DNA from: an archaeon GW2011_AR10
GTDB lineage: Archaea; Iainarchaeota; Iainarchaeia; Iainarchaeales; GW2011-AR10
Direction of reading: 5' to 3'
DNA length: 64,000 bases
Assembly: GCA_000830275.1 (NCBI GenBank)
Contig: CP010424.1
Coordinates: 815,311-879,310, forward strand
The notes under the pieces are model-generated. The model saw only the letters and a list, made by a program, of their open reading frames with translations. It was not told the DNA's origin and did not search any database. Shown piece by piece: positions 1-64,000 of the stretch; within the stretch, counting starts at the first letter, position 1, and each line of letters starts with the position of its first letter. The position numbers were made by a program, and so were the translations under genes.

Positions 1-1
1 G

Positions 2-157
2 CTGGCCCACATATTTTATGGCTCAATTGTGGAGGTTTTCGGCGCAGTAGTCCTTGGAGGAGTGCTTGCAAAAGCGTTTGAGAAAAACGGGAACTTAATC
101 CCAAACATTTTAGCTCACATGGTTTATAACTTGATTTTTGTGGTTACATTAATATGA
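2..157 (+). CDS. C-terminal fragment of a membrane protein, possibly a CPBP/CAAX-family intramembrane protease (5' end outside window).
   Basis: Open frame from the window edge, hydrophobic, ends ...ILAHMVYNLIFVVTLI* with an HxxxN-like motif typical of CPBP motif 3. Its stop overlaps the next ATG as ATGA. Confidence 0.3.
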   Translation: MAHIFYGSIVEVFGAVVLGGVLAKAFEKNGNLIPNILAHMVYNLIFVVTLI

Positions 158-768
158 CTGAACTGCTTAAAGTTTCCGGAAAAAACTTTTCAGATGTTAT
201 TGCTAAGGCAGCAGAAGTTCTGCGGAAAGGGGGAACCATTATTTATCCTACTGAAACTAGTTACGGGATTGGTGCAGATGCATTAAACAAAGAGGCCGTG
301 GAAAAAGTGAAAAAAATAAAGCAGCAAAATGAAAACAAACCTATTTCAGTTATTGTGGCTGATTTAGAAATGCTTTCAGAAATCGCGGAAACCAGTGAAA
401 CAACCAAAAAACTGGTGAAAAAGTTTATGCCTGGCGCGCTTACATTAATTGTTAGGAAGAGAAAAGGGTTTGAGTGGCTGAGCAGCGACCAAACAATTGC
501 TTTCAGGGTTTCATCAAATGCAACCGCCAGAGAGCTCTCCAAGAAACTTGGAAGACCCATTACTGCTACAAGCGCCAACGTTCATGGAGGAGGAGCCTTT
601 TATTCTGGCCGAGAAGCCTTTAGGGCTTTCAATGGAAAGGCAGATGCAATAATTGATGCAGGGGAACTTGAAAAAAAGCCGGCATCTACAATTTACAGTG
701 TTGTTTCCAACAAAGTTGTCAGGCTTGGAGAAATCGGAGAAAAAGAAATTGAAGAGGCATTGAAATGA
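154..768 (+). CDS. tsaC: L-threonylcarbamoyladenylate synthase, YrdC-domain only (TsaC/Sua5 family).
   Basis: 204 aa. YrdC fold signature IYPTETSYGIGADA, and ...ATSANVHGG. ATGA overlap with kae1. Confidence 0.8.
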   Translation: MTELLKVSGKNFSDVIAKAAEVLRKGGTIIYPTETSYGIGADALNKEAVEKVKKIKQQNENKPISVIVADLEMLSEIAETSETTKKLVKKFMPGALTLIVRKRKGFEWLSSDQTIAFRVSSNATARELSKKLGRPITATSANVHGGGAFYSGREAFRAFNGKADAIIDAGELEKKPASTIYSVVSNKVVRLGEIGEKEIEEALK

Positions 769-1742
769 TCTGCTTGGGCATTGAAAGCACTGCGCACACG
801 TTCGGTGTGGGAGTAGTTGACGAAAAATGCAGGGTTTTGGCCAATGAAAAGGACAGCCATTCAACTGAGGCCGGAGGCCTTATCCCAAGGGAGCTGACAG
901 ACCACCATGTGATGGCGGCACCGAAAGTAATAGAAAAAGCGCTTCAATCAGCTTCTGTTAAAATGAAAGACATTGAGGTAGTTGCTTTTTCTATTGGCCC
1001 TGGAATCGGGCCTGCACTGAAGGTTGGTGCAGTTGCTGCAAGAACGCTTTCACTAAAATATGGGAAGCCGCTGCTTGGAGTCAATCATCCAATTGCACAC
1101 ATTGAAATAGGGAAGACTGTTACCGGATGCAATGATCCGCTTGTGGTTTATGCAAGCGGCGGAAACACTCAAATAATCGGTTTTGATTCAGGCAAATACA
1201 GGGTTTACGGTGAAACGCTTGACACTGGTGTTGGAAATCTCCTGGACTCTTTTGGCAGAGAACTTGGCTTGGGTTTTCCGGCTGGCCCAAAAATTGACGC
1301 AATGTACTTTAAGGCAAACAAATTCATTGAACTGCCTTACTCAGTTAAAGGAATGGACCTCCACTTTTCCGGTTTGCTCACTGCTGCCAAGCAAAATATA
1401 GGAAAATGCTCTGAAAAGAATTTGGCGTACAGCTTAATGCACACTGCATTTGCAATGGTTACGGAGGTAACTGAAAGGGCATTGGCTCATACTGGAAAAA
1501 AAGAGGTTCTGCTTACAGGTGGCGTGGCCTGCTCTAAAGCCTTGCAGGAAATGATGGAAAAAATGTGCTATGCACGGAAGGCAAAACTTTTTGTTACTCC
1601 TCCAGCGCTGGCTGTTGACAACGGAGCAATGATTGCGTGGCTTGGGCTGATTCAGTTTAAGGCGGGGGACAGAATGAAGCTTGAGGAAACAGTTGTAAAG
1701 CAGAAATTCAGGGCTGACCAAGTAGTGGCTACTTGGATTTGA
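765..1742 (+). CDS. kae1: KEOPS catalytic subunit Kae1 (tRNA N6-threonylcarbamoyladenosine transferase).
   Basis: 325 aa. Motifs LGIESTAHTFGV, HxxxH metal site (HPIAHIE), ASGGNTQ. Translationally coupled to tsaC. Confidence 0.9.
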   Translation: MICLGIESTAHTFGVGVVDEKCRVLANEKDSHSTEAGGLIPRELTDHHVMAAPKVIEKALQSASVKMKDIEVVAFSIGPGIGPALKVGAVAARTLSLKYGKPLLGVNHPIAHIEIGKTVTGCNDPLVVYASGGNTQIIGFDSGKYRVYGETLDTGVGNLLDSFGRELGLGFPAGPKIDAMYFKANKFIELPYSVKGMDLHFSGLLTAAKQNIGKCSEKNLAYSLMHTAFAMVTEVTERALAHTGKKEVLLTGGVACSKALQEMMEKMCYARKAKLFVTPPALAVDNGAMIAWLGLIQFKAGDRMKLEETVVKQKFRADQVVATWI

Positions 1743-1747
1743 AGCCA

Positions 1748-2068
1748 TTACCTTTTCATTTTTCTTTTCACTGTTAATTCAAGGGTTTTAAGGGAGTCTC
1801 TTACTGCTTCTAGGAAAGCCCATTTCTCGGATTTTGCTTCAAAAAAGTGGTCCGGGGAACGCAGCATTGAAGTAACAGAGTATTTTTTTCTGCGGCCTTC
1901 AACTTCAAAGGCTTTTACATGCACTTTCAGGTTTGTCTCGCTTTTAATTATTGGCTTTAGCTTAAGGAACGTTTTTTCTCCTTCAGCTATTGCCTGGCTT
2001 CTTTCAAAGCTGTCTTCTTCCTTGATGCCTACAAACTTGATGAACTCTTTTTGGTTCACTTTTCCCAT
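1748..2068 (-). CDS. Hypothetical small basic protein (106 aa).
   Basis: ATG start with GGAGGT about 7 nt upstream. Convergent to kae1. No family recognised; weak resemblance to YfiA/HPF-like alpha/beta proteins is speculative. Confidence 0.5.
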   Translation of the reverse strand: MGKVNQKEFIKFVGIKEEDSFERSQAIAEGEKTFLKLKPIIKSETNLKVHVKAFEVEGRRKKYSVTSMLRSPDHFFEAKSEKWAFLEAVRDSLKTLELTVKRKMKR

Positions 2069-2104
2069 ATTATACCTCCAATTAATAACAAGCTTATTTT
2101 TGTT

Positions 2105-2413
2105 TTAATGAACTAGAGTTTTTCTTTCTTTCCTGAAAACTGAAGTGTAATGGTAAAGCCATACAACTGCAATTACTGTCAGAAGGAAAAGGAAAAGCTT
2201 CACGGGCCAGGAAATGGAAACAGCAGCAGGAAATGAAACGCCGGGATCAAACAGGAAAAGCAAGGCCATCAGCAGAAAAGTCACCAAAATGAGTTCTAAA
2301 ACCACCAGCGCAACAATTCGCGGATCTCCCTTTGCATTGCGAAGGTTTTTCCTTATTCCCTCGTTGGCTTCCTTGTTGAGTTTGCGGAGTTTATGTAATC
2401 TGCCTTCAGCCAT
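2105..2413 (-). CDS. Hypothetical membrane protein with two predicted TM helices.
   Basis: ATG start; basic N-terminus followed by two long hydrophobic stretches. Confidence 0.45.
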   Translation of the reverse strand: MAEGRLHKLRKLNKEANEGIRKNLRNAKGDPRIVALVVLELILVTFLLMALLFLFDPGVSFPAAVSISWPVKLFLFLLTVIAVVWLYHYTSVFRKERKTLVH

Positions 2414-2459
2414 ACAAGTAGAATGTAGTTAGTGGTATAAAATAATGGCGGTTGATGCC

Positions 2460-2897
2460 CTACTCTTGGATGATTCCGAGCTCGCGGTCAATTTCTTTGG
2501 CTGTTTTCTTCATTTTTGCAAAAACCCTTTCAACGTCTTCCTCTATCTCCTCTATTGTCCGGTAAATGCTCCTGCTCCTGGAAACGTACAAGCGGCCGTG
2601 CCTTACTATTAGGCCAGACCTAATGAGGTTGTTGAGGTGGTTAATTGTGGAGCCGCGGCTCATTCCAATCCTTTCAGCAAGCTCGGTTGAAGAGATGCTT
2701 TCATTGCTTTCAGTGGCCTTAACTATTTCCTTAAAGATGGAGGAAGCAGTCTTCTCCCTATCTATGGGCTCAAAGAAGCCCAGGCTTTGGCAGATCCAGT
2801 TCAATTCGTTGACTGGGTTGCCTGAAAAGGGCTTTTCGACCCTCTTAATGACAATTTTAAAGGCCAGCCTTTGCTTTTTTTCCTCCATAAAAAGCAT
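2460..2897 (-). CDS. Winged-helix/HTH transcriptional regulator (145 aa), divergent from grpE; candidate heat-shock operon regulator.
   Basis: The track ORF 2460..3317 overlaps grpE on the other strand, so the start was moved to the internal ATG (MLFMEEKKQ...). Recognition-helix-like segment SSTELAERIGMSRGSTINHLNNLIRSGLI. Confidence 0.5.
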   Translation of the reverse strand: MLFMEEKKQRLAFKIVIKRVEKPFSGNPVNELNWICQSLGFFEPIDREKTASSIFKEIVKATESNESISSTELAERIGMSRGSTINHLNNLIRSGLIVRHGRLYVSRSRSIYRTIEEIEEDVERVFAKMKKTAKEIDRELGIIQE

Positions 2898-3030
2898 AAT
2901 GCAGGAAACAAATAAAAAGGTTTTGACTAAAAGATATTTTAAAAGATTAAAAGTTTTAGACAATAGCAGGAACCGCTGAATAAATTTGGCAGCGGGATAA
3001 TTTTCTTGGCAGACAATACTCCATAATGGC

Positions 3031-3046
3031 ACTGGTTTTAACCAGT
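3031..3046. promoter_or_regulatory. Perfect palindrome ACTGGTTTTAACCAGT about 33 nt upstream of the grpE ATG; candidate operator. A TTGGCAG-N14-TTGGCAG direct repeat lies just upstream at 2986-3012.
   Basis: Read directly from the sequence. It sits between the divergent HTH regulator and grpE-dnaK-dnaJ. Confidence 0.35.
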
Positions 3047-3071
3047 GGAACATTGGGTTTTGAGTGATTAG

Positions 3072-3575
3072 ATGAAAAGGGAACAGCACAGAAAACCTGG
3101 CCTTAAAGAGCTGGAAATTGAGCTGGAAGAGCAGAAAAGGATGGCTGCAGATTTTAAGGAAACTGCTCAAAGGGTTCAGGCGGAGTTTGAAAACTATGGC
3201 AAAAGGGCGGAAATGGAAAAACAGTCCTTTCGGGAGTTCGCAAACGCGAAATTGATTGAAGAGTTTTTGCCTTTGCTTGACAGCTTTGACTCGGCAATAG
3301 AAAAAATTGGGAAACACAAAAGCATTTCAATTGGGGAAGCCGTTGAAGGAATTAGTTCACTTCAAAAGCAGCTTCTCAGAATACTTGAAAAAAACGGGTT
3401 AAAGCGGATTGAAGCGGAAGGCAATGAGTTTGACCCAAACCTGCACGAATGCATGCTGAAAGAAAAAATTGAAGGGAAGGAAGACGAAGTAGTTTTAGAG
3501 GAATTGCAGAAAGGATATTTGCTGAAGGAAAAAGTTTTAAGACCAAGCAAGGTGAAAATAAACAAACTGGAGTAG
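3072..3575 (+). CDS. grpE: Nucleotide exchange factor GrpE.
   Basis: 167 aa. Coiled-coil N-terminus and GrpE C-terminal motif ...EFDPNLHECM...GYLLKEKVLRPSKV. Lies upstream of dnaK. Confidence 0.85.
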   Translation: MKREQHRKPGLKELEIELEEQKRMAADFKETAQRVQAEFENYGKRAEMEKQSFREFANAKLIEEFLPLLDSFDSAIEKIGKHKSISIGEAVEGISSLQKQLLRILEKNGLKRIEAEGNEFDPNLHECMLKEKIEGKEDEVVLEELQKGYLLKEKVLRPSKVKINKLE

Positions 3576-3584
3576 TGATGTGTG

Positions 3585-5471
3585 ATGGCAAAAATAATTG
3601 GAATTGATTTGGGAACATCTAATTCAGCTGCAGCAATGCTTGAAAGTGGCAAGCCCAAGATTATTCCAAGCGCGGAAGGTTCTTCCCTGTACGGAAAATC
3701 TTTTCCGAGCTATGTAGCGTTCACAAAAGGCGGCCAAACACTTGTGGGAGAGCCTGCCAGAAGGCAGGCTGTAAGCAACCCGAAAAGAACATTCACTGCT
3801 TTCAAGAGAAAGATGGGAACAGACTACAAATTCATGGTTGAAGGCAGAGAGTACACGCCGCAACAGCTTTCAGCATTTATTTTACAGAAAATCAAGAAGG
3901 ATGCGGAAGAGTTTCTGGGGGATAAAGTTGAAAAGGCAGTCATAACAGTGCCGGCATACTTTGACGACAACCAGAGGCAAGCAACAAAGGATGCTGGAAA
4001 AATTGCCGGGCTGGAAGTAATCAGAATAATAAATGAGCCAACTGCTGCATCACTCGCGTACGGCCTTGACAAGAAGGGAAAAGAACACAGAATAGTAGTG
4101 TTTGACTTAGGCGGTGGAACACTTGATGTAACTGTCATGGAGTTCGGCGACGGAGTATTCGAGGTTAAAAGCACAAGCGGCGACACACAGCTTGGAGGAA
4201 TGGACATGGACCAGGCAGTGGCTGACTTCATCATAAAAGAATTCAGGAAACAGGAGGGAGTAGACTTAAGCAAGGATGCAATGGCAATGCAGAGGGTGCT
4301 TGAAGCCGGGGAAAAAGCAAAAATAGAGTTGAGCACTGTACTGGAAACTGACATTAATCTCCCATACATTACTGCAACTGACCAGGGGCCAAAGCACTTG
4401 GCAATGAGTATTTCAAGGTCAAAGCTTGAGCAGCTCGTTGAACCAATCATCAAGAAATGCGATAAGCCATTGCAGCAGGCGCTTGCCGACGCAAAGATGA
4501 CGCCAAGCGATGTTGACAAGGTGATTATGGTTGGGGGCCCGACAAGAATGCCTATAGTGCAGAAGTTTGTGGAAAACATTGTTGGAACAAAAGTTGAAAG
4601 AGGCGTTGACCCGATGGAGTGCGTTGCAATGGGTGCAGCAATTCAGGCAGGAGTTCTAACAGGGGAAGTGAAAGACATACTGCTGCTTGATGTAACGCCG
4701 TTAACGCTTGGAATTGAAACTCTTGGAGGAGTGATGACAAAGCTCATTTCAAGGAACACAACGATTCCAACCAAAAAATCCCAGGTTTTCAGCACTGCCG
4801 CAGACAACCAGACGGCTGTTGACATTCACGTGCTTCAAGGCGAACGGGAACTGGCCTCAGACAACAAGTCACTTGGCAGGTTCCAGTTGATTGGAATACC
4901 GCCTGCCCCAAGAGGCATTCCGCAAGTAGAGGTAACGTTTGACATTGACGCAAACGGCATACTCAATGTAAAGGCAAAGGACCTTGGAACAGGAAAAGAG
5001 CAGAGCATTAAGATTATTGCAAGCCAGAAGCTCAACGAGCAGGAAATTGAGAAAATGAAAAAGGAGGCAGAACAGTTTGCAGCAGATGACAAGAGAAGAA
5101 GGGATGAAATAGAAACAATAAACCAAGCCGACAGCGTTGTGTACAGCACAAAAAAACTGCTGGAAGAAATGAGGGGAAAAATCGGTTCAGACAAGGAAGA
5201 GCGGATACGGAAAGGCATTTCAGAACTTGAAGAGCTGCTGAAACCGGAAAAAAAAGATACTGCAAAAATCAAGGCAAAGCTGGATGAAGTGAACAGAATC
5301 GTGCAGGAAGCCTCAGTAGAGCTTTACAGAAAAGCCTCACAAAAAACTGAAAACCAGCAGTCAGCGCAGCCGCAGGGTGAGGAGAAGCCAAAGAGCCGCA
5401 AAAGCAGGAAAGGGGAAAAAGTGGTTGATGCTGATTACAGCGTTGAAGAAGACGATAAAGAGGAAGACTAA
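3585..5471 (+). CDS. dnaK: Hsp70 chaperone DnaK.
   Basis: [19 protein letters not shown], and an EEDD tail. The track starts at GTG 3582; the ATG one codon later gives the canonical [11 protein letters not shown]. Confidence 0.95.
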
Positions 5472-5527
5472 CTCTGTGCCCTATGCAGTTGACACAGTGA
5501 TTAATAAAATTGCTTTACTGGTTTTTT

Positions 5528-6673
5528 ATGGCTAAGCAGGACTACTACAATGTTTTAGGCGTTTCAAAAAACGCTTCACAGGAAGATATCAAGGCAGCCT
5601 ACAAGAGGCTGGCCAAACAGTTCCACCCTGATGTAAGCTCTGATCCTCAAGCGGAGGAAAAGTTCAAAGAGGTTCTGGAAGCATACAATGTTCTAAGCGA
5701 CCAGCAGAAACGCCACAACTATGATCAGTTCGGGCATGACGCTGAAAGGTTTTCCGGCTTCGGAGGTTTTAGGGCAGGAGATTTCTCAAACATTGAATTT
5801 GATTTTGAAGAAATTTTTTCGGATTTTGGATTTGGCAGAAGCCCGTTCTCAGATATTTTTGGCGCAGCTTTCGGAAAGCAGGGCAGAAGGCAAAGCAGGG
5901 GAACTGACATATTAAAGCAGGTCAGCATTTCATTTGAGGAAGCTGCTTTTGGAACAGAAAAAGAAATTGAAGTTGAAAGGATTGAGGCTTGCCATTCGTG
6001 CAGTGGAACAGGCAGGGGAAGAAACTCAAAGGAGGTTAACTGTGAGGCCTGCAATGGCGCAGGCTTCCAGAGAAGAGTTAGGCAGACTTTTTTGGGAACA
6101 ATTGCTACGCAAACAACATGCAATAAATGCGGAGGGGAAGGAAAAACAATCAAGGACCCATGCAAGAGCTGCAGCGGAAACGGCACGGTTAAAAAGTCAA
6201 GAAAAATAAAGGTTAAAATCCCAGCAGGAATCAATTCCGGGAATCACCTGCGCATTGCAGGCGAGGGAAATGCCGGTGAACGAAATGCCTCAGCAGGAAA
6301 CCTTTTCATTGTGGTGTTCGTTGAACCACATGAAGTATTCAAAAGAGACGGCAAAGACATATTCATGGAAATGCCCTTGAGTTTTTCTGAGGCAGCTCTT
6401 GGCATTACAATTGAAGCCCCAACCCTTAAGGGGAAAGCGAAAGTGAGAATCCCTGCCAGCACGCAGACAGGCACTATTTTCAAGCTAAGGGGCCAAGGCA
6501 TAAAAGAAGTAGGCTCCTCTGTCTTCGGAGACCAGTTTATTAAAGTCATCGTGCAGACTCCTGAAAGAATGACGCAAAAACAGCGGAAACTCTTTGAAGA
6601 GCTTGCAGAAGAAGAAGGAACTAAAAATAAAAGGGACGGCTTCTTTGACAGGCTGGCGGGAAAATTCAGCTAA
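5528..6673 (+). CDS. dnaJ: Hsp40 co-chaperone DnaJ (type I, with zinc-finger CxxCxGxG repeats).
   Basis: J-domain with HPD (FHPDVSSD), a G/F region and four CxxCxG motifs. Start moved from the track's TTG to the internal ATG (MAKQDYY). Confidence 0.9.
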   Translation: MAKQDYYNVLGVSKNASQEDIKAAYKRLAKQFHPDVSSDPQAEEKFKEVLEAYNVLSDQQKRHNYDQFGHDAERFSGFGGFRAGDFSNIEFDFEEIFSDFGFGRSPFSDIFGAAFGKQGRRQSRGTDILKQVSISFEEAAFGTEKEIEVERIEACHSCSGTGRGRNSKEVNCEACNGAGFQRRVRQTFLGTIATQTTCNKCGGEGKTIKDPCKSCSGNGTVKKSRKIKVKIPAGINSGNHLRIAGEGNAGERNASAGNLFIVVFVEPHEVFKRDGKDIFMEMPLSFSEAALGITIEAPTLKGKAKVRIPASTQTGTIFKLRGQGIKEVGSSVFGDQFIKVIVQTPERMTQKQRKLFEELAEEEGTKNKRDGFFDRLAGKFS

Positions 6674-6820
6674 AGACAGCGGGTTTCTTTGGTTGTTAAA
6701 ATTTTGTTAAAATTATTACCCGGCATAATTCATTAGGTGTTTTTCCAGCATGTGCTGAAAACCCTTTTAATAGCTTTTTCTTCCAAGAAATAGGTAACTT
6801 GAAGCGTTCAGGTTTTAGCC

Positions 6821-9229
6821 ATGGCAGATAACGGACCTGATTTTAAGGCAATTGAGGCAAAATGGCAGAGAAACTGGGAGAAAAACAGGCTTTACAAGTT
6901 TGACCCAAATGCAAAAGGAAGCATTTACTCTGTTGATACTCCCCCGCCAACCGTTTCCGGGAGAATGCATTTAGGGCACGCGTTTTCCTACACGCAGGCA
7001 GACTTCATTGTAAGGTACAAGAGAATGAGGGGATTCAGCATATTCTATCCTTTTGGCTGGGATGATAATGGGCTTGCAACTGAAAGGCTCGTGGAAAAGA
7101 ACAGGAAAATCCGGGCAAAAGATTTCACGAGAAAAGAGTTCATACGAATTTGCCTTGAGGAAACAAGGAAAGTTGAAGAGCAGCTTTTTGAAGACTTCAG
7201 CTCGCTGGGTTTAAGCGTTGACTGGAGCATAACCTATAGGACAATCGATGAATTGGCAAGAAAAATTGCGCAGACAAGCTTCCTTGACCTGCACAAAAAG
7301 GGGCGAGTTTATCAGAAGGAAGCACCGAGCATGTGGTGCCCAACGTGTGAAACTGCAATTGCCCAAGCCGAACTTGAAGACAGGGAACTTGAAAGCGCTT
7401 TCAACGACATTTACTTTGAGATTGAAAGCGGCGAAAAAATAGTTATTGCAACAACAAGGCCAGAGCTGCTGCCTGCATGCGTTGCAGTTTTTGTGCACCC
7501 AACAGATGAAAGGTACAAAAAGATTGTCGGAAAAAAAGCAAAGGTGCCATTGTTTAACCAGCTGGTTCAGATTTTAACAGATGAAAGGGCAGATCCAAGC
7601 AAGGGAACAGGCATAGTGATGTGCTGCACTTTCGGTGACCAAACAGACATGGAGTGGTATTACGCGCACAAGCTGCCATTAAAGGAGGCAATAACAAAGG
7701 ATGGAAGGATGAGTGAACTGGCAGGAAAATTCAAGGGAAAGCGAATAACTGAAGCAAGGAAAGAAATCCTAGAGGAACTGAAAATAGCTGGGCTGCTTGC
7801 AAAGCAGAAAAAAATCGTTCACTCGGTGAACGTTCATGAGAGGTGCAAGACCGAGGTGGAAATAATCCACACCAAGCAGTGGTTCGTGAAATACCTTGAC
7901 CTCAAGGAAGAATTCATTGTCAAAGCAGAGGAAATCAGGTGGTTTCCAAAGCACATGAAAGTAAGGTATGACAACTGGATTAAGGGGCTGCAGTGGGACT
8001 GGAGTATTTCAAGGCAGAGGTTTTTTGGAGTGCCTTTCCCAGTATGGTACTGCAAGAAGTGCGGCAACATAATCTTGGCAGAGGAAAAAGCGCTTCCTGT
8101 TGATCCTCTGCAGGATAAGCCAAGCAAAAAATGCAGGTGCGGAAGCAACGAGTTTGAAGCCGAAAAAGATGTTATGGACACATGGTTTACTTCCTCGCTT
8201 ACACCACAAATCAATGGAAAGTGGACTGTTGATGAAAAGCTGTTTAAGAAACTTTACCCAATGAGTTTGAGGCCGCAAGCACACGATATTATCACTTTGT
8301 GGGCATTCAACACAATCGTGAAAGGATTGTTCCATCAGGGCAGGATTCCCTGGAAAGACATAATGATTTCTGGGCATGCACTTGATCCAAAGGGAAGGAA
8401 GATGAGCAAAAGTTTGGGAAACGCAGTTGACCCTGTTGGAATGATTGAGAAGTACAGTGCTGACAGCCTCCGCTACTGGGCTGCAGCAGCCTCTCTGGGG
8501 GAAGATTTGCCGTTCCAAGAAAAAGAAATGGTTGCAGGAAAAAAGTTTGCCACAAAGCTGTTCAACGCAAGCTGGTTTGTTGAAGCTGCAACAAAAGACT
8601 TTTACTTGGGCAAATCGGATGAGAAAAAGCTTGAGTTTAAAGTTCTGGACAGATGGATTTTAAGCAGGCTAAACAAAGTAAAGAAAGAGGCAGAACAAGG
8701 TTTTGAGCGCTACGAGTTTGCACCTGCGCTTAATGCGGCCAGAAACTTTTTCTGGCTTGAGTTTGCCGATTATTACATTGAGGAGATAAAGCACCGGGTT
8801 TACAATAAAAAGGATTCAAGCAGGAAAGCAGCACAGTACACTTTGCTTAAAGTTTTGCTGGATATAGTGAAGATTGTTGCCCCGATAATGCCTCACTTGG
8901 CTGAGGAAATAATGAATTCAAGTTTCAAAAATTACCTGAAGGAAAAAAGCGTTCACTTGGAGGAATGGCCAGTGGCAGAGGAAAGATGGGTTGATGAAAA
9001 ATCTGAAAAGGCTGCTTTGGCAATTAATAATGTGATCTCTAAAATCAGGAAGTTCAAGAGCCAGAACAGCATAGCCTTGAACAGGGAAGTAAGCAAAGCA
9101 GTCGTAATCGCTGGAAAAGACGATTTGGCAAGTCTGAAGGAAAACCTTGAAGAAATCAGGAAAATAATGTTTGTGAAAGAAATTGAAGTAAGGCAGGGAA
9201 AAGAGTTTTCGGTTGAAGTAAAGGCTTAG
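6821..9229 (+). CDS. valS: Class I aminoacyl-tRNA synthetase, most consistent with valyl-tRNA synthetase (short, 802 aa).
   Basis: PPPTVSGRMHLGHA (HIGH motif) followed by IVRYKRMRG, and KMSKSLGN. A size below 900 aa argues against IleRS and LeuRS. Confidence 0.75.
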   Translation: MADNGPDFKAIEAKWQRNWEKNRLYKFDPNAKGSIYSVDTPPPTVSGRMHLGHAFSYTQADFIVRYKRMRGFSIFYPFGWDDNGLATERLVEKNRKIRAKDFTRKEFIRICLEETRKVEEQLFEDFSSLGLSVDWSITYRTIDELARKIAQTSFLDLHKKGRVYQKEAPSMWCPTCETAIAQAELEDRELESAFNDIYFEIESGEKIVIATTRPELLPACVAVFVHPTDERYKKIVGKKAKVPLFNQLVQILTDERADPSKGTGIVMCCTFGDQTDMEWYYAHKLPLKEAITKDGRMSELAGKFKGKRITEARKEILEELKIAGLLAKQKKIVHSVNVHERCKTEVEIIHTKQWFVKYLDLKEEFIVKAEEIRWFPKHMKVRYDNWIKGLQWDWSISRQRFFGVPFPVWYCKKCGNIILAEEKALPVDPLQDKPSKKCRCGSNEFEAEKDVMDTWFTSSLTPQINGKWTVDEKLFKKLYPMSLRPQAHDIITLWAFNTIVKGLFHQGRIPWKDIMISGHALDPKGRKMSKSLGNAVDPVGMIEKYSADSLRYWAAAASLGEDLPFQEKEMVAGKKFATKLFNASWFVEAATKDFYLGKSDEKKLEFKVLDRWILSRLNKVKKEAEQGFERYEFAPALNAARNFFWLEFADYYIEEIKHRVYNKKDSSRKAAQYTLLKVLLDIVKIVAPIMPHLAEEIMNSSFKNYLKEKSVHLEEWPVAEERWVDEKSEKAALAINNVISKIRKFKSQNSIALNREVSKAVVIAGKDDLASLKENLEEIRKIMFVKEIEVRQGKEFSVEVKA

Positions 9230-9293
9230 CTGGCAGAAGGCACGTGCAGAAGCTTTAAATATTAAAATATCTTTGATTAATAGGGGTTTTTCC

Positions 9294-9836
9294 ATGAAGA
9301 GGTTTCTCCTGATTATTGCAGTTTTGGTGTTGGTTATAATTGTTGCGACGGGCTTTTTTTCAAGGCTGCAAGCAGACCCTATTGCGGAGTTCAAAGCAGT
9401 TGAGGAAAAGTTTGGGTTAAGCGGGGAAAAGATTGTGCCAGCAAGCGCTGGAGAACTTTCAGATTACAAGAAAGAATTGCTGGAACTGAGGGCGCGCTTC
9501 AGGGGCCAGAAAGATTTGGATCTGCTTGTTTCAATGAAACTTGACTTGGTTGAAATGGAGCAGTCGCTCCTTGAAGTGCAGCAGGAATTCAGCAGGGTTG
9601 ACAGGCTTAACCCTGACTGTTCAAGCGAAGGAAGAATTGCAAAAATCAGGGATTTAATTGAGAATGCTAAGGCAAAGGCCGGGCTTGCACTAAACAAGCG
9701 AACGCTTTTCCTATCTGATTATGGGCAGCAGGCAAACCAGCTGGAGTCAATTAACTGGCAGGGTTTTGAGGACACAGTTAACGGGGTAATGCTCGGCGCG
9801 GAATCAATTCAAACAATTATTAACTCTTATTGTTAG
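9294..9836 (+). CDS. Hypothetical protein (180 aa) with an N-terminal membrane anchor.
   Basis: Start moved to the ATG (MKRFLLIIAVLVLVIIV...), preceded by AGGGG. Single N-terminal TM helix, then a charged domain. Confidence 0.45.
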   Translation: MKRFLLIIAVLVLVIIVATGFFSRLQADPIAEFKAVEEKFGLSGEKIVPASAGELSDYKKELLELRARFRGQKDLDLLVSMKLDLVEMEQSLLEVQQEFSRVDRLNPDCSSEGRIAKIRDLIENAKAKAGLALNKRTLFLSDYGQQANQLESINWQGFEDTVNGVMLGAESIQTIINSYC

Positions 9837-9847
9837 AAAAAATTCTT

Positions 9848-10462
9848 ATGGAAAAAGAAAAGCTCATCCAGCGGGGAGCGGAAGCTGAACTGTTTGAATG
9901 CGAGTATTTTGGGAGAAAAGCAGTAGCAAAAAGAAGAGTGCCAAAAACCTACAGGAACAGCCAAATTGACGAGAAAATCAGAAGGCTGAGGACAAAAGAG
10001 GAGTGCCTGCTTCTCCAGAAAGCAAAGCAGCTCGGAGTGAGAACCCCAATCATGTACAGGGTAGACAGAAAGAACTGCGAAATTTTAATGGAATTCATTG
10101 AAGGGGAAAAGCTTCGGGACAAGTTGAACAAAAAAAATTTCCAGGAATATTGCAGGAGAACAGGAGAAAACATTGGAAGAATGCATAAAGCAAATCTTAT
10201 TCATGGTGACCTGACAACAAGCAATATTCTTATACATAACGATTTTTTGGTTTTTGTGGATTTTGGTTTGGGTTTCAATTCAGCAAAAGTTGAGGACAAA
10301 GCAGTTGATTTGCTTGCTTTCAAGAAAACATTTATGGCGACTCACTTTGACATTGCCGATGGGTGGAAAATGGTGCTGGAAGGGTATGAAAGCGCTTACT
10401 CGGAAGGAAAAGCCGCTGCAAGGCAAATTCCAGTAATTGAGGGAAGGGCCAGATACTCCTAG
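9848..10462 (+). CDS. bud32: KEOPS kinase/ATPase Bud32 (Rio-like small kinase).
   Basis: 204 aa. Glycine loop GAEAEL, catalytic HGDLTTSNIL, DFGL. Start set to the internal ATG (MEKEKLIQRGAEA). Confidence 0.7.
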   Translation: MEKEKLIQRGAEAELFECEYFGRKAVAKRRVPKTYRNSQIDEKIRRLRTKEECLLLQKAKQLGVRTPIMYRVDRKNCEILMEFIEGEKLRDKLNKKNFQEYCRRTGENIGRMHKANLIHGDLTTSNILIHNDFLVFVDFGLGFNSAKVEDKAVDLLAFKKTFMATHFDIADGWKMVLEGYESAYSEGKAAARQIPVIEGRARYS

Positions 10463-10598
10463 CCTATTGAACAAGCTTAAAGGCCATTGCACCTTTTTGG
10501 GTTGGTGAAACCTATTTAAAGGTATCGTAAGGGGAGTTAGTTAAAGCAGATTTTATTTTTTTGCTTTTCCATTCCGGAAGGGTGGAAAGGTGGTTTAA

Positions 10599-11108
10599 TT
10601 GAAGAAATCCGAAGAAAAAAAGCCAAGTAGCACTGCAGGCACTGCTAAGGCAAGGAAAAAAGAAGCTAAGGAAGTAGAGGGCAAACCAAAAAAGAAAGCA
10701 AGTGTAGCTAAGCAGGTTTTCGACTTCGTAGAGTATGGGCCGAAAGAAATAGAAGAGGCCATAATCAATTTAGCCAATTCAGGGTATACACCCTCCCAGA
10801 TAGGGATGGTTTTAAGGGACCAATACGGCGTGCCAAGTGTAACCAAGGTAGCTGGAGAAAAAATCGAGGAAATACTTGCAAGGCACAAACTTTTGGGCGA
10901 TACCCCAAGAGACCTCCTTAACCTGATTGAGAAATCCGTCAGGCTGCAAAAGCACCTGAAGGAAAACAAAAAAGATTTTACTGCAAAAAGAGGTTACCAA
11001 CTTTCAGTCAGCAAAATCAGGCGACTTGTAAACTATTACCATAGGGCCGGAAAGCTTTCAAAGGAATGGCGGTATACTCCTGAGAGAGCAGCATTGCTAA
11101 TAAAGTAG
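10599..11108 (+). CDS. rps15: Ribosomal protein S15P/S13e.
   Basis: C-terminal region matches the S13e/S15P family (GYTPSQIGMVLRDQYGVPSV...RLVNYYHRAGKL). Apparent TTG start with GGTGG upstream. The N-terminus carries a lysine-rich extension. Confidence 0.7.
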   Translation: MKKSEEKKPSSTAGTAKARKKEAKEVEGKPKKKASVAKQVFDFVEYGPKEIEEAIINLANSGYTPSQIGMVLRDQYGVPSVTKVAGEKIEEILARHKLLGDTPRDLLNLIEKSVRLQKHLKENKKDFTAKRGYQLSVSKIRRLVNYYHRAGKLSKEWRYTPERAALLIK

Positions 11109-11117
11109 CGTGATACG

Positions 11118-11234
11118 ATGAGATTTGAGTACAACTTAATATTTGAGGGAAAAAAGTTTGAAAACAGCGGGAACAAACAGGTTATGGAGCTAGTTGATGA
11201 ACTCAACAGGCTGATTGATAAAAGCAGGAAGTGA
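11118..11234 (+). CDS. Small ORF (38 aa, MRFEYNLIFEGKKFENSGNKQVMELVDELNRLIDKSRK) between the two ribosomal protein genes; unannotated micro-protein candidate.
   Basis: ATG ORF that exactly fills the S15-S3Ae intergenic gap. Its stop overlaps the GTG upstream of the S3Ae ATG. No family recognised. Confidence 0.2.
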   Translation: MRFEYNLIFEGKKFENSGNKQVMELVDELNRLIDKSRK

Positions 11235-11239
11235 CTGGA

Positions 11240-11863
11240 ATGGCCGAGAAAGAAAGCAAAAAACCAGAACAAGTGCAGAAAAAAGCAATAGTCAAAAAAA
11301 GAACGGTTGACAAGTGGAAGAAAAAAGTATGGTTCAATGTATTTGCTCCAAAGGAGTTTGAAAGAAAAGAAATAGGGACAACAATTTCAGAAAAACCAGA
11401 ATCCGTTGTGGGAAGAAAAATTGAGATTAGTGTGAGAGACCTTGCTGGGCAGCCGAAAGGACAGCATGTAAGCATTTTATTTAAAATTGTGGAAGTGAAA
11501 GGAAACAAGGCCTATGCCGATGCATTTGGACACACGATTAGGGAAAGTTATCTCAGAAAATTCACGGGCAGAAGAAGCAGCAAAGTGGAAACCGTGCAGT
11601 TGGTTTCAACAAAAGACAATGCAAGCTTGAAAGTTAAGACTATTTGTCTTACCGGAAGAAAAGTTGACAGGAAAAAAGAAAAGGCGATAAGAAAAATTAT
11701 TGAATCTGAAATAAGCAGTGTTGCCAAGCAAACGCAGTTAGCAGATATTGTCTCTGACTTGGTGTTTGGGAACCTGCCCCAAAAAATTTTAAGCAAAGTA
11801 AAAAAGGTTTCTCCAATCAAAAGAATCGAAATAGTGAAGTCGAGGTTAATCTCTAAAAAGTGA
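11240..11863 (+). CDS. rps3ae: Ribosomal protein S3Ae (S1e).
   Basis: KKKVWFNVFAPKEF...GRKIEISVRDL, typical of S3Ae. Start moved to the ATG (MAEKESKK). Confidence 0.8.
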   Translation: MAEKESKKPEQVQKKAIVKKRTVDKWKKKVWFNVFAPKEFERKEIGTTISEKPESVVGRKIEISVRDLAGQPKGQHVSILFKIVEVKGNKAYADAFGHTIRESYLRKFTGRRSSKVETVQLVSTKDNASLKVKTICLTGRKVDRKKEKAIRKIIESEISSVAKQTQLADIVSDLVFGNLPQKILSKVKKVSPIKRIEIVKSRLISKK

Positions 11864-11867
11864 TTGA

Positions 11868-12542
11868 ATGGATTTTGGCATTGAAGTCGCCTTACTCTTA
11901 TTGCTGCTAGCGCTCTTCTCTGCTGTCTCATTTTACAAGAAGACAATAAGCAACACCGGCATTTTGGTTGGAAACATTGTGGGGCTGGTTGTTTTCTTTC
12001 TTGGAGGCCTACAAAGCTTTGTGGCACTCGCGGCATTATTTGCAGTTGCAGAAATAACCACTTTTTATTCGAGGTTAAAGCTGAAAGAAAAACACGAGCA
12101 GCGTACCACCTCAAACATTATCGGCAACTCCGGGGCAGCACTAATTGTACTGCTGCTTGGGTTTCAGCAAGCATTCTTTGGTGCGATAGCTGCTGCACTG
12201 GCTGACACAACCGCTGGCGAAATAGGCATGCTCTCAAAGAAAAAGCCAAGGCTGATCACCACATTGAGGCGGGTTGAAACCGGCACTGATGGGGCCATCA
12301 CTTTGCTGGGCTTAATCACAGGTTTTTTTGGGGGATTAGCAATTGGAAGCATTTACTTATTTTTTTCAGGAGATATTAAGGGGTTCGCTTTTATTACAGT
12401 TGCAGGAATTGTGGGAAATGTTGTTGACAGCTTAATTGGAGCAGTTTTTGAGAGAAGGAAACTGCTCAACAACTCTCAGGTTAATTTTCTGGCAGGCTTA
12501 AGCGGCGCCATAACCGTGCTGGTTCTTTCCGCTATGTTTTAA
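11868..12542 (+). CDS. Polytopic membrane protein (224 aa; possibly DUF92/TMEM19-like).
   Basis: Five to six hydrophobic helices with G-rich loops. The family assignment is uncertain. Confidence 0.35.
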   Translation: MDFGIEVALLLLLLALFSAVSFYKKTISNTGILVGNIVGLVVFFLGGLQSFVALAALFAVAEITTFYSRLKLKEKHEQRTTSNIIGNSGAALIVLLLGFQQAFFGAIAAALADTTAGEIGMLSKKKPRLITTLRRVETGTDGAITLLGLITGFFGGLAIGSIYLFFSGDIKGFAFITVAGIVGNVVDSLIGAVFERRKLLNNSQVNFLAGLSGAITVLVLSAMF

Positions 12543-13452
12543 TTGAAGCGCTGCCTGCATCGGAGATGCTTTCCTTGAAGCCCTCAGCAAAGGCCTTTCC
12601 TCCGACAAAAAACAGGTCAAAAATGCTTGGTTCCTCTTTGTAGTAGGTTGTTACAGAAGGTTTTCCTTCAATTCCTGCAAGCCTAGCTGCTTTTTCGATT
12701 GCTTGTTCCCTGGGCAAGAGTTCATCAACCAGCTTGGCTTCCAACGCCTGCTTTCCTGAAAGGATTCTTCCATCAGCTATTTCCTCAAACTTTTCCCTCT
12801 GCAGCTTGCCCTGCCTGAACTCGAGTATGTCTTCCTTGAATTCAACAAAGACCTCTTCCATTATATTTAAGAACAGGGCTTTTTCTTCCTCTGAAAGCGA
12901 CTCAAAAATGCTCCCGGAACCCTTGAATTTGCCCTCTGTTAGAACCTCCACTTCAACGCCCCAGTTTTCAAGCAGTTTTTCAATGTTTGGAATTATTGAA
13001 ATTACCCCGATGCTCCCAACAATTGAGCCGGAATCCGCAATAACGTAATCAGTTGCTGCAGCAACATAGTAGGCTCCGCTTGCTCCGGCTTCCCCAATGT
13101 ATGCCACTGATGGCTTATTGAGTTCCCTTATCTTGTAAACTATTTGTTTTGTTGCAACAACGCTGCCGCCTGGGCTGTCAATGTCCAAAAAAATCACTCC
13201 AACGCTGGGGTCAGCATCTGCTTCCTCGAGTTTTTCCACTATTGCCAGAGCCCCAAATTCAGGAGAAAAAGAGCTTCTCTCCATAACTATTTCACCCTTA
13301 ATCGGAATAACCGCCACCTTTTTGGTGAAATAACTTGAAGAGGGGGCAGAAATGGTAAAAAGGCTTAAAACCACGGCAGAACCTATTAAAAACACCAGAA
13401 TAACTGCAACAATTAATAAAATGGTTTTAGCATTAAGACTTTTAAAACTCAT
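12532..13452 (-). CDS. sppA: Signal peptide peptidase SppA (S49 family).
   Basis: DIDSPGGSVVA serine motif. N-terminal TM start MSFKSLNAKTILLIV (internal ATG chosen over the track's TTG). A TTATATAT box lies immediately upstream. Confidence 0.7.
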   Translation of the reverse strand: MSFKSLNAKTILLIVAVILVFLIGSAVVLSLFTISAPSSSYFTKKVAVIPIKGEIVMERSSFSPEFGALAIVEKLEEADADPSVGVIFLDIDSPGGSVVATKQIVYKIRELNKPSVAYIGEAGASGAYYVAAATDYVIADSGSIVGSIGVISIIPNIEKLLENWGVEVEVLTEGKFKGSGSIFESLSEEEKALFLNIMEEVFVEFKEDILEFRQGKLQREKFEEIADGRILSGKQALEAKLVDELLPREQAIEKAARLAGIEGKPSVTTYYKEEPSIFDLFFVGGKAFAEGFKESISDAGSASIKT

Positions 13453-13487
13453 AATAAAGTCAATATATAAAGCAATAATTAAAAACA

Positions 13488-14015
13488 ATGCGCAGGGATC
13501 AGGTGTCTGATGCGATAATTAAAATACTGCTGTATATTGCCCCGATGTACTTGGCTAATTCAACCGCAATGCTTTTTGGCGGAAAAAAACCGCTTGACCT
13601 GAACAAAAAGTTCTTTGATGGAAAACCAATTCTTGGAAAAGGAAAAACGTTCAGGGGCACTGCAATAGGGGTTCTCATTGGCTCGGCCACAGCGCTGGCA
13701 GTTTCTGTTTTATTTGAACAGCAAACGCTTCTGCTTTCTGAAAACTATTTGGCGTTGGGAGTATTGCTCTCAGCAGGAGCAATCGCAGGGGACATAATTG
13801 CAAGCTTTTTCAAGAGAAGGAATTCCATCCCGCAGGGAACCCAAGTTCTTTTCCTCGACCAGCTTGACTTCGTTTTTGGCGGAATGATTGCAGGCAGCAT
13901 TTACTACGTGCCTGACTTTTTTGAAATAATTGTTATCAGCGTTTTAACTCTTATTATCCACAAGCTTAGCAATTTCTTTGCATTCAAGGCAAAGCTGAAA
14001 AACGTCCCCTGGTGA
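13488..14015 (+). CDS. carS: CDP-archaeol synthase CarS (DUF46 family).
   Basis: 175-aa polytopic membrane protein; ...GGKKPLD...GKGKTFRG... resembles CarS. It shares an AT-rich TATA region with the divergent sppA. Confidence 0.6.
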   Translation: MRRDQVSDAIIKILLYIAPMYLANSTAMLFGGKKPLDLNKKFFDGKPILGKGKTFRGTAIGVLIGSATALAVSVLFEQQTLLLSENYLALGVLLSAGAIAGDIIASFFKRRNSIPQGTQVLFLDQLDFVFGGMIAGSIYYVPDFFEIIVISVLTLIIHKLSNFFAFKAKLKNVPW

Positions 14016-14497
14016 ATCAATTGGATAAGAGAGTTGTTTTCCTGCTGAAATTTTTCGCAATTTTTTCTGTTCTACATTACCTTCTTTTGGTTGTTAACCT
14101 TCGGCCAATGCAGGAATTCATCGCCAAAAGCCAAGCAATGCTCCTCAACTTAACCTACGACGGCACACTGGTAAGAATAGGCTCTGAAACATTTGAAATA
14201 ACGCCAAGCTGCACTGGCCTAGTCAGCAGCATCATTCTGGCAGCAATTGTTTTTTCATTGAAAAAACCAGGCCTCAAGAGCAAGACTGCAACTCTTGCCA
14301 TCGGGGTTATTTTCCTTTTGGCTGCAAATTATGTGAGAGTATACTTTGTGCTGCTTTCGGCAATCGCATTCGGCGGCCGTGCAGCTGAAGCAGTTCACAT
14401 TATCACTTGGTTTTTGACTGCAGCACTTGTTATAGTTGTCTGGTATTACGGGACAAAAAGAATTGCCAAAGTAAAGGAATTCAACGATTTCCTATAA
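14012..14497 (+). CDS. Small exosortase/archaeosortase-family-like membrane protein (161 aa); putative.
   Basis: Four to five TM helices. TPSCTGL resembles the exosortase catalytic C(S/T)G motif, with downstream conserved Arg (YVRVYF, GGRAAEA). GTG start overlaps the carS stop as GTGA. Confidence 0.4.
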   Translation: MNQLDKRVVFLLKFFAIFSVLHYLLLVVNLRPMQEFIAKSQAMLLNLTYDGTLVRIGSETFEITPSCTGLVSSIILAAIVFSLKKPGLKSKTATLAIGVIFLLAANYVRVYFVLLSAIAFGGRAAEAVHIITWFLTAALVIVVWYYGTKRIAKVKEFNDFL

Positions 14498-14534
14498 CAG
14501 CCTCCCCGCACTAATTCCGTCAACGGAACAAAAG

Positions 14535-16205
14535 TCACTCGCCCAAAAAAAAGCGGGCAATTTCAGCGTACGCAGGCCTAGTGATTAAAACGCCTATTAG
14601 CACTCCCGTGATTGTTGTAATAGCAAATCCAACGAGTTTTCCAAGGCCGAAACCGAAAAAAATAATCGGGAACATTGTTACAATAACCGTTGAAGCCGCA
14701 GCGAAAATTACGAAGAATGCACGCTTTACTCTCCCAGTCAAGGACTCTGCAGCAACAACTTCTCCCTTCAAAAGTTCGTCGGTTATAATTATTTGGTCAT
14801 CCACTCCGGTGCCGATAGCTGCAAGAATTCCTGTAACTGCTGCAAGATCAAGATTGTACCTTATGAGAGAGGCGACGCCGAGTATCAAGAGAACTTCGCT
14901 TAAGCCGGTGAAAATCATTGGACCAATCAAGACTAATTTCCTGTATCTTATATATAAAACCAGTGCTACAACAACCATGGCAGCAAAGCCAATGAAGAAA
15001 GTGCTCTGCAGGAACTCTTTTCCGAGGAAAGGGCTAACCGTTTCCTTTGAAATGCTGTCAATCGGCACAGGTAGCGAGCCTGTTTCGAGGAGAATTGTTA
15101 AATCATCCAGCCTTTTTTGCGCGGTTTCAAGGTCCACAGCCGTGCCAGTAATTGAGAGGTCAGAGAAAATCTGCGCGTTCTCAGGCCTTTCAACGAACGG
15201 CTCAAGGTTTGCAATGCTGGGGCTTAAAGCAATGACTTGCTGTGCGCCAGTAACGTTCCAAGTCCAAGGAACCTGATTTTCAAACCCGATTTTTGCAGAG
15301 CCCAATTCATCTGAAGAGACTCTTGCGCTGCCCTCAAGTTCAACTTCCTTTAACTTGAACCCCAAAGCAGAAAGTGCATTCTTGTCCTCTGCACCAAGCA
15401 GTGAATGAGTTATGACCGTGTCTTTTTCTGCTGCAATTTCCTGGAGCTTTGAGAGCTGTTTTTCAGAGAGATTGTTGTCAACAACAAAATAGGGAATCGC
15501 TGAATTGTCCAACAGCTCGCTTATTTCCACTCCCTGCGGAATATCATCAGCGGGATTTCCTAGTAGGAGAAGCTGTCTGTCAAGCTCTAAAACATCCCGC
15601 GGGATAACCAAAACAGCGTTGGCTGGCCTGTCAATGAAAAAATATGTCAGCTCGCAATCGTACTGGTTTCCTTGTTCAACAGAGTAAGAAAGGATGGCGC
15701 ATTTGTGGAAGGCTTTTTTTGAAAAGTTTACTGCAGCTTCCTGGTTCAATGTAAATGGGAGGTTCCACGAGATGAGCTGCTGTGCTCCCTGCTGGAAGCC
15801 GTAGCCTCTTCCAGGATCCTTCACTATCTGAATTATGTCAGAGCCGGTAAACAGGAGGTTGCCGTCAAGGAATGCCTCAAACTTTCCCTGCGTTTTAAGG
15901 AGCACTTCAAGTTCCTCAATGCGCTCAGGGTCTGTTTCAGCAATCTGTGCAACAACGAATTCCTCACCAAAAGTTGAAACCTTTGTATCTCTTAAGCCAA
16001 ATGAATCCATTCTCTGCTGGATTATGGAGGTTACTGTGCTGAGCTGCTGTGCTGATTCAGGTTTCTCGGCCAAGTGAAGCTCAAAAATAGTTCCGCCCTT
16101 GAAGTCAACCCCCAAAGCAAGGCCATTAAATGAAAGGGAAACAAGTGAAACAAACAGAAGGGAAAGCAGTAAAAGAATCTTCCAGTTTTTCAGCAGCCTT
16201 CTCAT
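14535..16205 (-). CDS. secD: Protein-export membrane protein SecD.
   Basis: 556 aa. Large periplasmic domain plus a C-terminal six-TM bundle. ATGA overlap with secF. Confidence 0.8.
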   Translation of the reverse strand: MRRLLKNWKILLLLSLLFVSLVSLSFNGLALGVDFKGGTIFELHLAEKPESAQQLSTVTSIIQQRMDSFGLRDTKVSTFGEEFVVAQIAETDPERIEELEVLLKTQGKFEAFLDGNLLFTGSDIIQIVKDPGRGYGFQQGAQQLISWNLPFTLNQEAAVNFSKKAFHKCAILSYSVEQGNQYDCELTYFFIDRPANAVLVIPRDVLELDRQLLLLGNPADDIPQGVEISELLDNSAIPYFVVDNNLSEKQLSKLQEIAAEKDTVITHSLLGAEDKNALSALGFKLKEVELEGSARVSSDELGSAKIGFENQVPWTWNVTGAQQVIALSPSIANLEPFVERPENAQIFSDLSITGTAVDLETAQKRLDDLTILLETGSLPVPIDSISKETVSPFLGKEFLQSTFFIGFAAMVVVALVLYIRYRKLVLIGPMIFTGLSEVLLILGVASLIRYNLDLAAVTGILAAIGTGVDDQIIITDELLKGEVVAAESLTGRVKRAFFVIFAAASTVIVTMFPIIFFGFGLGKLVGFAITTITGVLIGVLITRPAYAEIARFFLGE

Positions 16206-17272
16206 GCTGTTGGCCTCCTTGCTTTCCTGCTTTCAGCATACCATAAAAGAACAGGCGAGTTCATAAGCCAGGTTGAAATAAGGTCAGCAAATAAACCAAA
16301 CAAGAGCACTGCAGAAATCTCGAAAATAACAGTTATCTGGCCAAAGTAACTTAATGCAAGCATTACAGTTAATGCACCAATTGTGGTGAATGTCATTGTC
16401 AAACCAGTTACAAGTGAGTCCCCTGCCCTTTCATGCAGTTCCTTTTCCCGCCTCTTAAGAACATTTGTTGTAAGCATTATGTCAGTGTCAACACTGTAAC
16501 CTATCAGCATGAGCAGCGCTGGAATTGTTGTAAGAGACAGTGGAATGCGGAAAACCGCCATTCCGGCAAGCGAGCCGGCAATGTCGAAAGCAGCTGCAGC
16601 GATTATTGCAATTGAGGGAACAAACTCTCGGAAGAACACGAAAATAACTATTGCAAGCAGCGCGAAAGCAATCAGGGAAACGGTTATGCCAGTAGCATAA
16701 AAGCTCTCACCAAAAACAGGGCCTACCTCATCCCTTGAAAAGCGTGCTTCTGCTCCAAGCGAGAGCTCCTGTTTTATGACTTCATCCAAGCGAGTGGAAA
16801 AATTCTGCTTTGCCTTGTTGAGTGCATCCTCTGCAAAAGCAATTGCTCTGCCTGCCTCAGCGTTTTCCGGGAAAGGCTCCGAAAAATAGCTGCTTATTGC
16901 CTGAACGGAGCTCCTTGAAAGTTGAACCGCGTTCTGGGGGTTTGAAGCGCGCTGGTCTTTTGCCTGCTGGAGCAGAGATTGCGCTTCAGCCAAATCCCTG
17001 TTCTCTGCGAACTGGACTAGAACCTTAAAGCCCAATGGCCCGGACGTTGTGCTCAACTGAAGGTCGCTTAAGCTGAATTCTTGGCGGAGCCTTTGCTCCA
17101 AGGAAAGCATTTCAACCTGGCGGTCAAGGCTAACCCTTATCACTGTGCCGCCACTAAGGTCAATGCCCTTTGGCACGGTCGGAGAAACGAAAATCAGGAA
17201 AAGGAACACTAGGAAAAAAACGGCTGGAACCGCCAAAAGCTTCTTGTAATCGCCTTTATAGGGGTTAAACAT
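16202..17272 (-). CDS. secF: Protein-export membrane protein SecF.
   Basis: 356 aa. SecF-type C-terminal TM bundle; upstream partner of secD. Confidence 0.8.
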   Translation of the reverse strand: MFNPYKGDYKKLLAVPAVFFLVFLFLIFVSPTVPKGIDLSGGTVIRVSLDRQVEMLSLEQRLRQEFSLSDLQLSTTSGPLGFKVLVQFAENRDLAEAQSLLQQAKDQRASNPQNAVQLSRSSVQAISSYFSEPFPENAEAGRAIAFAEDALNKAKQNFSTRLDEVIKQELSLGAEARFSRDEVGPVFGESFYATGITVSLIAFALLAIVIFVFFREFVPSIAIIAAAAFDIAGSLAGMAVFRIPLSLTTIPALLMLIGYSVDTDIMLTTNVLKRREKELHERAGDSLVTGLTMTFTTIGALTVMLALSYFGQITVIFEISAVLLFGLFADLISTWLMNSPVLLWYAESRKARRPTA

Positions 17273-17566
17273 TTTTATTCACTAAAAAGGAGTCTTATAA
17301 ACTCGGATATATAGTAAAAGACTCCATTATTTTTACAACATATCGTCTTTTACATATAGCAAGTGAGCAATAAAGGTTTAATTATTAATGTCATTTGCCA
17401 TAATATAAATTTAAGGGGAATCCTTTAAATTAATTTCTAACTTATTTTAGTTGGTTAGGTCTCAATTAGACTAAAACCACCCATTAAAATAGGCGGGAAT
17501 TTGTTAGGTGCCAAAAACCATCGAATGAATTCGGGGGCATACTTTGATGCTTCATACTGTGCTAAT

Positions 17567-17636
17567 GGTTTTTGACAGCAATGAATTCCACCAATAAACC
17601 ACTATTTAAAAATAGTGGAATTCATATGATTTAAAG
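17567..17636 (+). repeat. Conserved about 70-nt intergenic element, copy X: GGTTTTTGACAG...GAATTCCAC...(nested hairpin)...GTGGAATTC...GATTTAAA.
   Basis: Shares its flanks and hairpin architecture with copy Y at 33385..33449. The inner stem sequences differ but stay complementary. Confidence 0.5.
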
Positions 17637-17744
17637 TGGGTTGAACTACCCACGGAGGCACCATAAAATGACCTGTTTTTATTGCACTGAGGCAAAATCG
17701 TAACTTAATTTTTCTTTAAGGCCTTAATTTTTGGAGGGATTGCA

Positions 17745-18029
17745 ATGACGAAAGGAAAGAAGGATGAAAAAGACGAAGCCATCGAATATGCAGTGGAACT
17801 GATGGATGGAGTAGTTGAAGACACTGGAGTTCCAAGAAACATAAGAAAATCCGTGGACGACGCTAAACAAAAAGTACTGGACGAGTCAGAGCCGAAGAAC
17901 GTTCGGGTTACGACCGCAATTTACATACTGGATGATGTCAGCAAGGACATAAACATTCCAGCACACACAAGAACAGAAATATGGCAAATAATCTCAGATT
18001 TAGAAGCAATTAGAGAGAAGGCAAAGTAA
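17745..18029 (+). CDS. UPF0147-family small archaeal protein.
   Basis: 94 aa. ...VPRNIRKSVDDAK...TTAIYILDDVSKDINIPAHTRTEIWQIISDLEAI matches the UPF0147 pattern as recalled. Confidence 0.5.
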   Translation: MTKGKKDEKDEAIEYAVELMDGVVEDTGVPRNIRKSVDDAKQKVLDESEPKNVRVTTAIYILDDVSKDINIPAHTRTEIWQIISDLEAIREKAK

Positions 18030-18041
18030 AGTTGGACTTGA

Positions 18042-19568
18042 ATGAAAGAGAACTTGGTTTTGGAAAACTCAAAGGAAAGAGAAATAATCAATTATGTTAG
18101 CGAAAAAAATGCCCTAATTGACTCAAAAGCAGTGGAACAGCTTGCAGCAGAGGAAAGCTTCCGGGAAATAATTGACGAGCTGCTTCAAGAAAATTCTTTC
18201 CTCATTACCTCGGAAAAGGTCAACACCAAACTATTAAAAAAGGACACAAAAATCGGAAGAGTAAAAGAAGTAATAATCAAAAGCACCAGGTTTAAGGCTG
18301 CTGCAAAAGAGCAGGAGCCGAACTACAAAATCCTGCACGAATATGATGTAACAGACCAAAGCTCCTGCGAGGGAAACGTCAAGGACTTCATGATGCTTTT
18401 CCGCGACAAATTTGAGTTCTTGTCAGAGATCCTGAAAAAAAGGCCGCAGTTCAGCCCAAAACAAATATCAAAGCTCTCAAGAGTTTCAAAAAACTCTGAC
18501 ACAGAATTCGTTGGCATGGTGTACAGAAAATGGCAGACTAAAAACGACCACCTTGCAATAGAGCTGGAAGACAATGAAGCCTCATGCATCGTACTAATAC
18601 TGAAAGATGACTTTAAACTCAACAAGCTGGCAGAACACCTGCTGCTGGATGACGTAATCGGGGTAAAAGCAAGAAAAATCGGGGACGAGCTTTTCATTGC
18701 GAAAGAAATTTTCTGGCCTGATTTGCCGCAGCGCCCAATAAAAAGAGCTGAGAGAAACCTCAGCATTGTTGGAATATCTGACCTGCACGTAGGCAGCAAG
18801 CTGTTTCTCGAGAAAGAGTTCAGCAACTTTATCGAATGGATAAATGGAAACACGGATTCGGAGAAAGAAAAGGAAAGAATTGGAAGAATAAAATACCTTT
18901 TGATTTGCGGTGACAACGTTGATGGTGTTGGAGTTTACCCGGACCAGTTTGATGAGCTCGCAATAAAGGATGTTTTTGAGCAATATGATAATCTTGCAGA
19001 ATTAATGAAAAAAATTCCAGAATACATTGAAGTGTTCATTATTCCGGGCCAGCATGATGCAACCAGGAGAGCTGACCCTCAACCAGCGATTCCGAAGGAG
19101 TTCAGGAAAAATTTAGCAGGATATGGCAACATTCACTTTTTGGGCTCTCCGACTTGGGTTACAATAGAGGGGCTTAAATGCATGCTTTACCATGGTGCTT
19201 CACTCCACGACTTGTATACCTCGGTTAATTTCCTGAAGGCTAGCGAACCCCAAAAAGCGATGGCTGAACTGCTGAAAAGAAGGGACATAATGATAACTTA
19301 TGGCTTAAGGCAGCCTTATGTGCCGGAGAAAAAAGATTATATGCTGATAAGAGAAGAACCAGACTTTTACTTTGGCGGTGACATGCACCACAATGGATAT
19401 GACCAGTACAGGGGCTGCAGCATAATTAATTGTGGAACGTGGCAGGAACGAACAGAGTTTCAGATACAGCTGGGACACATTCCTACGCCGGGCATTGCAG
19501 TAGAAGTTGACCTGAATACACGCGAAATAAGGGAAAAGCAATTCTATGGTGGGAGGAACTCAAAATGA
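18042..19568 (+). CDS. polD1: DNA polymerase D small subunit DP1 (calcineurin-like phosphoesterase/exonuclease).
   Basis: 508 aa. MPP motifs GDNVDG and GQHD, plus GDMHHNG. ATGA-coupled to the large subunit. Confidence 0.85.
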   Translation: MKENLVLENSKEREIINYVSEKNALIDSKAVEQLAAEESFREIIDELLQENSFLITSEKVNTKLLKKDTKIGRVKEVIIKSTRFKAAAKEQEPNYKILHEYDVTDQSSCEGNVKDFMMLFRDKFEFLSEILKKRPQFSPKQISKLSRVSKNSDTEFVGMVYRKWQTKNDHLAIELEDNEASCIVLILKDDFKLNKLAEHLLLDDVIGVKARKIGDELFIAKEIFWPDLPQRPIKRAERNLSIVGISDLHVGSKLFLEKEFSNFIEWINGNTDSEKEKERIGRIKYLLICGDNVDGVGVYPDQFDELAIKDVFEQYDNLAELMKKIPEYIEVFIIPGQHDATRRADPQPAIPKEFRKNLAGYGNIHFLGSPTWVTIEGLKCMLYHGASLHDLYTSVNFLKASEPQKAMAELLKRRDIMITYGLRQPYVPEKKDYMLIREEPDFYFGGDMHHNGYDQYRGCSIINCGTWQERTEFQIQLGHIPTPGIAVEVDLNTREIREKQFYGGRNSK

Positions 19569-22500
19569 ACACGCAGACAATAATTGCTGACCCAGAAATT
19601 CAGGAATACTACAAAAAAATAATTGACAGTGTCAGCAATCAGTTCAATGTGGCAAAGGATGCCAGAAAAAAAGGAAAAGACATCAGCGCTGAAGTTGAGT
19701 GCCTTCCTACAATGGACTTAGCGGATAGGACAGAGAACATAATAGGGCCAAAGGGGGTGGCAAAAAGGTACAGAGAAGTTTACACTGAACTAAAGGGGGA
19801 CAGGATAAAGACGATTTTCAAGCTGTTCAAGGAAATAATTGAAGAAAAATGGTGCCATATCCCAGATGCCCAGAAACGCCTTGAGCAAGCAGTCAAGACT
19901 TCGCTTGTGCTGTTAACAGAAGGAGTTGTAGTGGCTCCTCTAGATGGAGTGCCTTCAGTTAGGATAAGCAAAAACCTTGACGGAACAAAGTACGTTGACA
20001 TCTACTTTGCAGGGCCTATTAGGGCAGCAGGTGGAACTGCAACGGTTTTTCCGTTAATTCTCGGCGATTATGCCAAAACGCTGCTGGGCCTCGACAGGTA
20101 TAAGCCGACAGAGGACGAAGTTGAGAGGTACGTTGAGGAAGTGGCAACATATGACGAAATTGTCTCAAGACAGTACAAGCTTTCAGCTGAAGAAGTCAGA
20201 AAAATTGTGAGAGGCTGCCCTGTATGCATTAATGGGGAACCCACAGAAGACAGGATGGTAACTGCATTCAAGGACCTTGAAAGAATTCCCTCAAACAAAG
20301 TCAGGGGAGGAATGTGCCTTGTAATAAGCGAAGGCATTGGCCTGAAAGCAATGAAAACACTTAGCCTTGCAAAATCGCTTGGCCTTGACTGGAGCTGGCT
20401 TGAAGGAATAATCAAGATCAGCAAGGGAGGCGAAAAAGGGGAAAGCATTCAGCCAAACTACAAGTACCTTACAAGAATTGCAGCAGGAAGGCCGATTTTT
20501 TCTTATCCCTCAAAAATCGGGGGATTCAGGTTAAGGTATGGCAGGGGCAGGAACACAGGAATAATGGGAAAAGCAGTGCACCCGGCAACAATGCACTTGC
20601 TGGACGAGTTCATCGCAGTCGGAACACAGCTGAAGGTTGAGAGGCCTGGTAAAAGTGCTGAAGTTTTTCCCTGCGATTCAATTGACGGCCCAATAGTTAA
20701 ACTGGTTAATGGAGATGTGAGGCAGGTAAATTCTTACAAGGAGGCAATAGAGTTGTCAGAAAAAGTCAAAGAAATACTTTTTCTAGGCGACATGCTTGTG
20801 TCAATCGGGGATTTCCGCAAGACAGCGCATCCGCTTATGCCAGCAGGCTACTGCCCCGAATGGTGGCTCCTTGACTTGGAAAAAGCGGTTAAAAAACAAG
20901 GCAAAGCACCAAACATTGACTTAGAAAAGATTAGGGCCGCACCAAACAAGGTAGGGCCTTTCAACGCTGTAGAGTTTTCATTGGAGTACGGGATTCCACT
21001 TCACCCAAGGTATGTTCACTTTTACAAGGCACTTGAGGCAAATGAACTGCAAGCCCTAATAGAGGAAAGCCGGAAAGCAGAAAAAGCATTCAAGGAAACC
21101 AAAATCGTTTCAGCGGTTTTCCCGAACAAAGAAAACATTAAACTACTGCTTGAAAAAATCTGCCTGCCGCACAGAGTAAGCAGCAAATGGATTGAAATAG
21201 GGGAAGAGTTCGCTTACCCTTTCCTCAAAACAATGGGTGCATTCACTGAAGGCAAAATTGAGGAAAAAGAAGATGTGCTTGAAACTTTAACTGAAATATC
21301 CGGGCTGAAAATAATGGATAAATGTGGAACCTTTATTGGCACCAGAATGGGGAGGCCTGAAGCGGCAAAGCCCAGAAAAATGGTTGGGAACCCCCACGTG
21401 CTTTTCCCCATCGGTTTGGCAGGCGGACCCACCAGATCAATAAACAAGGCAATGGAAAAAAGCGGTGACGGCTACACCAAAGGAATCAAGGTGGAAGTGG
21501 CACTGTTTAAGTGCAACTTTTGTGGAAAAGTGCTGCCTCAAGCTTACTGCAATGAATGCAATAAGCCTGCAGAAAAAGCATTCCGTTGCCCAAAATGCTC
21601 TAAAACTGCCAGCAGCACAAAATGCAGTAGCTGTGGAAGCGAAACAAATGCATTCAGTGAAAGAAACATCGACCTTGACTCAATCGTTGGCTTAAGCCTT
21701 GAAAACATGAAAATGAAGATGCCTGAGATTGTTAAGGGGGTGAAGGGGCTCATTAACAGCGAAAAAACACCGGAACCAATTGAGAAAGGAATCCTAAGAG
21801 CTGTTTACGACCTACACATTTTCAGGGATGCAACGATAAGGTATGAAATGCTTAACGCACCGCTGACTCATTTCAAGGCGAGGGAAATCAGCACAAGTGT
21901 GCAGAAGCTAAGAGAGTTAGGCTACGCCCATGACATTAATGGAAAGCCGCTTGAAAAAGAAGACCAGCTGCTTGAGCTTTTTCCGCAGGACATAATAGTA
22001 AATGAAAACACAATTGAATTCATTTACAGGACAACAAAATTTGTTGACGACGAGCTTGAAAAATTTTATGGATTGGCCCCGTTCTACAAGCTAAAAGCAA
22101 AAGAGGAAGTAATAGGACAGCTTGTTTTGGGGCTTGCACCGCACACTTCCGCAGCTGTTATAGGAAGAGTTATAGGCTACACTCAGGCAATGGTCTGCTT
22201 TGCACACCCATTCTATCACCTTACAAAAAGAAGAAACGCTGATGGAGACCAAGACAGCATAATGCTGTTAATGGATGCACTGCTTAATTTTTCAACCCAC
22301 TACCTTCCATCAACCAGGGGCGGAAGAATGGATGCCCCGCTTGTGTTCACAATTGCATTAAACCCTACAGAAATAGATGACGAAGCGTACGAAATCGAAA
22401 CCTGCACAGCATATCCTTTAGAATTATATGAGAAAAGCCAGGATTTTGTCCCGCCTGACTTTGAATCAATTCCAAAGGTAGCATTAAAGCTAGGAAAAAA

Positions 22501-22987
22501 AGACCAGTATACCGGCATAAACTTCACTCATGGCACGGATGACTTTGCGGAAGGCCCAAAAGTGTCAAACTATGTAAGGCTGAAAACAATGGAGGAGAAA
22601 ATCAACAGGCAGGCAAAGCTTCAGGGAAAAATAAGGGCTGTAGAGAAAAAGGACGCATTGGAAAGGGTCCTGGTTTCGCATTTTTTGCCTGACATAATAG
22701 GGAATGCTCGCGCCTTCAGCAGGCAGAACTTCAGGTGCACCAACTGCAATGCAAAGCACAGAAGAATTCCATTGAACGGAAAATGCTCCAAGTGCGGGAA
22801 AGAAAGCATTATACTGACGATTGCCCACGGCTCGGTAATAAAATACCTCAAGATTGCAAAGGAAATAACCAATTCGTACAACCTGAGCAATTATTTGAAG
22901 CAGCGTATCGACTTAATAGAAAAAGAAGTTTCAAGCATTTTCACCGACAAGAAAACAGGGCAAAAAAGCCTGTCCGAATTCGCATGA
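19565..22987 (+). CDS. polD2: DNA polymerase D large subunit DP2, with no intein.
   Basis: 1140 aa. Cys-cluster zinc fingers (CNFCGK...CNECNK, CPKCSK...CSSCGS; C-terminal CTNCNAKHRR...CSKCGK), typical of DP2. Confidence 0.9.
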   Translation: MNTQTIIADPEIQEYYKKIIDSVSNQFNVAKDARKKGKDISAEVECLPTMDLADRTENIIGPKGVAKRYREVYTELKGDRIKTIFKLFKEIIEEKWCHIPDAQKRLEQAVKTSLVLLTEGVVVAPLDGVPSVRISKNLDGTKYVDIYFAGPIRAAGGTATVFPLILGDYAKTLLGLDRYKPTEDEVERYVEEVATYDEIVSRQYKLSAEEVRKIVRGCPVCINGEPTEDRMVTAFKDLERIPSNKVRGGMCLVISEGIGLKAMKTLSLAKSLGLDWSWLEGIIKISKGGEKGESIQPNYKYLTRIAAGRPIFSYPSKIGGFRLRYGRGRNTGIMGKAVHPATMHLLDEFIAVGTQLKVERPGKSAEVFPCDSIDGPIVKLVNGDVRQVNSYKEAIELSEKVKEILFLGDMLVSIGDFRKTAHPLMPAGYCPEWWLLDLEKAVKKQGKAPNIDLEKIRAAPNKVGPFNAVEFSLEYGIPLHPRYVHFYKALEANELQALIEESRKAEKAFKETKIVSAVFPNKENIKLLLEKICLPHRVSSKWIEIGEEFAYPFLKTMGAFTEGKIEEKEDVLETLTEISGLKIMDKCGTFIGTRMGRPEAAKPRKMVGNPHVLFPIGLAGGPTRSINKAMEKSGDGYTKGIKVEVALFKCNFCGKVLPQAYCNECNKPAEKAFRCPKCSKTASSTKCSSCGSETNAFSERNIDLDSIVGLSLENMKMKMPEIVKGVKGLINSEKTPEPIEKGILRAVYDLHIFRDATIRYEMLNAPLTHFKAREISTSVQKLRELGYAHDINGKPLEKEDQLLELFPQDIIVNENTIEFIYRTTKFVDDELEKFYGLAPFYKLKAKEEVIGQLVLGLAPHTSAAVIGRVIGYTQAMVCFAHPFYHLTKRRNADGDQDSIMLLMDALLNFSTHYLPSTRGGRMDAPLVFTIALNPTEIDDEAYEIETCTAYPLELYEKSQDFVPPDFESIPKVALKLGKKDQYTGINFTHGTDDFAEGPKVSNYVRLKTMEEKINRQAKLQGKIRAVEKKDALERVLVSHFLPDIIGNARAFSRQNFRCTNCNAKHRRIPLNGKCSKCGKESIILTIAHGSVIKYLKIAKEITNSYNLSNYLKQRIDLIEKEVSSIFTDKKTGQKSLSEFA

Positions 22988-23040
22988 CGTCCTCCCATTC
23001 CTAAAGGTAGGGGCTTACAAACATTTACAAAAAGGACGTC
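22986..23040 (+). repeat. About 55-nt inverted-repeat element, copy A (GACGTCCTCC...CCTAAAGG...CAAACATTTA...GGACGTC), beginning inside the TGA stop of polD2 and followed by CCGTCAACGGAA.
   Basis: Homologous to copy B at 52541..52591, which begins at the TGA stop of the pgi-like gene. A partial CCGTCAACGGAA also occurs at 14519. Confidence 0.5.
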
Positions 23041-23109
23041 TCTTATCCGTCAACGGAAAAAATCCACAAAAAAAACCAACTTCCGTTAGGGAGTGGATTT
23101 TTTGGGTTG

Positions 23110-23832
23110 TTAAAAAAAGCCTACAAACCAAAGAAGCACTATCAGCAGGGCAATTAATAGCAAAACAGTGGGCAGTTTTTCTCTTGTTGAAACTGCAGAA
23201 AAAATAGTGGAAAAGAAACCCTTAATGTATTGCAGCCAAGAAGCAGGGTCCCTTAGTTCTTTAACTGTTTCATGAATTGTTTCACTGAGGTTTGGCTCCC
23301 TCGAGGAAATTGTTTCACCTTTCAGTACGCTGCCGTTTACGGCGTTAACCTGAAGCAAGTAATGCAATCCATCAACTGAAATGTCCGCCGACCATATTGG
23401 AACATAGAATAGTTCAAAAGCTGAAAGCACTACATTTTGAGGGGCTGCTTTATTCATTGAGGCAACTCTGAGAGCGGCTATTTCCCTGGCTTCTGCCTCC
23501 TTTACTTTTGGTTTTTTGACTTCAAGTTCTTGCTCCGCATCAATTTTGTTGGATAGCTCAAAGTCACTTCTTTCAACAAGCAACGCAACATTTTCACTTA
23601 ACTCGTTAATGAAAGCATTTAATGCCAGCCTCCCCTTTGAGTGGCTTGAAGCAGCTGAGCCTTTGCCCTGCAAGTAGATGTCATAAGAGAAAAACCAGAA
23701 CGGAACAAGAAAAAGCTTTGGCGTTCCTACTTCAAATACCAGCCAGTTTTTGGACTTGAGAAATGATTCCAAAATACTTACTGCCTCTGTCTGGCTGACC
23801 CTCAGCTTGAACGCCTGTTTGCTCAAGTACAT
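23110..23832 (-). CDS. Hypothetical protein (240 aa) with a C-terminal TM anchor.
   Basis: ATG start. Soluble N-terminal domain, ends LLLIALLIVLLWFVGFF. Lies upstream of the SepF-like gene. Confidence 0.45.
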   Translation of the reverse strand: MYLSKQAFKLRVSQTEAVSILESFLKSKNWLVFEVGTPKLFLVPFWFFSYDIYLQGKGSAASSHSKGRLALNAFINELSENVALLVERSDFELSNKIDAEQELEVKKPKVKEAEAREIAALRVASMNKAAPQNVVLSAFELFYVPIWSADISVDGLHYLLQVNAVNGSVLKGETISSREPNLSETIHETVKELRDPASWLQYIKGFFSTIFSAVSTREKLPTVLLLIALLIVLLWFVGFF

Positions 23833-23863
23833 AAAAAAGAAGAGCAGAAAAAGCTAGTTAAAA

Positions 23864-24223
23864 CTACGCGTTTTCTCTTCTCTTCACAATTTTAACTTTG
23901 CTGGGCGTTATGAGGACCCTGTCCTGAGAAATCCTTGCGATATCGCCATCAATTTGCTCTATTCCGTCCCTTATCTGGCCGATCATGTCACGGAGCTTTA
24001 TGGCGTTTCTCTTTGAAAGGTCCGAAATGTTCAACAGGATTATGTTGCCTTTCTTTGCCTCGTCAAGAACCATTGTCAAGTCATTGTCTGTAGTCAATGA
24101 AATTGGCTTAACAAAGGCGTCTGCATTCTCGAAAGAGGATTCTTCTTCAACATCAATGTTGTTAAGGAATTCCTCAACATCAATTTCTTCCCTTTTACCT
24201 ATCAGTTTTTCAAAAAAAGCCAC
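23864..24223 (-). CDS. sepF: SepF-like (DUF552) cell-division protein.
   Basis: 119 aa. C-terminal region ...GNIILLNISDLSKRNAIKLRDMIGQIRDGIEQIDGDIARISQDRVLITPSKVKI resembles the SepF domain. GTG start. Confidence 0.5.
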   Translation of the reverse strand: MAFFEKLIGKREEIDVEEFLNNIDVEEESSFENADAFVKPISLTTDNDLTMVLDEAKKGNIILLNISDLSKRNAIKLRDMIGQIRDGIEQIDGDIARISQDRVLITPSKVKIVKRRENA

Positions 24224-24433
24224 TTGCTATCACCCCTATATTAAAAAAGCGGTATAGAAACTAGCGTCACAAACATTATTTTAATTGTATTGTTCAAAAA
24301 CCCAAAGTGGATATACATAACACAACGGCCATATGCAGTAAGAAAAGTAAAACCGCAGTACCGGAATAGGTTTACTTCCACAACTCCTTACTCTTTTAAC
24401 GAGAACGCCGTTAAGTGTTAAAGGGGCATCTAA

Positions 24434-25642
24434 TTGTATGTTGAAAATATTTTTGAAAAAGAGTTTGCTCGCAATACTGTTTTCATTGACCAAAACCTCC
24501 TAAGCCCGCACTACACCCCTAAAGAACTGCCTTTCCGGGAAGCACAAATAAAGGAAATTGGTTCTGCTCTTGCAAAAACAATCAAGGGCAGGAAAGCAGA
24601 CAACATTTTCATTTACGGAAAAACAGGCACTGGAAAAACCTGCGTAACGCGCTATGCGATACAACAGCTGCTTGATTTCTCGAAAGCAAAGAACCTGCCG
24701 GTCAACGGTGCATATGTTAACTGCAGAACCCATAACAGCAAATACAGGGTGTTGATTAAAATGGTGAAAGATTTCTATCCAGACGAGAACTTTCTGGGTT
24801 TTTCAGCTGCATTCGTTTACGAAAAACTTGTTGATTACGTCAACCAAGGAAAACAGCTAGTGATAGTGCTTGATGAAATAGACAAAATAAAGGACTTGGA
24901 CGAGTTGGTGTACTCTCTTACAAGAGGCAACGATGAAGTGCAAAAAGGCGGCATATCTGTTATAGGCATAAGCAACAACCTGATGTTCAAGGATCGACTT
25001 GACCCGAGAACAAAAAGCAGTTTATGCGAGCAGGAAATGATTTTTCCGCCTTACAATGCACCAGAGTTGCGGGAAATACTGAAACAGCGCGCTGAAAAAG
25101 CATTCAAAAAAGGAGTTGTAGATGAGTCAGCAATCAATCTCTCTGCTGCAATAGCTGCACAGGAATCAGGAGATGCGAGAACTGCGCTAATGCTGCTGCT
25201 TCGCGCAGGAGAAATCGCTGACAGAAAGAACATGGAAGAAGTAACAGATGCAGAAGTGAAAAAAGCAAAAAGCAAAGTGGAAGAAGAAATAATTCTGAAC
25301 ATGATAAGCACCCTCCCACAACAACAACAACTTGTGTTGTACGCAATTTCAAGCCTCAGCATAAACAAGAACGGAATCAGAAAGCTTACTGGGCAAATTG
25401 AGGAAGGAGTGTTCTTTTCCGGGGATATCTACGAGGAATACAAAAAAATGGCCAAGAGAATCAAGGAAGAGGTTGTTTCAGCAAGATGGTACAGGCAGTA
25501 CATAAGCGAGCTGGAAATGTATGGCCTGATAGTTTCAACTGCTTCAGGAAAAGGGATCAAAGGCCAGACAAGGCTGATAAAGCTCGGCTTCGACGCAGGC
25601 AAAGTACACGACGTAATAGAAAAAGAACTTATGTATAATTAA
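24434..25642 (+). CDS. cdc6: Orc1/Cdc6 replication initiator (AAA+ plus winged helix).
   Basis: Walker A YGKTGTGKT, Walker B VLDEID, and an LPFREAQI start region. TTG start preceded by AAGGGG. Confidence 0.85.
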   Translation: MYVENIFEKEFARNTVFIDQNLLSPHYTPKELPFREAQIKEIGSALAKTIKGRKADNIFIYGKTGTGKTCVTRYAIQQLLDFSKAKNLPVNGAYVNCRTHNSKYRVLIKMVKDFYPDENFLGFSAAFVYEKLVDYVNQGKQLVIVLDEIDKIKDLDELVYSLTRGNDEVQKGGISVIGISNNLMFKDRLDPRTKSSLCEQEMIFPPYNAPELREILKQRAEKAFKKGVVDESAINLSAAIAAQESGDARTALMLLLRAGEIADRKNMEEVTDAEVKKAKSKVEEEIILNMISTLPQQQQLVLYAISSLSINKNGIRKLTGQIEEGVFFSGDIYEEYKKMAKRIKEEVVSARWYRQYISELEMYGLIVSTASGKGIKGQTRLIKLGFDAGKVHDVIEKELMYN

Positions 25643-25646
25643 CAAA

Positions 25647-27737
25647 TTATGTTATCTGCTTCTTAACATTTAAAGCAACTTTAGGGGGAAGCAATCTCTG
25701 CAAGTCAAGCAAATCAACTTTTTTTAGTTCGGCAATTGATTTGATCCCAGCATTGAAAAGCTTTCTTGCTCTTACTCTTCCAATACCGCGAACCTCGCAT
25801 AGGTAAATTAGCTCCTCCTTAATCCCTGATTTAAGCCTTTTTCTCATCTTATTCAGTCTTGGCAGATGCTCTTTTAATTCAAGGAGCTTTGCCAGCTCAA
25901 ATGCAGCGTAGGCAAGCCAGTCAGCGCGCTGCATTTTTGCATGCAGGATTCCTGGCTGGACATTAAAGGAATCAACAAGGTTTTGCTCGGAAACCTCCCC
26001 AATCCAGTCCTTCAACATTAAGGAAGTATGATACTTTGAAAGCAAATTATAATCGGAAAACATTTCCAATTCAACGTTTATTGGCAGCAAATGCTTTTCC
26101 TGTTGCAAACGTTCCCATAACTCCGCCTGCCTGCTTCTTGAAACAGAAAGCAAAGGATAAAACTCGGAAGTATTTGAAATAAGGAAAAGGTAAGACAAGT
26201 CATTGAATTTGTTTTTCCTCAGCCCTTCGGTTATTTCATACGCTGAAACCGGGTCAAGGTAGAGCTCCACTACTCTTCTCCCAATAGGGGTTACATCAAT
26301 CCTTTTCTCGGAGCTATGCACGAACCCCATTTCTTCTAGCTCTTGCAAAATAGTGGTTATTTTCCTGAAAAGCTCTGAAAGGTTGCCGAACTGCTTGGCG
26401 TAAAAGGTTGCTGAAAAAAATTTTTCAGCTGAATCCAGGTCAAAAATAAAACCGCTTGAAATCGCTGCAAGCAAATGGAAGCGCAGATTTGATTCAATGC
26501 CGAGCCTCGAATCAATGTTCTCAATTTTGCCATTAATGAAGTAATCAAAGTAATCATCTTTCTCAAAATCGGTTTTAGCAATTAAAATTGCTTCTCCCTC
26601 AGAATCAAAGGCTGGCCGACCTGCTCTGCCACACATTTGTTTGAATTCTGAAACAGGCAGTTTTTCCATTCCAAAGCCGCTGTACCTGTAAGGCGACGGA
26701 ATAACCACCCTATAAGCCGGCAAATTGATTCCTGCTGCAAGAGTTGTAGTAGATGAAATGAACTTCAAATGATTTTTTTTGAACAATTCCTCAATTACCT
26801 CCCGCTGCTTCTGCATCAAACCCGCATTGTGAAAGCAGACGCCATTCTTGATTAGTGCAGCAATTGACCTGCACTGCTCTGTTGGCTGCTCCAAAACATT
26901 CAAAGCTTTCTCTGAAGCTTTCTCAAGCTCCTTCTTTTCGGATTCGGTTAATTGCCTTGATGTCAACGAAGCAAGCCTTTTTGCGATTCCCTCGCTTCTC
27001 TTTCGAGTATTAGCAAAAATCAAGGCCTGCTTCCCCCTAGCCAAAGTATCGGCAGCGAGAGCCTCAATATCATCACTTTTTGATTCAATTTTTTCTTTTC
27101 TTTTCCCAAAATCAATCGTGCCTTCAAGGAAAACGCCTTCAACCAGCTTAACTGGCCTGAAATCGCTTTCAACCAGGTCAGCATTAAGCCACGAAGCGAT
27201 TTCTTTTGAGTTAGGAATCGTTGCTGAAAGCCCAAGTACTTGAAGGTTTTTGTTAAAAAACCTCAGCTTTGTTATTACCATTTCAAGTGTGGAACCCCTG
27301 TCAGTGCCAAGAGAATGAATCTCATCAACTATTAACACGCCAATTCCTTGAAGCCAGTCAGCCCTGTGGCGGATAAGCGATTCTAATTTTTCATATGTGG
27401 AGTAGATAATATCATAATTTTTCAAATAGCTTGAAGAAGAATCGAAGTCACCGATTGAAATAGCTGCCCTTATTTGCAAAGAAGCAGAATACTTTTTCTT
27501 GAAATCATTAAAATGTTCTGATGCAAGCGCACGCAAAGGGCAAGTGTAAACAACTTTTTTCCTGTTGTTTAAAATCGAATTAAGGGCACTTAATTCAGCC
27601 AAAATTGTTTTGCCTGAAGCAGTAGGGCTGCTGACAACAATGCTTTTATTGAAGAGGTCTTTTTTCAATGCTTTCTGCTGCATCGGATTAAAGTCGGAAA
27701 ACCCGTTTGCATTTTTCACTATTTCTTCAATGCCCAT
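25647..27737 (-). CDS. hel308: Hel308/Hjm-like Ski2-family DNA helicase.
   Basis: GKT Walker A, DEIH box (VDEIHSLG), SATIPN motif III. Start moved to the ATG (MGIEEIV). Overlaps the upstream agmatinase gene by 8 nt. Confidence 0.75.
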   Translation of the reverse strand: MGIEEIVKNANGFSDFNPMQQKALKKDLFNKSIVVSSPTASGKTILAELSALNSILNNRKKVVYTCPLRALASEHFNDFKKKYSASLQIRAAISIGDFDSSSSYLKNYDIIYSTYEKLESLIRHRADWLQGIGVLIVDEIHSLGTDRGSTLEMVITKLRFFNKNLQVLGLSATIPNSKEIASWLNADLVESDFRPVKLVEGVFLEGTIDFGKRKEKIESKSDDIEALAADTLARGKQALIFANTRKRSEGIAKRLASLTSRQLTESEKKELEKASEKALNVLEQPTEQCRSIAALIKNGVCFHNAGLMQKQREVIEELFKKNHLKFISSTTTLAAGINLPAYRVVIPSPYRYSGFGMEKLPVSEFKQMCGRAGRPAFDSEGEAILIAKTDFEKDDYFDYFINGKIENIDSRLGIESNLRFHLLAAISSGFIFDLDSAEKFFSATFYAKQFGNLSELFRKITTILQELEEMGFVHSSEKRIDVTPIGRRVVELYLDPVSAYEITEGLRKNKFNDLSYLFLISNTSEFYPLLSVSRSRQAELWERLQQEKHLLPINVELEMFSDYNLLSKYHTSLMLKDWIGEVSEQNLVDSFNVQPGILHAKMQRADWLAYAAFELAKLLELKEHLPRLNKMRKRLKSGIKEELIYLCEVRGIGRVRARKLFNAGIKSIAELKKVDLLDLQRLLPPKVALNVKKQIT

Positions 27738-27739
27738 AA

Positions 27740-28615
27740 TCAAAACCTTTCGGAGGCCTTCGGCAAAAACTTGTAGCCAAGAATCTTGTAAGCCAGTTTT
27801 GCAGCTGCAAAATCAGGCGCACGCAATCCCTTTATGGGGGAAAGCTCAACAAGGTCAGCTCCAACAACTGTCTTGCGTTTAAATAGCTCTCTGCATAATC
27901 CAAGAACAGTTCCCCAGTCCAAACCGCATGGTTCTGGTGTTCCAACAGCAGGCATAATGCTTGGGTCAAATGCATCCAAGTCAATTGAAAGGTAAACATT
28001 TTTTGAGCAAGAATCAACAACCTCTTTTACGGAAAAATCATTTCCAAAAAAAATTTTTACACCGCTTTTTTCAGCAAACTTTTTTTCCTCTGCACTTAAG
28101 CTTCTAACTCCTGCTAAAACAATTTTTGATGTTTCACTGCAGCGGCGCATTACGCAAGCGTGAGAGTATTTTTCTCCATTAAGCTCATTGCGCAAATCCG
28201 CGTGCGCATCAATGCTTAAAACACTTAAATTATCAAAAGATGAAGCGCAGGCTTTAACTGCAGGAAAAGTTATGGAGTGCTCGCCTCCAAAAAGCAGGGG
28301 AAACTTTTTTTGTGAAACAATTTCTTTAACAGAACTTTCAACTGACTCAAGCAGGCCCTTAACGTTTTTTGGTTTAAGGGTTTCGGAAGTGAATATAGGA
28401 ACTTCCTTCACAATTTCTTTTCCTAGCTCCAAATCAAACCATTCAAGGTGCTTGGAAGCATCAATAATTGCTTTGGGCCCTGCTTTAGTTCCTTTCATAT
28501 ATGAAGCCGTTGCTTCAAATGAAACAGGCAGAAGAACTGCTTTGCACTCACTTAAAGGCTTTTGCGGGTGCTCCACAAAATTGTCCAATGATTCCTTCAG
28601 ATAGTTGGATTCCAT
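27740..28615 (-). CDS. speB: Arginase/agmatinase-family ureohydrolase (probable agmatinase).
   Basis: 291 aa. Mn-binding motifs GGEHSIT, DAHADL, SIDLDAFDP. Confidence 0.7.
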   Translation of the reverse strand: MESNYLKESLDNFVEHPQKPLSECKAVLLPVSFEATASYMKGTKAGPKAIIDASKHLEWFDLELGKEIVKEVPIFTSETLKPKNVKGLLESVESSVKEIVSQKKFPLLFGGEHSITFPAVKACASSFDNLSVLSIDAHADLRNELNGEKYSHACVMRRCSETSKIVLAGVRSLSAEEKKFAEKSGVKIFFGNDFSVKEVVDSCSKNVYLSIDLDAFDPSIMPAVGTPEPCGLDWGTVLGLCRELFKRKTVVGADLVELSPIKGLRAPDFAAAKLAYKILGYKFLPKASERF

Positions 28616-28672
28616 AATATCAATTTACATGAAGGAACTTTTTTAATTAAAACAACAGGTACTGAAAACCCA

Positions 28673-28864
28673 TTATTCGATTACCTCAAGCCTTTTTTCC
28701 TTAATTAATTCTCCAACTATCTTGTGTACTGTTTCCAAATCAAGGCCCAAATCGTTCGCTGCTTCATCTGGAAAAGCCTCTGAAAATTTCTCATAATAGC
28801 CCAAAAGCTCTTTTTTTGCTGTTTTGTAATCCACGTCCCTCAGCTTTATTATTTCAAGACCCAT
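28673..28864 (-). CDS. Small hypothetical protein (63 aa), possibly a helix-turn-helix protein.
   Basis: ATG start; ...LETVHKIVGELIKEKRLEVIE looks like an HTH. Confidence 0.3.
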   Translation of the reverse strand: MGLEIIKLRDVDYKTAKKELLGYYEKFSEAFPDEAANDLGLDLETVHKIVGELIKEKRLEVIE

Positions 28865-28929
28865 AGTGACATCGTATTACTTTTTGTTATTAAATTGTCC
28901 CTTATTTGGAAAAGATACGAATTTGTCGA

Positions 28930-29184
28930 TTAATGGATTTCATAGATTTTTTCCACTGCCGGCTCTTTCAGCGCAAGGTACTCGTAGGCTTTCTGGAGCG
29001 CGAGAATTGCTTTCGGAATGTCATTCGCTTTTAGGGAGTTTGTGCTCTTCCATTCCTCTCCCTGCTTGTAGCGCCTGTCAAAGGAAACGCTGTTGTATGT
29101 TGTGCCTTCCTTTCCCTCATTGCTCCAGATTGCTACTTGAATTCCTCCAACGCTGATTTTGTGAATTGGCTTATTTTCTGGCAT
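28930..29184 (-). CDS. Small hypothetical protein (84 aa).
   Basis: ATG start with GGAGGTGG 5 nt upstream. A 28-aa ORF with its own GGAGGTG lies immediately upstream at 29203..29289. Confidence 0.4.
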   Translation of the reverse strand: MPENKPIHKISVGGIQVAIWSNEGKEGTTYNSVSFDRRYKQGEEWKSTNSLKANDIPKAILALQKAYEYLALKEPAVEKIYEIH

Positions 29185-29512
29185 AATTCCACCTCCTCTT
29201 TTTCAGTAAGCTCTTTTTAATAGTAAACCAAGCCTTCCTATGGGGTCGTAGTTCGAGGGAACAAACCTTACAATTTTGTTTTCAATCATTTCAGCACCTC
29301 CAAAGTTGTAAACAGTTATGGCTGAAGGGGCTTTTAAAGAACTTGAAACACACATCATTTCCGGTGCCAAGCAGCCTTTCAGTTCCAGAGGCCAAACTTC
29401 ACGATAATGCCCCGTACGCCTAGGAACAATTCAACACAAGCCTATTTTTTCTAGAAATCAAAAGACATGCTATAATATATAGGAATATTAGGAGATTTGT
29501 TCGCTGGATTTT

Positions 29513-29887
29513 TCACTTTACGTATTCCACGTTTTCCATGTTCTTGAATTGCTTGTCACCCGTCAGGAATTTCATGTTCCTTGTTTTGGCCATTACATAC
29601 CCTATGCAGTCTATGTAGGACAGCTTCTTTTTCCTGTTTTCCAGCCTGAACTCATTAGCTTGCTTTATGGTGGTTCCATCAACTTCGATTGTGACGCTTT
29701 CAAGGCTGTCATATTTCTCATCTGCAAATTTTCGACCGTATTCTTTCAGCAACCCGTAGTGCAGTTCCATTAGGTTTAGTTTTGTGGTTGCCCCAGTTAC
29801 TTTCAGGTATTTTGAATAGTTTGGGTTCCTGTTTATAATCTCAAAGAATGAGTATGTGTCGAAGAAATAGGGTTTTTCTATTCCCAT
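29513..29887 (-). CDS. vapC: PIN-domain toxin VapC.
   Basis: 124 aa. N-terminal FFDTY acidic residue and further conserved D/E positions. Overlaps the upstream antitoxin by 10 nt. Confidence 0.6.
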   Translation of the reverse strand: MGIEKPYFFDTYSFFEIINRNPNYSKYLKVTGATTKLNLMELHYGLLKEYGRKFADEKYDSLESVTIEVDGTTIKQANEFRLENRKKKLSYIDCIGYVMAKTRNMKFLTGDKQFKNMENVEYVK

Positions 29888-30090
29888 CCTTTTCTCACCA
29901 TGTCCTTAAACTTTTGGCCGGACATAGTTCTTTTTGGAGCGGAGCCAAAGAGTTTTGAAAAGTCCGTTTTTTTCACGACTTCAATGAGTACTTTGTCATT
30001 TTCTTTTATCCCCTGCTTTTCAAGGAAATCATTCGGGAATACAGCTCCTTTCGAGTTTCCCCATTTTTTTATCGTAACCTCAACAGCCAC
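29878..30090 (-). CDS. vapB: AbrB/SpoVT/MazE-type antitoxin VapB.
   Basis: 70 aa. (M)AVEVTIKKWGNSKGAVFPNDFLEKQGIKENDKVLIEV is the swapped-hairpin signature. GTG start with GGTGG upstream. Confidence 0.55.
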   Translation of the reverse strand: MAVEVTIKKWGNSKGAVFPNDFLEKQGIKENDKVLIEVVKKTDFSKLFGSAPKRTMSGQKFKDMVRKGWE

Positions 30091-30176
30091 ACAACCACCA
30101 GTTATACATTAGTATAATTATAATTAGACTCATTTTTAAGCTTTTTGTAACCTCAATGCCAATGCCAAAGGACAGA

Positions 30177-30833
30177 TCAGCGTTCCTGCGCCCACTTGAG
30201 CATTAATTCGAAGGTGTCAATGTTTTCCTTCAGAGCGGAAATCTTTTTTTTGATGGACCCGAGTTTTTTGCTTGTTATCTCGGTTTTGAACTGCACTATT
30301 TCGTTGGCGTACTTTCCAACTCTCTTGTCATCCCTGTAAACGATGCTGTTTTCCACTGTTTCAACAAGGTTTTTCCTGTACTCGATGTTTTCAACAAACA
30401 TTTGAATCATTGGCTTCCAGCGCTTGTCAGCAACAAGGTGTGCTGGCAACTGCACTGTTTCAGCATCCTTCTTGTAATCAGAGTTACTGGCAAGCTTTGC
30501 CAAGTGCTTCCAGTAAAGAGGGCTTGACAGTTTCAAAATGTTGTGCTTCACGCCGTAAATCTTTGCCTCATTCAGCTCGCGGTTCCAGTCACGGTGCTTT
30601 CTCTCAAACTCTGCCTTGAGTTTGGCTATTTGCTGCACCTGGGACTTAATGCGCGAAGGAGGAGGATAAACCAGCTTTGGCCAGCTCTTGCCCTTGGTTT
30701 CAACAGAGACAACACCACCGTTGCTGAAGTACTTCTTCAAGGCCTCAATTCTCTCTGACTTGCCCCCCTTAGAGTCAAGCTCGGGGAACTGCTTTGAAAA
30801 CACGGAAAAAGACGAAATAATCCTGCTCGCCAT
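30177..30833 (-). CDS. Hypothetical protein (about 218 aa).
   Basis: Start moved to the internal ATG (MASRII...) from the track's TTG. No family recognised. Confidence 0.4.
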   Translation of the reverse strand: MASRIISSFSVFSKQFPELDSKGGKSERIEALKKYFSNGGVVSVETKGKSWPKLVYPPPSRIKSQVQQIAKLKAEFERKHRDWNRELNEAKIYGVKHNILKLSSPLYWKHLAKLASNSDYKKDAETVQLPAHLVADKRWKPMIQMFVENIEYRKNLVETVENSIVYRDDKRVGKYANEIVQFKTEITSKKLGSIKKKISALKENIDTFELMLKWAQER

Positions 30834-30910
30834 ACAAAAAAGAAAAAGAAAAGAGATTAATAAATGTTTTCCACCAGAAAAGGTAAGTAGAAACAAGGAG
30901 AAAAGATTAA

Positions 30911-31246
30911 ATGTTCCCCGGAATGGGCAGAATCAACCCAAAACAAATGGTCCAGATGATGAGGCAGATGGGCATCAAAACCGAGGAACTTGAAGCAGAG
31001 CGCGTAATATTTGAATTGAAGGGCAAAAAGCTCGTAATAGAGAACCCTAATGTTACGGCAATGGACATTCAAGGCCAGAAAACCTACACAGTAATGGGAA
31101 CAGCAAAAGAAGAAAGCAAGGGTTTCCCGGAAGAAGACATTGAAATGGTTGCAGAGCAAGCAAATGTCAGCAAGGAAAAAGCAAAAAAAGCCCTGGAAAA
31201 AAACGATGGCGACATTGCAGCAGCAATTGCAAGCCTGAAAAAGTAG
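30911..31246 (+). CDS. nac: Nascent polypeptide-associated complex protein (NAC alpha, with a UBA-like C-terminus).
   Basis: 111 aa. NAC domain (...RVIFELKGKKLVIENPNV...) and a C-terminal KEKAKKALEKNDGDIAAAIASL UBA-like region. Confidence 0.75.
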   Translation: MFPGMGRINPKQMVQMMRQMGIKTEELEAERVIFELKGKKLVIENPNVTAMDIQGQKTYTVMGTAKEESKGFPEEDIEMVAEQANVSKEKAKKALEKNDGDIAAAIASLKK

Positions 31247-31278
31247 CTGCAGGCACCAGGTTTTTTGGGAAGGTTTTT

Positions 31279-31302
31279 ATATAACTATAGCTATAGTTAT
31301 AT
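31279..31302. promoter_or_regulatory. Perfect 24-nt palindrome ATATAACTATAGCTATAGTTATAT, 12 nt upstream of the vapB2 ATG; putative autoregulatory operator and promoter.
   Basis: Read directly. Palindromic operators overlapping TA promoters are the norm for VapB antitoxins. Confidence 0.45.
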
Positions 31303-31313
31303 TAGATGGTTTT

Positions 31314-31517
31314 ATGGGTGACACCACCACTATTCAGGTGAAGAAGAAAACTGTTAGTTTTTTGGATTGGGTAAAGAAAAAGCATGGCTTGAGCTCCTAT
31401 GATGGAGCAATCCAGCAGCTTGGGAAAAAAGAAAAAGGAGCAAGAAAAAGCATGTTTGGTGCCCATCCAAAAATGAAGCAGTTCAAAAGGCAGGAAGAAG
31501 ACTTCCATGACCTCTAG
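31314..31517 (+). CDS. Putative antitoxin of the second VapBC-like pair (67 aa).
   Basis: Small basic protein that overlaps the downstream PIN gene by 11 nt and sits behind the palindromic operator. Confidence 0.45.
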   Translation: MGDTTTIQVKKKTVSFLDWVKKKHGLSSYDGAIQQLGKKEKGARKSMFGAHPKMKQFKRQEEDFHDL

Positions 31518-31899
31518 CTATGTTCTGGATAGCTATGCTTGGGTAGAATATTTTCGTGGAACTGAAAAAGGGGAAACTGTAAGAGTGCTTTTGGAAAACA
31601 TGGCCTGCTTCACTCCGGCAATTGTTATTGCAGAGCTTTCAGACAAATACGCAAGAGAAAAATACGATTTTTGGGAGCAGGACCTGCAGTTTATTATTGA
31701 AAACTCTTCAATAATTGACCTGGGAAAGGAAATTGCTGCAGAAGCAGGAAAAATAAAGCAAGCAGTAAGAAAAAAATATAAGAATAATTTTGGCTTGGCT
31801 GATGCGATAATACTTTCAACTGCAAGGAAAATCAATGCACAAGTAGTCACTGGAGACCTTCACTTCAAAAAAATAAAAAACGTAGAATTCCTAAAATAG
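31507..31899 (+). CDS. vapC: PIN-domain toxin VapC (second copy).
   Basis: 130 aa. YVLDSYAWVEYF with an N-terminal Asp, plus internal acidic residues characteristic of PIN. Confidence 0.65.
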   Translation: MTSSYVLDSYAWVEYFRGTEKGETVRVLLENMACFTPAIVIAELSDKYAREKYDFWEQDLQFIIENSSIIDLGKEIAAEAGKIKQAVRKKYKNNFGLADAIILSTARKINAQVVTGDLHFKKIKNVEFLK

Positions 31900-31924
31900 A
31901 AAAAGAAATGGGAAAAGAGGTTAA

Positions 31925-33289
31925 TTATTCTTCTGTTTCCGTTGCTTCAAAAGCATTTATGTTTTCAGCGCTGCCCCTTGCTGACTGGAAAAAAACAGTC
32001 AAAGTGACAGAATCCCCTGCAGAATGAGAGGAGAGAACCCTTGCCTCAAAGCTTCCAGAGGCAACAAGAAACTCTTCTTCATCCACCATTATGGAAGACG
32101 CATTAATTGTTGCAGACTGCCAGACAACAGGCGATGCATTCTTTGAATTCAAAAGCGCTTCAAGCGCTGAAGCAGTCTGCTGTAACCCGCTTGATGTTGC
32201 AGTTGCTGTTCCACCAAAAGAAACGTTCGGCTCGACCACTTCCTTTACAGTGAATTTCAGTGAATTCAACTCGCTAACAAGTTCTTGCTTGAACTCAGGA
32301 TAATTAACGGAGCCGTCATACATTATTCCTGCTTTTTTTTCTTCAGAATCAAAATCAAAAGAGGTTACTCCATTAAAGTCTGACAGCAAAATGTTTAAGT
32401 CGTACTCAAAAACGTTGGCTGATTCCTCAAACAGCACTTCAATGCGCGGAAAAGCAGGGGCAAAATCAAGTTCAGCTGATTCAACGCCTTCAATTGCTTC
32501 AACTTCTTCACGCAACAAGCCCTGCAACTCAATTGAATCACTTAATGGCATGGTTCCCTCAAACAAAAGCGCTGGCTTCATCTCTGAAATAGTGAAGCTG
32601 CCACCAGCCTCACGGGGAAGCGGTGCAGCCGTCAGGTTAATTTCCTCGAATGCCTGCACGCTTCTAAGGGTTGTTCCAGCAATAGTTGCCTCAAGAGAAA
32701 TTTTTAGGTTGTCTCCCGGCATTGCGCCAATGTTAAGGAATGCCCTTGTTTTGGGGTCAGCAAAAACATGCTCTTGGGTCAGGTTAAGCTGGTCATTCCT
32801 GAAAGTCACTTTTTCTGGAAGAGAAACAAGGCCAATGGGAAAGGCCTGAACGCCTGAAAAAACAGGGAGCTGCCTTAAACCTTGGAGAATTTCTGCTGGG
32901 TCCTTTTCGCTTTCAACCTGAAGCTCAGCAACAAAAATTAGTGAGCTTGCAAAGCTTGGCTGCTGTGGCTGCCTGTAAAAAGAGTTAACTACTCTCTCGA
33001 TTCCCTCAACATTTATTATTTCACGCTCCAGCACTGCTATCTCTGCTTCCTGCGTTGAAGCAGTAATGAACATTGTCGGAAAAATCTGCACAACGTTTGC
33101 GTCAATGCCTGAAGCGGAAAAACTCAAAGCAGTTGTGTCCTGAATGTTTGGGGCATCAGGCAACTGCCCTTCAGGCGGAACATTTGGAGCAGAGCCAAAC
33201 CCTGACTGGTTTAGGAAAAAACTAAAGCCATAAATCGATGAAATCATTATTAAGCCGAGAAAAATTGCGTAAAACTGTTTTTTTTCCAT
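31925..33289 (-). CDS. Hypothetical secreted or membrane-anchored protein (about 454 aa).
   Basis: Start moved to the ATG (MEKKQFYAIFLGLIMISSIYGF..., a signal anchor). Acidic extracellular domain. Confidence 0.5.
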   Translation of the reverse strand: MEKKQFYAIFLGLIMISSIYGFSFFLNQSGFGSAPNVPPEGQLPDAPNIQDTTALSFSASGIDANVVQIFPTMFITASTQEAEIAVLEREIINVEGIERVVNSFYRQPQQPSFASSLIFVAELQVESEKDPAEILQGLRQLPVFSGVQAFPIGLVSLPEKVTFRNDQLNLTQEHVFADPKTRAFLNIGAMPGDNLKISLEATIAGTTLRSVQAFEEINLTAAPLPREAGGSFTISEMKPALLFEGTMPLSDSIELQGLLREEVEAIEGVESAELDFAPAFPRIEVLFEESANVFEYDLNILLSDFNGVTSFDFDSEEKKAGIMYDGSVNYPEFKQELVSELNSLKFTVKEVVEPNVSFGGTATATSSGLQQTASALEALLNSKNASPVVWQSATINASSIMVDEEEFLVASGSFEARVLSSHSAGDSVTLTVFFQSARGSAENINAFEATETEE

Positions 33290-33384
33290 TGTGGAGCGCC
33301 TGCGTTTTAGTTCCTGCTCGCCTGTCAAAAACCGACAAATGAATTGGGCAGCATATTAATGAAACTGAAGCATACATTTTTAGC

Positions 33385-33449
33385 GGTTTTTGACAGTAGT
33401 AATTCCACCTAACCACCGTTCGAAAACGGTGGAATTACCTGATTTAAAA
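33385..33449 (+). repeat. Conserved intergenic element, copy Y: GGTTTTTGACAG...AATTCCACC..CCACCGTTCGAAAACGGTGG..GGAATT...GATTTAAA.
   Basis: See copy X. Lies upstream of the FKBP gene in a divergent intergenic region. Confidence 0.5.
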
Positions 33450-33525
33450 AGGTAATTGGTGAGAGAATATGTATTAAAATTACTGCTTAAAGCTTTTAAT
33501 TGTTGTTAAAAGTTTAGGTGTTTTA

Positions 33526-34251
33526 ATGGATAAAGGCGGAATTGCTGTTGTCAGCTTCACTGGAAGGGAAACTGAAAGCGGAAGAGTCTTTGACACAACA
33601 GACGAAAAAACTGCAAGGGAAAGCGGCATTTACAGGGAGAACGCGATTTTCAGGCCAGTGCCAATAATACTCGGCAAAGGCGAGCTTATAAAGGGCTTAG
33701 AGGAAGAACTCGAAAAAATGAGGGAAGGAGAGCACAAAACGGTTAAGCTGCAGGCAGAAAAAGCATTTGGCCCGAGGAGAAAAGAACTTGTTGTTGTGGT
33801 GCCATTACAGGAATTCAAGAACAGAAACGTCCAGCCTTTCCCAGGCTTAGTAGTGGAACTCAACGACCGATATGGAAGGGTTCAAAGCGTTTCAGGCGGC
33901 AGAGTTAGAGTTGACTTGAACTCTGACTTGGCTGGAAAAGAAGTGGAGTACGACATTAAAGTGGAAAAAGAACTGAAAACAGGGAAAGAACAAGTGCAGG
34001 CATTAACCGAGAAATTTTTCCCGCTGAAGGACAAGAAAATTGATGCACGCATTGAAGGCAAAGAGCTTGAGGTGAAGCTGCCTAACGGCCTGCCAAAAGA
34101 AATCAGCATCATAAAGGACGCTTACGCTAGAACAATCACCGAAAACATCAAGGGCATTGAAAAAGTAAGATTCGTTGAAGAATTCGAGAAGCTGAAAGAA
34201 GGAAAGACTGAAAAGAAAGCCGAAGAAGCCCCTGTAAAAGAAAAGAAATAA
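33526..34251 (+). CDS. FKBP-type peptidyl-prolyl cis-trans isomerase (long archaeal type with a C-terminal domain).
   Basis: 241 aa. FKBP core with an insert-in-flap region and a charged C-terminal tail. Confidence 0.75.
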   Translation: MDKGGIAVVSFTGRETESGRVFDTTDEKTARESGIYRENAIFRPVPIILGKGELIKGLEEELEKMREGEHKTVKLQAEKAFGPRRKELVVVVPLQEFKNRNVQPFPGLVVELNDRYGRVQSVSGGRVRVDLNSDLAGKEVEYDIKVEKELKTGKEQVQALTEKFFPLKDKKIDARIEGKELEVKLPNGLPKEISIIKDAYARTITENIKGIEKVRFVEEFEKLKEGKTEKKAEEAPVKEKK

Positions 34252-34392
34252 ATGATTGCCTTGGCTTACCATCATGAGTTTGTGTAGGCTGTTAAAGGCA
34301 GGAAACCACCGAAAAAAGGCTTTTAAATGTTGCGATTCACAACTGTTATAGTAGGCTTACCAAGCTAATTGTTTTTTTGTTTTGTGATTTTA

Positions 34393-35064
34393 ATGGATAC
34401 AGACCCTAAAGACATTAAAACTGGCACTACAACTGTTGGATTGAAGACAGCTGATGCAATAGTGCTTGCAGCTGACATGCGCGCGAGCATGGGGAACATT
34501 GCGTACGAGGAAGAGTCAGAGAAAATTTACAAAATAACAGAGAACATGGCAGCAACCAATGCAGGAAATGTGGGAGACTCCCTAACAATCATAAGGTTTC
34601 TGAGAAGCCAGGTTAACTTGTACGAGTTTGAGCGCGGAGAAAAAATGACAATCAAAGCAGCGGCAACCCTGCTCAGCAACGTGCTGAACGCAACCCGCTA
34701 TTATCCTTTCATTGTGCAGCTCATTTTGGGTGGAATGAACAACAAGCCGGAATTGTTCGAGGTAACGCCTTTTGGCGGAGTGCTTGAAAGGAAGAGGTAC
34801 GCTGTAAGCGGTTCCGGAACAGATTTCGCGCTTAGCACCCTTGACCAGAATTACATGGAAGGAATGACCGAAGAGGAAGGCATCAAGCTTGCAATCAAGG
34901 CGATTGAGGCAGGAAAAAAGCGGGACATTTACTCTGGCGGAGTATCAGTCAGCGTAGTGGTTATTGATAGGGCTGGTGTGAAAGAAATAAGCCAGGAAAT
35001 AGTCAAAAAGCACGTTCAGGAATTGAAGAAGGAACGGGTTGCTCCCGCAAAAACCAAGGTCTGA
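34393..35064 (+). CDS. psmB: Proteasome beta subunit (with propeptide).
   Basis: Propeptide MDTDPKDIKTG followed by the catalytic TTTVGLK N-terminus. Start moved to the ATG. Confidence 0.85.
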   Translation: MDTDPKDIKTGTTTVGLKTADAIVLAADMRASMGNIAYEEESEKIYKITENMAATNAGNVGDSLTIIRFLRSQVNLYEFERGEKMTIKAAATLLSNVLNATRYYPFIVQLILGGMNNKPELFEVTPFGGVLERKRYAVSGSGTDFALSTLDQNYMEGMTEEEGIKLAIKAIEAGKKRDIYSGGVSVSVVVIDRAGVKEISQEIVKKHVQELKKERVAPAKTKV

Positions 35065-35165
35065 AATCACCCATTTAGCCTTTTTTTGAAAAATTAGTTT
35101 CTTAATCGGCTCACAGAACTTAGGGGTAAACGATTCAACTAAAACACAGATATAAAGGAATTGCA

Positions 35166-37061
35166 ATGGACTACTTGAAGGAAACAAAGGAAGCAATTCA
35201 GAGCTACCTTCCAAGCGACACTGAAATAACAAGCGTTGAACTGGAAGGACCTGAAATAGCCATTTACACAAAGAATCCGAGGGCATTCTTTGAGAACGAA
35301 AACTACGTGGCAAAGATTGCATTCAACTTAAAGAAAAGAATAAATATCAGAACAGACAAGAGCCTGTTGATCCCTGAGGAAAAAGCAAAAAAGAAAATAG
35401 AGGAAATAGTGCCACAGGAAGCTCAAATAAAGGAAATAATGTTCAATGCCACTTTCAGCGAGGTAGTTATTGAGGCAATAAAGCCCGGCCTAGTCATTGG
35501 AAAAGGCGGTGAAACAAGCAAAAAAATCATTCTTGAAACAGGGTGGGTGCCAAACATTATCAGGGCGCCAACACAGGACAGCGAGATACTGAAAGGAATA
35601 CGGCATCATTTGCACAAGTACAGCGCGGACAGGAAGAAAATTCTGCAGGAAACATCAAAACAAATTTATGGAGAGAAACCAAACCTTGACAGCTGGGCTA
35701 GGCTGACTGCTTTAGGAAGCTTTAGAGAGGTTGGAAGAAGCTGCATTCTAGTGGAAACCCGCGACACCAAAGTAATGCTTGACTGCGGCATAAATGTTGC
35801 AACGTATGAAGATCCATTCCCTTACCTTGATGCAATCCGCTTTCCGATAAACGAATTGGATGCACTGGTTATAAGCCACGCGCACTTAGACCACTCGGGG
35901 TTTGCCCCTTATTTGTTTAAGCTTGGATATAAAGGCCCGGTTTATGTGACTGAACCAACCCGCGACCTTATGTGCTTGCTGCAGTTTGACTACGTTGACG
36001 TTTTGACGAAAGAGGGAAGGGAGCCGCCTTACACTGAAAGAGATGTCAAGGAACAGTTAAAGCACTGCATTACAAGGAATTATAGAGAGGTAACAGACAT
36101 TGCTCCTGACATGAGGCTGACATTCCACAATGCAGCGCACATTCTTGGAAGCGCTTCAGTGCACTTGCACATTGGAGAAGGAGGCCATAACCTGGTTTAC
36201 AGTGCGGACATAAAATATGGTTTTACAAGGCTGTTTGACCCGGTTGACATAAATTATCCAAGGCTTGAAACGCTCATCCTTGAAAGCACTTACGGAGCAC
36301 AGGATGATATTCAACCGCAGAGGCAGGAAGCAGAGGAACAGCTTGTTAAAGTAATCAATGAAACAGTGAAGCAGGGCGGCAACGTGCTTATACCTGTTTT
36401 TGCTGTTGGAAGAGCACAGGAAATAATGCTTGTAATTGAAAATGCTTACAGGAAAGGAACCCTTGACCAGAACACAAAGGCGTACATTGATGGAATGACG
36501 AAGGAAGCATCAGCAATACACACTGCTTACCCTGAGTACCTTAGGAAAAGCGTTCAGAGGAGAGTGCTGCAGAATGACTCGCCTTTCACTTCTGAATTGT
36601 TCCAGGAAGCCGATTACAGTAAAAGAGAGGAAATAATTCAGAATGGTGGAAGCGTAATTGTTGCATCCTCTGGAATGCTTACAGGTGGGCCAAGCGTGTA
36701 CTACTTGTATCAGCTTGCAGAAAACCCGAGGAATTCCCTCATATTTGTTGGATACCAGGGAGAAGGAAGCATTGGAAGAAAAATTCAGGGCGGCGTAAGA
36801 AGCCTGCCTATAACAGCAGGCAACGGCAAAACCAAGGACTTAAAGCTTAACCTGAAGGTTGAAACAGTTGAAGGTTTTTCAGGCCACTCTGACAGGCCCC
36901 AGCTTGTAAGCTATGTTAGGGACCTGAAACCAAAGCCAAAAAGAATTCTTGTAAACCACGGCGACAAGATTAAATGCATAGAGTTCAGCAAATTCTTGTC
37001 CAGCAGGTTCAGAATCAATGCCAATTCAATCAGAAACCTTGATGCAATCAGGCTGAAATAG
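35166..37061 (+). CDS. aCPSF1 (KH domains plus metallo-beta-lactamase/beta-CASP ribonuclease).
   Basis: 631 aa. HAHLDHSG motif, N-terminal KH region, beta-CASP C-terminus. Confidence 0.85.
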   Translation: MDYLKETKEAIQSYLPSDTEITSVELEGPEIAIYTKNPRAFFENENYVAKIAFNLKKRINIRTDKSLLIPEEKAKKKIEEIVPQEAQIKEIMFNATFSEVVIEAIKPGLVIGKGGETSKKIILETGWVPNIIRAPTQDSEILKGIRHHLHKYSADRKKILQETSKQIYGEKPNLDSWARLTALGSFREVGRSCILVETRDTKVMLDCGINVATYEDPFPYLDAIRFPINELDALVISHAHLDHSGFAPYLFKLGYKGPVYVTEPTRDLMCLLQFDYVDVLTKEGREPPYTERDVKEQLKHCITRNYREVTDIAPDMRLTFHNAAHILGSASVHLHIGEGGHNLVYSADIKYGFTRLFDPVDINYPRLETLILESTYGAQDDIQPQRQEAEEQLVKVINETVKQGGNVLIPVFAVGRAQEIMLVIENAYRKGTLDQNTKAYIDGMTKEASAIHTAYPEYLRKSVQRRVLQNDSPFTSELFQEADYSKREEIIQNGGSVIVASSGMLTGGPSVYYLYQLAENPRNSLIFVGYQGEGSIGRKIQGGVRSLPITAGNGKTKDLKLNLKVETVEGFSGHSDRPQLVSYVRDLKPKPKRILVNHGDKIKCIEFSKFLSSRFRINANSIRNLDAIRLK

Positions 37062-37182
37062 CAAAACTTGCTTTAATTAATTTACCAGCTCTTAAAGGCA
37101 CGCACAAAAATTTATTTAAACAATTTGTTAGAAAAAGAAACAATTTATTTGAAAAGCTAAAAGATTAGCTAAAAAACACACA

Positions 37183-37314
37183 TATACATAATCGAAATTT
37201 TTTGGATTTTTTTGAAACAAATTTTATACATAAAAAAAACCAAATATACATAAGAAAAAAGGCTTATTTGAGCTTCTTTTTTCGAGAAAAGCTGTAAAAG
37301 TTCATTATACATAA
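37183..37314 (+). repeat. Four direct copies of TATACATAA (37183, 37225, 37245, 37306), each followed by an A-run, inside the 575-nt AT-rich intergenic region 37062..37637.
   Basis: Read directly. A fifth copy lies about 90 nt upstream of cdc6, near 24343. Confidence 0.5.
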
Positions 37315-37394
37315 AATGAAGCCTAATTCAGCGTTTTCTCACCGAAAAGTATTTAAATGAGTTAGATTATAGTACTTAGGTCGGGGAACAGAGC

Positions 37395-37547
37395 ATGGAT
37401 TCTTTTAATCTTTCGGGACACAGGCTCACAAATGAAAAGGAACTCATGGACGGCAGAGTCAAGGCCCTCTGCGAATGTCTTGAAAGAGGTGGAAAACAGT
37501 TAGCTGATTCCTCGATGGCTTTAAACAAAAATATCTCACGAGAATGA
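37395..37547 (+). CDS. Candidate small protein gene (50 aa, MDSFNLSGHRLTNEKELMDGRVKALCECLERGGKQLADSSMALNKNISRE). Alternatively this is part of a roughly 200-nt structured RNA.
   Basis: BRE/TATA (CGAAAAG and TATTTAAA at 37343-37357) about 25 nt before a predicted TSS near 37378. GGGGAA RBS, ATG, and the stop is followed by a 9-bp-stem hairpin (37550-37576) and a pyrimidine/T-rich tract. Confidence 0.3.
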   Translation: MDSFNLSGHRLTNEKELMDGRVKALCECLERGGKQLADSSMALNKNISRE

Positions 37548-37637
37548 GGCAAGCCATCCCCTAGGCTTGCCTGCCCCTTCTCTTTCTCTCCTTCTCTTTC
37601 TCTAATGCTTTTATTTATTTCCAAGTGATATTCTGCT

Positions 37638-38159
37638 ATGCGAATTCTTCTTACTGGCACCCCGGGGGTTGGAAAAACATCCATAGCAAGAGTGCTTGCC
37701 AGGAAACTCAAATACAGGCTTATTAACGAGTACTCATTTGCAGTGGAAAATGGCATAGGCGAGTGGGATGCTGAGGAAAACGAGCTGGTTGTGCCGCTGA
37801 AAAAGCTTGAGAAACTACTAAACAAGGAATTGAAGCGCTCGGATAACGTAATAGCAGAAGGCCATTTGCTCTGTGAGATAAGGCTTAAGGTGGATGTGGC
37901 AGTGCTTTTAAGAGTGCACCCTGAACTGCTTGAGGCAAGGCTTGAAGCAAAAAACTATAAGCCTGAAAAGATCATGGACAACATTTTCTGTGAGGGAATA
38001 GACTACTGCAAAAAGCACTTGGAGCGAAACTACCCCAAAGAAAAAATTGTAGAAGTGCAGGCAAGGAAAAGTATTAAAGAAACTGCAGATACAATATTGA
38101 AGGAGATTAAGAAGATTAAGAAGAGGGGGAAGAGGGTTAAAAAGAGGGGCAAAAAATGA
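37638..38159 (+). CDS. Fap7/adenylate-kinase-6-like putative kinase (P-loop NTPase).
   Basis: MRILLTGTPGVGKTS Walker A, size 173 aa, archaeal Fap7-like. The C-terminus is K/R-rich. Confidence 0.6.
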   Translation: MRILLTGTPGVGKTSIARVLARKLKYRLINEYSFAVENGIGEWDAEENELVVPLKKLEKLLNKELKRSDNVIAEGHLLCEIRLKVDVAVLLRVHPELLEARLEAKNYKPEKIMDNIFCEGIDYCKKHLERNYPKEKIVEVQARKSIKETADTILKEIKKIKKRGKRVKKRGKK

Positions 38160-39400
38160 GGCTTTTTTTTGTAGTTTTGCTGGTGTTGCTGCTTGCAAAT
38201 GCAGCATTTGCAACAGTGTTAGAGGAAGTGCCCTTCAATACGCTAGGCCACGAGGACTTCATTATTGAGGGCACTAACCAGAGCAACTGCACCGAAATAG
38301 AGTTCTTCAACTTTTCAGACCTGAACAATGCAATAAACCCTGTTCTGTCACTGCATGTGGAGTTCCTGCCAATACAGTCCAAAGACAGCCAAGTAACAAT
38401 TTTCTTAAACAGCCAATACAAGGAGCTTGCTGAGCTGCGCGGAACTGATTTTCATGATGGGTGGGCGCGAGTAGAGGTTGACAACAACGAATTGATGGAA
38501 AAAAATATGCTTAAGGTGTGCGGCAAGACAAGCCAGGCTGTAACAGGGCTGCAAATCAAGAGCGATTCGTTGATTGGTTTCTACCTCAAACCTGATTTCA
38601 GAAAAGAGAACGCATTCACGCTTTCGGTGCCAGAAAAAAGCATAAAATTGGGGGAGGAATTCGAAGTAAAAGCAACTCTACATAACTACGGGGAGGTTGG
38701 AACCGCATTGCTGCTGAAGTACAGGAGAGAAGAACTCGAAAGGGAAACGCCTGAAACAGAGCTTGTTAGGGGAGACACAAGGCTGGATGCTTTTGTGCCA
38801 AAGTGCAGTGAACGGGATTCGAATGGAGCATGCATTTCCCCAGGGGAAATTGAATTCAGCTACTTTTTGAGGCCTGAAAAAGCAGGCCAAATTTCGCTTC
38901 TGCCCTCAATTGCAGAATACACCAACATATTCGGTGAAACAGAAGTAATCGAGTCTGACAGGCCGAACATTTTTGTTGAAGAGCCGGAAAAAAAAATCAG
39001 GGCATTCATCAGGCTTGAAAAAGGAACCTACAATGCAGGAGAATCCGCAGATTTTACCTTGATTGTTTCAAACATTTCCACTGAACCAGTGCCAAATGTC
39101 GGGGTTTTCCTGAATGCTTTTGGGCTTGAAGTTGTTCAAGGAAAACGCTCTGAAACTATCGAGTTGCTGCAGCCAAAAGAGTCAATTGAGAGAAGCTTCA
39201 AGGTTACATCTAATTCAAGCGGCAAATTTGATGTTGGATGCAAAATAACCTACCTTGAAGAAGAGCTTATTGAATCAGAATGCCTTGCAGCGCCGATTGA
39301 GTTCAAAGAGAAAAGCATTGATTTGGGCATTGTTGCAGGAGCCTTTTTGTTCATTGTAGGCGCAGCAGTTTTCATATACATAATGTCTAGAAAAGAATGA
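38156..39400 (+). CDS. Secreted surface protein with CARDB-like domains and a C-terminal TM anchor (414 aa).
   Basis: Signal peptide MRLFFVVLLVLLLANAAFA. Two CARDB-like beta-sandwich segments. C-terminal ...DLGIVAGAFLFIVGAAVFIYIMSRKE (motif, TM helix, basic tail). ATGA-coupled to the Fap7-like gene. Confidence 0.5.
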   Translation: MRLFFVVLLVLLLANAAFATVLEEVPFNTLGHEDFIIEGTNQSNCTEIEFFNFSDLNNAINPVLSLHVEFLPIQSKDSQVTIFLNSQYKELAELRGTDFHDGWARVEVDNNELMEKNMLKVCGKTSQAVTGLQIKSDSLIGFYLKPDFRKENAFTLSVPEKSIKLGEEFEVKATLHNYGEVGTALLLKYRREELERETPETELVRGDTRLDAFVPKCSERDSNGACISPGEIEFSYFLRPEKAGQISLLPSIAEYTNIFGETEVIESDRPNIFVEEPEKKIRAFIRLEKGTYNAGESADFTLIVSNISTEPVPNVGVFLNAFGLEVVQGKRSETIELLQPKESIERSFKVTSNSSGKFDVGCKITYLEEELIESECLAAPIEFKEKSIDLGIVAGAFLFIVGAAVFIYIMSRKE

Positions 39401-39447
39401 TTTAAAAAAACAAACAAAGTTTTAGCTAAATTATAAAATTATTTCTT

Positions 39448-42400
39448 CTACCCTTTGAAGTTTATTTTTTCCACCCTTAATTTCTGCTTTTCTGGCTGCC
39501 TGCTTTTCTTGTATCTAAAAAATGCCACGACTGCAATCACTCCAAGCAATGGGTAAACTGCCGAAGGAACAGAGAATTGCTCCGCATTGCTGAATGAAAG
39601 CAAGCCAGTTGCCCTGCTTGAGAGATTAATTGCCTCAACGTAGTTGCTTTGTTCTAGCTCGCTTTTTGCTTTCTCAATCAGCTGCCTTGCCTCCTCATTT
39701 GGGGGGGCAGCATTGTACTTTATGGCAGCAAAGTTGAATGCTGAAACAGAATCCTCTTTTAGTTTATCCAGGTCTCCTGCAAGCTCTTTTTCGATTCTTT
39801 CAAGCGAATTTATTGCAGTATCAAGCTCTGGTGAAAAAAAATTGGAAAGTTCCAATGCCTTAAATGGCTCCTTCTCGTTTATCGCTTCCATAAATTCTGA
39901 GATGCTACTGCTGACACTCAATAGTTGCTCTGAGTTTGCCTTCTCCTCAAGTTTTTCCAAGCGCTCAACAGTTGTTGGTGCCACGTAATTGGAAGGAATG
40001 GCTGGAGAGGAAAGTGCTGACCTTAACAAGGAAATTTTCTCTGAAACAAGCTGCTTCAGCTCTTCAAATGCAGATGTTCTCTCCAGTATTTTGTTCAGCT
40101 TTTCTTTGGCTGACTTTTCAAGCAAAGAATTGAAGTCGAAAACTTTTTCGGAAAAAGTGCTAAGAAGGGTTTCGGCAACTGAAAGCTCCTGCCTTGAAAT
40201 CGCCTCCTCTGCTTTTCTGCTCAGTTCAAGCAGTTCATCCCTTTCAGTGGAAATGCTGCCCTCATCCAATCCAACGGAAAACGCCTTGGAAAAAAAGTCG
40301 TTAGCAAGTTTTTCCAGCTTGTTCTTTTCTTCCAAAAACAGGCCGGAAATGCCGGCATAAGGTTTCTCTGCAATAACACTTCTTGCAAGAAGGAGTTCCG
40401 AAAAAGCTGCATTCAAGTCTTTTTCATTGAATAAGTTCTCTGCTTTCGACAAGTGAAGTTCTGCCTTCTGCAGTGATGATTGCATCTGCTCTGTGAAGTT
40501 CTCTTGACTAAAATCTTTTAGGAAAAGGTTTGCGAAAACTGGCTTCTGGCTGAAACCTTTTAGCCGCTCAAGTTCCCCCTTAAACTGATTCAGCTCCTGA
40601 TGCAGTTCCCTCTCAAAAACCAGAAAATCTTGGCTCTTCTGTTCAAATCCGCTTTGCTCGTTTTCCAGAGAAGCGACAAGCTGGCTTAAACCAATTATTG
40701 CTCCAATCGACTTCTCATTAACCAAATCACGGGATTCCTCCAAGCCCTCAATCTCCCCCAGCAAAAGGTCTGCTTTTGCCCTTAAACCCGGTTCATTAGA
40801 GCCATTAATCAGGGAAACCTTTTGCTTTAAAGAAGCCAGCACAGAAGTCCAGTACTGCTCATAATTGCTGACTTCCAGTGAGATGAAAAACTGCTTTGGC
40901 TGGTTTGGAGGGAGTTCATCGAAAGTAACGGAAACACTTTCATCTGAAATCACTTCAACCGGAATGCTTTTGCCTGTTGAATCAAATGCTTTAAGCCAAG
41001 CAATGTTTCTTTCCTTAATTGGAAATGGCAGAAGCACTTTTGCTTTTTTTAGCTCGAATGCAAGCTTGTTCTTAACTGAAAAAGGGAAAGTGTAATCAAA
41101 TCGGTTTTCATCAACTTTGTCCAGCTTTGGCTCATTAAACTCAACTTCTACCGGCTTCAAAACATTGAAGAAAACCCTGGCTTTCTCCTTTCCGGCAACG
41201 CTTTCAGCGAAAAACGCCAGCTTGCCGTCCAAAAAATGAAACTGCAGCTGCTTCTCGCGGAATATGACAGTAATGCTTTCCCTTTCAACTGTTAATGCTG
41301 GGTTGAATTCGCTCAGCACCAAAAGCTTTGGAATTAAAGCAGGGGCTTCAATTAATATTTCTCTTTCAAATAGCGCTTTATCTGAATCAAGGAAAAGCAG
41401 CTCATCAACATGGGTTGCTGTTGCAGGAACAGAGTTAAAGTCAACAGAGAAAACTGTTAGGCCAAGCGGCACAAAATTCAGGTCAACAATCATCACGCCG
41501 TTGCTGAGTGAAACAGACTTAACGTTTGGAGTGGCATGAGAAAAAACAGCGCTGCCAGAATCCTTGGTTTCAAACCGCAGCTGCAGCGGACCATCGAATT
41601 CTGCAAGGTTATTCCTTAAAGTGAATTTTTTTCTTGCTGAAAATGGTTCATTCGTTTTTGGAATCGAATCACTGAACAGTTCAATGCCCGCATTTTCCTG
41701 CAAGTAGTTTTGTAATGACTCCAAAAAAGTTTTTTTGGAATCCTGCCTTAGCTTGAAAGAGGATTCATTCAGCTGCTTTAGCTTGCCCAAAGCTTTCGAA
41801 AAGTTGAGTTGCGGGCCATCAAAGAAAGTTGATTCGCCTTCAAAGCGCTGCCTTAAACCAAAAAGTTCTTCAGCAGAAAAGCCATTGACTTTAGCAGTCT
41901 CCAGCAGCCCGAGGAGTTCAACAAATCGCTGGGAGGCAGAGTGGTTGGCAGCAATCGATTCAGCTTCAGGCAGTTCAGACAGGGAAGACTCAACCTTTTC
42001 TCTCAGGTTTTCACAGGAAGATAAAATGAACGGGCTTGAGGAAAAATCCAGAAACTTTAACTGGTTAAACAACGGCTGAAGCTCGGAAAAGGCATCTGAC
42101 TCAGAAGAAGAGAAAGCCCTTTCAAGGAAATCAATGCACTCTTTCACTGAATTTGCTTGCTCCAAGCGGAAAACCTCCGGGTTTCCTAGTGCGGCTTTAA
42201 GGCTGGCAAAGCTCTCAAAAACAGGCTTGCAGTTCTGGAGCTTTTCTTTGGGCCGGGTTGAAGAGTTAAACCTGTTAACCCTCAGCCTTGTAACTGAAGC
42301 AAGGTCAGAGAGCAGAAAGTTTTCCTGCTCCCCAAAAGAAATTTTGTTGAGCTGCTGTTCCACCAAACTGATTCTTGACTCGCACAAGCCGACGAGGGTT

Positions 42401-43683
42401 GAGATGGCTTCATCAGAAAAAAACTCAAGTTCTTCATGGAATTCTTTTGCCTCAAGCAGAAGCTGTTTTAGTTTAAGGGTTTTTTCGCCAAGAGAGATTT
42501 GCCCAAGCGCTTCAGCAGTTGAAAGCGCCTGAATCCTTGAGTTGAATTCAAACAGCTTTTTGAGGCCTTCCTCTTTTGCAGTTGAAATTCCTTTTATTGC
42601 ATCCTCCTGTGAAACAATTATTGTTTCCTGGCTTAGCATTGAAATCAGCTCAGCCAAGAAGTCTTCATCAAAGTCACGGTAGGAAGCTGAATCAATCAGC
42701 TCGATTTTTTCCCTGGAATCTTCCAATAGCACTGAAATTTCCTCTTCCAAGGAGTGGTTCCGCTGCATGAGCTCCTGCTTGTGCTTGTGCGTTCGGTTCA
42801 TCAAGTCAAAAAAGTAAAGCGTGGTTGAATCGCCAACTCCGACAAAACCGTTGAGAGAGTTGAGCAGCTCAAATGAGGGGAAATGCTGGAGAGCGCTGAC
42901 TGCATCGCTTAATGTCATGGAGTCAGCGAAGAAATTTGCAACTGAGCTTACCGAACTGCCTATAATCGGAACAAAGAAAGGTTTTTTTGGAACACTAGGA
43001 GAGAGTTTTTTGTCTGCAGCTTTAATTAGGTCAGCAAGAGTTGACTCCTTGAGAATGCGCTGCTCGAATCCAAGAGCTTCGGAGAATTTTTGGAATTCCG
43101 CAGCCCTGCTGAACTGCATTGAAGCAAAGCCCCCTGCGTTTTCCATTTGCGGGTTGGCTAACTGGAGGATGTTGTTGTTTAATGCAGTGAAATCATCGAA
43201 CAGTTTTTCCTCCCTTATTTTTTCAATTTCCTCTCCTTCAAGCTCTGCGCGCTCAAGGAACATCGCGTAATATGCCAAGCCATTCAAGGCGTCAACCTCT
43301 TCAAATGCTCCAACCAAGTGGTGGTTGAGTTCATTGATTTGGCGCGGCAATTCAGAGAGGCTCTGTTGGTTAGAGCAAAGGGCATAAATCTCCTTGAGGT
43401 TGTCTTTTGCGCGGGAAAAGTAAAGCCAGCTTCGCGCAACCCTGTTTTTGTACTCGTGCATTACCTGCTGCACTTCAGCCGAAAACAGATTCTCCTCTGC
43501 ATCAAAACTGCTTTCAACCAGCTCAAAGCATTTCTCCTGGCTTTTACAATAAGGTATTTCGGCGTTAGAGTAGGAAGCCAGCTCCATACAGAGAAGCCTA
43601 TCCCCAGTTGATGCTTCCTGGCTGCAGCCGAACAAAAACAGCAAAAAAACCAGGCCAGAAATCCACTTTGTCGAGGAAGCCAT
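39448..43683 (-). CDS. Giant (1411 aa) predicted lipoprotein/surface protein, largely alpha-helical, with a C-terminal TM anchor.
   Basis: N-terminal signal with lipobox-like LFGC. Long E/L/K/S-rich central region. C-terminal PLLGVIAVVAFFRYKKSRQ. All antisense ORFs in the region are low-complexity. Confidence 0.55.
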   Translation of the reverse strand: MASSTKWISGLVFLLFLFGCSQEASTGDRLLCMELASYSNAEIPYCKSQEKCFELVESSFDAEENLFSAEVQQVMHEYKNRVARSWLYFSRAKDNLKEIYALCSNQQSLSELPRQINELNHHLVGAFEEVDALNGLAYYAMFLERAELEGEEIEKIREEKLFDDFTALNNNILQLANPQMENAGGFASMQFSRAAEFQKFSEALGFEQRILKESTLADLIKAADKKLSPSVPKKPFFVPIIGSSVSSVANFFADSMTLSDAVSALQHFPSFELLNSLNGFVGVGDSTTLYFFDLMNRTHKHKQELMQRNHSLEEEISVLLEDSREKIELIDSASYRDFDEDFLAELISMLSQETIIVSQEDAIKGISTAKEEGLKKLFEFNSRIQALSTAEALGQISLGEKTLKLKQLLLEAKEFHEELEFFSDEAISTLVGLCESRISLVEQQLNKISFGEQENFLLSDLASVTRLRVNRFNSSTRPKEKLQNCKPVFESFASLKAALGNPEVFRLEQANSVKECIDFLERAFSSSESDAFSELQPLFNQLKFLDFSSSPFILSSCENLREKVESSLSELPEAESIAANHSASQRFVELLGLLETAKVNGFSAEELFGLRQRFEGESTFFDGPQLNFSKALGKLKQLNESSFKLRQDSKKTFLESLQNYLQENAGIELFSDSIPKTNEPFSARKKFTLRNNLAEFDGPLQLRFETKDSGSAVFSHATPNVKSVSLSNGVMIVDLNFVPLGLTVFSVDFNSVPATATHVDELLFLDSDKALFEREILIEAPALIPKLLVLSEFNPALTVERESITVIFREKQLQFHFLDGKLAFFAESVAGKEKARVFFNVLKPVEVEFNEPKLDKVDENRFDYTFPFSVKNKLAFELKKAKVLLPFPIKERNIAWLKAFDSTGKSIPVEVISDESVSVTFDELPPNQPKQFFISLEVSNYEQYWTSVLASLKQKVSLINGSNEPGLRAKADLLLGEIEGLEESRDLVNEKSIGAIIGLSQLVASLENEQSGFEQKSQDFLVFERELHQELNQFKGELERLKGFSQKPVFANLFLKDFSQENFTEQMQSSLQKAELHLSKAENLFNEKDLNAAFSELLLARSVIAEKPYAGISGLFLEEKNKLEKLANDFFSKAFSVGLDEGSISTERDELLELSRKAEEAISRQELSVAETLLSTFSEKVFDFNSLLEKSAKEKLNKILERTSAFEELKQLVSEKISLLRSALSSPAIPSNYVAPTTVERLEKLEEKANSEQLLSVSSSISEFMEAINEKEPFKALELSNFFSPELDTAINSLERIEKELAGDLDKLKEDSVSAFNFAAIKYNAAPPNEEARQLIEKAKSELEQSNYVEAINLSSRATGLLSFSNAEQFSVPSAVYPLLGVIAVVAFFRYKKSRQPEKQKLRVEKINFKG

Positions 43684-43736
43684 TAATAACTAATTGACGA
43701 AAACAATTAAAAAGATTTTCGACAATTGACGAAGAA

Positions 43737-43859
43737 CTATTTTTTGGCTTTTTTGCCTGTCTGCTGCCCAACTAACTGGCTTAAGCGGAAAAGAATCAGT
43801 ATTTCCAGCGCCAGCGTAACAATCTGCGCAAGCAAAATAATGAACTCATAAGATGCCAT
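43737..43859 (-). CDS. Small hydrophobic ORF (40 aa, MASYEFIILLAQIVTLALEILILFRLSQLVGQQTGKKAKK) upstream of the 1411-aa gene.
   Basis: ATG with GGAGGGAAG 6 nt upstream; one TM helix plus a basic tail. Absent from the track because it is under 60 aa. Confidence 0.3.
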   Translation of the reverse strand: MASYEFIILLAQIVTLALEILILFRLSQLVGQQTGKKAKK

Positions 43860-43913
43860 GACTTCCCTCCAACGCTTAACAGTAAGGCCAAAGAGGTATT
43901 TAAGTGTTATTGC

Positions 43914-44534
43914 TTAGGGCGATTGCAATCCAAGCAGTTCTTTTACGCGCTCTTTTTCAAGCGAAAGTTCGAGGCTGTTTACTTCGCCTCGTTTGTTTTT
44001 TACTTTTTTGAAGAAGCGCTCAACCAAGCTCACATAAGGTGGATAAGTGCCGCTTCTAACTGAAACATCAAGGTTTACTTTCATGCCTTCCCTTATTGCC
44101 TTGCGGTTCCTGAAAATGAACTCAGACAACAGGAATTCAGCTGGAGGAATGCCTCCAAGCTTTTTCTTGAAATCATTGCTCTTGCTTTCCTCAAGCACTG
44201 CACTCCATACAAACTCATCTCTTTCATGGTGCTTTAAGTAAGCCGTCCGCTCCATTTGAATTGAAATGCCGACAGTGTTGCCGTAGCGGATATGCTTTAA
44301 GGCAAACCTTGGCTCAAGCGTTTTTCCGGTTCGCTCAAATAGTACGAGGTGAGGTGCAGGCACTACGCCTTCCGGCATATAATTGCTTACATTTATGAAA
44401 CTGTCACCGTAAACCCATTGATTGAATGAACGGAACATGAAATTTTCAGGGGAACGCCTTACCTCAAAAAAAGGTTTTCTCTTAGCCGGTTTTTTTTTAC
44501 GTTTGGGGTTTCTCCTTGGGAGCCTTCCACGCAT
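43914..44534 (-). CDS. Hypothetical basic protein (206 aa) with an Arg/Lys-rich N-terminus; possibly nucleic-acid binding.
   Basis: ATG start. RGRLPRRNPKRKKKPAKRKP N-terminus. No confident family assignment. Confidence 0.45.
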   Translation of the reverse strand: MRGRLPRRNPKRKKKPAKRKPFFEVRRSPENFMFRSFNQWVYGDSFINVSNYMPEGVVPAPHLVLFERTGKTLEPRFALKHIRYGNTVGISIQMERTAYLKHHERDEFVWSAVLEESKSNDFKKKLGGIPPAEFLLSEFIFRNRKAIREGMKVNLDVSVRSGTYPPYVSLVERFFKKVKNKRGEVNSLELSLEKERVKELLGLQSP

Positions 44535-44593
44535 GTAAATAAGAAACTGGATGGGAATTTAAAACTTTATTGGACTGGACTGAAAACAGCAAA

Positions 44594-44866
44594 TTATTCC
44601 GGCAATTCGCATGTTTCAGGGTCTATGTTCAGCTGCTGGAGGCAGGAATAGTATAAGTCGGCTTGCGCGTCAAGGGAGTAGTTCTTTTCCTGCAGGGAAT
44701 TGAAGTCAGAGAACAGGGAAGCGTTAAGCGTCGGGTCAACCACTTGGTTTGTTACAATCACACCGAGAATAAACCCTGCGAGGAAAATAATTGCGATAAT
44801 CGCGCGCTGCTTGGTCCAAAAGCCCTTTCTCTTCGAGCGCTTCGGTGCACTGTCTTCATCAGCCAT
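44594..44866 (-). CDS. Small membrane protein (90 aa, single TM).
   Basis: ATG start. Basic N-terminus, then TM helix IIAIIFLAGFILGVIV. Confidence 0.4.
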   Translation of the reverse strand: MADEDSAPKRSKRKGFWTKQRAIIAIIFLAGFILGVIVTNQVVDPTLNASLFSDFNSLQEKNYSLDAQADLYYSCLQQLNIDPETCELPE

Positions 44867-44923
44867 TGCAGAAGAAATAAGTCAAAGGAAGTATTTTAAG
44901 TTTTCTAAGACCAAACCGAATAA

Positions 44924-45970
44924 TCAAGCGGAATTGAAAACAATTTTTGTGGATTTTCCTTCAAGGTCGGGCCTTACAAGCAGAACAATTCGTCCAAGCA
45001 CTGATTCATTGCTGTACTTGTAGCCTGAGGCTTCAGCAATTTTTTCAGCGAACGCCTTCACTTCTGGGTGCAACAGCATGTTCTCCCTGTTCAAGCGCTG
45101 CCTGCTCATTCCGATGTGCATGTAAGATTTTATTTCAAGGAACTCTGGGTTGGCTTTCCTGATAATTTTTGCCCAGTCGGCAGCCATCTCAGGCATATCG
45201 TTAAGGCCCCTGATTATAGTGAACCTTATTACCCTTCGCACTTTGAGTTTTCCGATTACTTCAAGCGATTTGTTCAGCCTTTCCCACCCATCCTTGAAAA
45301 CGCTTCTATTGATTTTCTTGAAGAGCGCTTCGTTCGGCGCATCCAAGGAAACGTAAAGCTGTGTTGGGAGAAAATCCTCGTTGGAAGCCATTTTCTCGAA
45401 AACCTGCGGGAGCTGCGCATTCGTAACCAAAAAAACGGATTTTGTATCGGGCAAGCGCTTGATTTCCACAATAAGCTCACAGATTTTTGGGTACATTGTG
45501 GGTTCGCCACTTAGGGAAACTGCCCAGTGGCTTGGAAGCTGCGCTTCCTTGAACTTTTGTTCGTGCAACCCGGGCAAGCCGCCGAAACCGCTTAACAGTT
45601 TCTTCCTTGATTTGATGACTCCGTCAATTATGTCCCTTGGCTCGTCAACAATTTTGTTGTCAAGGTTGACGTCCTTCATGAACTCCATTGGGCGCCAGCA
45701 GAAAACACAGTTCTCGTTGCACCACATTGCAGCAGGGGACATCTGCGCGCACCTGTGGCAGTCAATGCCGTAGAATTTCTCCTTATAGCAGGGCTCTGCG
45801 CCTTTAAAGGTTTTCTTGTTGTAAGTGCAGACCTGCACAGCAGAATGGTTCCCTACAACAGCGTACTTTTTCGCGTGGAGCTGCTTAACCACATAATCAG
45901 GGAGCTTTGCAATTTCCTTTGAAGCAATTTCTGCTTGCCCTTTATCTGTAACTGCAACCTGCCCCTTCAT
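44924..45970 (-). CDS. taw1: tRNA 4-demethylwyosine synthase Taw1/TYW1 (radical SAM).
   Basis: Radical-SAM CxxxCxxC (CNENCVFCWRP) plus an upstream auxiliary Cys (CHRC). N-terminal HAKKYAVVGNHSAVQVC matches TYW1. Start moved to the ATG (MKGQVAV). Confidence 0.75.
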   Translation of the reverse strand: MKGQVAVTDKGQAEIASKEIAKLPDYVVKQLHAKKYAVVGNHSAVQVCTYNKKTFKGAEPCYKEKFYGIDCHRCAQMSPAAMWCNENCVFCWRPMEFMKDVNLDNKIVDEPRDIIDGVIKSRKKLLSGFGGLPGLHEQKFKEAQLPSHWAVSLSGEPTMYPKICELIVEIKRLPDTKSVFLVTNAQLPQVFEKMASNEDFLPTQLYVSLDAPNEALFKKINRSVFKDGWERLNKSLEVIGKLKVRRVIRFTIIRGLNDMPEMAADWAKIIRKANPEFLEIKSYMHIGMSRQRLNRENMLLHPEVKAFAEKIAEASGYKYSNESVLGRIVLLVRPDLEGKSTKIVFNSA

Positions 45971-46028
45971 GCTTAAGACTACATAACGAAAATGGTTTAA
46001 AATTCTATGCACATGGCAAACAGCTTTG

Positions 46029-46290
46029 ATTTTTGAGCATTAATTCTGTTTGCTAAATGCAAAATGCAATTTTTTTAGCAAAAGACATTAGTTTTGGTAA
46101 TTTCTTAATGTCTTTTGCGACTATAGCAAACAGCCAATATTTTTGAACTTTATACTGCTGTTTGCTAGATGCAAAACGCAGTTTCAATGTTCAATTACTT
46201 AAGCGTTTTGCTATAGCGAATGACTTGTTTTCTACCATTATTAAAGTCATTCGCTATTTGTTCAAATACATAAGCGTTTTGCTATATATT
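46029..46290. repeat. Repeat-dense intergenic region. Two copies of an about 45-nt direct repeat (46029-46075 and 46138-46185). At least six TTTGCTA/TAGCAAA motifs in both orientations. An 11-bp inverted repeat AGCGAATGACT/AGTCATTCGCT (46214-46258). AAGCGTTTTGCTATA occurs twice.
   Basis: Read directly. Lies between the divergent taw1 and the PRC-barrel gene. Confidence 0.5.
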
Positions 46291-46403
46291 ATACAAAACT
46301 TGCAGGGGCAGAAAGGAAAAAACTTAAAAAAGCCTTATGTAGACTTAGTTTTTTGGATAAATTTATAAACAAGTAAGTCTTTTATTATACAGGGGTTATT
46401 GAA

Positions 46404-46673
46404 ATGTACAAGTATACTATTGCAAGACAGCTGGCAACTAAAAGAGTCATAACCAACAGGGGCGACGAAGTGGGAAAGCTAACTGACCTCTTGGTTGAGG
46501 AAACAAATGGCGACATTGAAGCGCTTTTGGTGGAAGTTGACCGCGACAGCAAGTTGGCAAGAAGAATAGATTCAAAGGACAGGATTATTCGCATACCTTA
46601 CTCTGCTGTTACTGCTGTCAGTGACGTCTTCATCGTGGACGAACGAGAGTTAGGAACTATAACCACAGAGTAA
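46404..46673 (+). CDS. PRC-barrel domain protein.
   Basis: 89 aa. ...VITNRGDEVGKLTDLLVEETNGDIEALLVEV...IPYSAVTAVSDVFIVD, a typical PRC-barrel. Confidence 0.5.
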   Translation: MYKYTIARQLATKRVITNRGDEVGKLTDLLVEETNGDIEALLVEVDRDSKLARRIDSKDRIIRIPYSAVTAVSDVFIVDERELGTITTE

Positions 46674-46720
46674 ACAAACAGTTGGACATCCAAAAAATGG
46701 CCCTCTGTTATGTTTAATTT

Positions 46721-47845
46721 CTAAAACTCTAGCGTAATCTGTTTTTTCTTGAGGTCCACGCTTTGAAGGTTTTCTGCTGCAACCCGGTTTTTGCCTGCAA
46801 CAGATTTAATCTTATACATAATTTCTTTTTCGTTGAGGCCTTTACCTGAGAGGGCTTTCACTGCTTTCACTATTTCCTCCAAGTCATTGTAGTGCGAGTA
46901 AATTAGTTCAGAGCGCTTCCTGTTCTCCTCTATCTGCGCTTCAAACCGCTCTTTTGCCTTCAATTGTTCGCGGAAGTTAACTTCAAGGCGCTCTACTTCC
47001 TTGCTTTTAGTGCTCTCTGCCTCTTTCTTTCCTCCCTCCTTGAAGGAAGCAGCAAAAGCCTCATCCAGGGCACGATTTAGAGAGGAAACGCTTTCCTGTT
47101 TTTCCTGCAAAGAATTGAACCTGAAGGGGAGAAGAGAACTGCCTACTTTTACCGGTGCAAGTTTCTCCAATGAAACAGTGTGGAATTCCTTAATTGCCTT
47201 TGCGAGCTCCCCTGCTTGTTTTTCCTGCAGGGAAGATGCTGCTAAATGCTTTTCCAGGCCGAGGTTGAAGAGAATTTCCTCTGCTGCAAGCGGTGAAATG
47301 TTTATTTCGCGGATTATTGCTCTAGCCAAGTCGGTTTTGCTTTCCTTTAAGGCTGAAGAAAAGGGTTTTTCGTTAATTTCAAGCGGTGAAATGCCTTGCT
47401 GTGGCGGCAGCTTGTAGGGAGAACCCCTTTTAAGGGTTCTGTCACGCCATTCCCTTGGATTCTGCACTGCCAGTATTGTGAGTTCCTTGTCTGTTAGTAT
47501 GATGTTGCTGTGCTGAACGAACTCAAGGAAGAGGAAGTACTCTTCAAAAGAAATTTTTACAATGCGGTCAAGGCCCTGCTGTTCAATGCAGGAAATGCGC
47601 CTATTAAGGAGGTGCTTTTTCATTGACTGGATAAGGGGGGAGCTTCCTTCCCCTGCAGGAAGCCTGAATGATGTCAGAAAAAAGGAGGAAGGCGTTATTA
47701 TTATGTCTTTTGGCCCTTCCCCTGAGTGAATTTTTAGCTTCAACACCCCCTTTTGGAGCAACTGAACCTTGTTTAGAAAGGATTTTTCCACTAATGGCTT
47801 CAGCTCCTCCACGAGGTAGGCAAGGGCAAGGTTGAATAGCTGCAT
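46721..47845 (-). CDS. NFACT-N (FbpA/Rqc2-like) domain protein; short form.
   Basis: N-terminal MQLFNLALAYLVEEL...DRIVKISFEE...SNIILTD...YKLPPQ matches the NFACT-N signature. Only 374 aa; archaeal homologs are usually about 600 aa or more. Start moved to the ATG. Confidence 0.55.
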   Translation of the reverse strand: MQLFNLALAYLVEELKPLVEKSFLNKVQLLQKGVLKLKIHSGEGPKDIIITPSSFFLTSFRLPAGEGSSPLIQSMKKHLLNRRISCIEQQGLDRIVKISFEEYFLFLEFVQHSNIILTDKELTILAVQNPREWRDRTLKRGSPYKLPPQQGISPLEINEKPFSSALKESKTDLARAIIREINISPLAAEEILFNLGLEKHLAASSLQEKQAGELAKAIKEFHTVSLEKLAPVKVGSSLLPFRFNSLQEKQESVSSLNRALDEAFAASFKEGGKKEAESTKSKEVERLEVNFREQLKAKERFEAQIEENRKRSELIYSHYNDLEEIVKAVKALSGKGLNEKEIMYKIKSVAGKNRVAAENLQSVDLKKKQITLEF

Positions 47846-47949
47846 AGGGAACAAAAGGGTGTTGAATACTTATTAACCTAATTAGTGCATGCAAATGGGC
47901 GAGGTAAAGGCTGAAACAAAATATTAATGTTTTCACGGATTATATTGCT

Positions 47950-48594
47950 ATGCCGGGAAAACCAATAGAACGCGGGCGGTTTAGACGGTTTATTTCAAGG
48001 CTTAACCCGAGAAGAGTTCTAAGGAACCGTGCACTCAACAGAACCCTTGTGGAAGCGGATGTTTTTACTGCGCAAGGACAAATCGCTTTCGCTGCTGCTG
48101 TTTTAGAGAAATACGATGCAAGAAACAGAAAAATCGAGGAGCATGAATTAAGGGCAGGCTCGACAAAAGCATGGGATACGCCTGTTATCCGGAATGCGTT
48201 AGAGCAAAAACTCAATGGGCAAATTTTTGGTGGCTTTGGGCAGCTGAGCAAAGAGCTGCCTGAAATTATCAGGGGAAAGAATGCAAGACCAGAACATTTA
48301 ACGGAAAGAATTAAACAATTGAATCCCAACATCAGAAATGCAAGTGAAGCAGGGGCGGAAGCCAAAAGAATTGCTGACGAACTGAACCGCAGAAGCACAA
48401 AGGCATACAATGCAAACTTTGAAATTTTAGTTTTGTCTGAAGAAATCAGGGCAAAGATAAAAAAAGGCGGAAGGGAATTAACTGAAAGCGAAAAGCGAAG
48501 ATTGTTTGATTTAAAGAATGCGAAGGATGCGTTCGGGCAGATTCTAACCGGAGTGCACGGCAATATTGAATTGCTCAGCGAACAATTCAACTAA
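47950..48594 (+). CDS. Hypothetical Arg-rich protein (214 aa).
   Basis: ATG start. The alternative minus-strand ORF over the same span is low-complexity S/L/F, so the plus frame is preferred. Confidence 0.4.
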   Translation: MPGKPIERGRFRRFISRLNPRRVLRNRALNRTLVEADVFTAQGQIAFAAAVLEKYDARNRKIEEHELRAGSTKAWDTPVIRNALEQKLNGQIFGGFGQLSKELPEIIRGKNARPEHLTERIKQLNPNIRNASEAGAEAKRIADELNRRSTKAYNANFEILVLSEEIRAKIKKGGRELTESEKRRLFDLKNAKDAFGQILTGVHGNIELLSEQFN

Positions 48595-48603
48595 GGCTAT
48601 TTT

Positions 48604-49764
48604 ATGAAAGGGAAAACAATTGTTTTGGGGATTACGGGAAGTGTTGCAGCAGTTAAAGCGTTTGAGTTGTGCAGGCTGCTCAGGAAAAAAGGCGCTGAAG
48701 TGCAGGTTGTGATGAGCGAGGCAGCACTAAAGCTTGTTGGAGAGCAGGCAATGGAGTGGGCTTCAGGGAACAAGGTTATAACTTCCTTGAGCGGAGCAAC
48801 AGAGCACGTGCAGCTGTTTGGCGCAAAAGGGAAAGCAGATTTGCTGTTAATTGCACCTGCAACAGCAAACACAATTTCAAAAATCGCAATGGGAATAGAT
48901 GACACTCCAATCACTACTTTCGCTACAACAGCAATTGGAAGCAAAAAACCAGTTATAATTGCGCCTGCAATGCACGAGCCAATGTATGAGCACCCTATTG
49001 TGAAAGAAAACCTTGCAAAACTTGAAGCAATGCAAAGGGTGCGCGTAATTAGGCCGTTTATTGAGGATGAGAAAGCAAAACTAAAGGATGTTGATGAAAT
49101 AGTGCTGGAGTGCGAGAAAGCACTGACAAAGCAGACACTGAGTAAAAAAAAAGTTATTATAACCAGCGGGGCAACAATTGAAGAAATTGATCCGATTAGA
49201 GTTTTAACCTCAAAAAGCTCCGGGAAAACAGGAAGAGAAATAGCAAGGGAAGCTTACAGGCGGGGAGCAGATGTTACTCTTCTACATAATGGGGTTGTTG
49301 AATCCGCAATTGCCTCTGTTGAGGCAAAATCAGGAAAAGAAATGCTTGATGCCACAATCCGAGAACTGGATAAGGGGGCTGATTTCCTTGTCTGCGCTGC
49401 GGCAATAAGCGATTTCAGCGTGAAAAAGAGCAATGAAAAAATCAAATCTGAAAAAAGGTTTTCAATAGAAATGGTTCCTGCAGAAAAACTGATTGAAAAG
49501 GCAAGAAAAAGGTTTCCTAAACTGAAAATTGCGGGCTTTAAGGCGGAAACCAATAAAAGCATGAAAGAGCTTGAAAAAATTGCTAAAGAATTTTTGAGGA
49601 AAAACAAATTGCAGCTTGTTGTGGCAAACGATGTTGCAAGGAACGAAATGGGTTCTGATATTAACGAGGTTTTAATTGTTTCAGAAAAAAATAATGCAGT
49701 TGTGAAAGGGGAAAAGGAAAAAATTGCTAAAGAAATTTGCAACCAGATTGAAAAAATAATCTAA
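48604..49764 (+). CDS. coaBC: Bifunctional phosphopantothenoylcysteine decarboxylase / phosphopantothenate-cysteine ligase (CoaBC/Dfp).
   Basis: N-terminal flavoprotein fold (GITGSVAAVKAFEL) plus a C-terminal CoaB domain (AISDF, KIKSEK). Confidence 0.85.
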   Translation: MKGKTIVLGITGSVAAVKAFELCRLLRKKGAEVQVVMSEAALKLVGEQAMEWASGNKVITSLSGATEHVQLFGAKGKADLLLIAPATANTISKIAMGIDDTPITTFATTAIGSKKPVIIAPAMHEPMYEHPIVKENLAKLEAMQRVRVIRPFIEDEKAKLKDVDEIVLECEKALTKQTLSKKKVIITSGATIEEIDPIRVLTSKSSGKTGREIAREAYRRGADVTLLHNGVVESAIASVEAKSGKEMLDATIRELDKGADFLVCAAAISDFSVKKSNEKIKSEKRFSIEMVPAEKLIEKARKRFPKLKIAGFKAETNKSMKELEKIAKEFLRKNKLQLVVANDVARNEMGSDINEVLIVSEKNNAVVKGEKEKIAKEICNQIEKII

Positions 49765-49829
49765 CAAACAAAAAGAATTATTAAGCAGAAATTTACGGGT
49801 CTGTAACGTTTTTGTTGAAACCCCTATTT

Positions 49830-50096
49830 TTACTGGCTTTTTATCCACTTTTCGTATTGTTTGTGGTTTCCTGCAAGGTGAATCGTTTTTATTTTTTCTT
49901 TTTCGTCAATTTTTATGACAATTCTGTACTGACCAGCTTCCGCAACATAGAATTCTATTCCGTGCTTTAAATGCCTCGTTTTTGTTTCTTCCTTTTGTTG
50001 CTGGATTTTCCCCCAAATCATTGTTTGAACTGATTTGTCCATTTTTAAAAAGTGTTTATCCCAACCAGGCTCAAAAATGAGAGAATAAACAGCCAT
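49830..50096 (-). CDS. relE: RelE/ParE-family toxin.
   Basis: 88 aa. ...YRIVIKIDEKEKIKTIHLAGNHKQY matches the RelE C-terminal pattern. Start moved to the ATG (MAVYSLIF). Confidence 0.55.
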   Translation of the reverse strand: MAVYSLIFEPGWDKHFLKMDKSVQTMIWGKIQQQKEETKTRHLKHGIEFYVAEAGQYRIVIKIDEKEKIKTIHLAGNHKQYEKWIKSQ

Positions 50097-50106
50097 TGGT
50101 TCCACT

Positions 50107-50334
50107 TTAAAAACCGTACTTGTGCTTTACCTGCTCTTCACTTAAATATTTCAGGCCTTTAGATTTCATTTCTGCTTCTTCTTTAGCAATTTTTCTTGCA
50201 ACAAGCTCTAGTTCAACACTTTGTGCGCTAACAGAACTCGAAGAAAGCCTTTTCTCCATTTTTTTAACTCTGCTTTCCAAGCTTTCAACCCGCTTTAAAA
50301 CCTTCTGCAAAGAAACACTTTTGCCATTGACCAT
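50107..50334 (-). CDS. Putative cognate antitoxin (75 aa, coiled-coil).
   Basis: Small ORF 10 nt upstream of relE in the canonical antitoxin-first order. Start at the internal ATG. Confidence 0.35.
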   Translation of the reverse strand: MVNGKSVSLQKVLKRVESLESRVKKMEKRLSSSSVSAQSVELELVARKIAKEEAEMKSKGLKYLSEEQVKHKYGF

Positions 50335-50437
50335 TGCGACCACATAAAACTATTCCTCATTTATCATTATAAACATTTCTCAAAGTATTCGCAAAAGAAA
50401 TATGCAACCAGATTGAAAAAATTGTTTAATTGGATTC

Positions 50438-51661
50438 TTACACGCCGTTTTCTAATGCAGCAAGGCCGGGAAGCTTTTTTCCGGCAAGGTATTCGAGGAG
50501 CGCTTTTCCTGCAATGCTTACATGCGTGAAGTCCTGCGGAAGCAAGCCAATCTGGAACAAGGCCCTTTCAGTATCGCCGCCACCAACCAAAGAGAAGCAC
50601 CTGCTGAACGCAATTGTCTCAAGGAGCTTTTTTGTTCCAATCTCAAAGCTTTTCTGCTCGTAAACCCCTAATGGGCCATTGAACACAACAAGCTTTGAAG
50701 CGCGCACTTTCTTTTTGAACAGCTCGGTTGTTCCAACGCCAATGTCAAGGATGGCCTCTTCAACAGGAAGGTCCTTTAGCTTAAGTTCCCTTCTGCCTCC
50801 ATTCGGCTTTGAAGCAACATCAACCGGCAGCACAATCCTTGAACCGTGCTTTTTCAGAAGCGCTGCGGCTTTCGGAAGCAATTTTTTCATTTCTTCTGTT
50901 TCAAACAATGCGTCGCTTTTCCCAAAATTGACGCCTTTTGCCTTCAGGAAAACTTCTCCAAACAATCCGCCAATGCAGACCTCATTGCAGAGCTTTTTTT
51001 CCAGCATTGATTCAACGATTTCAATGCTGTCTGAAACTTTTGCCCCGCCCAAAACAAGGAGTTTTCCGTCTTTTATTTCTTCAAGTTTTTTGAGGCCTTC
51101 AAGCTCTCTTTTCAGCACTGGCCCAACAAAGCTTGGAAGCCTTGCGGCCAACGCAACAACGCTTGCATGGTTTCTGTGGCAAACGCTTAATGCATCCTGA
51201 ACAAAGTAGTCTGCCACTCCTGCCAATGATTTGAATGGCTCAACAGCTACAAAGTCTTTGGCTGTTTTTCCCTTGGCTTCCTCAATATCCAAAAACCTTG
51301 TGTTGTCCAAAACAACAACTGTTCCTTCCCTCATTTCCTTGATTGCCTTTACAAAGTTTTCATCCCATTTAACGAATTTTACATTCCTATCAACAAATTT
51401 TTTAATAAAATCGGCATGCCTTTTAAGCGGGATGAAATCCGCTTCGCCTTTTCTTCCCTGGTGGCTTAAAACAACTACTTTGGCTCCTTCCTCGCAGAGA
51501 GCATAAATTGTTTTAGCGTGCTCTCTCAGCCTTGAGGAAACAACAACGCGGCCTTCAACAATGCTGCTGTTGAGGTCAACCCTTACAACAACAGTTTTTC
51601 CTTTAAGCTCTTGGTCAAAAACGTCTTTGAAGGGCAAAATTTCACCTTGGGATCCTAACAT
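50438..51661 (-). CDS. pgk: Phosphoglycerate kinase.
   Basis: 407 aa. Archaeal PGK N-terminus (...VVVRVDLNSSIVEGR...) and a GGGD-type C-terminus. The ATG follows the track's TTG by one codon. Confidence 0.9.
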   Translation of the reverse strand: MLGSQGEILPFKDVFDQELKGKTVVVRVDLNSSIVEGRVVVSSRLREHAKTIYALCEEGAKVVVLSHQGRKGEADFIPLKRHADFIKKFVDRNVKFVKWDENFVKAIKEMREGTVVVLDNTRFLDIEEAKGKTAKDFVAVEPFKSLAGVADYFVQDALSVCHRNHASVVALAARLPSFVGPVLKRELEGLKKLEEIKDGKLLVLGGAKVSDSIEIVESMLEKKLCNEVCIGGLFGEVFLKAKGVNFGKSDALFETEEMKKLLPKAAALLKKHGSRIVLPVDVASKPNGGRRELKLKDLPVEEAILDIGVGTTELFKKKVRASKLVVFNGPLGVYEQKSFEIGTKKLLETIAFSRCFSLVGGGDTERALFQIGLLPQDFTHVSIAGKALLEYLAGKKLPGLAALENGV

Positions 51662-51663
51662 CA

Positions 51664-51701
51664 ATGGAACAGCAAAAACAATAAATAAGTAACATTTTTG
51701 C
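51664..51701 (-). promoter_or_regulatory. 38-nt promoter module abutting the pgk ATG. Read on the gene strand: CAAAAATGTTACTTATTTATTGTTTTTGCTGTTCCATT.
   Basis: 37 of 38 identical to the module upstream of gap (53811..53848). Contains a TATA-like TTATTTATT. The pgi upstream region shares TTATT...GCTGTTTCCA. Confidence 0.55.
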
Positions 51702-51786
51702 GTGGTTTGCCGTTAGTTTTGGCAAAAGCCGCAATCGCAGAAAAAGCCTGCTAAAGTTATTAAGCTGTTTCCACACAAATTCTTTC

Positions 51787-52542
51787 ATGGCTGAACTGAG
51801 GGAAAAAAGCGGCCTTCCACTGAAACTCGAAGGGAACAAACTTGTTTTCGGGAAACCATTAAAGCAGGTTAAGGCAGAAGCAAGAACATTAGAGCAAATG
51901 AAACCTGTTCTGCTTGAGCCAAACGCAAAGGCTTCGCAAGAACTCTATTTCATGTACCGAAATGTCTGCCTCGAAAAGCACAGGAAAAAAATTGAAGAGA
52001 ATGGGTTGAGGTATGATTTGACCGTAATTCCTCCTGCAACAATCGGAAAAGAATTCATTAAAACAATGGGGCACTTTCACCCAAATGTTCCCAGCACTTC
52101 AGTTGCTTTTCCGGAAGTTTACGAGGTGCTGCACGGAGCAGCGCACTACTTGCTCCAGAAAAAAGATGGAAGCGATGCAGTTGTTTTGAAAGCAGTTACA
52201 GGAGAAAAGGCTTTGATTCCTCCAAGTTACGGTCACATTACAATTAATGCGGGAAAGGAAACATTGGTTATGAGCAACTGGGTTTCAATGAGCTTTTCAT
52301 CAGAGTACGGAGCAATAAAGGAAAAGCATGGAGGAATGTACTTTGAGACAGTTAATGGCTGGGTTAAAAACAATAATTATTCAAGCGTTCCGAAGCTGAG
52401 GGAAGTTAAAGCAAAAAATGTTGAAATTTTTGGCTTGATTAAAAATAAGCCAATGTATTTTTTGGCTGAAGAAATTGAAAAACTTGAGTTCCTAAACAAA
52501 CCGCAGAATTACTTGGAAGTTTTTGAAAAATATTTGAAATGA
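51787..52542 (+). CDS. pgi: Cupin-type phosphoglucose isomerase (cPGI).
   Basis: IGKEFIKTMGHFHP...EVYEVLHGAAHYLLQ and ALIPPSYGHITINAG align with Pyrococcus/Thermococcus cupin PGI (GKEFFFTKGHFHA...EVYVAL.G...LLQ, VPPYWAHRTVN). Confidence 0.65.
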   Translation: MAELREKSGLPLKLEGNKLVFGKPLKQVKAEARTLEQMKPVLLEPNAKASQELYFMYRNVCLEKHRKKIEENGLRYDLTVIPPATIGKEFIKTMGHFHPNVPSTSVAFPEVYEVLHGAAHYLLQKKDGSDAVVLKAVTGEKALIPPSYGHITINAGKETLVMSNWVSMSFSSEYGAIKEKHGGMYFETVNGWVKNNNYSSVPKLREVKAKNVEIFGLIKNKPMYFLAEEIEKLEFLNKPQNYLEVFEKYLK

Positions 52543-52591
52543 CGTCCTCCACTGCCTAAAGGCAGAGGTATCCCAACATTTAATGGACGTC
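52541..52591 (+). repeat. Copy B of the stop-codon-abutting inverted-repeat element (GACGTCCTCCACTGCCTAAAGGCAGAGG...CAACATTTAATGGACGTC).
   Basis: Begins within the TGA of pgi and is followed by CCGTCAACGCAA. See copy A. Confidence 0.5.
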
Positions 52592-52606
52592 ATGAACCCG
52601 TCAACG

Positions 52607-52660
52607 CAACACTTTGTCAAAAAGAAAACAGGTGTTTTTATTTCACTTGACAAAGTGTTG
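52607..52660. terminator. 14-bp perfect inverted repeat CAACACTTTGTCAA-N26-TTGACAAAGTGTTG between the convergent pgi and gap; candidate bidirectional terminator hairpin.
   Basis: Read directly; the loop contains a T-run. Confidence 0.4.
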
Positions 52661-52736
52661 AAAAGATACCGAGACAATAACCGCGACTCAAAAGCCGAAG
52701 TATCTTTTGGGTTGAATGAATTTGAATCCGAGTAAA

Positions 52737-53732
52737 CTACAATTTTTCAATCAGGTCAACAATGCGCTGCGAGTAGCCGAGCTCGTTGTCATACCATGCA
52801 AGCACCTTAACCATGTTGCCGCCAAGCACCATCGTTGACTGCGCGTCAAAAATGCTTGAATGCCTGTTTCCAATGACATCGCTTGAAACAATTGGGTCAT
52901 CAGTGTACTCGAGAATTCCTTTTAGGTAAGTTTCGCTTGCTTTCTTCATTGCAGAATTGACCTGCTCAACTGAAACATTCTTTTCCAGTTCTGCAACGAG
53001 GTCAATCAAGCTCCCGTTTGGAACCGGAACCCTTAAAGCAATTCCTTCAACTTTTCCTTTCAGCTCTGGAATCACTTTTGCTGCTGCCTTGCTTGCGCCA
53101 GTGGAAGTTGGAATAATGTTTAGTGCAGCGGCCCTTGCCCTCCGCAAATCCTTGTGCGAACCATCAAGAACTCTCTGGTCATTTGTGTAGCCGTGCACTG
53201 TTGTCATGAAAGCGCGCTTTACTTTGAAGTTGTCGTTGAGGACGCGCAGCACTGGCATCAAGCAGTTTGTGGTGCAGGAAGCGCTGTCAATTATTTCCTC
53301 ATTTTTCTTTAAAACCTCATCATTGACGCCGAGCACAACAGATGAAACTTGTTCGTCGCCTTTTGCTGGAGCGGAAATCACCACTCTTTTTGCTCCTGCC
53401 TTAATGTGTGCTAATGCGTCCTCTTTTTTCCTCAGCTCGCCGGAGCTTTCAACCAATACATCAATTTTGAGCTGCTTCCAGGGAAGCTTTTCAGGGACAT
53501 CCCTTTCATTGAAAACCTTTATTTCTTTTCCATTAATAACAATTGCATCCTTTTTTGCTTTCACTGTTCCAGGAAATCTGCCGTGAACTGAATCGTACTT
53601 GAACAGCAAAGCAGAGCCTTCCGCGTCCCTTACGCCGTTAATTGCAACCCACTCGATTTTTTTGCTGTCAATTCCTGCGCGGAGCACAAGTCTTCCAATT
53701 CTGCCAAAACCGTTAATTGCAACCCTCACCAT
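52737..53732 (-). CDS. gap: Glyceraldehyde-3-phosphate dehydrogenase, type I (bacterial/eukaryotic-type GapA).
   Basis: VAINGFGRIGR Rossmann motif and catalytic SCTTNCL. Start moved to the ATG (MVRVAINGF) with GGAGGT 7 nt upstream. The track's N-terminal extension is promoter sequence. Confidence 0.9.
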   Translation of the reverse strand: MVRVAINGFGRIGRLVLRAGIDSKKIEWVAINGVRDAEGSALLFKYDSVHGRFPGTVKAKKDAIVINGKEIKVFNERDVPEKLPWKQLKIDVLVESSGELRKKEDALAHIKAGAKRVVISAPAKGDEQVSSVVLGVNDEVLKKNEEIIDSASCTTNCLMPVLRVLNDNFKVKRAFMTTVHGYTNDQRVLDGSHKDLRRARAAALNIIPTSTGASKAAAKVIPELKGKVEGIALRVPVPNGSLIDLVAELEKNVSVEQVNSAMKKASETYLKGILEYTDDPIVSSDVIGNRHSSIFDAQSTMVLGGNMVKVLAWYDNELGYSQRIVDLIEKL

Positions 53733-53810
53733 GCCAAAACCTCCAATAAGCCTTTTAGGAAAAGGCTCGCGAAAAAGTGGCTTCGCCAAAGCCTTGAATC
53801 CTGCTAATTG

Positions 53811-53848
53811 AATGGAACAGCAAAAACAATAAATAGGTAACATTTTTG
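53811..53848 (-). promoter_or_regulatory. Second copy of the 38-nt glycolytic promoter module, about 75 nt upstream of the gap ATG.
   Basis: AATGGAACAGCAAAAACAATAAATAGGTAACATTTTTG on the plus strand; 37 of 38 identical to the pgk copy. Confidence 0.55.
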
Positions 53849-53880
53849 GGATTGGGAAAAAAATAAGTCTGTGGCTGGCG

Positions 53881-56613
53881 CTACCTTACCCTGATTGCTT
53901 TCCTGCGCCTTGACTGCTTGTAGAAGTAGTCTGAAATCAGGATGGAGGCAATTTCAAGCACAACGAATGCAAGAGCAGCATTGAAGCCGAAGAACCTGTC
54001 AACCTGGAATGGCAGAATGAAGAGCAATATTGCAATGCCGATTCTTGTAGCGTCCTCAATTTGTTTCTCGCGCGAGCTCTTCGGCCTTCGCGGGAACAAA
54101 AGAATGCTTTTTGTGTGAGCAAACGCTGCAGCAAGCAGGGAGATAACTACAAGAATCAAGAACAGGACGGGTTGCCTTATTATTGAGCCGAACAATAGTT
54201 CAGTGCCTGCACCGGCGCCAACAAACACTGATTCAAAGAAGCCGGTTGCAAGGAAGCTTGCCTCAAAAACAGTGAAGCCCTTCCTTGTGACAATCAGCTT
54301 ATGGCTCCCTGCTACAAGTGCCCTAAACTCCCCTCTGCCTAAATCGCTTAATTCAATTCTCTGCCTTTCACCGTTTGGAAGCTCTACCTCAACTATTATG
54401 TCGGAGGGAATCTGGCCGTCCTCTGTTTGAACGATTATTGGGAGGGTTTCCCCAACAGCAATTATTTCCTTGAAGTCAGGCAACACGATTCTTGCAACTG
54501 AAAAAGCCCCCTGGAATGGGTCAAACTCTTCCTTGGAAACATCCACAAGGTAAGCGCCGGGCTCTATTAAATCAAAAATTATGAAGCCGCCTGCATTAGT
54601 GTCAAATTCTCTTACCGTTCCGGAAGGGAATGTAAGTGAAACATTTGCGTTTGCAACAGGCTTTCCGAGCCTGTCGAAAACTCTCAGGTGCCTTGTGTCG
54701 CCTAGGAAGTCAGCATCATTGTAATTGAATATCACGTTGAACTGGTTAAAGCCTATTACAAGGCTCTGCAATGCCTCATTGTTTAACTCGTTTAGTTCCG
54801 GCACAGAATTGGATGGGTCAATTACGAGCTTCAATTCGTTTACTCCGAAGAAATCGTTTGTGTCCTCAACAGAAAAATAGATTTCAGCTGAGCCATCGGT
54901 TTCAAGCCCTGCAATTGTTACTGAGTCAACCAGCTGGTTGTTCAAAAGCAGGACAACATCAAAAGAGGCGGCATTGGAAACGCCTGCATTCTTTACTGTT
55001 GCACTGACATTCAAGGGCTTTCCGACAACAGAAAACGAGGGAATGTTTTTTTGAGTGAAAATCAACTCTGAAAGAAGCACGCAGTCCTCGTCAATCAAAT
55101 CGTCATTGTCGTCATCCTTGAAATTACCGCAGATTTCAACGCACTTTATTCTGTGCGGTGGAATAACAGCATACCACGCATCAGTATATACCCTTGAACT
55201 GTTTCCTAAACCATCATAAGCATAAGTGTTTGAGTAAAAGAAAACCTCTCCTGAAACAGGGCCAATTGTGCCGGTAAACTTTTCCCCGCTCTTTGACAGG
55301 AAAACAGTTTCATCTTTAGAGGTTCTTCCAAAGCGGTAAAACACTTTAGCTGTTTCAACTGTAGCTCCCTCAACAGGGGTTAGCTCAACATCAATAAAGA
55401 AAGCAGAATAATTGTCATTAGGCCTTGCCTCAAACTCCACGCTTTCAATCAGCTTAACTTTTTGGCTGGGAAGCGGGGGCCTGAATGCCTCGTCCTCGTC
55501 AACAGGCAAAAAGAACTGCAGGTTAACAATGCTGCCGTCAATGTCCATAAAATTGTAGTACACTGTGTCTGCATCAGAAAATGAAGCATTCAGGGTTTGC
55601 CCCTGCTTTACATTGGTGAAACTGAACTGCTGTGAGGAAGAGCCCCTTACAACAAAAACGTCAACAAACCCAATGCTGTCATCATTGTCATACACGCTTG
55701 TTGCAACAAGCTGGCCGCTCTGGTTAACAATTTTAATCCATGAAAACTGGCTGCTTCCCTGCAGCAGAATCACTGGTGCATTTCCCTCATTTGCCAAATT
55801 AATTGTTTCGCTAATTTCTTCGTTGATTATTGCTGAATCAAATGATGCTGCTTCAAACTGGATTGTTGGAGTCTCTGTCACAGTTGATGGGGCAGCTGAA
55901 GCAGGAACCCCGATTAAGGCGCAGGCTGCAACATCAGACGCAATTAAATGGTAAACTGTTGAGCCAAAGCCGGAGGTAACTTTTTTCCCAGAAGAATTGT
56001 AAACTGTTATGCCACTGTAAGGGTAAATTTTTCCGGTGAACGGCCCGGCTGTTGCAGTGAAAGTGTCGCCGTTTTTAATCATCGGGACACTTGTTCTTGT
56101 TCCGCTTTTAGTGAAACTGTAAAAAAACACTGCCCTTTCAGCTGAAAAAGCGGAATTAATGTCAGCTGAAACATCAAGATAAAAGCTTCTGTTCCCCTCG
56201 GCAAGCCTTGGAGTGATTGTTTTGCCCAAAAACACTTTCGGCTTTGGCTGCACTGGAGTAGGCTCTTCCGGGGGCTGCGGGTTCAGAACAAAAATGAAGT
56301 ACTGCAGGTTAACAATTGCCCCGTCATTGTCCATAAAATTGTAGTAAATGCTTGAATCAGAAGAAAATGCAACATCAAACACTGTTCCTTCTTCAACTCC
56401 TGAAAACTGGTAACGGTTAACTGAGCCGGAAGAAGCAATAAAAATGTCCACCAAACCAATGCTGCCGTCATCATCAAACACGTTTGTGGCCACAAGTTCT
56501 GGGCCCTGAACTTCAATCTGAATCTGTGAAAATTCTTGTGCATGCGCTGCACTAGGCAAAACCAAGGCCAAAAGCACTGCAATCAAAGCATGTTTTATTG
56601 ATTCTCTGTCCAT
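53881..56613 (-). CDS. Large secreted/membrane surface protein (about 910 aa) with CARDB-like domains, a Cys-x-DDDNDDLIDEDC acidic metal-binding-like motif and a C-terminal multi-TM region.
   Basis: Start moved to the ATG (MDRESIKHALIAVLLALVLPSAAHA, a signal peptide). Overlaps the stop of the upstream giant gene by 19 nt. Several hydrophobic helices in the C-terminal 120 aa. Confidence 0.6.
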   Translation of the reverse strand: MDRESIKHALIAVLLALVLPSAAHAQEFSQIQIEVQGPELVATNVFDDDGSIGLVDIFIASSGSVNRYQFSGVEEGTVFDVAFSSDSSIYYNFMDNDGAIVNLQYFIFVLNPQPPEEPTPVQPKPKVFLGKTITPRLAEGNRSFYLDVSADINSAFSAERAVFFYSFTKSGTRTSVPMIKNGDTFTATAGPFTGKIYPYSGITVYNSSGKKVTSGFGSTVYHLIASDVAACALIGVPASAAPSTVTETPTIQFEAASFDSAIINEEISETINLANEGNAPVILLQGSSQFSWIKIVNQSGQLVATSVYDNDDSIGFVDVFVVRGSSSQQFSFTNVKQGQTLNASFSDADTVYYNFMDIDGSIVNLQFFLPVDEDEAFRPPLPSQKVKLIESVEFEARPNDNYSAFFIDVELTPVEGATVETAKVFYRFGRTSKDETVFLSKSGEKFTGTIGPVSGEVFFYSNTYAYDGLGNSSRVYTDAWYAVIPPHRIKCVEICGNFKDDDNDDLIDEDCVLLSELIFTQKNIPSFSVVGKPLNVSATVKNAGVSNAASFDVVLLLNNQLVDSVTIAGLETDGSAEIYFSVEDTNDFFGVNELKLVIDPSNSVPELNELNNEALQSLVIGFNQFNVIFNYNDADFLGDTRHLRVFDRLGKPVANANVSLTFPSGTVREFDTNAGGFIIFDLIEPGAYLVDVSKEEFDPFQGAFSVARIVLPDFKEIIAVGETLPIIVQTEDGQIPSDIIVEVELPNGERQRIELSDLGRGEFRALVAGSHKLIVTRKGFTVFEASFLATGFFESVFVGAGAGTELLFGSIIRQPVLFLILVVISLLAAAFAHTKSILLFPRRPKSSREKQIEDATRIGIAILLFILPFQVDRFFGFNAALAFVVLEIASILISDYFYKQSRRRKAIRVR

Positions 56614-59600
56614 ATCGTCCACCAAATCAAGCTCAAGGAATTTATTCTCTCGTAATGCATTCTCCTGATAAAGCTTGGCTCAGTCCACCACTTAACTCCG
56701 ACATCGTTTACTTGCCCGTAAGCAGGAACAAGGCCCCTTTCAATGACATCAAATTCATGCACTGAGTAAAGCGAATTGTTCCTGTCAATCCTGAGGTTGT
56801 TAGTTGAAAGGCTCGACAAATTGGATGAAAGCTTGCTCGTTAACAGCACTTCATCTTCCCTGAACTCGCTTAAAGAAATCAGCTGCAGCACTGATAGGTT
56901 GGCTCCGGCAACAGAATACTTGTAAGTGTTGTTTTGCCCTGATGCTGTTGAATTCCAGATGCTAACCCACAATGGCTCGTTCTGCAGGAACTCATCGTAA
57001 GAGTAAAACAGTGCCGGATCAACAACATAAGTTATTGAAAGAATTTCATTGTTGGATTCGTTGCTTTCAGGCACTTCATCAAGCGGGTCAACTACAACCC
57101 TTACTTCATTTTCCCCTTCAAATGCTGCTGAGTCAACGGAGAAGATAAATGCAGCGTTGGAGTCAATTGCCAGCGCTTCAAACTGCCCGGAATCAACCAG
57201 TTCATTGTTGAAATAAAGCGATAATGTGAATGGGGTTGAAGCGTTATCTCCCGGGTTTTTCACCATTCCTGAAACCATAATGTTTTCGCCGCTGAAAACA
57301 GATGACGGAATGTCCACATTTTCCAGTGTTAGGTCAGACAAAAGCAGCTCGATGAATATTTCTTCAACGTTGTCTGCCTCATTCACTTCACTAATGTCTC
57401 CCTCCGAGTCAACGAATACATAGAAGTTTGTTGCCTCCTGGAAATAAGCAGCAATTCCTTCCTCTTTCTCTGCAAGCCTGAATACTGTGCCTATTGGCGC
57501 CTCCCAAACAAACTGCAGGGTTAGCTCGCCGTCCTTGGAAACCGCATCAATAAAGGTTACTGCAACACCGTTCCCTGAAAGCGCGTCCTTGAAGAACTCA
57601 ACGTAGAAGTCCTCTGACTTTGCGTAATCTGACTTAACTATAACAGTGAACTCAACGCTGATCAAGTCCGTTCCAACGTAGGTTGGAGAGCCAATTTCAA
57701 TTGATTTAATGTAAAGGTTCGGCAGGTTGCAGCCCTCATCAACCAGGCCATCGCCGTCATCGTCAGCATTGTTGTTGCAGATTTCTGGGCCGGCAAAGTA
57801 AATTGAAACCTGCGTTTCGTTGTTGGATTCATTGCTTTCAGCAACCGCGCCTGAATCATCAGCTGTTAACACAAACTCTTTTGTCTGATACAGCCAGCCA
57901 CTCATTTGAGGATTGGAAGAATTGAAAGCAATGTTGAATACAAGGCTTACCGCGTCTCCTGCACCCAAACCGTTAACTGTCTTTGATTCAGAGTACTTGT
58001 CTGGCCCTGTTCCCTTCTCCTTCAACTTAACAGTAAAAGAAGCATCAGTTTCGCCGGCATTATTGTAAACCGTTACAACAACTAAGCCAGTTGAACCATC
58101 ATTAATTACTGAGGAAGCACTGGCCGAAATCGTTAAATCTGGAACTGACTCGCATGGAATGCTGCAGCATGCATCCGAATCAGTTGCACTCAAAAGCGTG
58201 CCCGAGCAGGTTTCAAAGGCACTGCAAATGAAACCATTCTGCTCTGCACAGGTCTGGATAGGCAAGGAACAGTCAGCCGGGCAAGTGGAAGTGGTTTCAC
58301 TTCCAGTGCACTGGCCGTCGCCGCAAACATCCGCTGGCGGGCAAACACCGCAGTCAGCGGAGCAAGTTGAACAGTCTTCTCCTGTTTCACATGAGGCATT
58401 TCCGCAGACAGGCCCTGCAGGAGCACAGTCGCTTGGACAGTTGTTTTTGTTCTCTCCCGCCTCACAGGAACCATTGCCGCAGACAGGGCCACCGCCGCCT
58501 CCTGTCTTCCTGAAGGTAACGCTGGCTTCAGAGCCATTGTAGTCAAGGTTGTCTGTTGCCCAAACATAAATTGTGTGGTTGCCGTTGCTGTAGCCGCTAA
58601 ACACGTAGCTTGTGTTGGTTGAATTGTTTATTGTTGCGCCGGAATCAAGCCTTAACCAGTATGTTTTCACTCCTGAGCCAGTGCCATCGCTTCCAGTGTA
58701 CTGCACTGTAATGCTTGAAGATGTTGTGTCAGAACCACTTGTTGGGGAAGAAATTGTTACGGTTGGAGCAGTTGAATCATAAACTGTTGAGTCATTAACA
58801 GTGCTTGATTCGTTGCCTTCAGAGTCCTTCACTTTTACATAAACTGTTTTTGTTCCATCGCCGGTTGAGCATCCAGCTCCTGTTGTAATGTCAAAGCTCG
58901 AGTAGGTTGAAACAAAGGCAATCCAGCTGCCAAATGTTGAATTGTTGCAGCTGAAAGCCATGTGAGAGGCATCACTTCCAGCGGAAATTGTAAGGGTTGG
59001 AGTTGAATCATTTGTGTAGCCAGAAGTATCAGTAATTGCAATTGAACTTAAGCTCGGGGCATTAGTGTCTTGGCCTAACCCCCACTGCGACAAGTGGTTC
59101 AAGTCAGCTGTAACCTTTAGAGTGGTCAAGTTAACGGTTGACGGATACTTCACCCACTCTCCAGCATTAGTATCATAGAAGTACATTGAAACCTTGTTTA
59201 TGTCGGAAGCAGTGCAGCCATACAACGGAGCACTCCCTAAAGCATTATAGCAGTTCAGGGCAGCAACATTAATGTCAAGGGTCAAACTTGGCTTTGTTGC
59301 ACCGAACGAAGTGCTGCTCGGCAATTCAATGTCATAAGCTTCAAGCATTGTTCCGCGGGTGAAAGGCCTGTAGTTTGTGTTTGCATCAATTGTGATATTG
59401 TTGTCTGCTCCAAACAATCCTGAAGGAAAAGTGAAGTTAAAGTCTCCCCAAGCACTGGATATCTGCTGGTTAATTCCTCTTCCATCAGTTGGCACCTTGA
59501 AAGGGCTCTGCGTGTCAACAAAGCACTGAATGGCAGTGGAATCGGCATAGTTTCCTAAAGCATCATAGGTTCTAACCTTGTAGAAGTAAACACCATCAGT

Positions 59601-62600
59601 TGAGCCAGAGTCAGCTCCAAACTTGCTGCTGCCAGTCAAGTAGTCGGAGCTCGGGGCATCAACGCAGCCGTTAATGCACACAAAGCTGGAGCCGAACTTC
59701 TGCTTGCAGAACTGGTTTTCCAAAGTGTCTGGGCAGTTCTCTCCCGGAGAGCAGATGCTGTCACCGCAAACAATAGTTACAGAGGTTACCTGCCTGCAAC
59801 CTGTTTGGCTTGTTTCCGGGTTGCCGCAAACATAGTTGTTTCCATAGTTGCCGTTGCCTGAAGTGCTTGATGCGCGGCAAGCAGCATTGTCATAAGAGCA
59901 AAACTCGCCTTGCCCGCAAAAATTGTCACCGCATTTCAAGCAATCATTCTTGCAGCTGGTGTTGTCTTCGGTTGACTCACAAACCCCGTCATTGTCACAA
60001 GTGCTTCCCACAACACCATCGCAGTCCTGCGGGCAAGTAGAAACTGTTTCGGTTCCACTGCACCAGCCGTCAACATAGCAGCCGGAACCGCTTCCGCTTG
60101 CAAAGCTCTGGCAGTCAGCGGAACAGCTCTGCGGGTTTTCATTGTAATTGCACGTGCCATTGCTGTTGCAGACACAGTCAATGCCTGCTGCCTCAAACCA
60201 CTCGCAGAACCCATCACTTGTTGGAATGTTTGCTTGAGAACAATCAGCAGCACAATTGGTGGAGGTTTCACCAAAATTGCATATTCCGTTGCCGCAAATG
60301 CTGGAGTCCGGGCTTGATGAGCCGCCCTGAGCATAGTAGCCTTCTGTTTTCTGCACGCAGCCATTAACGCACCAGTAAGCTCCTGAAGTGTTATACCTTG
60401 CATCGCAGGCAGAGTCATCAGCTGCACAGTTTTCTCCAACAGAGCAAACACTGTCACCGCAGGTAATTGAAACAGAGCCGCTTGTTGCCTGGCAGCCGTT
60501 GCTGCAGCTGTAACCTTTAGGGCAGTCAAAGCTGTCTTCCGGGCAGAACTCTCCTTGAGTGCACCAGCCATCACCACAATTGCCGGTGAAACCATAGCTT
60601 GAATAAAAGCTGGTTGTGTCGAAGGCATAGCTTGTGTAAGAATAGTTAAAGTAGTTGTCATCAGCATTATTCTGTTCGTTCAAAGTATTGTAGTTTGTTC
60701 CATCGACTGAAACCATTATCTCGTAGTGGTGTAATCCAGCATTGCTTGAGGGAGCAGTCCACTGCAAGTCAATGTTGGTGCCGTCAACAACGCTTGGGCA
60801 GGCACTTAGGGTAACAGGCTGAATTGAAGCTTCCTGCAAAACATACTCTGTTTTTGGAATTTCATTGTTGCCGGCTCCGGAAACAGAGTAGAATTGTATG
60901 GCAAAGTTTCCGTCCTTCGAGAAAAGGAAGTTAACATCAAACACGTTGAAGTCAACCCCTGCTGTGCCGGTGTAAAAGCCGTCAGTTGCATAAGTTGTTG
61001 GGTTGAATGAAATTGTGCTTGCTGGATTGGAGTCAAGCCTGAACCTTGTTGCACCTGAAGGACAACCGCTTCCTCCAGGAGGAGAGTAGTGAATCTTGAA
61101 ATCATACAATGACATTGTGTAGAAAGAGCCACTCGCAGTTGACCTGTCCTGGAAGCGCACATTGAACTGGATGTACTGGTTTTCTGTGCCTATGGGGGAG
61201 TTAAATGAAGTGGTTTCGCTTGACCAAGAACCCCAACTGCTTCCATTGCTTGAAGTCCTGTATTTCACGAAAATGTCTTTGCCCTCAAAAGGATACTTCT
61301 GCGCATAATAATCGTAGCCGCTCCAGTTGACGGATGAGCCAGCATTGACAGTAATTGTAAGGTTAGCGTCCCTAATTCCGCTCTTCAATTGCACATTGCT
61401 GTTTATTACTTCAAGCTGGGCGGAATTGAAGTTGATTGTAACGCCTGATGGAGGGGTTGTTGTCCAGTGCGCCTGAGTGTAAATCAACACACTAGTGAAG
61501 GCTGATGTGCCTGTGCTGCAGGTAAAGTGAACGTTTGCATCCGTTTTCTGCCAGAACTTGTTGATATCGGATTGAGTGAAAGGAGCTACATTCTCGTTAA
61601 TGTAAGTGTCCGAAACAACCCCTGAGTAGAACTCTCCATCATATGCAACGCATTTAACTGTAGCAGTTCCTTCAGTGTTGAGGCCCTGCCCAACACAGTT
61701 GGCTCCAGCATAACCAGCAGAAGAAATTCCGGTTCGAGAACAAAATGATGCAGCGCCTGCAATCTGGGCTCCACTATCAAATGGAGGAGTGTCAGAGCAG
61801 TAAAAGTTCAGGTTGTCATTGTCTGGATCAGTTAAGCCTGCTGCAGTAACCTTAATGTCTTTATTGAGGCTTGCTGAGGAAACATTCAGGTCAATTGAAG
61901 TAATTGAAGGAGCAGCATTCCAGCTTGTTGTGAAGGAAACATCCAAATTGTTTGCGGAAGAGTTGCCGTTGCCTACCCCATCAACACAGGAAACATACCT
62001 GTTGATTGCCTGGCCGTTTGTGCTGATTCCTGTGAAGTCGCACCTCCACTGGCTTGTTCCGGAATTGAAAGAGCAGGCAGTGCCTGTTCCTACTGAATAA
62101 TTCACATCAGTGGCATACCACCTGCAAGCTGAAACAGTTGAGCCTGCATCTGAAGCAGTAAACAAGAGGTTTGCATCACTGTCGTTGATTGTGTCAGCGT
62201 AAGGAGCAGTTGTGTCGCCTTCAATGCTGACAATGCTGAAAGAGCCGGGAGCAGTTGCATCACAGGTGAAGGAACCGCTAATGTAGTTTGCTGCAGCAGC
62301 CTCATTCAAGGAATCGAAGAGGAAAACATACCAGTTATGGCTGTCATTGTCACCTGCTTTGGAGTACTGGCAGGTTGGGTTGCTGCTTGAAGAAGTGTCA
62401 GAACATAAGCCGTTGCCGACAGAGCAGCCGGAAGAGGTTGCATCAGTTGCCTTGCAGGCATAAAACTTTAGGGTTTGCGAGTCAGCATCGGAGGCAGTGC
62501 TAGTGAACTTAATGTCTGCCGGGCATTTGATTGTGCCGGAAACGTTTTCATCAGCTGCTGTCAGGACAGGCAAGCGGTTAATGTTAATTGTTTTGCTAGC

Positions 62601-64000
62601 AGTGCTCTGCACGTTTCCAGCAGCATCGGTTGAGCTATAGCGCAGGTAGTTAACTCCCCTGTTTGAATCAGAAAAGGTCACTTGGCCCCCATTGTCTATT
62701 ACAGTTGACGGGGTGCAGTTGTTAGCAGTATAAGAGCAGAAGCTTGTTGTAATTGCAGCAGCAGCCGAAACATTGTCCGCTTCTGTGATTGTAACAGAAT
62801 AGTTTGGAGCAGCAATTGCAGTGCTGGAATCATCACTTGTTGTTGGAACAGTCCAGTCAACACCGAAAGAAACTGATTGAGTGGAAGTTGCATTCCCAAG
62901 CGAGTCAGCGCAAGCATAATAGCGCGTGTAAGAAGCAGCCTGAGTCAATGCACCGAAGTCACAGGTTGCTGCCTGAGAGGTTGTCGTACAGTTACTGGCA
63001 AGGGAAGCGTAAGCAACATTTGCAGTATCCCATTTGCAGGTTACCCCTGCTTCCCCATTATTAATAACCAAATCCGTTCCAGAATCATTTGTTGAATCCC
63101 AGTAAGCAGCGGCAGTGTCACCATTCAAGTCAGCAATGCTTATGTCAGGGCCGGAGGTGTCAACAGTGAAACTGAAAGCAGTTCCATAGCTTCCAACATT
63201 GCCAACTGAATCAGTTGCCTTCATTCTCCAGTAAATTGTTGTTCCATTAGAGAAATTGGTGGTATACTCCGTTCCACCATAATCACAGTCAGCGCCAACA
63301 TCCAAACCATTCAAATCTGAGAACTGGCTCAAAAAATTAGAAGCATCATCAACCTGCAAATAACAATTGCTCACAGTTTCACTCGGATTAGCAGTGAAAT
63401 CAGGGTCAACATCATTGGTTGAGGAAGCATCCGCAGGGGTTTGCAAGGTTACAGTTGGAGCAGTTGAATCTGTTGTATAAGAGCCTGTCTTGTAGTTGCC
63501 GGGGGCAGGCTCGTTCAAGGAATTGAAAATGTAAGCATACCAGTTATGCGTGGTGTCATCGCTTTCAGCAGTCCAGCCGCAGCTTGGATTGGAAGCAGAG
63601 CCGGTTGAAGAGCAATAAGTGTCTGGTGCGCCGCCATCACAATCTGTTCCGGAAACACCAGTGCTCTTGCAGATAACAAGTTTGAGTGTTTGGGTTGCGT
63701 CAGCATCTGAAGCAACAGTGGTAATGGTAATGCTTGTTCCGCCCTTAATTGTTGGGTTGGAGTTGCCGATGTCGGCTGTTGCAGAAGTAAAGCCCGGCAA
63801 CTGGTTGATGTTAATGGTTTTGCTGGCAGTGCTTTGAGTGTTGCCGGCAGCATCAACCGAATAATAACGCAAATAATTTAAGCCCCTGTTGCTTGCATCA
63901 AATGAAGCAGTGCCGCCATTGTCAATTGAGGTTGTGGGAGTGCAGCTGTTGTTGGTGTCCTTGCAGTAATAAGAGGTTGTGTCAGTTGAATTTGAAACAT
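56595..64000 (-). CDS. Giant cysteine-repeat surface/adhesin-like protein, 2468 aa or more, N-terminus beyond the window. It has tandem about 400-aa modules, more than nine C-G-[DN]-G-x-C...G-E...C...D-C mini-modules and CARDB-like domains. No C-terminal anchor.
   Basis: The track's start at 63872 is a TTG inside a repeated module (...NYLRYSSTDAAGNVQSTASKTININRLP recurs at about aa 400). The frame stays open to position 64000. Thr/Ser/Asn/Gly-rich. Confidence 0.7.
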   Translation of the reverse strand, partial: VSNSTDTTSYYCKDTNNSCTPTTSIDNGGTASFDASNRGLNYLRYYSVDAAGNTQSTASKTININQLPGFTSATADIGNSNPTIKGGTSITITTVASDADATQTLKLVICKSTGVSGTDCDGGAPDTYCSSTGSASNPSCGWTAESDDTTHNWYAYIFNSLNEPAPGNYKTGSYTTDSTAPTVTLQTPADASSTNDVDPDFTANPSETVSNCYLQVDDASNFLSQFSDLNGLDVGADCDYGGTEYTTNFSNGTTIYWRMKATDSVGNVGSYGTAFSFTVDTSGPDISIADLNGDTAAAYWDSTNDSGTDLVINNGEAGVTCKWDTANVAYASLASNCTTTSQAATCDFGALTQAASYTRYYACADSLGNATSTQSVSFGVDWTVPTTSDDSSTAIAAPNYSVTITEADNVSAAAAITTSFCSYTANNCTPSTVIDNGGQVTFSDSNRGVNYLRYSSTDAAGNVQSTASKTININRLPVLTAADENVSGTIKCPADIKFTSTASDADSQTLKFYACKATDATSSGCSVGNGLCSDTSSSSNPTCQYSKAGDNDSHNWYVFLFDSLNEAAAANYISGSFTCDATAPGSFSIVSIEGDTTAPYADTINDSDANLLFTASDAGSTVSACRWYATDVNYSVGTGTACSFNSGTSQWRCDFTGISTNGQAINRYVSCVDGVGNGNSSANNLDVSFTTSWNAAPSITSIDLNVSSASLNKDIKVTAAGLTDPDNDNLNFYCSDTPPFDSGAQIAGAASFCSRTGISSAGYAGANCVGQGLNTEGTATVKCVAYDGEFYSGVVSDTYINENVAPFTQSDINKFWQKTDANVHFTCSTGTSAFTSVLIYTQAHWTTTPPSGVTINFNSAQLEVINSNVQLKSGIRDANLTITVNAGSSVNWSGYDYYAQKYPFEGKDIFVKYRTSSNGSSWGSWSSETTSFNSPIGTENQYIQFNVRFQDRSTASGSFYTMSLYDFKIHYSPPGGSGCPSGATRFRLDSNPASTISFNPTTYATDGFYTGTAGVDFNVFDVNFLFSKDGNFAIQFYSVSGAGNNEIPKTEYVLQEASIQPVTLSACPSVVDGTNIDLQWTAPSSNAGLHHYEIMVSVDGTNYNTLNEQNNADDNYFNYSYTSYAFDTTSFYSSYGFTGNCGDGWCTQGEFCPEDSFDCPKGYSCSNGCQATSGSVSITCGDSVCSVGENCAADDSACDARYNTSGAYWCVNGCVQKTEGYYAQGGSSSPDSSICGNGICNFGETSTNCAADCSQANIPTSDGFCEWFEAAGIDCVCNSNGTCNYNENPQSCSADCQSFASGSGSGCYVDGWCSGTETVSTCPQDCDGVVGSTCDNDGVCESTEDNTSCKNDCLKCGDNFCGQGEFCSYDNAACRASSTSGNGNYGNNYVCGNPETSQTGCRQVTSVTIVCGDSICSPGENCPDTLENQFCKQKFGSSFVCINGCVDAPSSDYLTGSSKFGADSGSTDGVYFYKVRTYDALGNYADSTAIQCFVDTQSPFKVPTDGRGINQQISSAWGDFNFTFPSGLFGADNNITIDANTNYRPFTRGTMLEAYDIELPSSTSFGATKPSLTLDINVAALNCYNALGSAPLYGCTASDINKVSMYFYDTNAGEWVKYPSTVNLTTLKVTADLNHLSQWGLGQDTNAPSLSSIAITDTSGYTNDSTPTLTISAGSDASHMAFSCNNSTFGSWIAFVSTYSSFDITTGAGCSTGDGTKTVYVKVKDSEGNESSTVNDSTVYDSTAPTVTISSPTSGSDTTSSSITVQYTGSDGTGSGVKTYWLRLDSGATINNSTNTSYVFSGYSNGNHTIYVWATDNLDYNGSEASVTFRKTGGGGGPVCGNGSCEAGENKNNCPSDCAPAGPVCGNASCETGEDCSTCSADCGVCPPADVCGDGQCTGSETTSTCPADCSLPIQTCAEQNGFICSAFETCSGTLLSATDSDACCSIPCESVPDLTISASASSVINDGSTGLVVVTVYNNAGETDASFTVKLKEKGTGPDKYSESKTVNGLGAGDAVSLVFNIAFNSSNPQMSGWLYQTKEFVLTADDSGAVAESNESNNETQVSIYFAGPEICNNNADDDGDGLVDEGCNLPNLYIKSIEIGSPTYVGTDLISVEFTVIVKSDYAKSEDFYVEFFKDALSGNGVAVTFIDAVSKDGELTLQFVWEAPIGTVFRLAEKEEGIAAYFQEATNFYVFVDSEGDISEVNEADNVEEIFIELLLSDLTLENVDIPSSVFSGENIMVSGMVKNPGDNASTPFTLSLYFNNELVDSGQFEALAIDSNAAFIFSVDSAAFEGENEVRVVVDPLDEVPESNESNNEILSITYVVDPALFYSYDEFLQNEPLWVSIWNSTASGQNNTYKYSVAGANLSVLQLISLSEFREDEVLLTSKLSSNLSSLSTNNLRIDRNNSLYSVHEFDVIERGLVPAYGQVNDVGVKWWTEPSFIRRMHYERINSLSLIWWTIWTENQ

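Follow-up and report, generated by a model that had tools for sequence, protein, structure and literature searches.

What does a pair of overlapping minus-strand genes, one of them encoding a giant protein, contribute to the surface of a small groundwater archaeon? The pair lies at the end of the window (the whole stretch of DNA analysed here, 64,000 nucleotides), which comes from the DPANN Diapherotrites member GW2011_AR10 (Ca. Iainarchaeum), a host that agrees with the small-celled archaeon guessed from the sequence in the initial annotation. We refer to the upstream product as the giant protein and to the downstream one as p2.

Extent and integrity of the giant gene

56595..64000, minus strand: giant surface protein, its C-terminal 2,467 aa and stop (open frame, identical contig, gene calls)
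56595..56623, minus strand: gene junction, with SD-like GGTGG at 56623-56619, p2 ATG at 56613-56611 and giant TAA at 56597-56595
53881..56613, minus strand: p2, 910 aa, AJF60453.1, QT03_C0001G0967 (ORF, Pfam, hydropathy)

The list of open reading frames gives the two genes as 56595..63872 (minus strand, 2425 aa, from an internal TTG) and 53881..56625 (minus strand, 914 aa). When the window sequence is read directly, the first of these frames is stop-free from 56595 to 63998, at the window edge, and spans 2,467 aa. The suspicion that the start at 63872 is an internal TTG and that the true N-terminus lies outside the window is borne out by this open frame and by gene calls on independent assemblies, which give 5,464 aa (JGI, ENA) or 5,436 aa (NCBI); the window holds the last 45% of the 5,464-residue protein, whose N-terminus is ~9 kb past the edge. 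A stop just beyond position 64000, which could have capped the size, does not occur: contig L001 (JGI Ga0209211_10000144), identical to the window across 20,120 nt, remains open in this frame through 10,019 nt, or 3,338 aa. Likewise, no frameshift splitting the gene was seen in the four assemblies read (L001-L004, L006).

The giant is acidic (pI 4.05) and rich in Ser, Thr and Asn, and hydropathy over its last 3,338 aa reveals no transmembrane (TM) segment. N-glycosylation sequons number 69, against 61 +/- 7 in shuffled sequence, and so show no enrichment. Its marine orthologue, of 6,319 aa, opens with a hydrophobic stretch resembling a signal and lacks any further TM segment. The giant is a multi-domain protein of extracellular type, in keeping with the earlier proposal that it is secreted, its signal peptide in AR10 being read across solely from the marine orthologue.

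Domain architecture of the two proteins

Residues of the giant are numbered from the window edge.

61899..63998, minus strand: tandem 411-aa units, residues 1-700, four Ig-like beta-sandwich domains each, conserved Cys (self-BLAST, DNA repeat, AF2, Foldseek)
60612..61898, minus strand: beta-rich region, residues 701-1129, no curated domain but weak fn3 (Pfam, E 0.09 at residues 1071-1109)
59664..60578, minus strand: cysteine cluster A, residues 1141-1445, four 6-Cys modules interleaved with four 4-Cys modules (sequence reading, HMM)
58512..59663, minus strand: Ig-like region, residues 1446-1829, Big_13 / OmpL47-type motifs (Pfam, NCBIfam)
58152..58481, minus strand: cysteine cluster B, residues 1840-1949, three tandem 4-Cys modules, then a Cys-rich tail (sequence reading, HMM)
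57789..58130, minus strand: CARDB-type domain 1, residues about 1957-2070, ending AVAESNESNNE (two Pfam CARDB stretches; boundaries by eye from sequence)
57729..57779, minus strand: acidic disulfide loop CNNNADDDGDGLVDEGC, residues 2074-2090 (sub-cutoff alignments to PF11617 and NF033662)
57045..57716, minus strand: degenerate CARDB-like domain (residues about 2095-2215) and CARDB domain 3 (2221-2318, ending VDPLDEVPESNESNNE) (Pfam)
56598..57044, minus strand: conserved C-terminal domain, residues 2319-2467, without TM segment (alignment of four orthologues)

The repeat first put at about 400 aa proves to have a period of 411 aa: LRYYSVDAAGNTQSTASKTININQLP and LRYSSTDAAGNVQSTASKTININRLP are spaced ~410 aa apart, residues 1-120 and 410-525 are 53% identical in self-BLAST, and the gene repeats at the DNA level every 1233 nt. 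This Ig-like region is common to about 80 DPANN proteins at 35-47% identity, some of them named 'LamG domain-containing protein'; 77 proteins match at least 250 aa of it, and 39 members align end to end with the ~410-aa unit (35-41% identity, 35 invariant columns that include conserved Cys, Trp and Asp). By these alignments the four-domain unit can be placed in an unnamed DPANN family of about 80 proteins. An AF2 model of one unit is all-beta (pLDDT 79.5), and Foldseek pairs it with Ig/FN3 strings, GhpA rods and S-layer proteins (Deinococcus HPI, SbsB). Residues 701-1129 are matched by the closest orthologues only, and the second Ig-like region carries Pfam Big_13 (E 0.0026, residues 1656-1734) and NCBIfam barrel_OmpL47 (E 1.1e-10; three stretches, the best at 1761-1829).

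A Laminin_G_3 (PF13385) match is on record for the 5,464-aa product (precomputed, E<=1e-5). A Pfam scan of the last 3,338 aa returns no such match, which leaves only the N-terminal 2,125 aa to carry it. In the marine orthologue, Laminin_G_3 matches six stretches (E 1.5e-111), beside CBM_4_9 (E 7e-12) and a pentaxin-like match. On this comparison the giant belongs among the LamG/Laminin_G_3-containing DPANN surface proteins, with the LamG part outside the window. Neither the 3,338 aa scanned in AR10 nor the marine orthologue yielded a glycoside hydrolase or any other catalytic domain.

As to the cysteine-rich stretches, the sequences quoted in the initial annotation are all present and fall into two clusters, as described; cluster A, however, occupies 59664-60578 rather than 59.2-60.3 kb and comprises about eight modules of two kinds rather than six copies. 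Its 6-Cys modules read CGDxxCxxGExCxxDxxxC...C.NGC, the modules of cluster B read VCG[ND]GxCExGExxxxCxxDC, and 250 modules yield the 4-Cys consensus CG[ND]GxC[ED]xGExxxxCPxDC; the number of Cys is even (4 or 6) in every module read. A profile HMM built from 90 modules, all from other proteins, gives the giant 98.5 bits, spread over four domains of 23-34 bits plus three or four weaker ones, and finds no other match in the window's six-frame translation. The three domains of cluster B score 29.0, 20.4 and 23.1 bits. Hence, the 4-Cys pattern stands well above chance.

The remark that the modules belong to no family that could be named holds in that they have no Pfam, NCBIfam or PDB model, but the 4-Cys type also occurs in unrelated secreted proteins. 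For cluster A, Pfam gives no family at E<=10, and for cluster B its sole match, DUF1480 (E 0.09), is at chance level; NCBIfam gives none for either cluster at E<=10; NCBIfam (at E<=1) and Pfam give none for the canonical 4-Cys arrays of other proteins; and single-sequence and profile queries of the PDB return no sequence match. EGF, disintegrin and other curated Cys-rich families were set aside on these searches, EGF having been named beforehand as an example of a well-described family. The Myxococcus cysteine-rich repeat (TIGR02232), whose consensus runs CGNGxxExGEeCDDGN, has the same CG[ND]G..E.GE opening as the 4-Cys module in this comparison, but the Cys spacing and the C-terminal CPxDC differ; identity with this or another NCBIfam repeat was rejected, as neither the clusters nor the canonical arrays match NCBIfam. 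Deltaproteobacteria and unclassified bacterial and archaeal MAGs also encode tandem arrays of the 4-Cys module, in secreted proteins and in lipoproteins, and small secreted proteins contain tandem arrays homologous to cluster B. Judged by sequence, the 4-Cys module is thus not particular to the giant, whereas the 6-Cys module is nearly confined to the Iainarchaeia giants.

CARDB-like domains had been proposed, and CARDB (PF07705) indeed exceeds its gathering cutoff of 22.7 in both proteins (giant: 71.8 bits, E 6.1e-20, best stretch 2221-2318; p2: 55.2 bits, E 9e-15). CARDB domain 3 of the giant is 43% identical to the CARDB domain of p2, and its region matches PDB 2l0d, a Methanosarcina cell-surface protein, at E 0.005. 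Although both proteins have clear members of this cell-surface family, CARDB makes up a small part of each and is uninformative on specific function. The acidic motif said to be common to the two proteins is 62% identical between their loops. Both loops (C-x-N-x-DDD-G/N-D-x-L-[VI]-DE-x-C) align plausibly to PF11617 Cu-binding_MopE and NF033662 acid_disulf_rpt, the giant's below cutoff (E 9.5e-4, 19.8 bits against 27; E 3.7e-5, 23.4 bits against 41); unlike those families, each protein has one loop copy with one Cys pair and no repeat array. The loop resembles a calcium-binding loop of DxDxDG type and may bind metal.

The C-terminal domain of the giant, with the motif WW.EPSF[IM][RK]RMHYER..SL..WW, is among its best-conserved parts, at 39-44% identity to genes upstream of p2 homologues. 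It matches no family in Pfam or NCBIfam and is a candidate docking domain.

p2 has the following parts:

Residues 1-26: signal peptide (hydropathy)
Residues 27-235 and 286-490: duplicated two-domain beta module (internal duplication)
Residues 495-511: acidic disulfide loop (alignment with giant loop)
Residues about 517-614: CARDB (Pfam)
Residues about 620-795: CarboxypepD_reg-like beta-sandwiches
Residues 796-910: three TM helices and basic tail (hydropathy)
53884..54228, minus strand: membrane region with TM1, basic loop, TM2/TM3 hairpin with LPFQxDRxFG, and tail KQSRRRKAIRVR (hydropathy, invariant residues in four orthologues)

The signal-like N-terminus and the three C-terminal hydrophobic helices accord with the earlier description of p2 as secreted with a multi-TM end. 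The internal duplication has 35% identity (E 5e-37), and the best-conserved regions among orthologues are the acidic loop, at 64-77%, and the TM region, at 48-56%. The AF2 model of p2, all-beta and then helical, is of low confidence (pLDDT 51.7). The family is small and found only in Iainarchaeia. Archaeosortase/PGF-CTERM sorting, which is recognised by a C-terminal signature motif, a single TM helix and a short basic tail at the extreme C-terminus, was rejected for both proteins: the giant ends in a soluble domain, and p2, which lacks a PGF motif, ends in three hydrophobic helices followed by a basic tail of 12 residues.

Linkage of the genes and competing readings

The start of p2 overlaps the end of the giant gene by 19 nt in a different frame, exactly as noticed at the outset (coordinates above). 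Since p2 starts inside the last codons of the giant, after a GGTGG that is itself formed by the giant's WW codons, p2 is probably translated in step with it. GGTG[GA] stands 3-5 nt upstream of the p2 ATG in four loci (AR10, L007, L009 and L010, with overlaps of 19, 25, 22 and 4 nt), and the L012 junction has a 4-nt ATGA overlap after a G-rich stretch. Compact genomes often contain short gene overlaps. A survey of synteny, as had been suggested, finds the pair in four Iainarchaeia lineages beyond AR10 (the P0095 lineage, the P0096 lineage, marine ARS1427 and JAZDDZ01). The neighbouring genes (GAPDH, GPI, PGK, DFP, NFACT) are syntenic across the same genomes, from groundwater to marine, and because this entire neighbourhood is conserved, adjacency is weak evidence of functional coupling and may reflect general synteny rather than a functional link. 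It should also be noted that such a stable position, beside housekeeping genes, typifies a core part of the envelope more than an adhesin that is variable and host-specific.

The reading that we prefer, with a probability of about 50%, is a two-gene surface module in which a long, lectin-tipped tether would be docked on a membrane stalk. This is close to the initial proposal of a secreted giant adhesin and a membrane-embedded partner, whose part in host attachment would be hypothetical. The giant would then be a string of roughly 50 small beta-sandwich and putatively disulfide-knotted units, with LamG/ConA-like lectin domains in its distal N-terminal part, a middle rod whose Ig-like domains are arranged as tandem 411-aa units, the two 4-/6-Cys clusters as rigid, disulfide-stapled spacers, and a C-terminal end of three CARDB-type domains, the acidic calcium-loop-like motif and a 150-aa anchorless end domain. 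p2 would be the stalk, made up of a signal peptide, about eight beta domains, among them the acidic loop and CARDB pair also seen in the giant, and a conserved three-helix membrane region. Both proteins would be exported by Sec and p2 retained in the membrane, where its ectodomain may anchor the giant by non-covalent docking of the anchorless C-terminus. The lectin-like end could thereby extend an estimated ~100-200 nm outward, the cell itself being only a few hundred nm in diameter, and the tip might bind glycans on other cells or particles. On the other hand, the giant might be held without p2, by an N-terminal signal anchor that stays uncleaved.

Instead of an adhesin, the pair might be a core envelope or S-layer system, with p2 as the major anchored envelope protein and the giant as a canopy or sheath on it. 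p2 does have the layout of a classic archaeal S-layer protein, in a small family limited to Iainarchaeia; the housekeeping neighbourhood is stable from groundwater to marine genomes, the structural matches of the Ig-like unit include Deinococcus HPI and SbsB, and the Sulfolobales pair discussed below offers an operon analogy. Furthermore, a distant p2-like gene (29% identity) in L013 follows a PRPP-synthase-like gene without an upstream giant, as expected if p2 has an envelope role of its own. We nevertheless consider this account unlikely: a 5,464-aa chain with LamG/CBM domains far exceeds lattice-forming S-layer proteins and resembles a binding fibre, neither Pfam nor NCBIfam gives an S-layer family match, and the sequons are not enriched.

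It is similarly improbable that the two are independent neighbours, the giant being self-anchored N-terminally or released, p2 serving separately and the overlap reflecting compaction. The overlap and the SD-like motif are kept in the four other lineages at only 34-40% protein identity, the two proteins have a homologous segment of acidic loop and CARDB, and the anchorless C-terminal domain of the giant is so well conserved; this is to be set against the block-wide synteny, which weakens the argument from adjacency, the p2-like gene of L013 that has no giant upstream, and the position of the AR10 giant's N-terminus outside the sequence read.

A feeding scaffold, whose LamG/CBM4_9-type domains bind environmental glycans so that the fibre holds the cell to substrate rather than host, is very unlikely: the CBM_4_9 match and six LamG stretches of the marine orthologue speak for it, as does the reportedly fair metabolic capability of AR10-type Diapherotrites, which are said to be possibly free-living, but no catalytic domain accompanies them in the scanned parts, and the proposal departs from the docked tether only in the ligand, which sequence cannot decide. 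AR10 has biosynthetic capacities missing from other DPANN reference genomes (PMC8561730).

A bolder extension of the docked tether is a long shot: in Iainarchaeia the pair would serve across the lineage as a dedicated cell-contact apparatus, built partly from two uncurated disulfide mini-domain families, in which the unusually conserved polar TM bundle couples fibre engagement to the cell as a signal or port. The bundle of p2 has a conserved LPFQxDRxFGFNA and an invariant Glu in TM3, and neither mini-domain family has a curated model or solved structure in Pfam, NCBIfam or the PDB. If true, p2 would be more than a passive anchor, namely a purpose-built three-helix stalk for a 100-200 nm lectin-tipped line.

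Comparison with known systems

In Sulfolobales, SlaA and SlaB are encoded in an operon, and the large, anchorless outer protein is held by a smaller one that is anchored in the membrane at its C-terminus. The giant and p2 would follow the same operon logic, including the signal peptide, beta-sandwiches and C-terminal anchor of the smaller partner. However, SlaA is about 1,400 aa and lattice-forming, whereas the AR10 giant is four times larger with lectin-like domains; gene order and domain families also differ, and the likeness is by layout only.

The best structural matches to the four-domain unit model are to the GhpA grappling hook of Aureispira (PDB 9fls, 9flp, 9flw, 9flx, 9fly), with Foldseek E 5e-9 to 2e-7, TM 0.41-0.50 and sequence identity of 13-15%. 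Both proteins are giant Ig-like surface rods, and those of GhpA catch other cells; GhpA is bacterial, however, the match reflects a generic Ig-like fold, and no hook domain was identified in the AR10 giant.

Closer to AR10 are the large extracellular proteins of Diapherotrites and other DPANN, which have been proposed to act in cell-cell interaction (PMC5905446, PMC10266531). Ca. Forterrea has large extracellular or membrane-anchored proteins (PMC5905446), and Nanohaloarchaeota have LamG/PKD surface proteins and giant 'SPEARE' proteins (PMC10266531, PMC6642349). The nanohaloarchaeal giants are described as membrane-bound, with TM segments close to the C-terminus followed by a cytosolic VirB4/TraG-like ATPase domain (PMC10266531). 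On architecture, a SPEARE-type giant was rejected, given that description, as the AR10 giant shows neither a TM segment within its last 3,338 aa nor a match to an ATPase family in Pfam or NCBIfam; unlike the SPEARE giants, it is followed by a separate anchored protein, p2. In other respects the AR10 protein is likewise of more than 5,000 aa, acidic and secreted, with Ig-like and LamG-type domains, and comes from a small-genome archaeon. Giant LamG/Ig-like DPANN surface proteins, some from Diapherotrites, have already been described (PMC5905446, PMC10266531): the AR10 giant is real and conserved, yet falls within a recognised class of giant DPANN surface proteins.

Extent and repeats of the giant gene

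Two overlapping genes lie on the minus strand at the end of the window and were listed as follows:

56595..63872, minus strand: open reading frame starting on a TTG, 2425 aa (the giant)
53881..56625, minus strand: open reading frame of 914 aa as listed, or 910 aa from the ATG at 56613 (p2, its neighbour)

The initial annotation had proposed that this TTG is internal and that the giant gene leaves the window. This was found to be the case: minus-strand translation of 56595-63998 gives 2,467 residues up to the window edge without a stop. Contig L001 (JGI Ga0209211_10000144), which matches 20,120 nt of the window exactly, keeps the frame open throughout 10,019 nt, or 3,338 aa, and independent gene calls place the full product at 5,464 aa (JGI, ENA) or 5,436 aa (NCBI), a 28-aa gap explained by an 84-nt indel at the edge of a tandem repeat. 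A search with the next 500 aa past the window edge gave no match in the genome and metagenome contig collections, and the 5,464-aa product is absent from the results of the homologous-protein search; the content of the N-terminal 2,125 aa is therefore judged from the gene call, from the Pfam record and from a marine orthologue.

The tandem repeat, also described initially, is borne out by the occurrence of LRYYSVDAAGNTQSTASKTININQLP and LRYSSTDAAGNVQSTASKTININRLP about 410 aa apart and by a self-BLAST match of residues 1-120 to residues 410-525 (53% identity; residues counted from the window edge). Its period in the DNA is 1233 nt (411 aa), with up to 90% identity across 300 nt. Assemblies that are otherwise identical differ only at about 63107-63264 (3350-3507 in L001), at the repeat edge and including the 84-nt indel, a pattern suggestive of recombination among the repeat copies or of ambiguous assembly. 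A diversity-generating or hypervariable region was rejected, since differences confined to the edge of the 1233-nt repeat are not those of targeted mutagenesis.

Ser, Thr, Gly, Asn and Asp abound in the window part of the giant; enrichment in N-glycosylation sites was considered and not supported. The window part holds 100 cysteines, about two thirds of them within two clusters of mini-modules and most of the others being conserved cysteines of Ig-like units.

An anchorless lectin-plus-rod protein

The giant is a huge, secreted-type protein that combines lectin domains with a rod. No hydrophobic anchor is present anywhere in the 3,338 aa read. CARDB is matched in two stretches (Pfam E 6e-20), Big_13 and fn3 weakly, and OmpL47-type stretches three times (NCBIfam). 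Laminin_G_3 is on the Pfam record for the full product and is not found in the scanned 3,338 aa, which places the LamG domains in the N-terminal part. The marine orthologue MAG18222.1 (6,319 aa; marine Iainarchaeum MAG ARS1427), 31-42% identical to the giant across long stretches, carries Laminin_G_3 in six stretches (E 1.5e-111), a CBM_4_9 domain and a pentaxin-like match, together with the Ig units, cysteine clusters, CARDBs and C-terminal domain; it has a signal-like hydrophobic N-terminal segment and is otherwise without transmembrane (TM) segments.

The 411-aa unit was modelled with AF2 from a 40-sequence alignment and gave a string of beta-sandwiches (mean pLDDT 79.5; above 85 over most of the first 310 residues). 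Its top Foldseek matches in the PDB are the GhpA grappling-hook rods (E 5e-9, TM 0.43-0.50), followed by Ig/FN3 strings of animal receptors and then by bacterial S-layer proteins. Thus, the model and its matches describe a generic Ig-like rod with conserved cysteines. About 75 of the 88 database homologues of the giant match this unit only, at 35-47% identity; most belong to Pacearchaeota, Nanoarchaeota and Diapherotrites, and a few to Patescibacteria or Nitrospirae. Judged by homology, the unit ties the giant to wider DPANN proteins and makes it a member of a broad DPANN family. The same 4-Ig unit occurs in a DPANN family of about 1,700 aa (P0056, P0009, P0011 and others) whose members, unlike the giant, each carry a conserved TM segment at the C-terminus and a coiled-coil tail in the cytoplasm; one of them, P0033, has a weak CdvA-like match.

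The two cysteine clusters lie at 59664-60578 (cluster A) and 58152-58481 (cluster B), both on the minus strand, and contain two kinds of mini-module. Type 1 (4 Cys, about 19 aa) has the consensus C-G-[ND]-G-x-C-[ED]-x-G-E-x4-C-P-x-D-C, drawn from 250 modules with linkers of typically 3-6 residues; cluster B has three tandem copies, and cluster A has four copies that are more degenerate. Type 2 (6 Cys, about 29-45 aa) reads CGDGxCxxGExCPxDxxxC...G..C..GC and has four copies in cluster A. Every unit read has either 4 or 6 cysteines, and type 1 has a 6-Cys variant that gains one pair at fixed positions; both observations would fit putative disulfide-stapled spacers.

The initial annotation could not name this family. 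That stands insofar as no curated model covers it: Pfam and NCBIfam have no match to either cluster at E<=10, the PDB sequences have none to a single-sequence query or a 90-module profile, no paper was found on motif strings such as CGNGVCE, and by these searches the modules are neither EGF nor any other curated family, so that the match which would have counted against novelty did not turn up. Type 1, the commoner of the two, does occur outside this lineage. A word-indexed search with cluster B recovered five small proteins, secreted or lipoprotein-like, that consist mainly of type 1 copies in tandem. An exhaustive phmmer search with cluster A against 1.84 billion representatives returned 50 weak matches (best 70.9 bits), few and weak because the giant's own modules are divergent, and no measure of how common type 1 is. 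Nearly all of these 50 proteins bear type 1 arrays, up to 12 modules per protein, some adjoining trypsin, Calx-beta, PD40, PHB-depolymerase-type esterase or CARDB domains. Where a source is named, it is Deltaproteobacteria, 'bacterium', 'archaeon' or a Diapherotrites MAG; every one of these proteins is annotated as hypothetical, and their canonical arrays have no Pfam or NCBIfam model either. An HMM built from foreign modules only scores the giant at 98.5 bits and matches nothing else in the window's six-frame translation. Type 2 was found only in Diapherotrites giants and two other proteins, one of them from a Diapherotrites MAG. Small secreted or lipoprotein-like proteins of 144-237 aa (P0089-P0093, P0134, P0139) consist almost wholly of tandem 4-Cys modules; these too are annotated as hypothetical and lack a curated family.

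Downstream (3') of cluster B, the giant continues with a CARDB-type domain, an acidic loop CNNNADDDGDGLVDEGC, a degenerate CARDB-like domain, a clear CARDB (residues 2221-2318) and an end domain of 150 aa that bears the conserved motif WW.EPSF[IM][RK]RMHYER..SL..WW. The acidic loop aligns with PF11617 (MopE putative metal-binding motif) and NF033662 (acidic double-disulfide repeat), both at scores below cutoff, and its DxDxDG pattern suggests that it may bind calcium.

The p2 stalk and the gene junction

p2 (AJF60453.1, QT03_C0001G0967; archaeon GW2011_AR10, 1.24-Mb contig; Candidatus Iainarchaeum in UniRef) is a membrane-anchored stalk of beta-domains that has an acidic-loop and CARDB segment in common with the giant. 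A signal-like N-terminus precedes a duplicated two-domain module (residues 27-235 and 286-490; 35% identity, E 5e-37). Its acidic loop is CGNFKDDDNDDLIDEDC and its CARDB domain is 43% identical to the giant's last CARDB; further on come CarboxypepD_reg-type beta-sandwiches and then three hydrophobic helices with a basic tail. A sortase-type C-terminal signal was rejected in view of the three helices and the long tail. An exact look-up found p2 on 15 contigs, and its family is tiny: two homologues at 38-40% identity, a marine orthologue at 34% and two more in GTDB representative genomes. The acidic loop (64-77% identity) is conserved best, together with the membrane region (48-56%), whose invariant polar residues include LPFQxDR and a last-helix Glu. 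The AF2 model from three sequences is of low confidence (pLDDT 51.7).

As initially described, the 3' end of the giant overlaps the start of p2 by 19 nt in another frame, the p2 ATG lying at 56613-56611 and the giant's TAA at 56597-56595. Five nucleotides before the ATG stands GGTGG (56619-56623), made by the giant's Trp-Trp codons. In three lineages this conserved Trp-Trp is encoded as TGGTGG and doubles as a Shine-Dalgarno (SD)-like GGTGG for p2; the marine MAG has a separate GGTGA in its place, so that GGTG[GA] is found 3-5 nt ahead of the p2 ATG in four loci. Both close p2 homologues have an upstream gene whose C-terminus is 39-44% identical to that of the giant, with overlaps of 25 and 22 nt. 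A 382-aa gene upstream of p2 in locus L008, considered as a non-giant partner, proved to be an artefact of scaffold N runs; the frame continues and is homologous to the giant. Three further loci are compared below.

Table. Genes upstream of p2 in three further loci (locus; upstream gene; overlap with p2)
Marine MAG (L010); giant of 6,319 aa; 4 nt
JAZDDZ01 (L012); giant of at least 3,316 aa, 38% identical over 1,245 aa; 4 nt (ATGA)
JACRDJ01 (L013); PRPP-synthase-like gene, no giant (p2-like protein 29% identical); none

The JAZDDZ01 giant carries four type-2 and two type-1 modules. Directly upstream of the marine giant (L010, 6305-7900) lies a gene for a polytopic membrane protein of 531 aa, which has no Pfam match on record and looks like a multi-TM protein of the glycosyltransferase type.

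Proposed docking on p2, its alternatives and known systems

We give about even odds (roughly 0.5) to an overall reading as a lectin-tipped, glycan-binding fibre docked on a p2 stalk. The C-terminal end of the giant would dock on p2, the fibre would reach about 100-200 nm (some 50 domains at 3-4 nm each), and the LamG/CBM end would bind glycans of another cell or of particles. That the giant is a non-enzymatic extracellular fibre is held with much more confidence than that p2 is its anchor.

By analogy with SlaA/SlaB, the pair may instead form a core envelope or S-layer system; S-layer proteins do appear among the matches of the rod unit, behind the GhpA rods and the receptor strings. Apart from the pair, one further ORF of the window is probably another envelope protein of this archaeon:

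39448-43683, minus strand: open reading frame of 1,411 aa with no Pfam or NCBIfam match, laid out as an N-terminal signal with a lipobox-like FLFGCSQ, a long, helical, coiled-coil-like body rich in Glu, Lys and Leu, and a C-terminal TM helix with a basic tail

Alternatively, the giant and p2 may be two independent neighbours. GAPDH, GPI (cupin-type), PGK, DFP (CoaBC) and NFACT adjoin the pair from groundwater to marine Iainarchaeia (window 50438-53843; L007, L010, L012), and since these genes are syntenic in the same genomes, adjacency of giant and p2 alone is weak evidence of functional coupling. Furthermore, the p2-like gene of JACRDJ01 (8971-12643; 887 aa, laid out as p2, with a C-terminal ...ASIRVQ tail) has no giant upstream, and thus the p2 family can occur unlinked. 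On the other side, the overlap, the SD-like motif and the giant's C-terminal domain are all conserved. A T-run (TTATTTTTTT) lies 3' of the p2 stop, before GAPDH; besides GAPDH, cupin-type GPI and PGK, the window encodes the archaeal PolD large subunit. A substrate-capture scaffold, for which the lectin-type domains would equally serve, ranks last.

If docking on p2 is correct, Iainarchaeia would display a half-megadalton fibre through a separate, co-translated stalk protein rather than through an anchor of its own, and a concrete conserved gene pair could be sought, by proteomics and cryo-ET, in DPANN cells, of whose attachment machinery little is so far known. The mini-modules are a practical by-product, probably more useful than the docking model: curating both would give annotation to stretches of these proteins, and probably of others, that now have none.

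Taken together, the initial finding is real and was well described. What is modestly new is the uncurated mini-module families and the conserved cassette of giant plus stalk; giant DPANN surface proteins as a class had been recognised before, and since 2015 the genes have stood in public records under the name 'hypothetical protein'. A role in cell-cell interaction has been proposed for the large extracellular proteins found in Diapherotrites (Ca. Forterrea; PMC5905446), and a detailed analysis exists of giant Ig/LamG surface proteins in Nanohaloarchaeota (PMC10266531). Unlike the nanohaloarchaeal giants, the giant of archaeon GW2011_AR10 is without a C-terminal TM segment and ATPase, and has a separate stalk gene.
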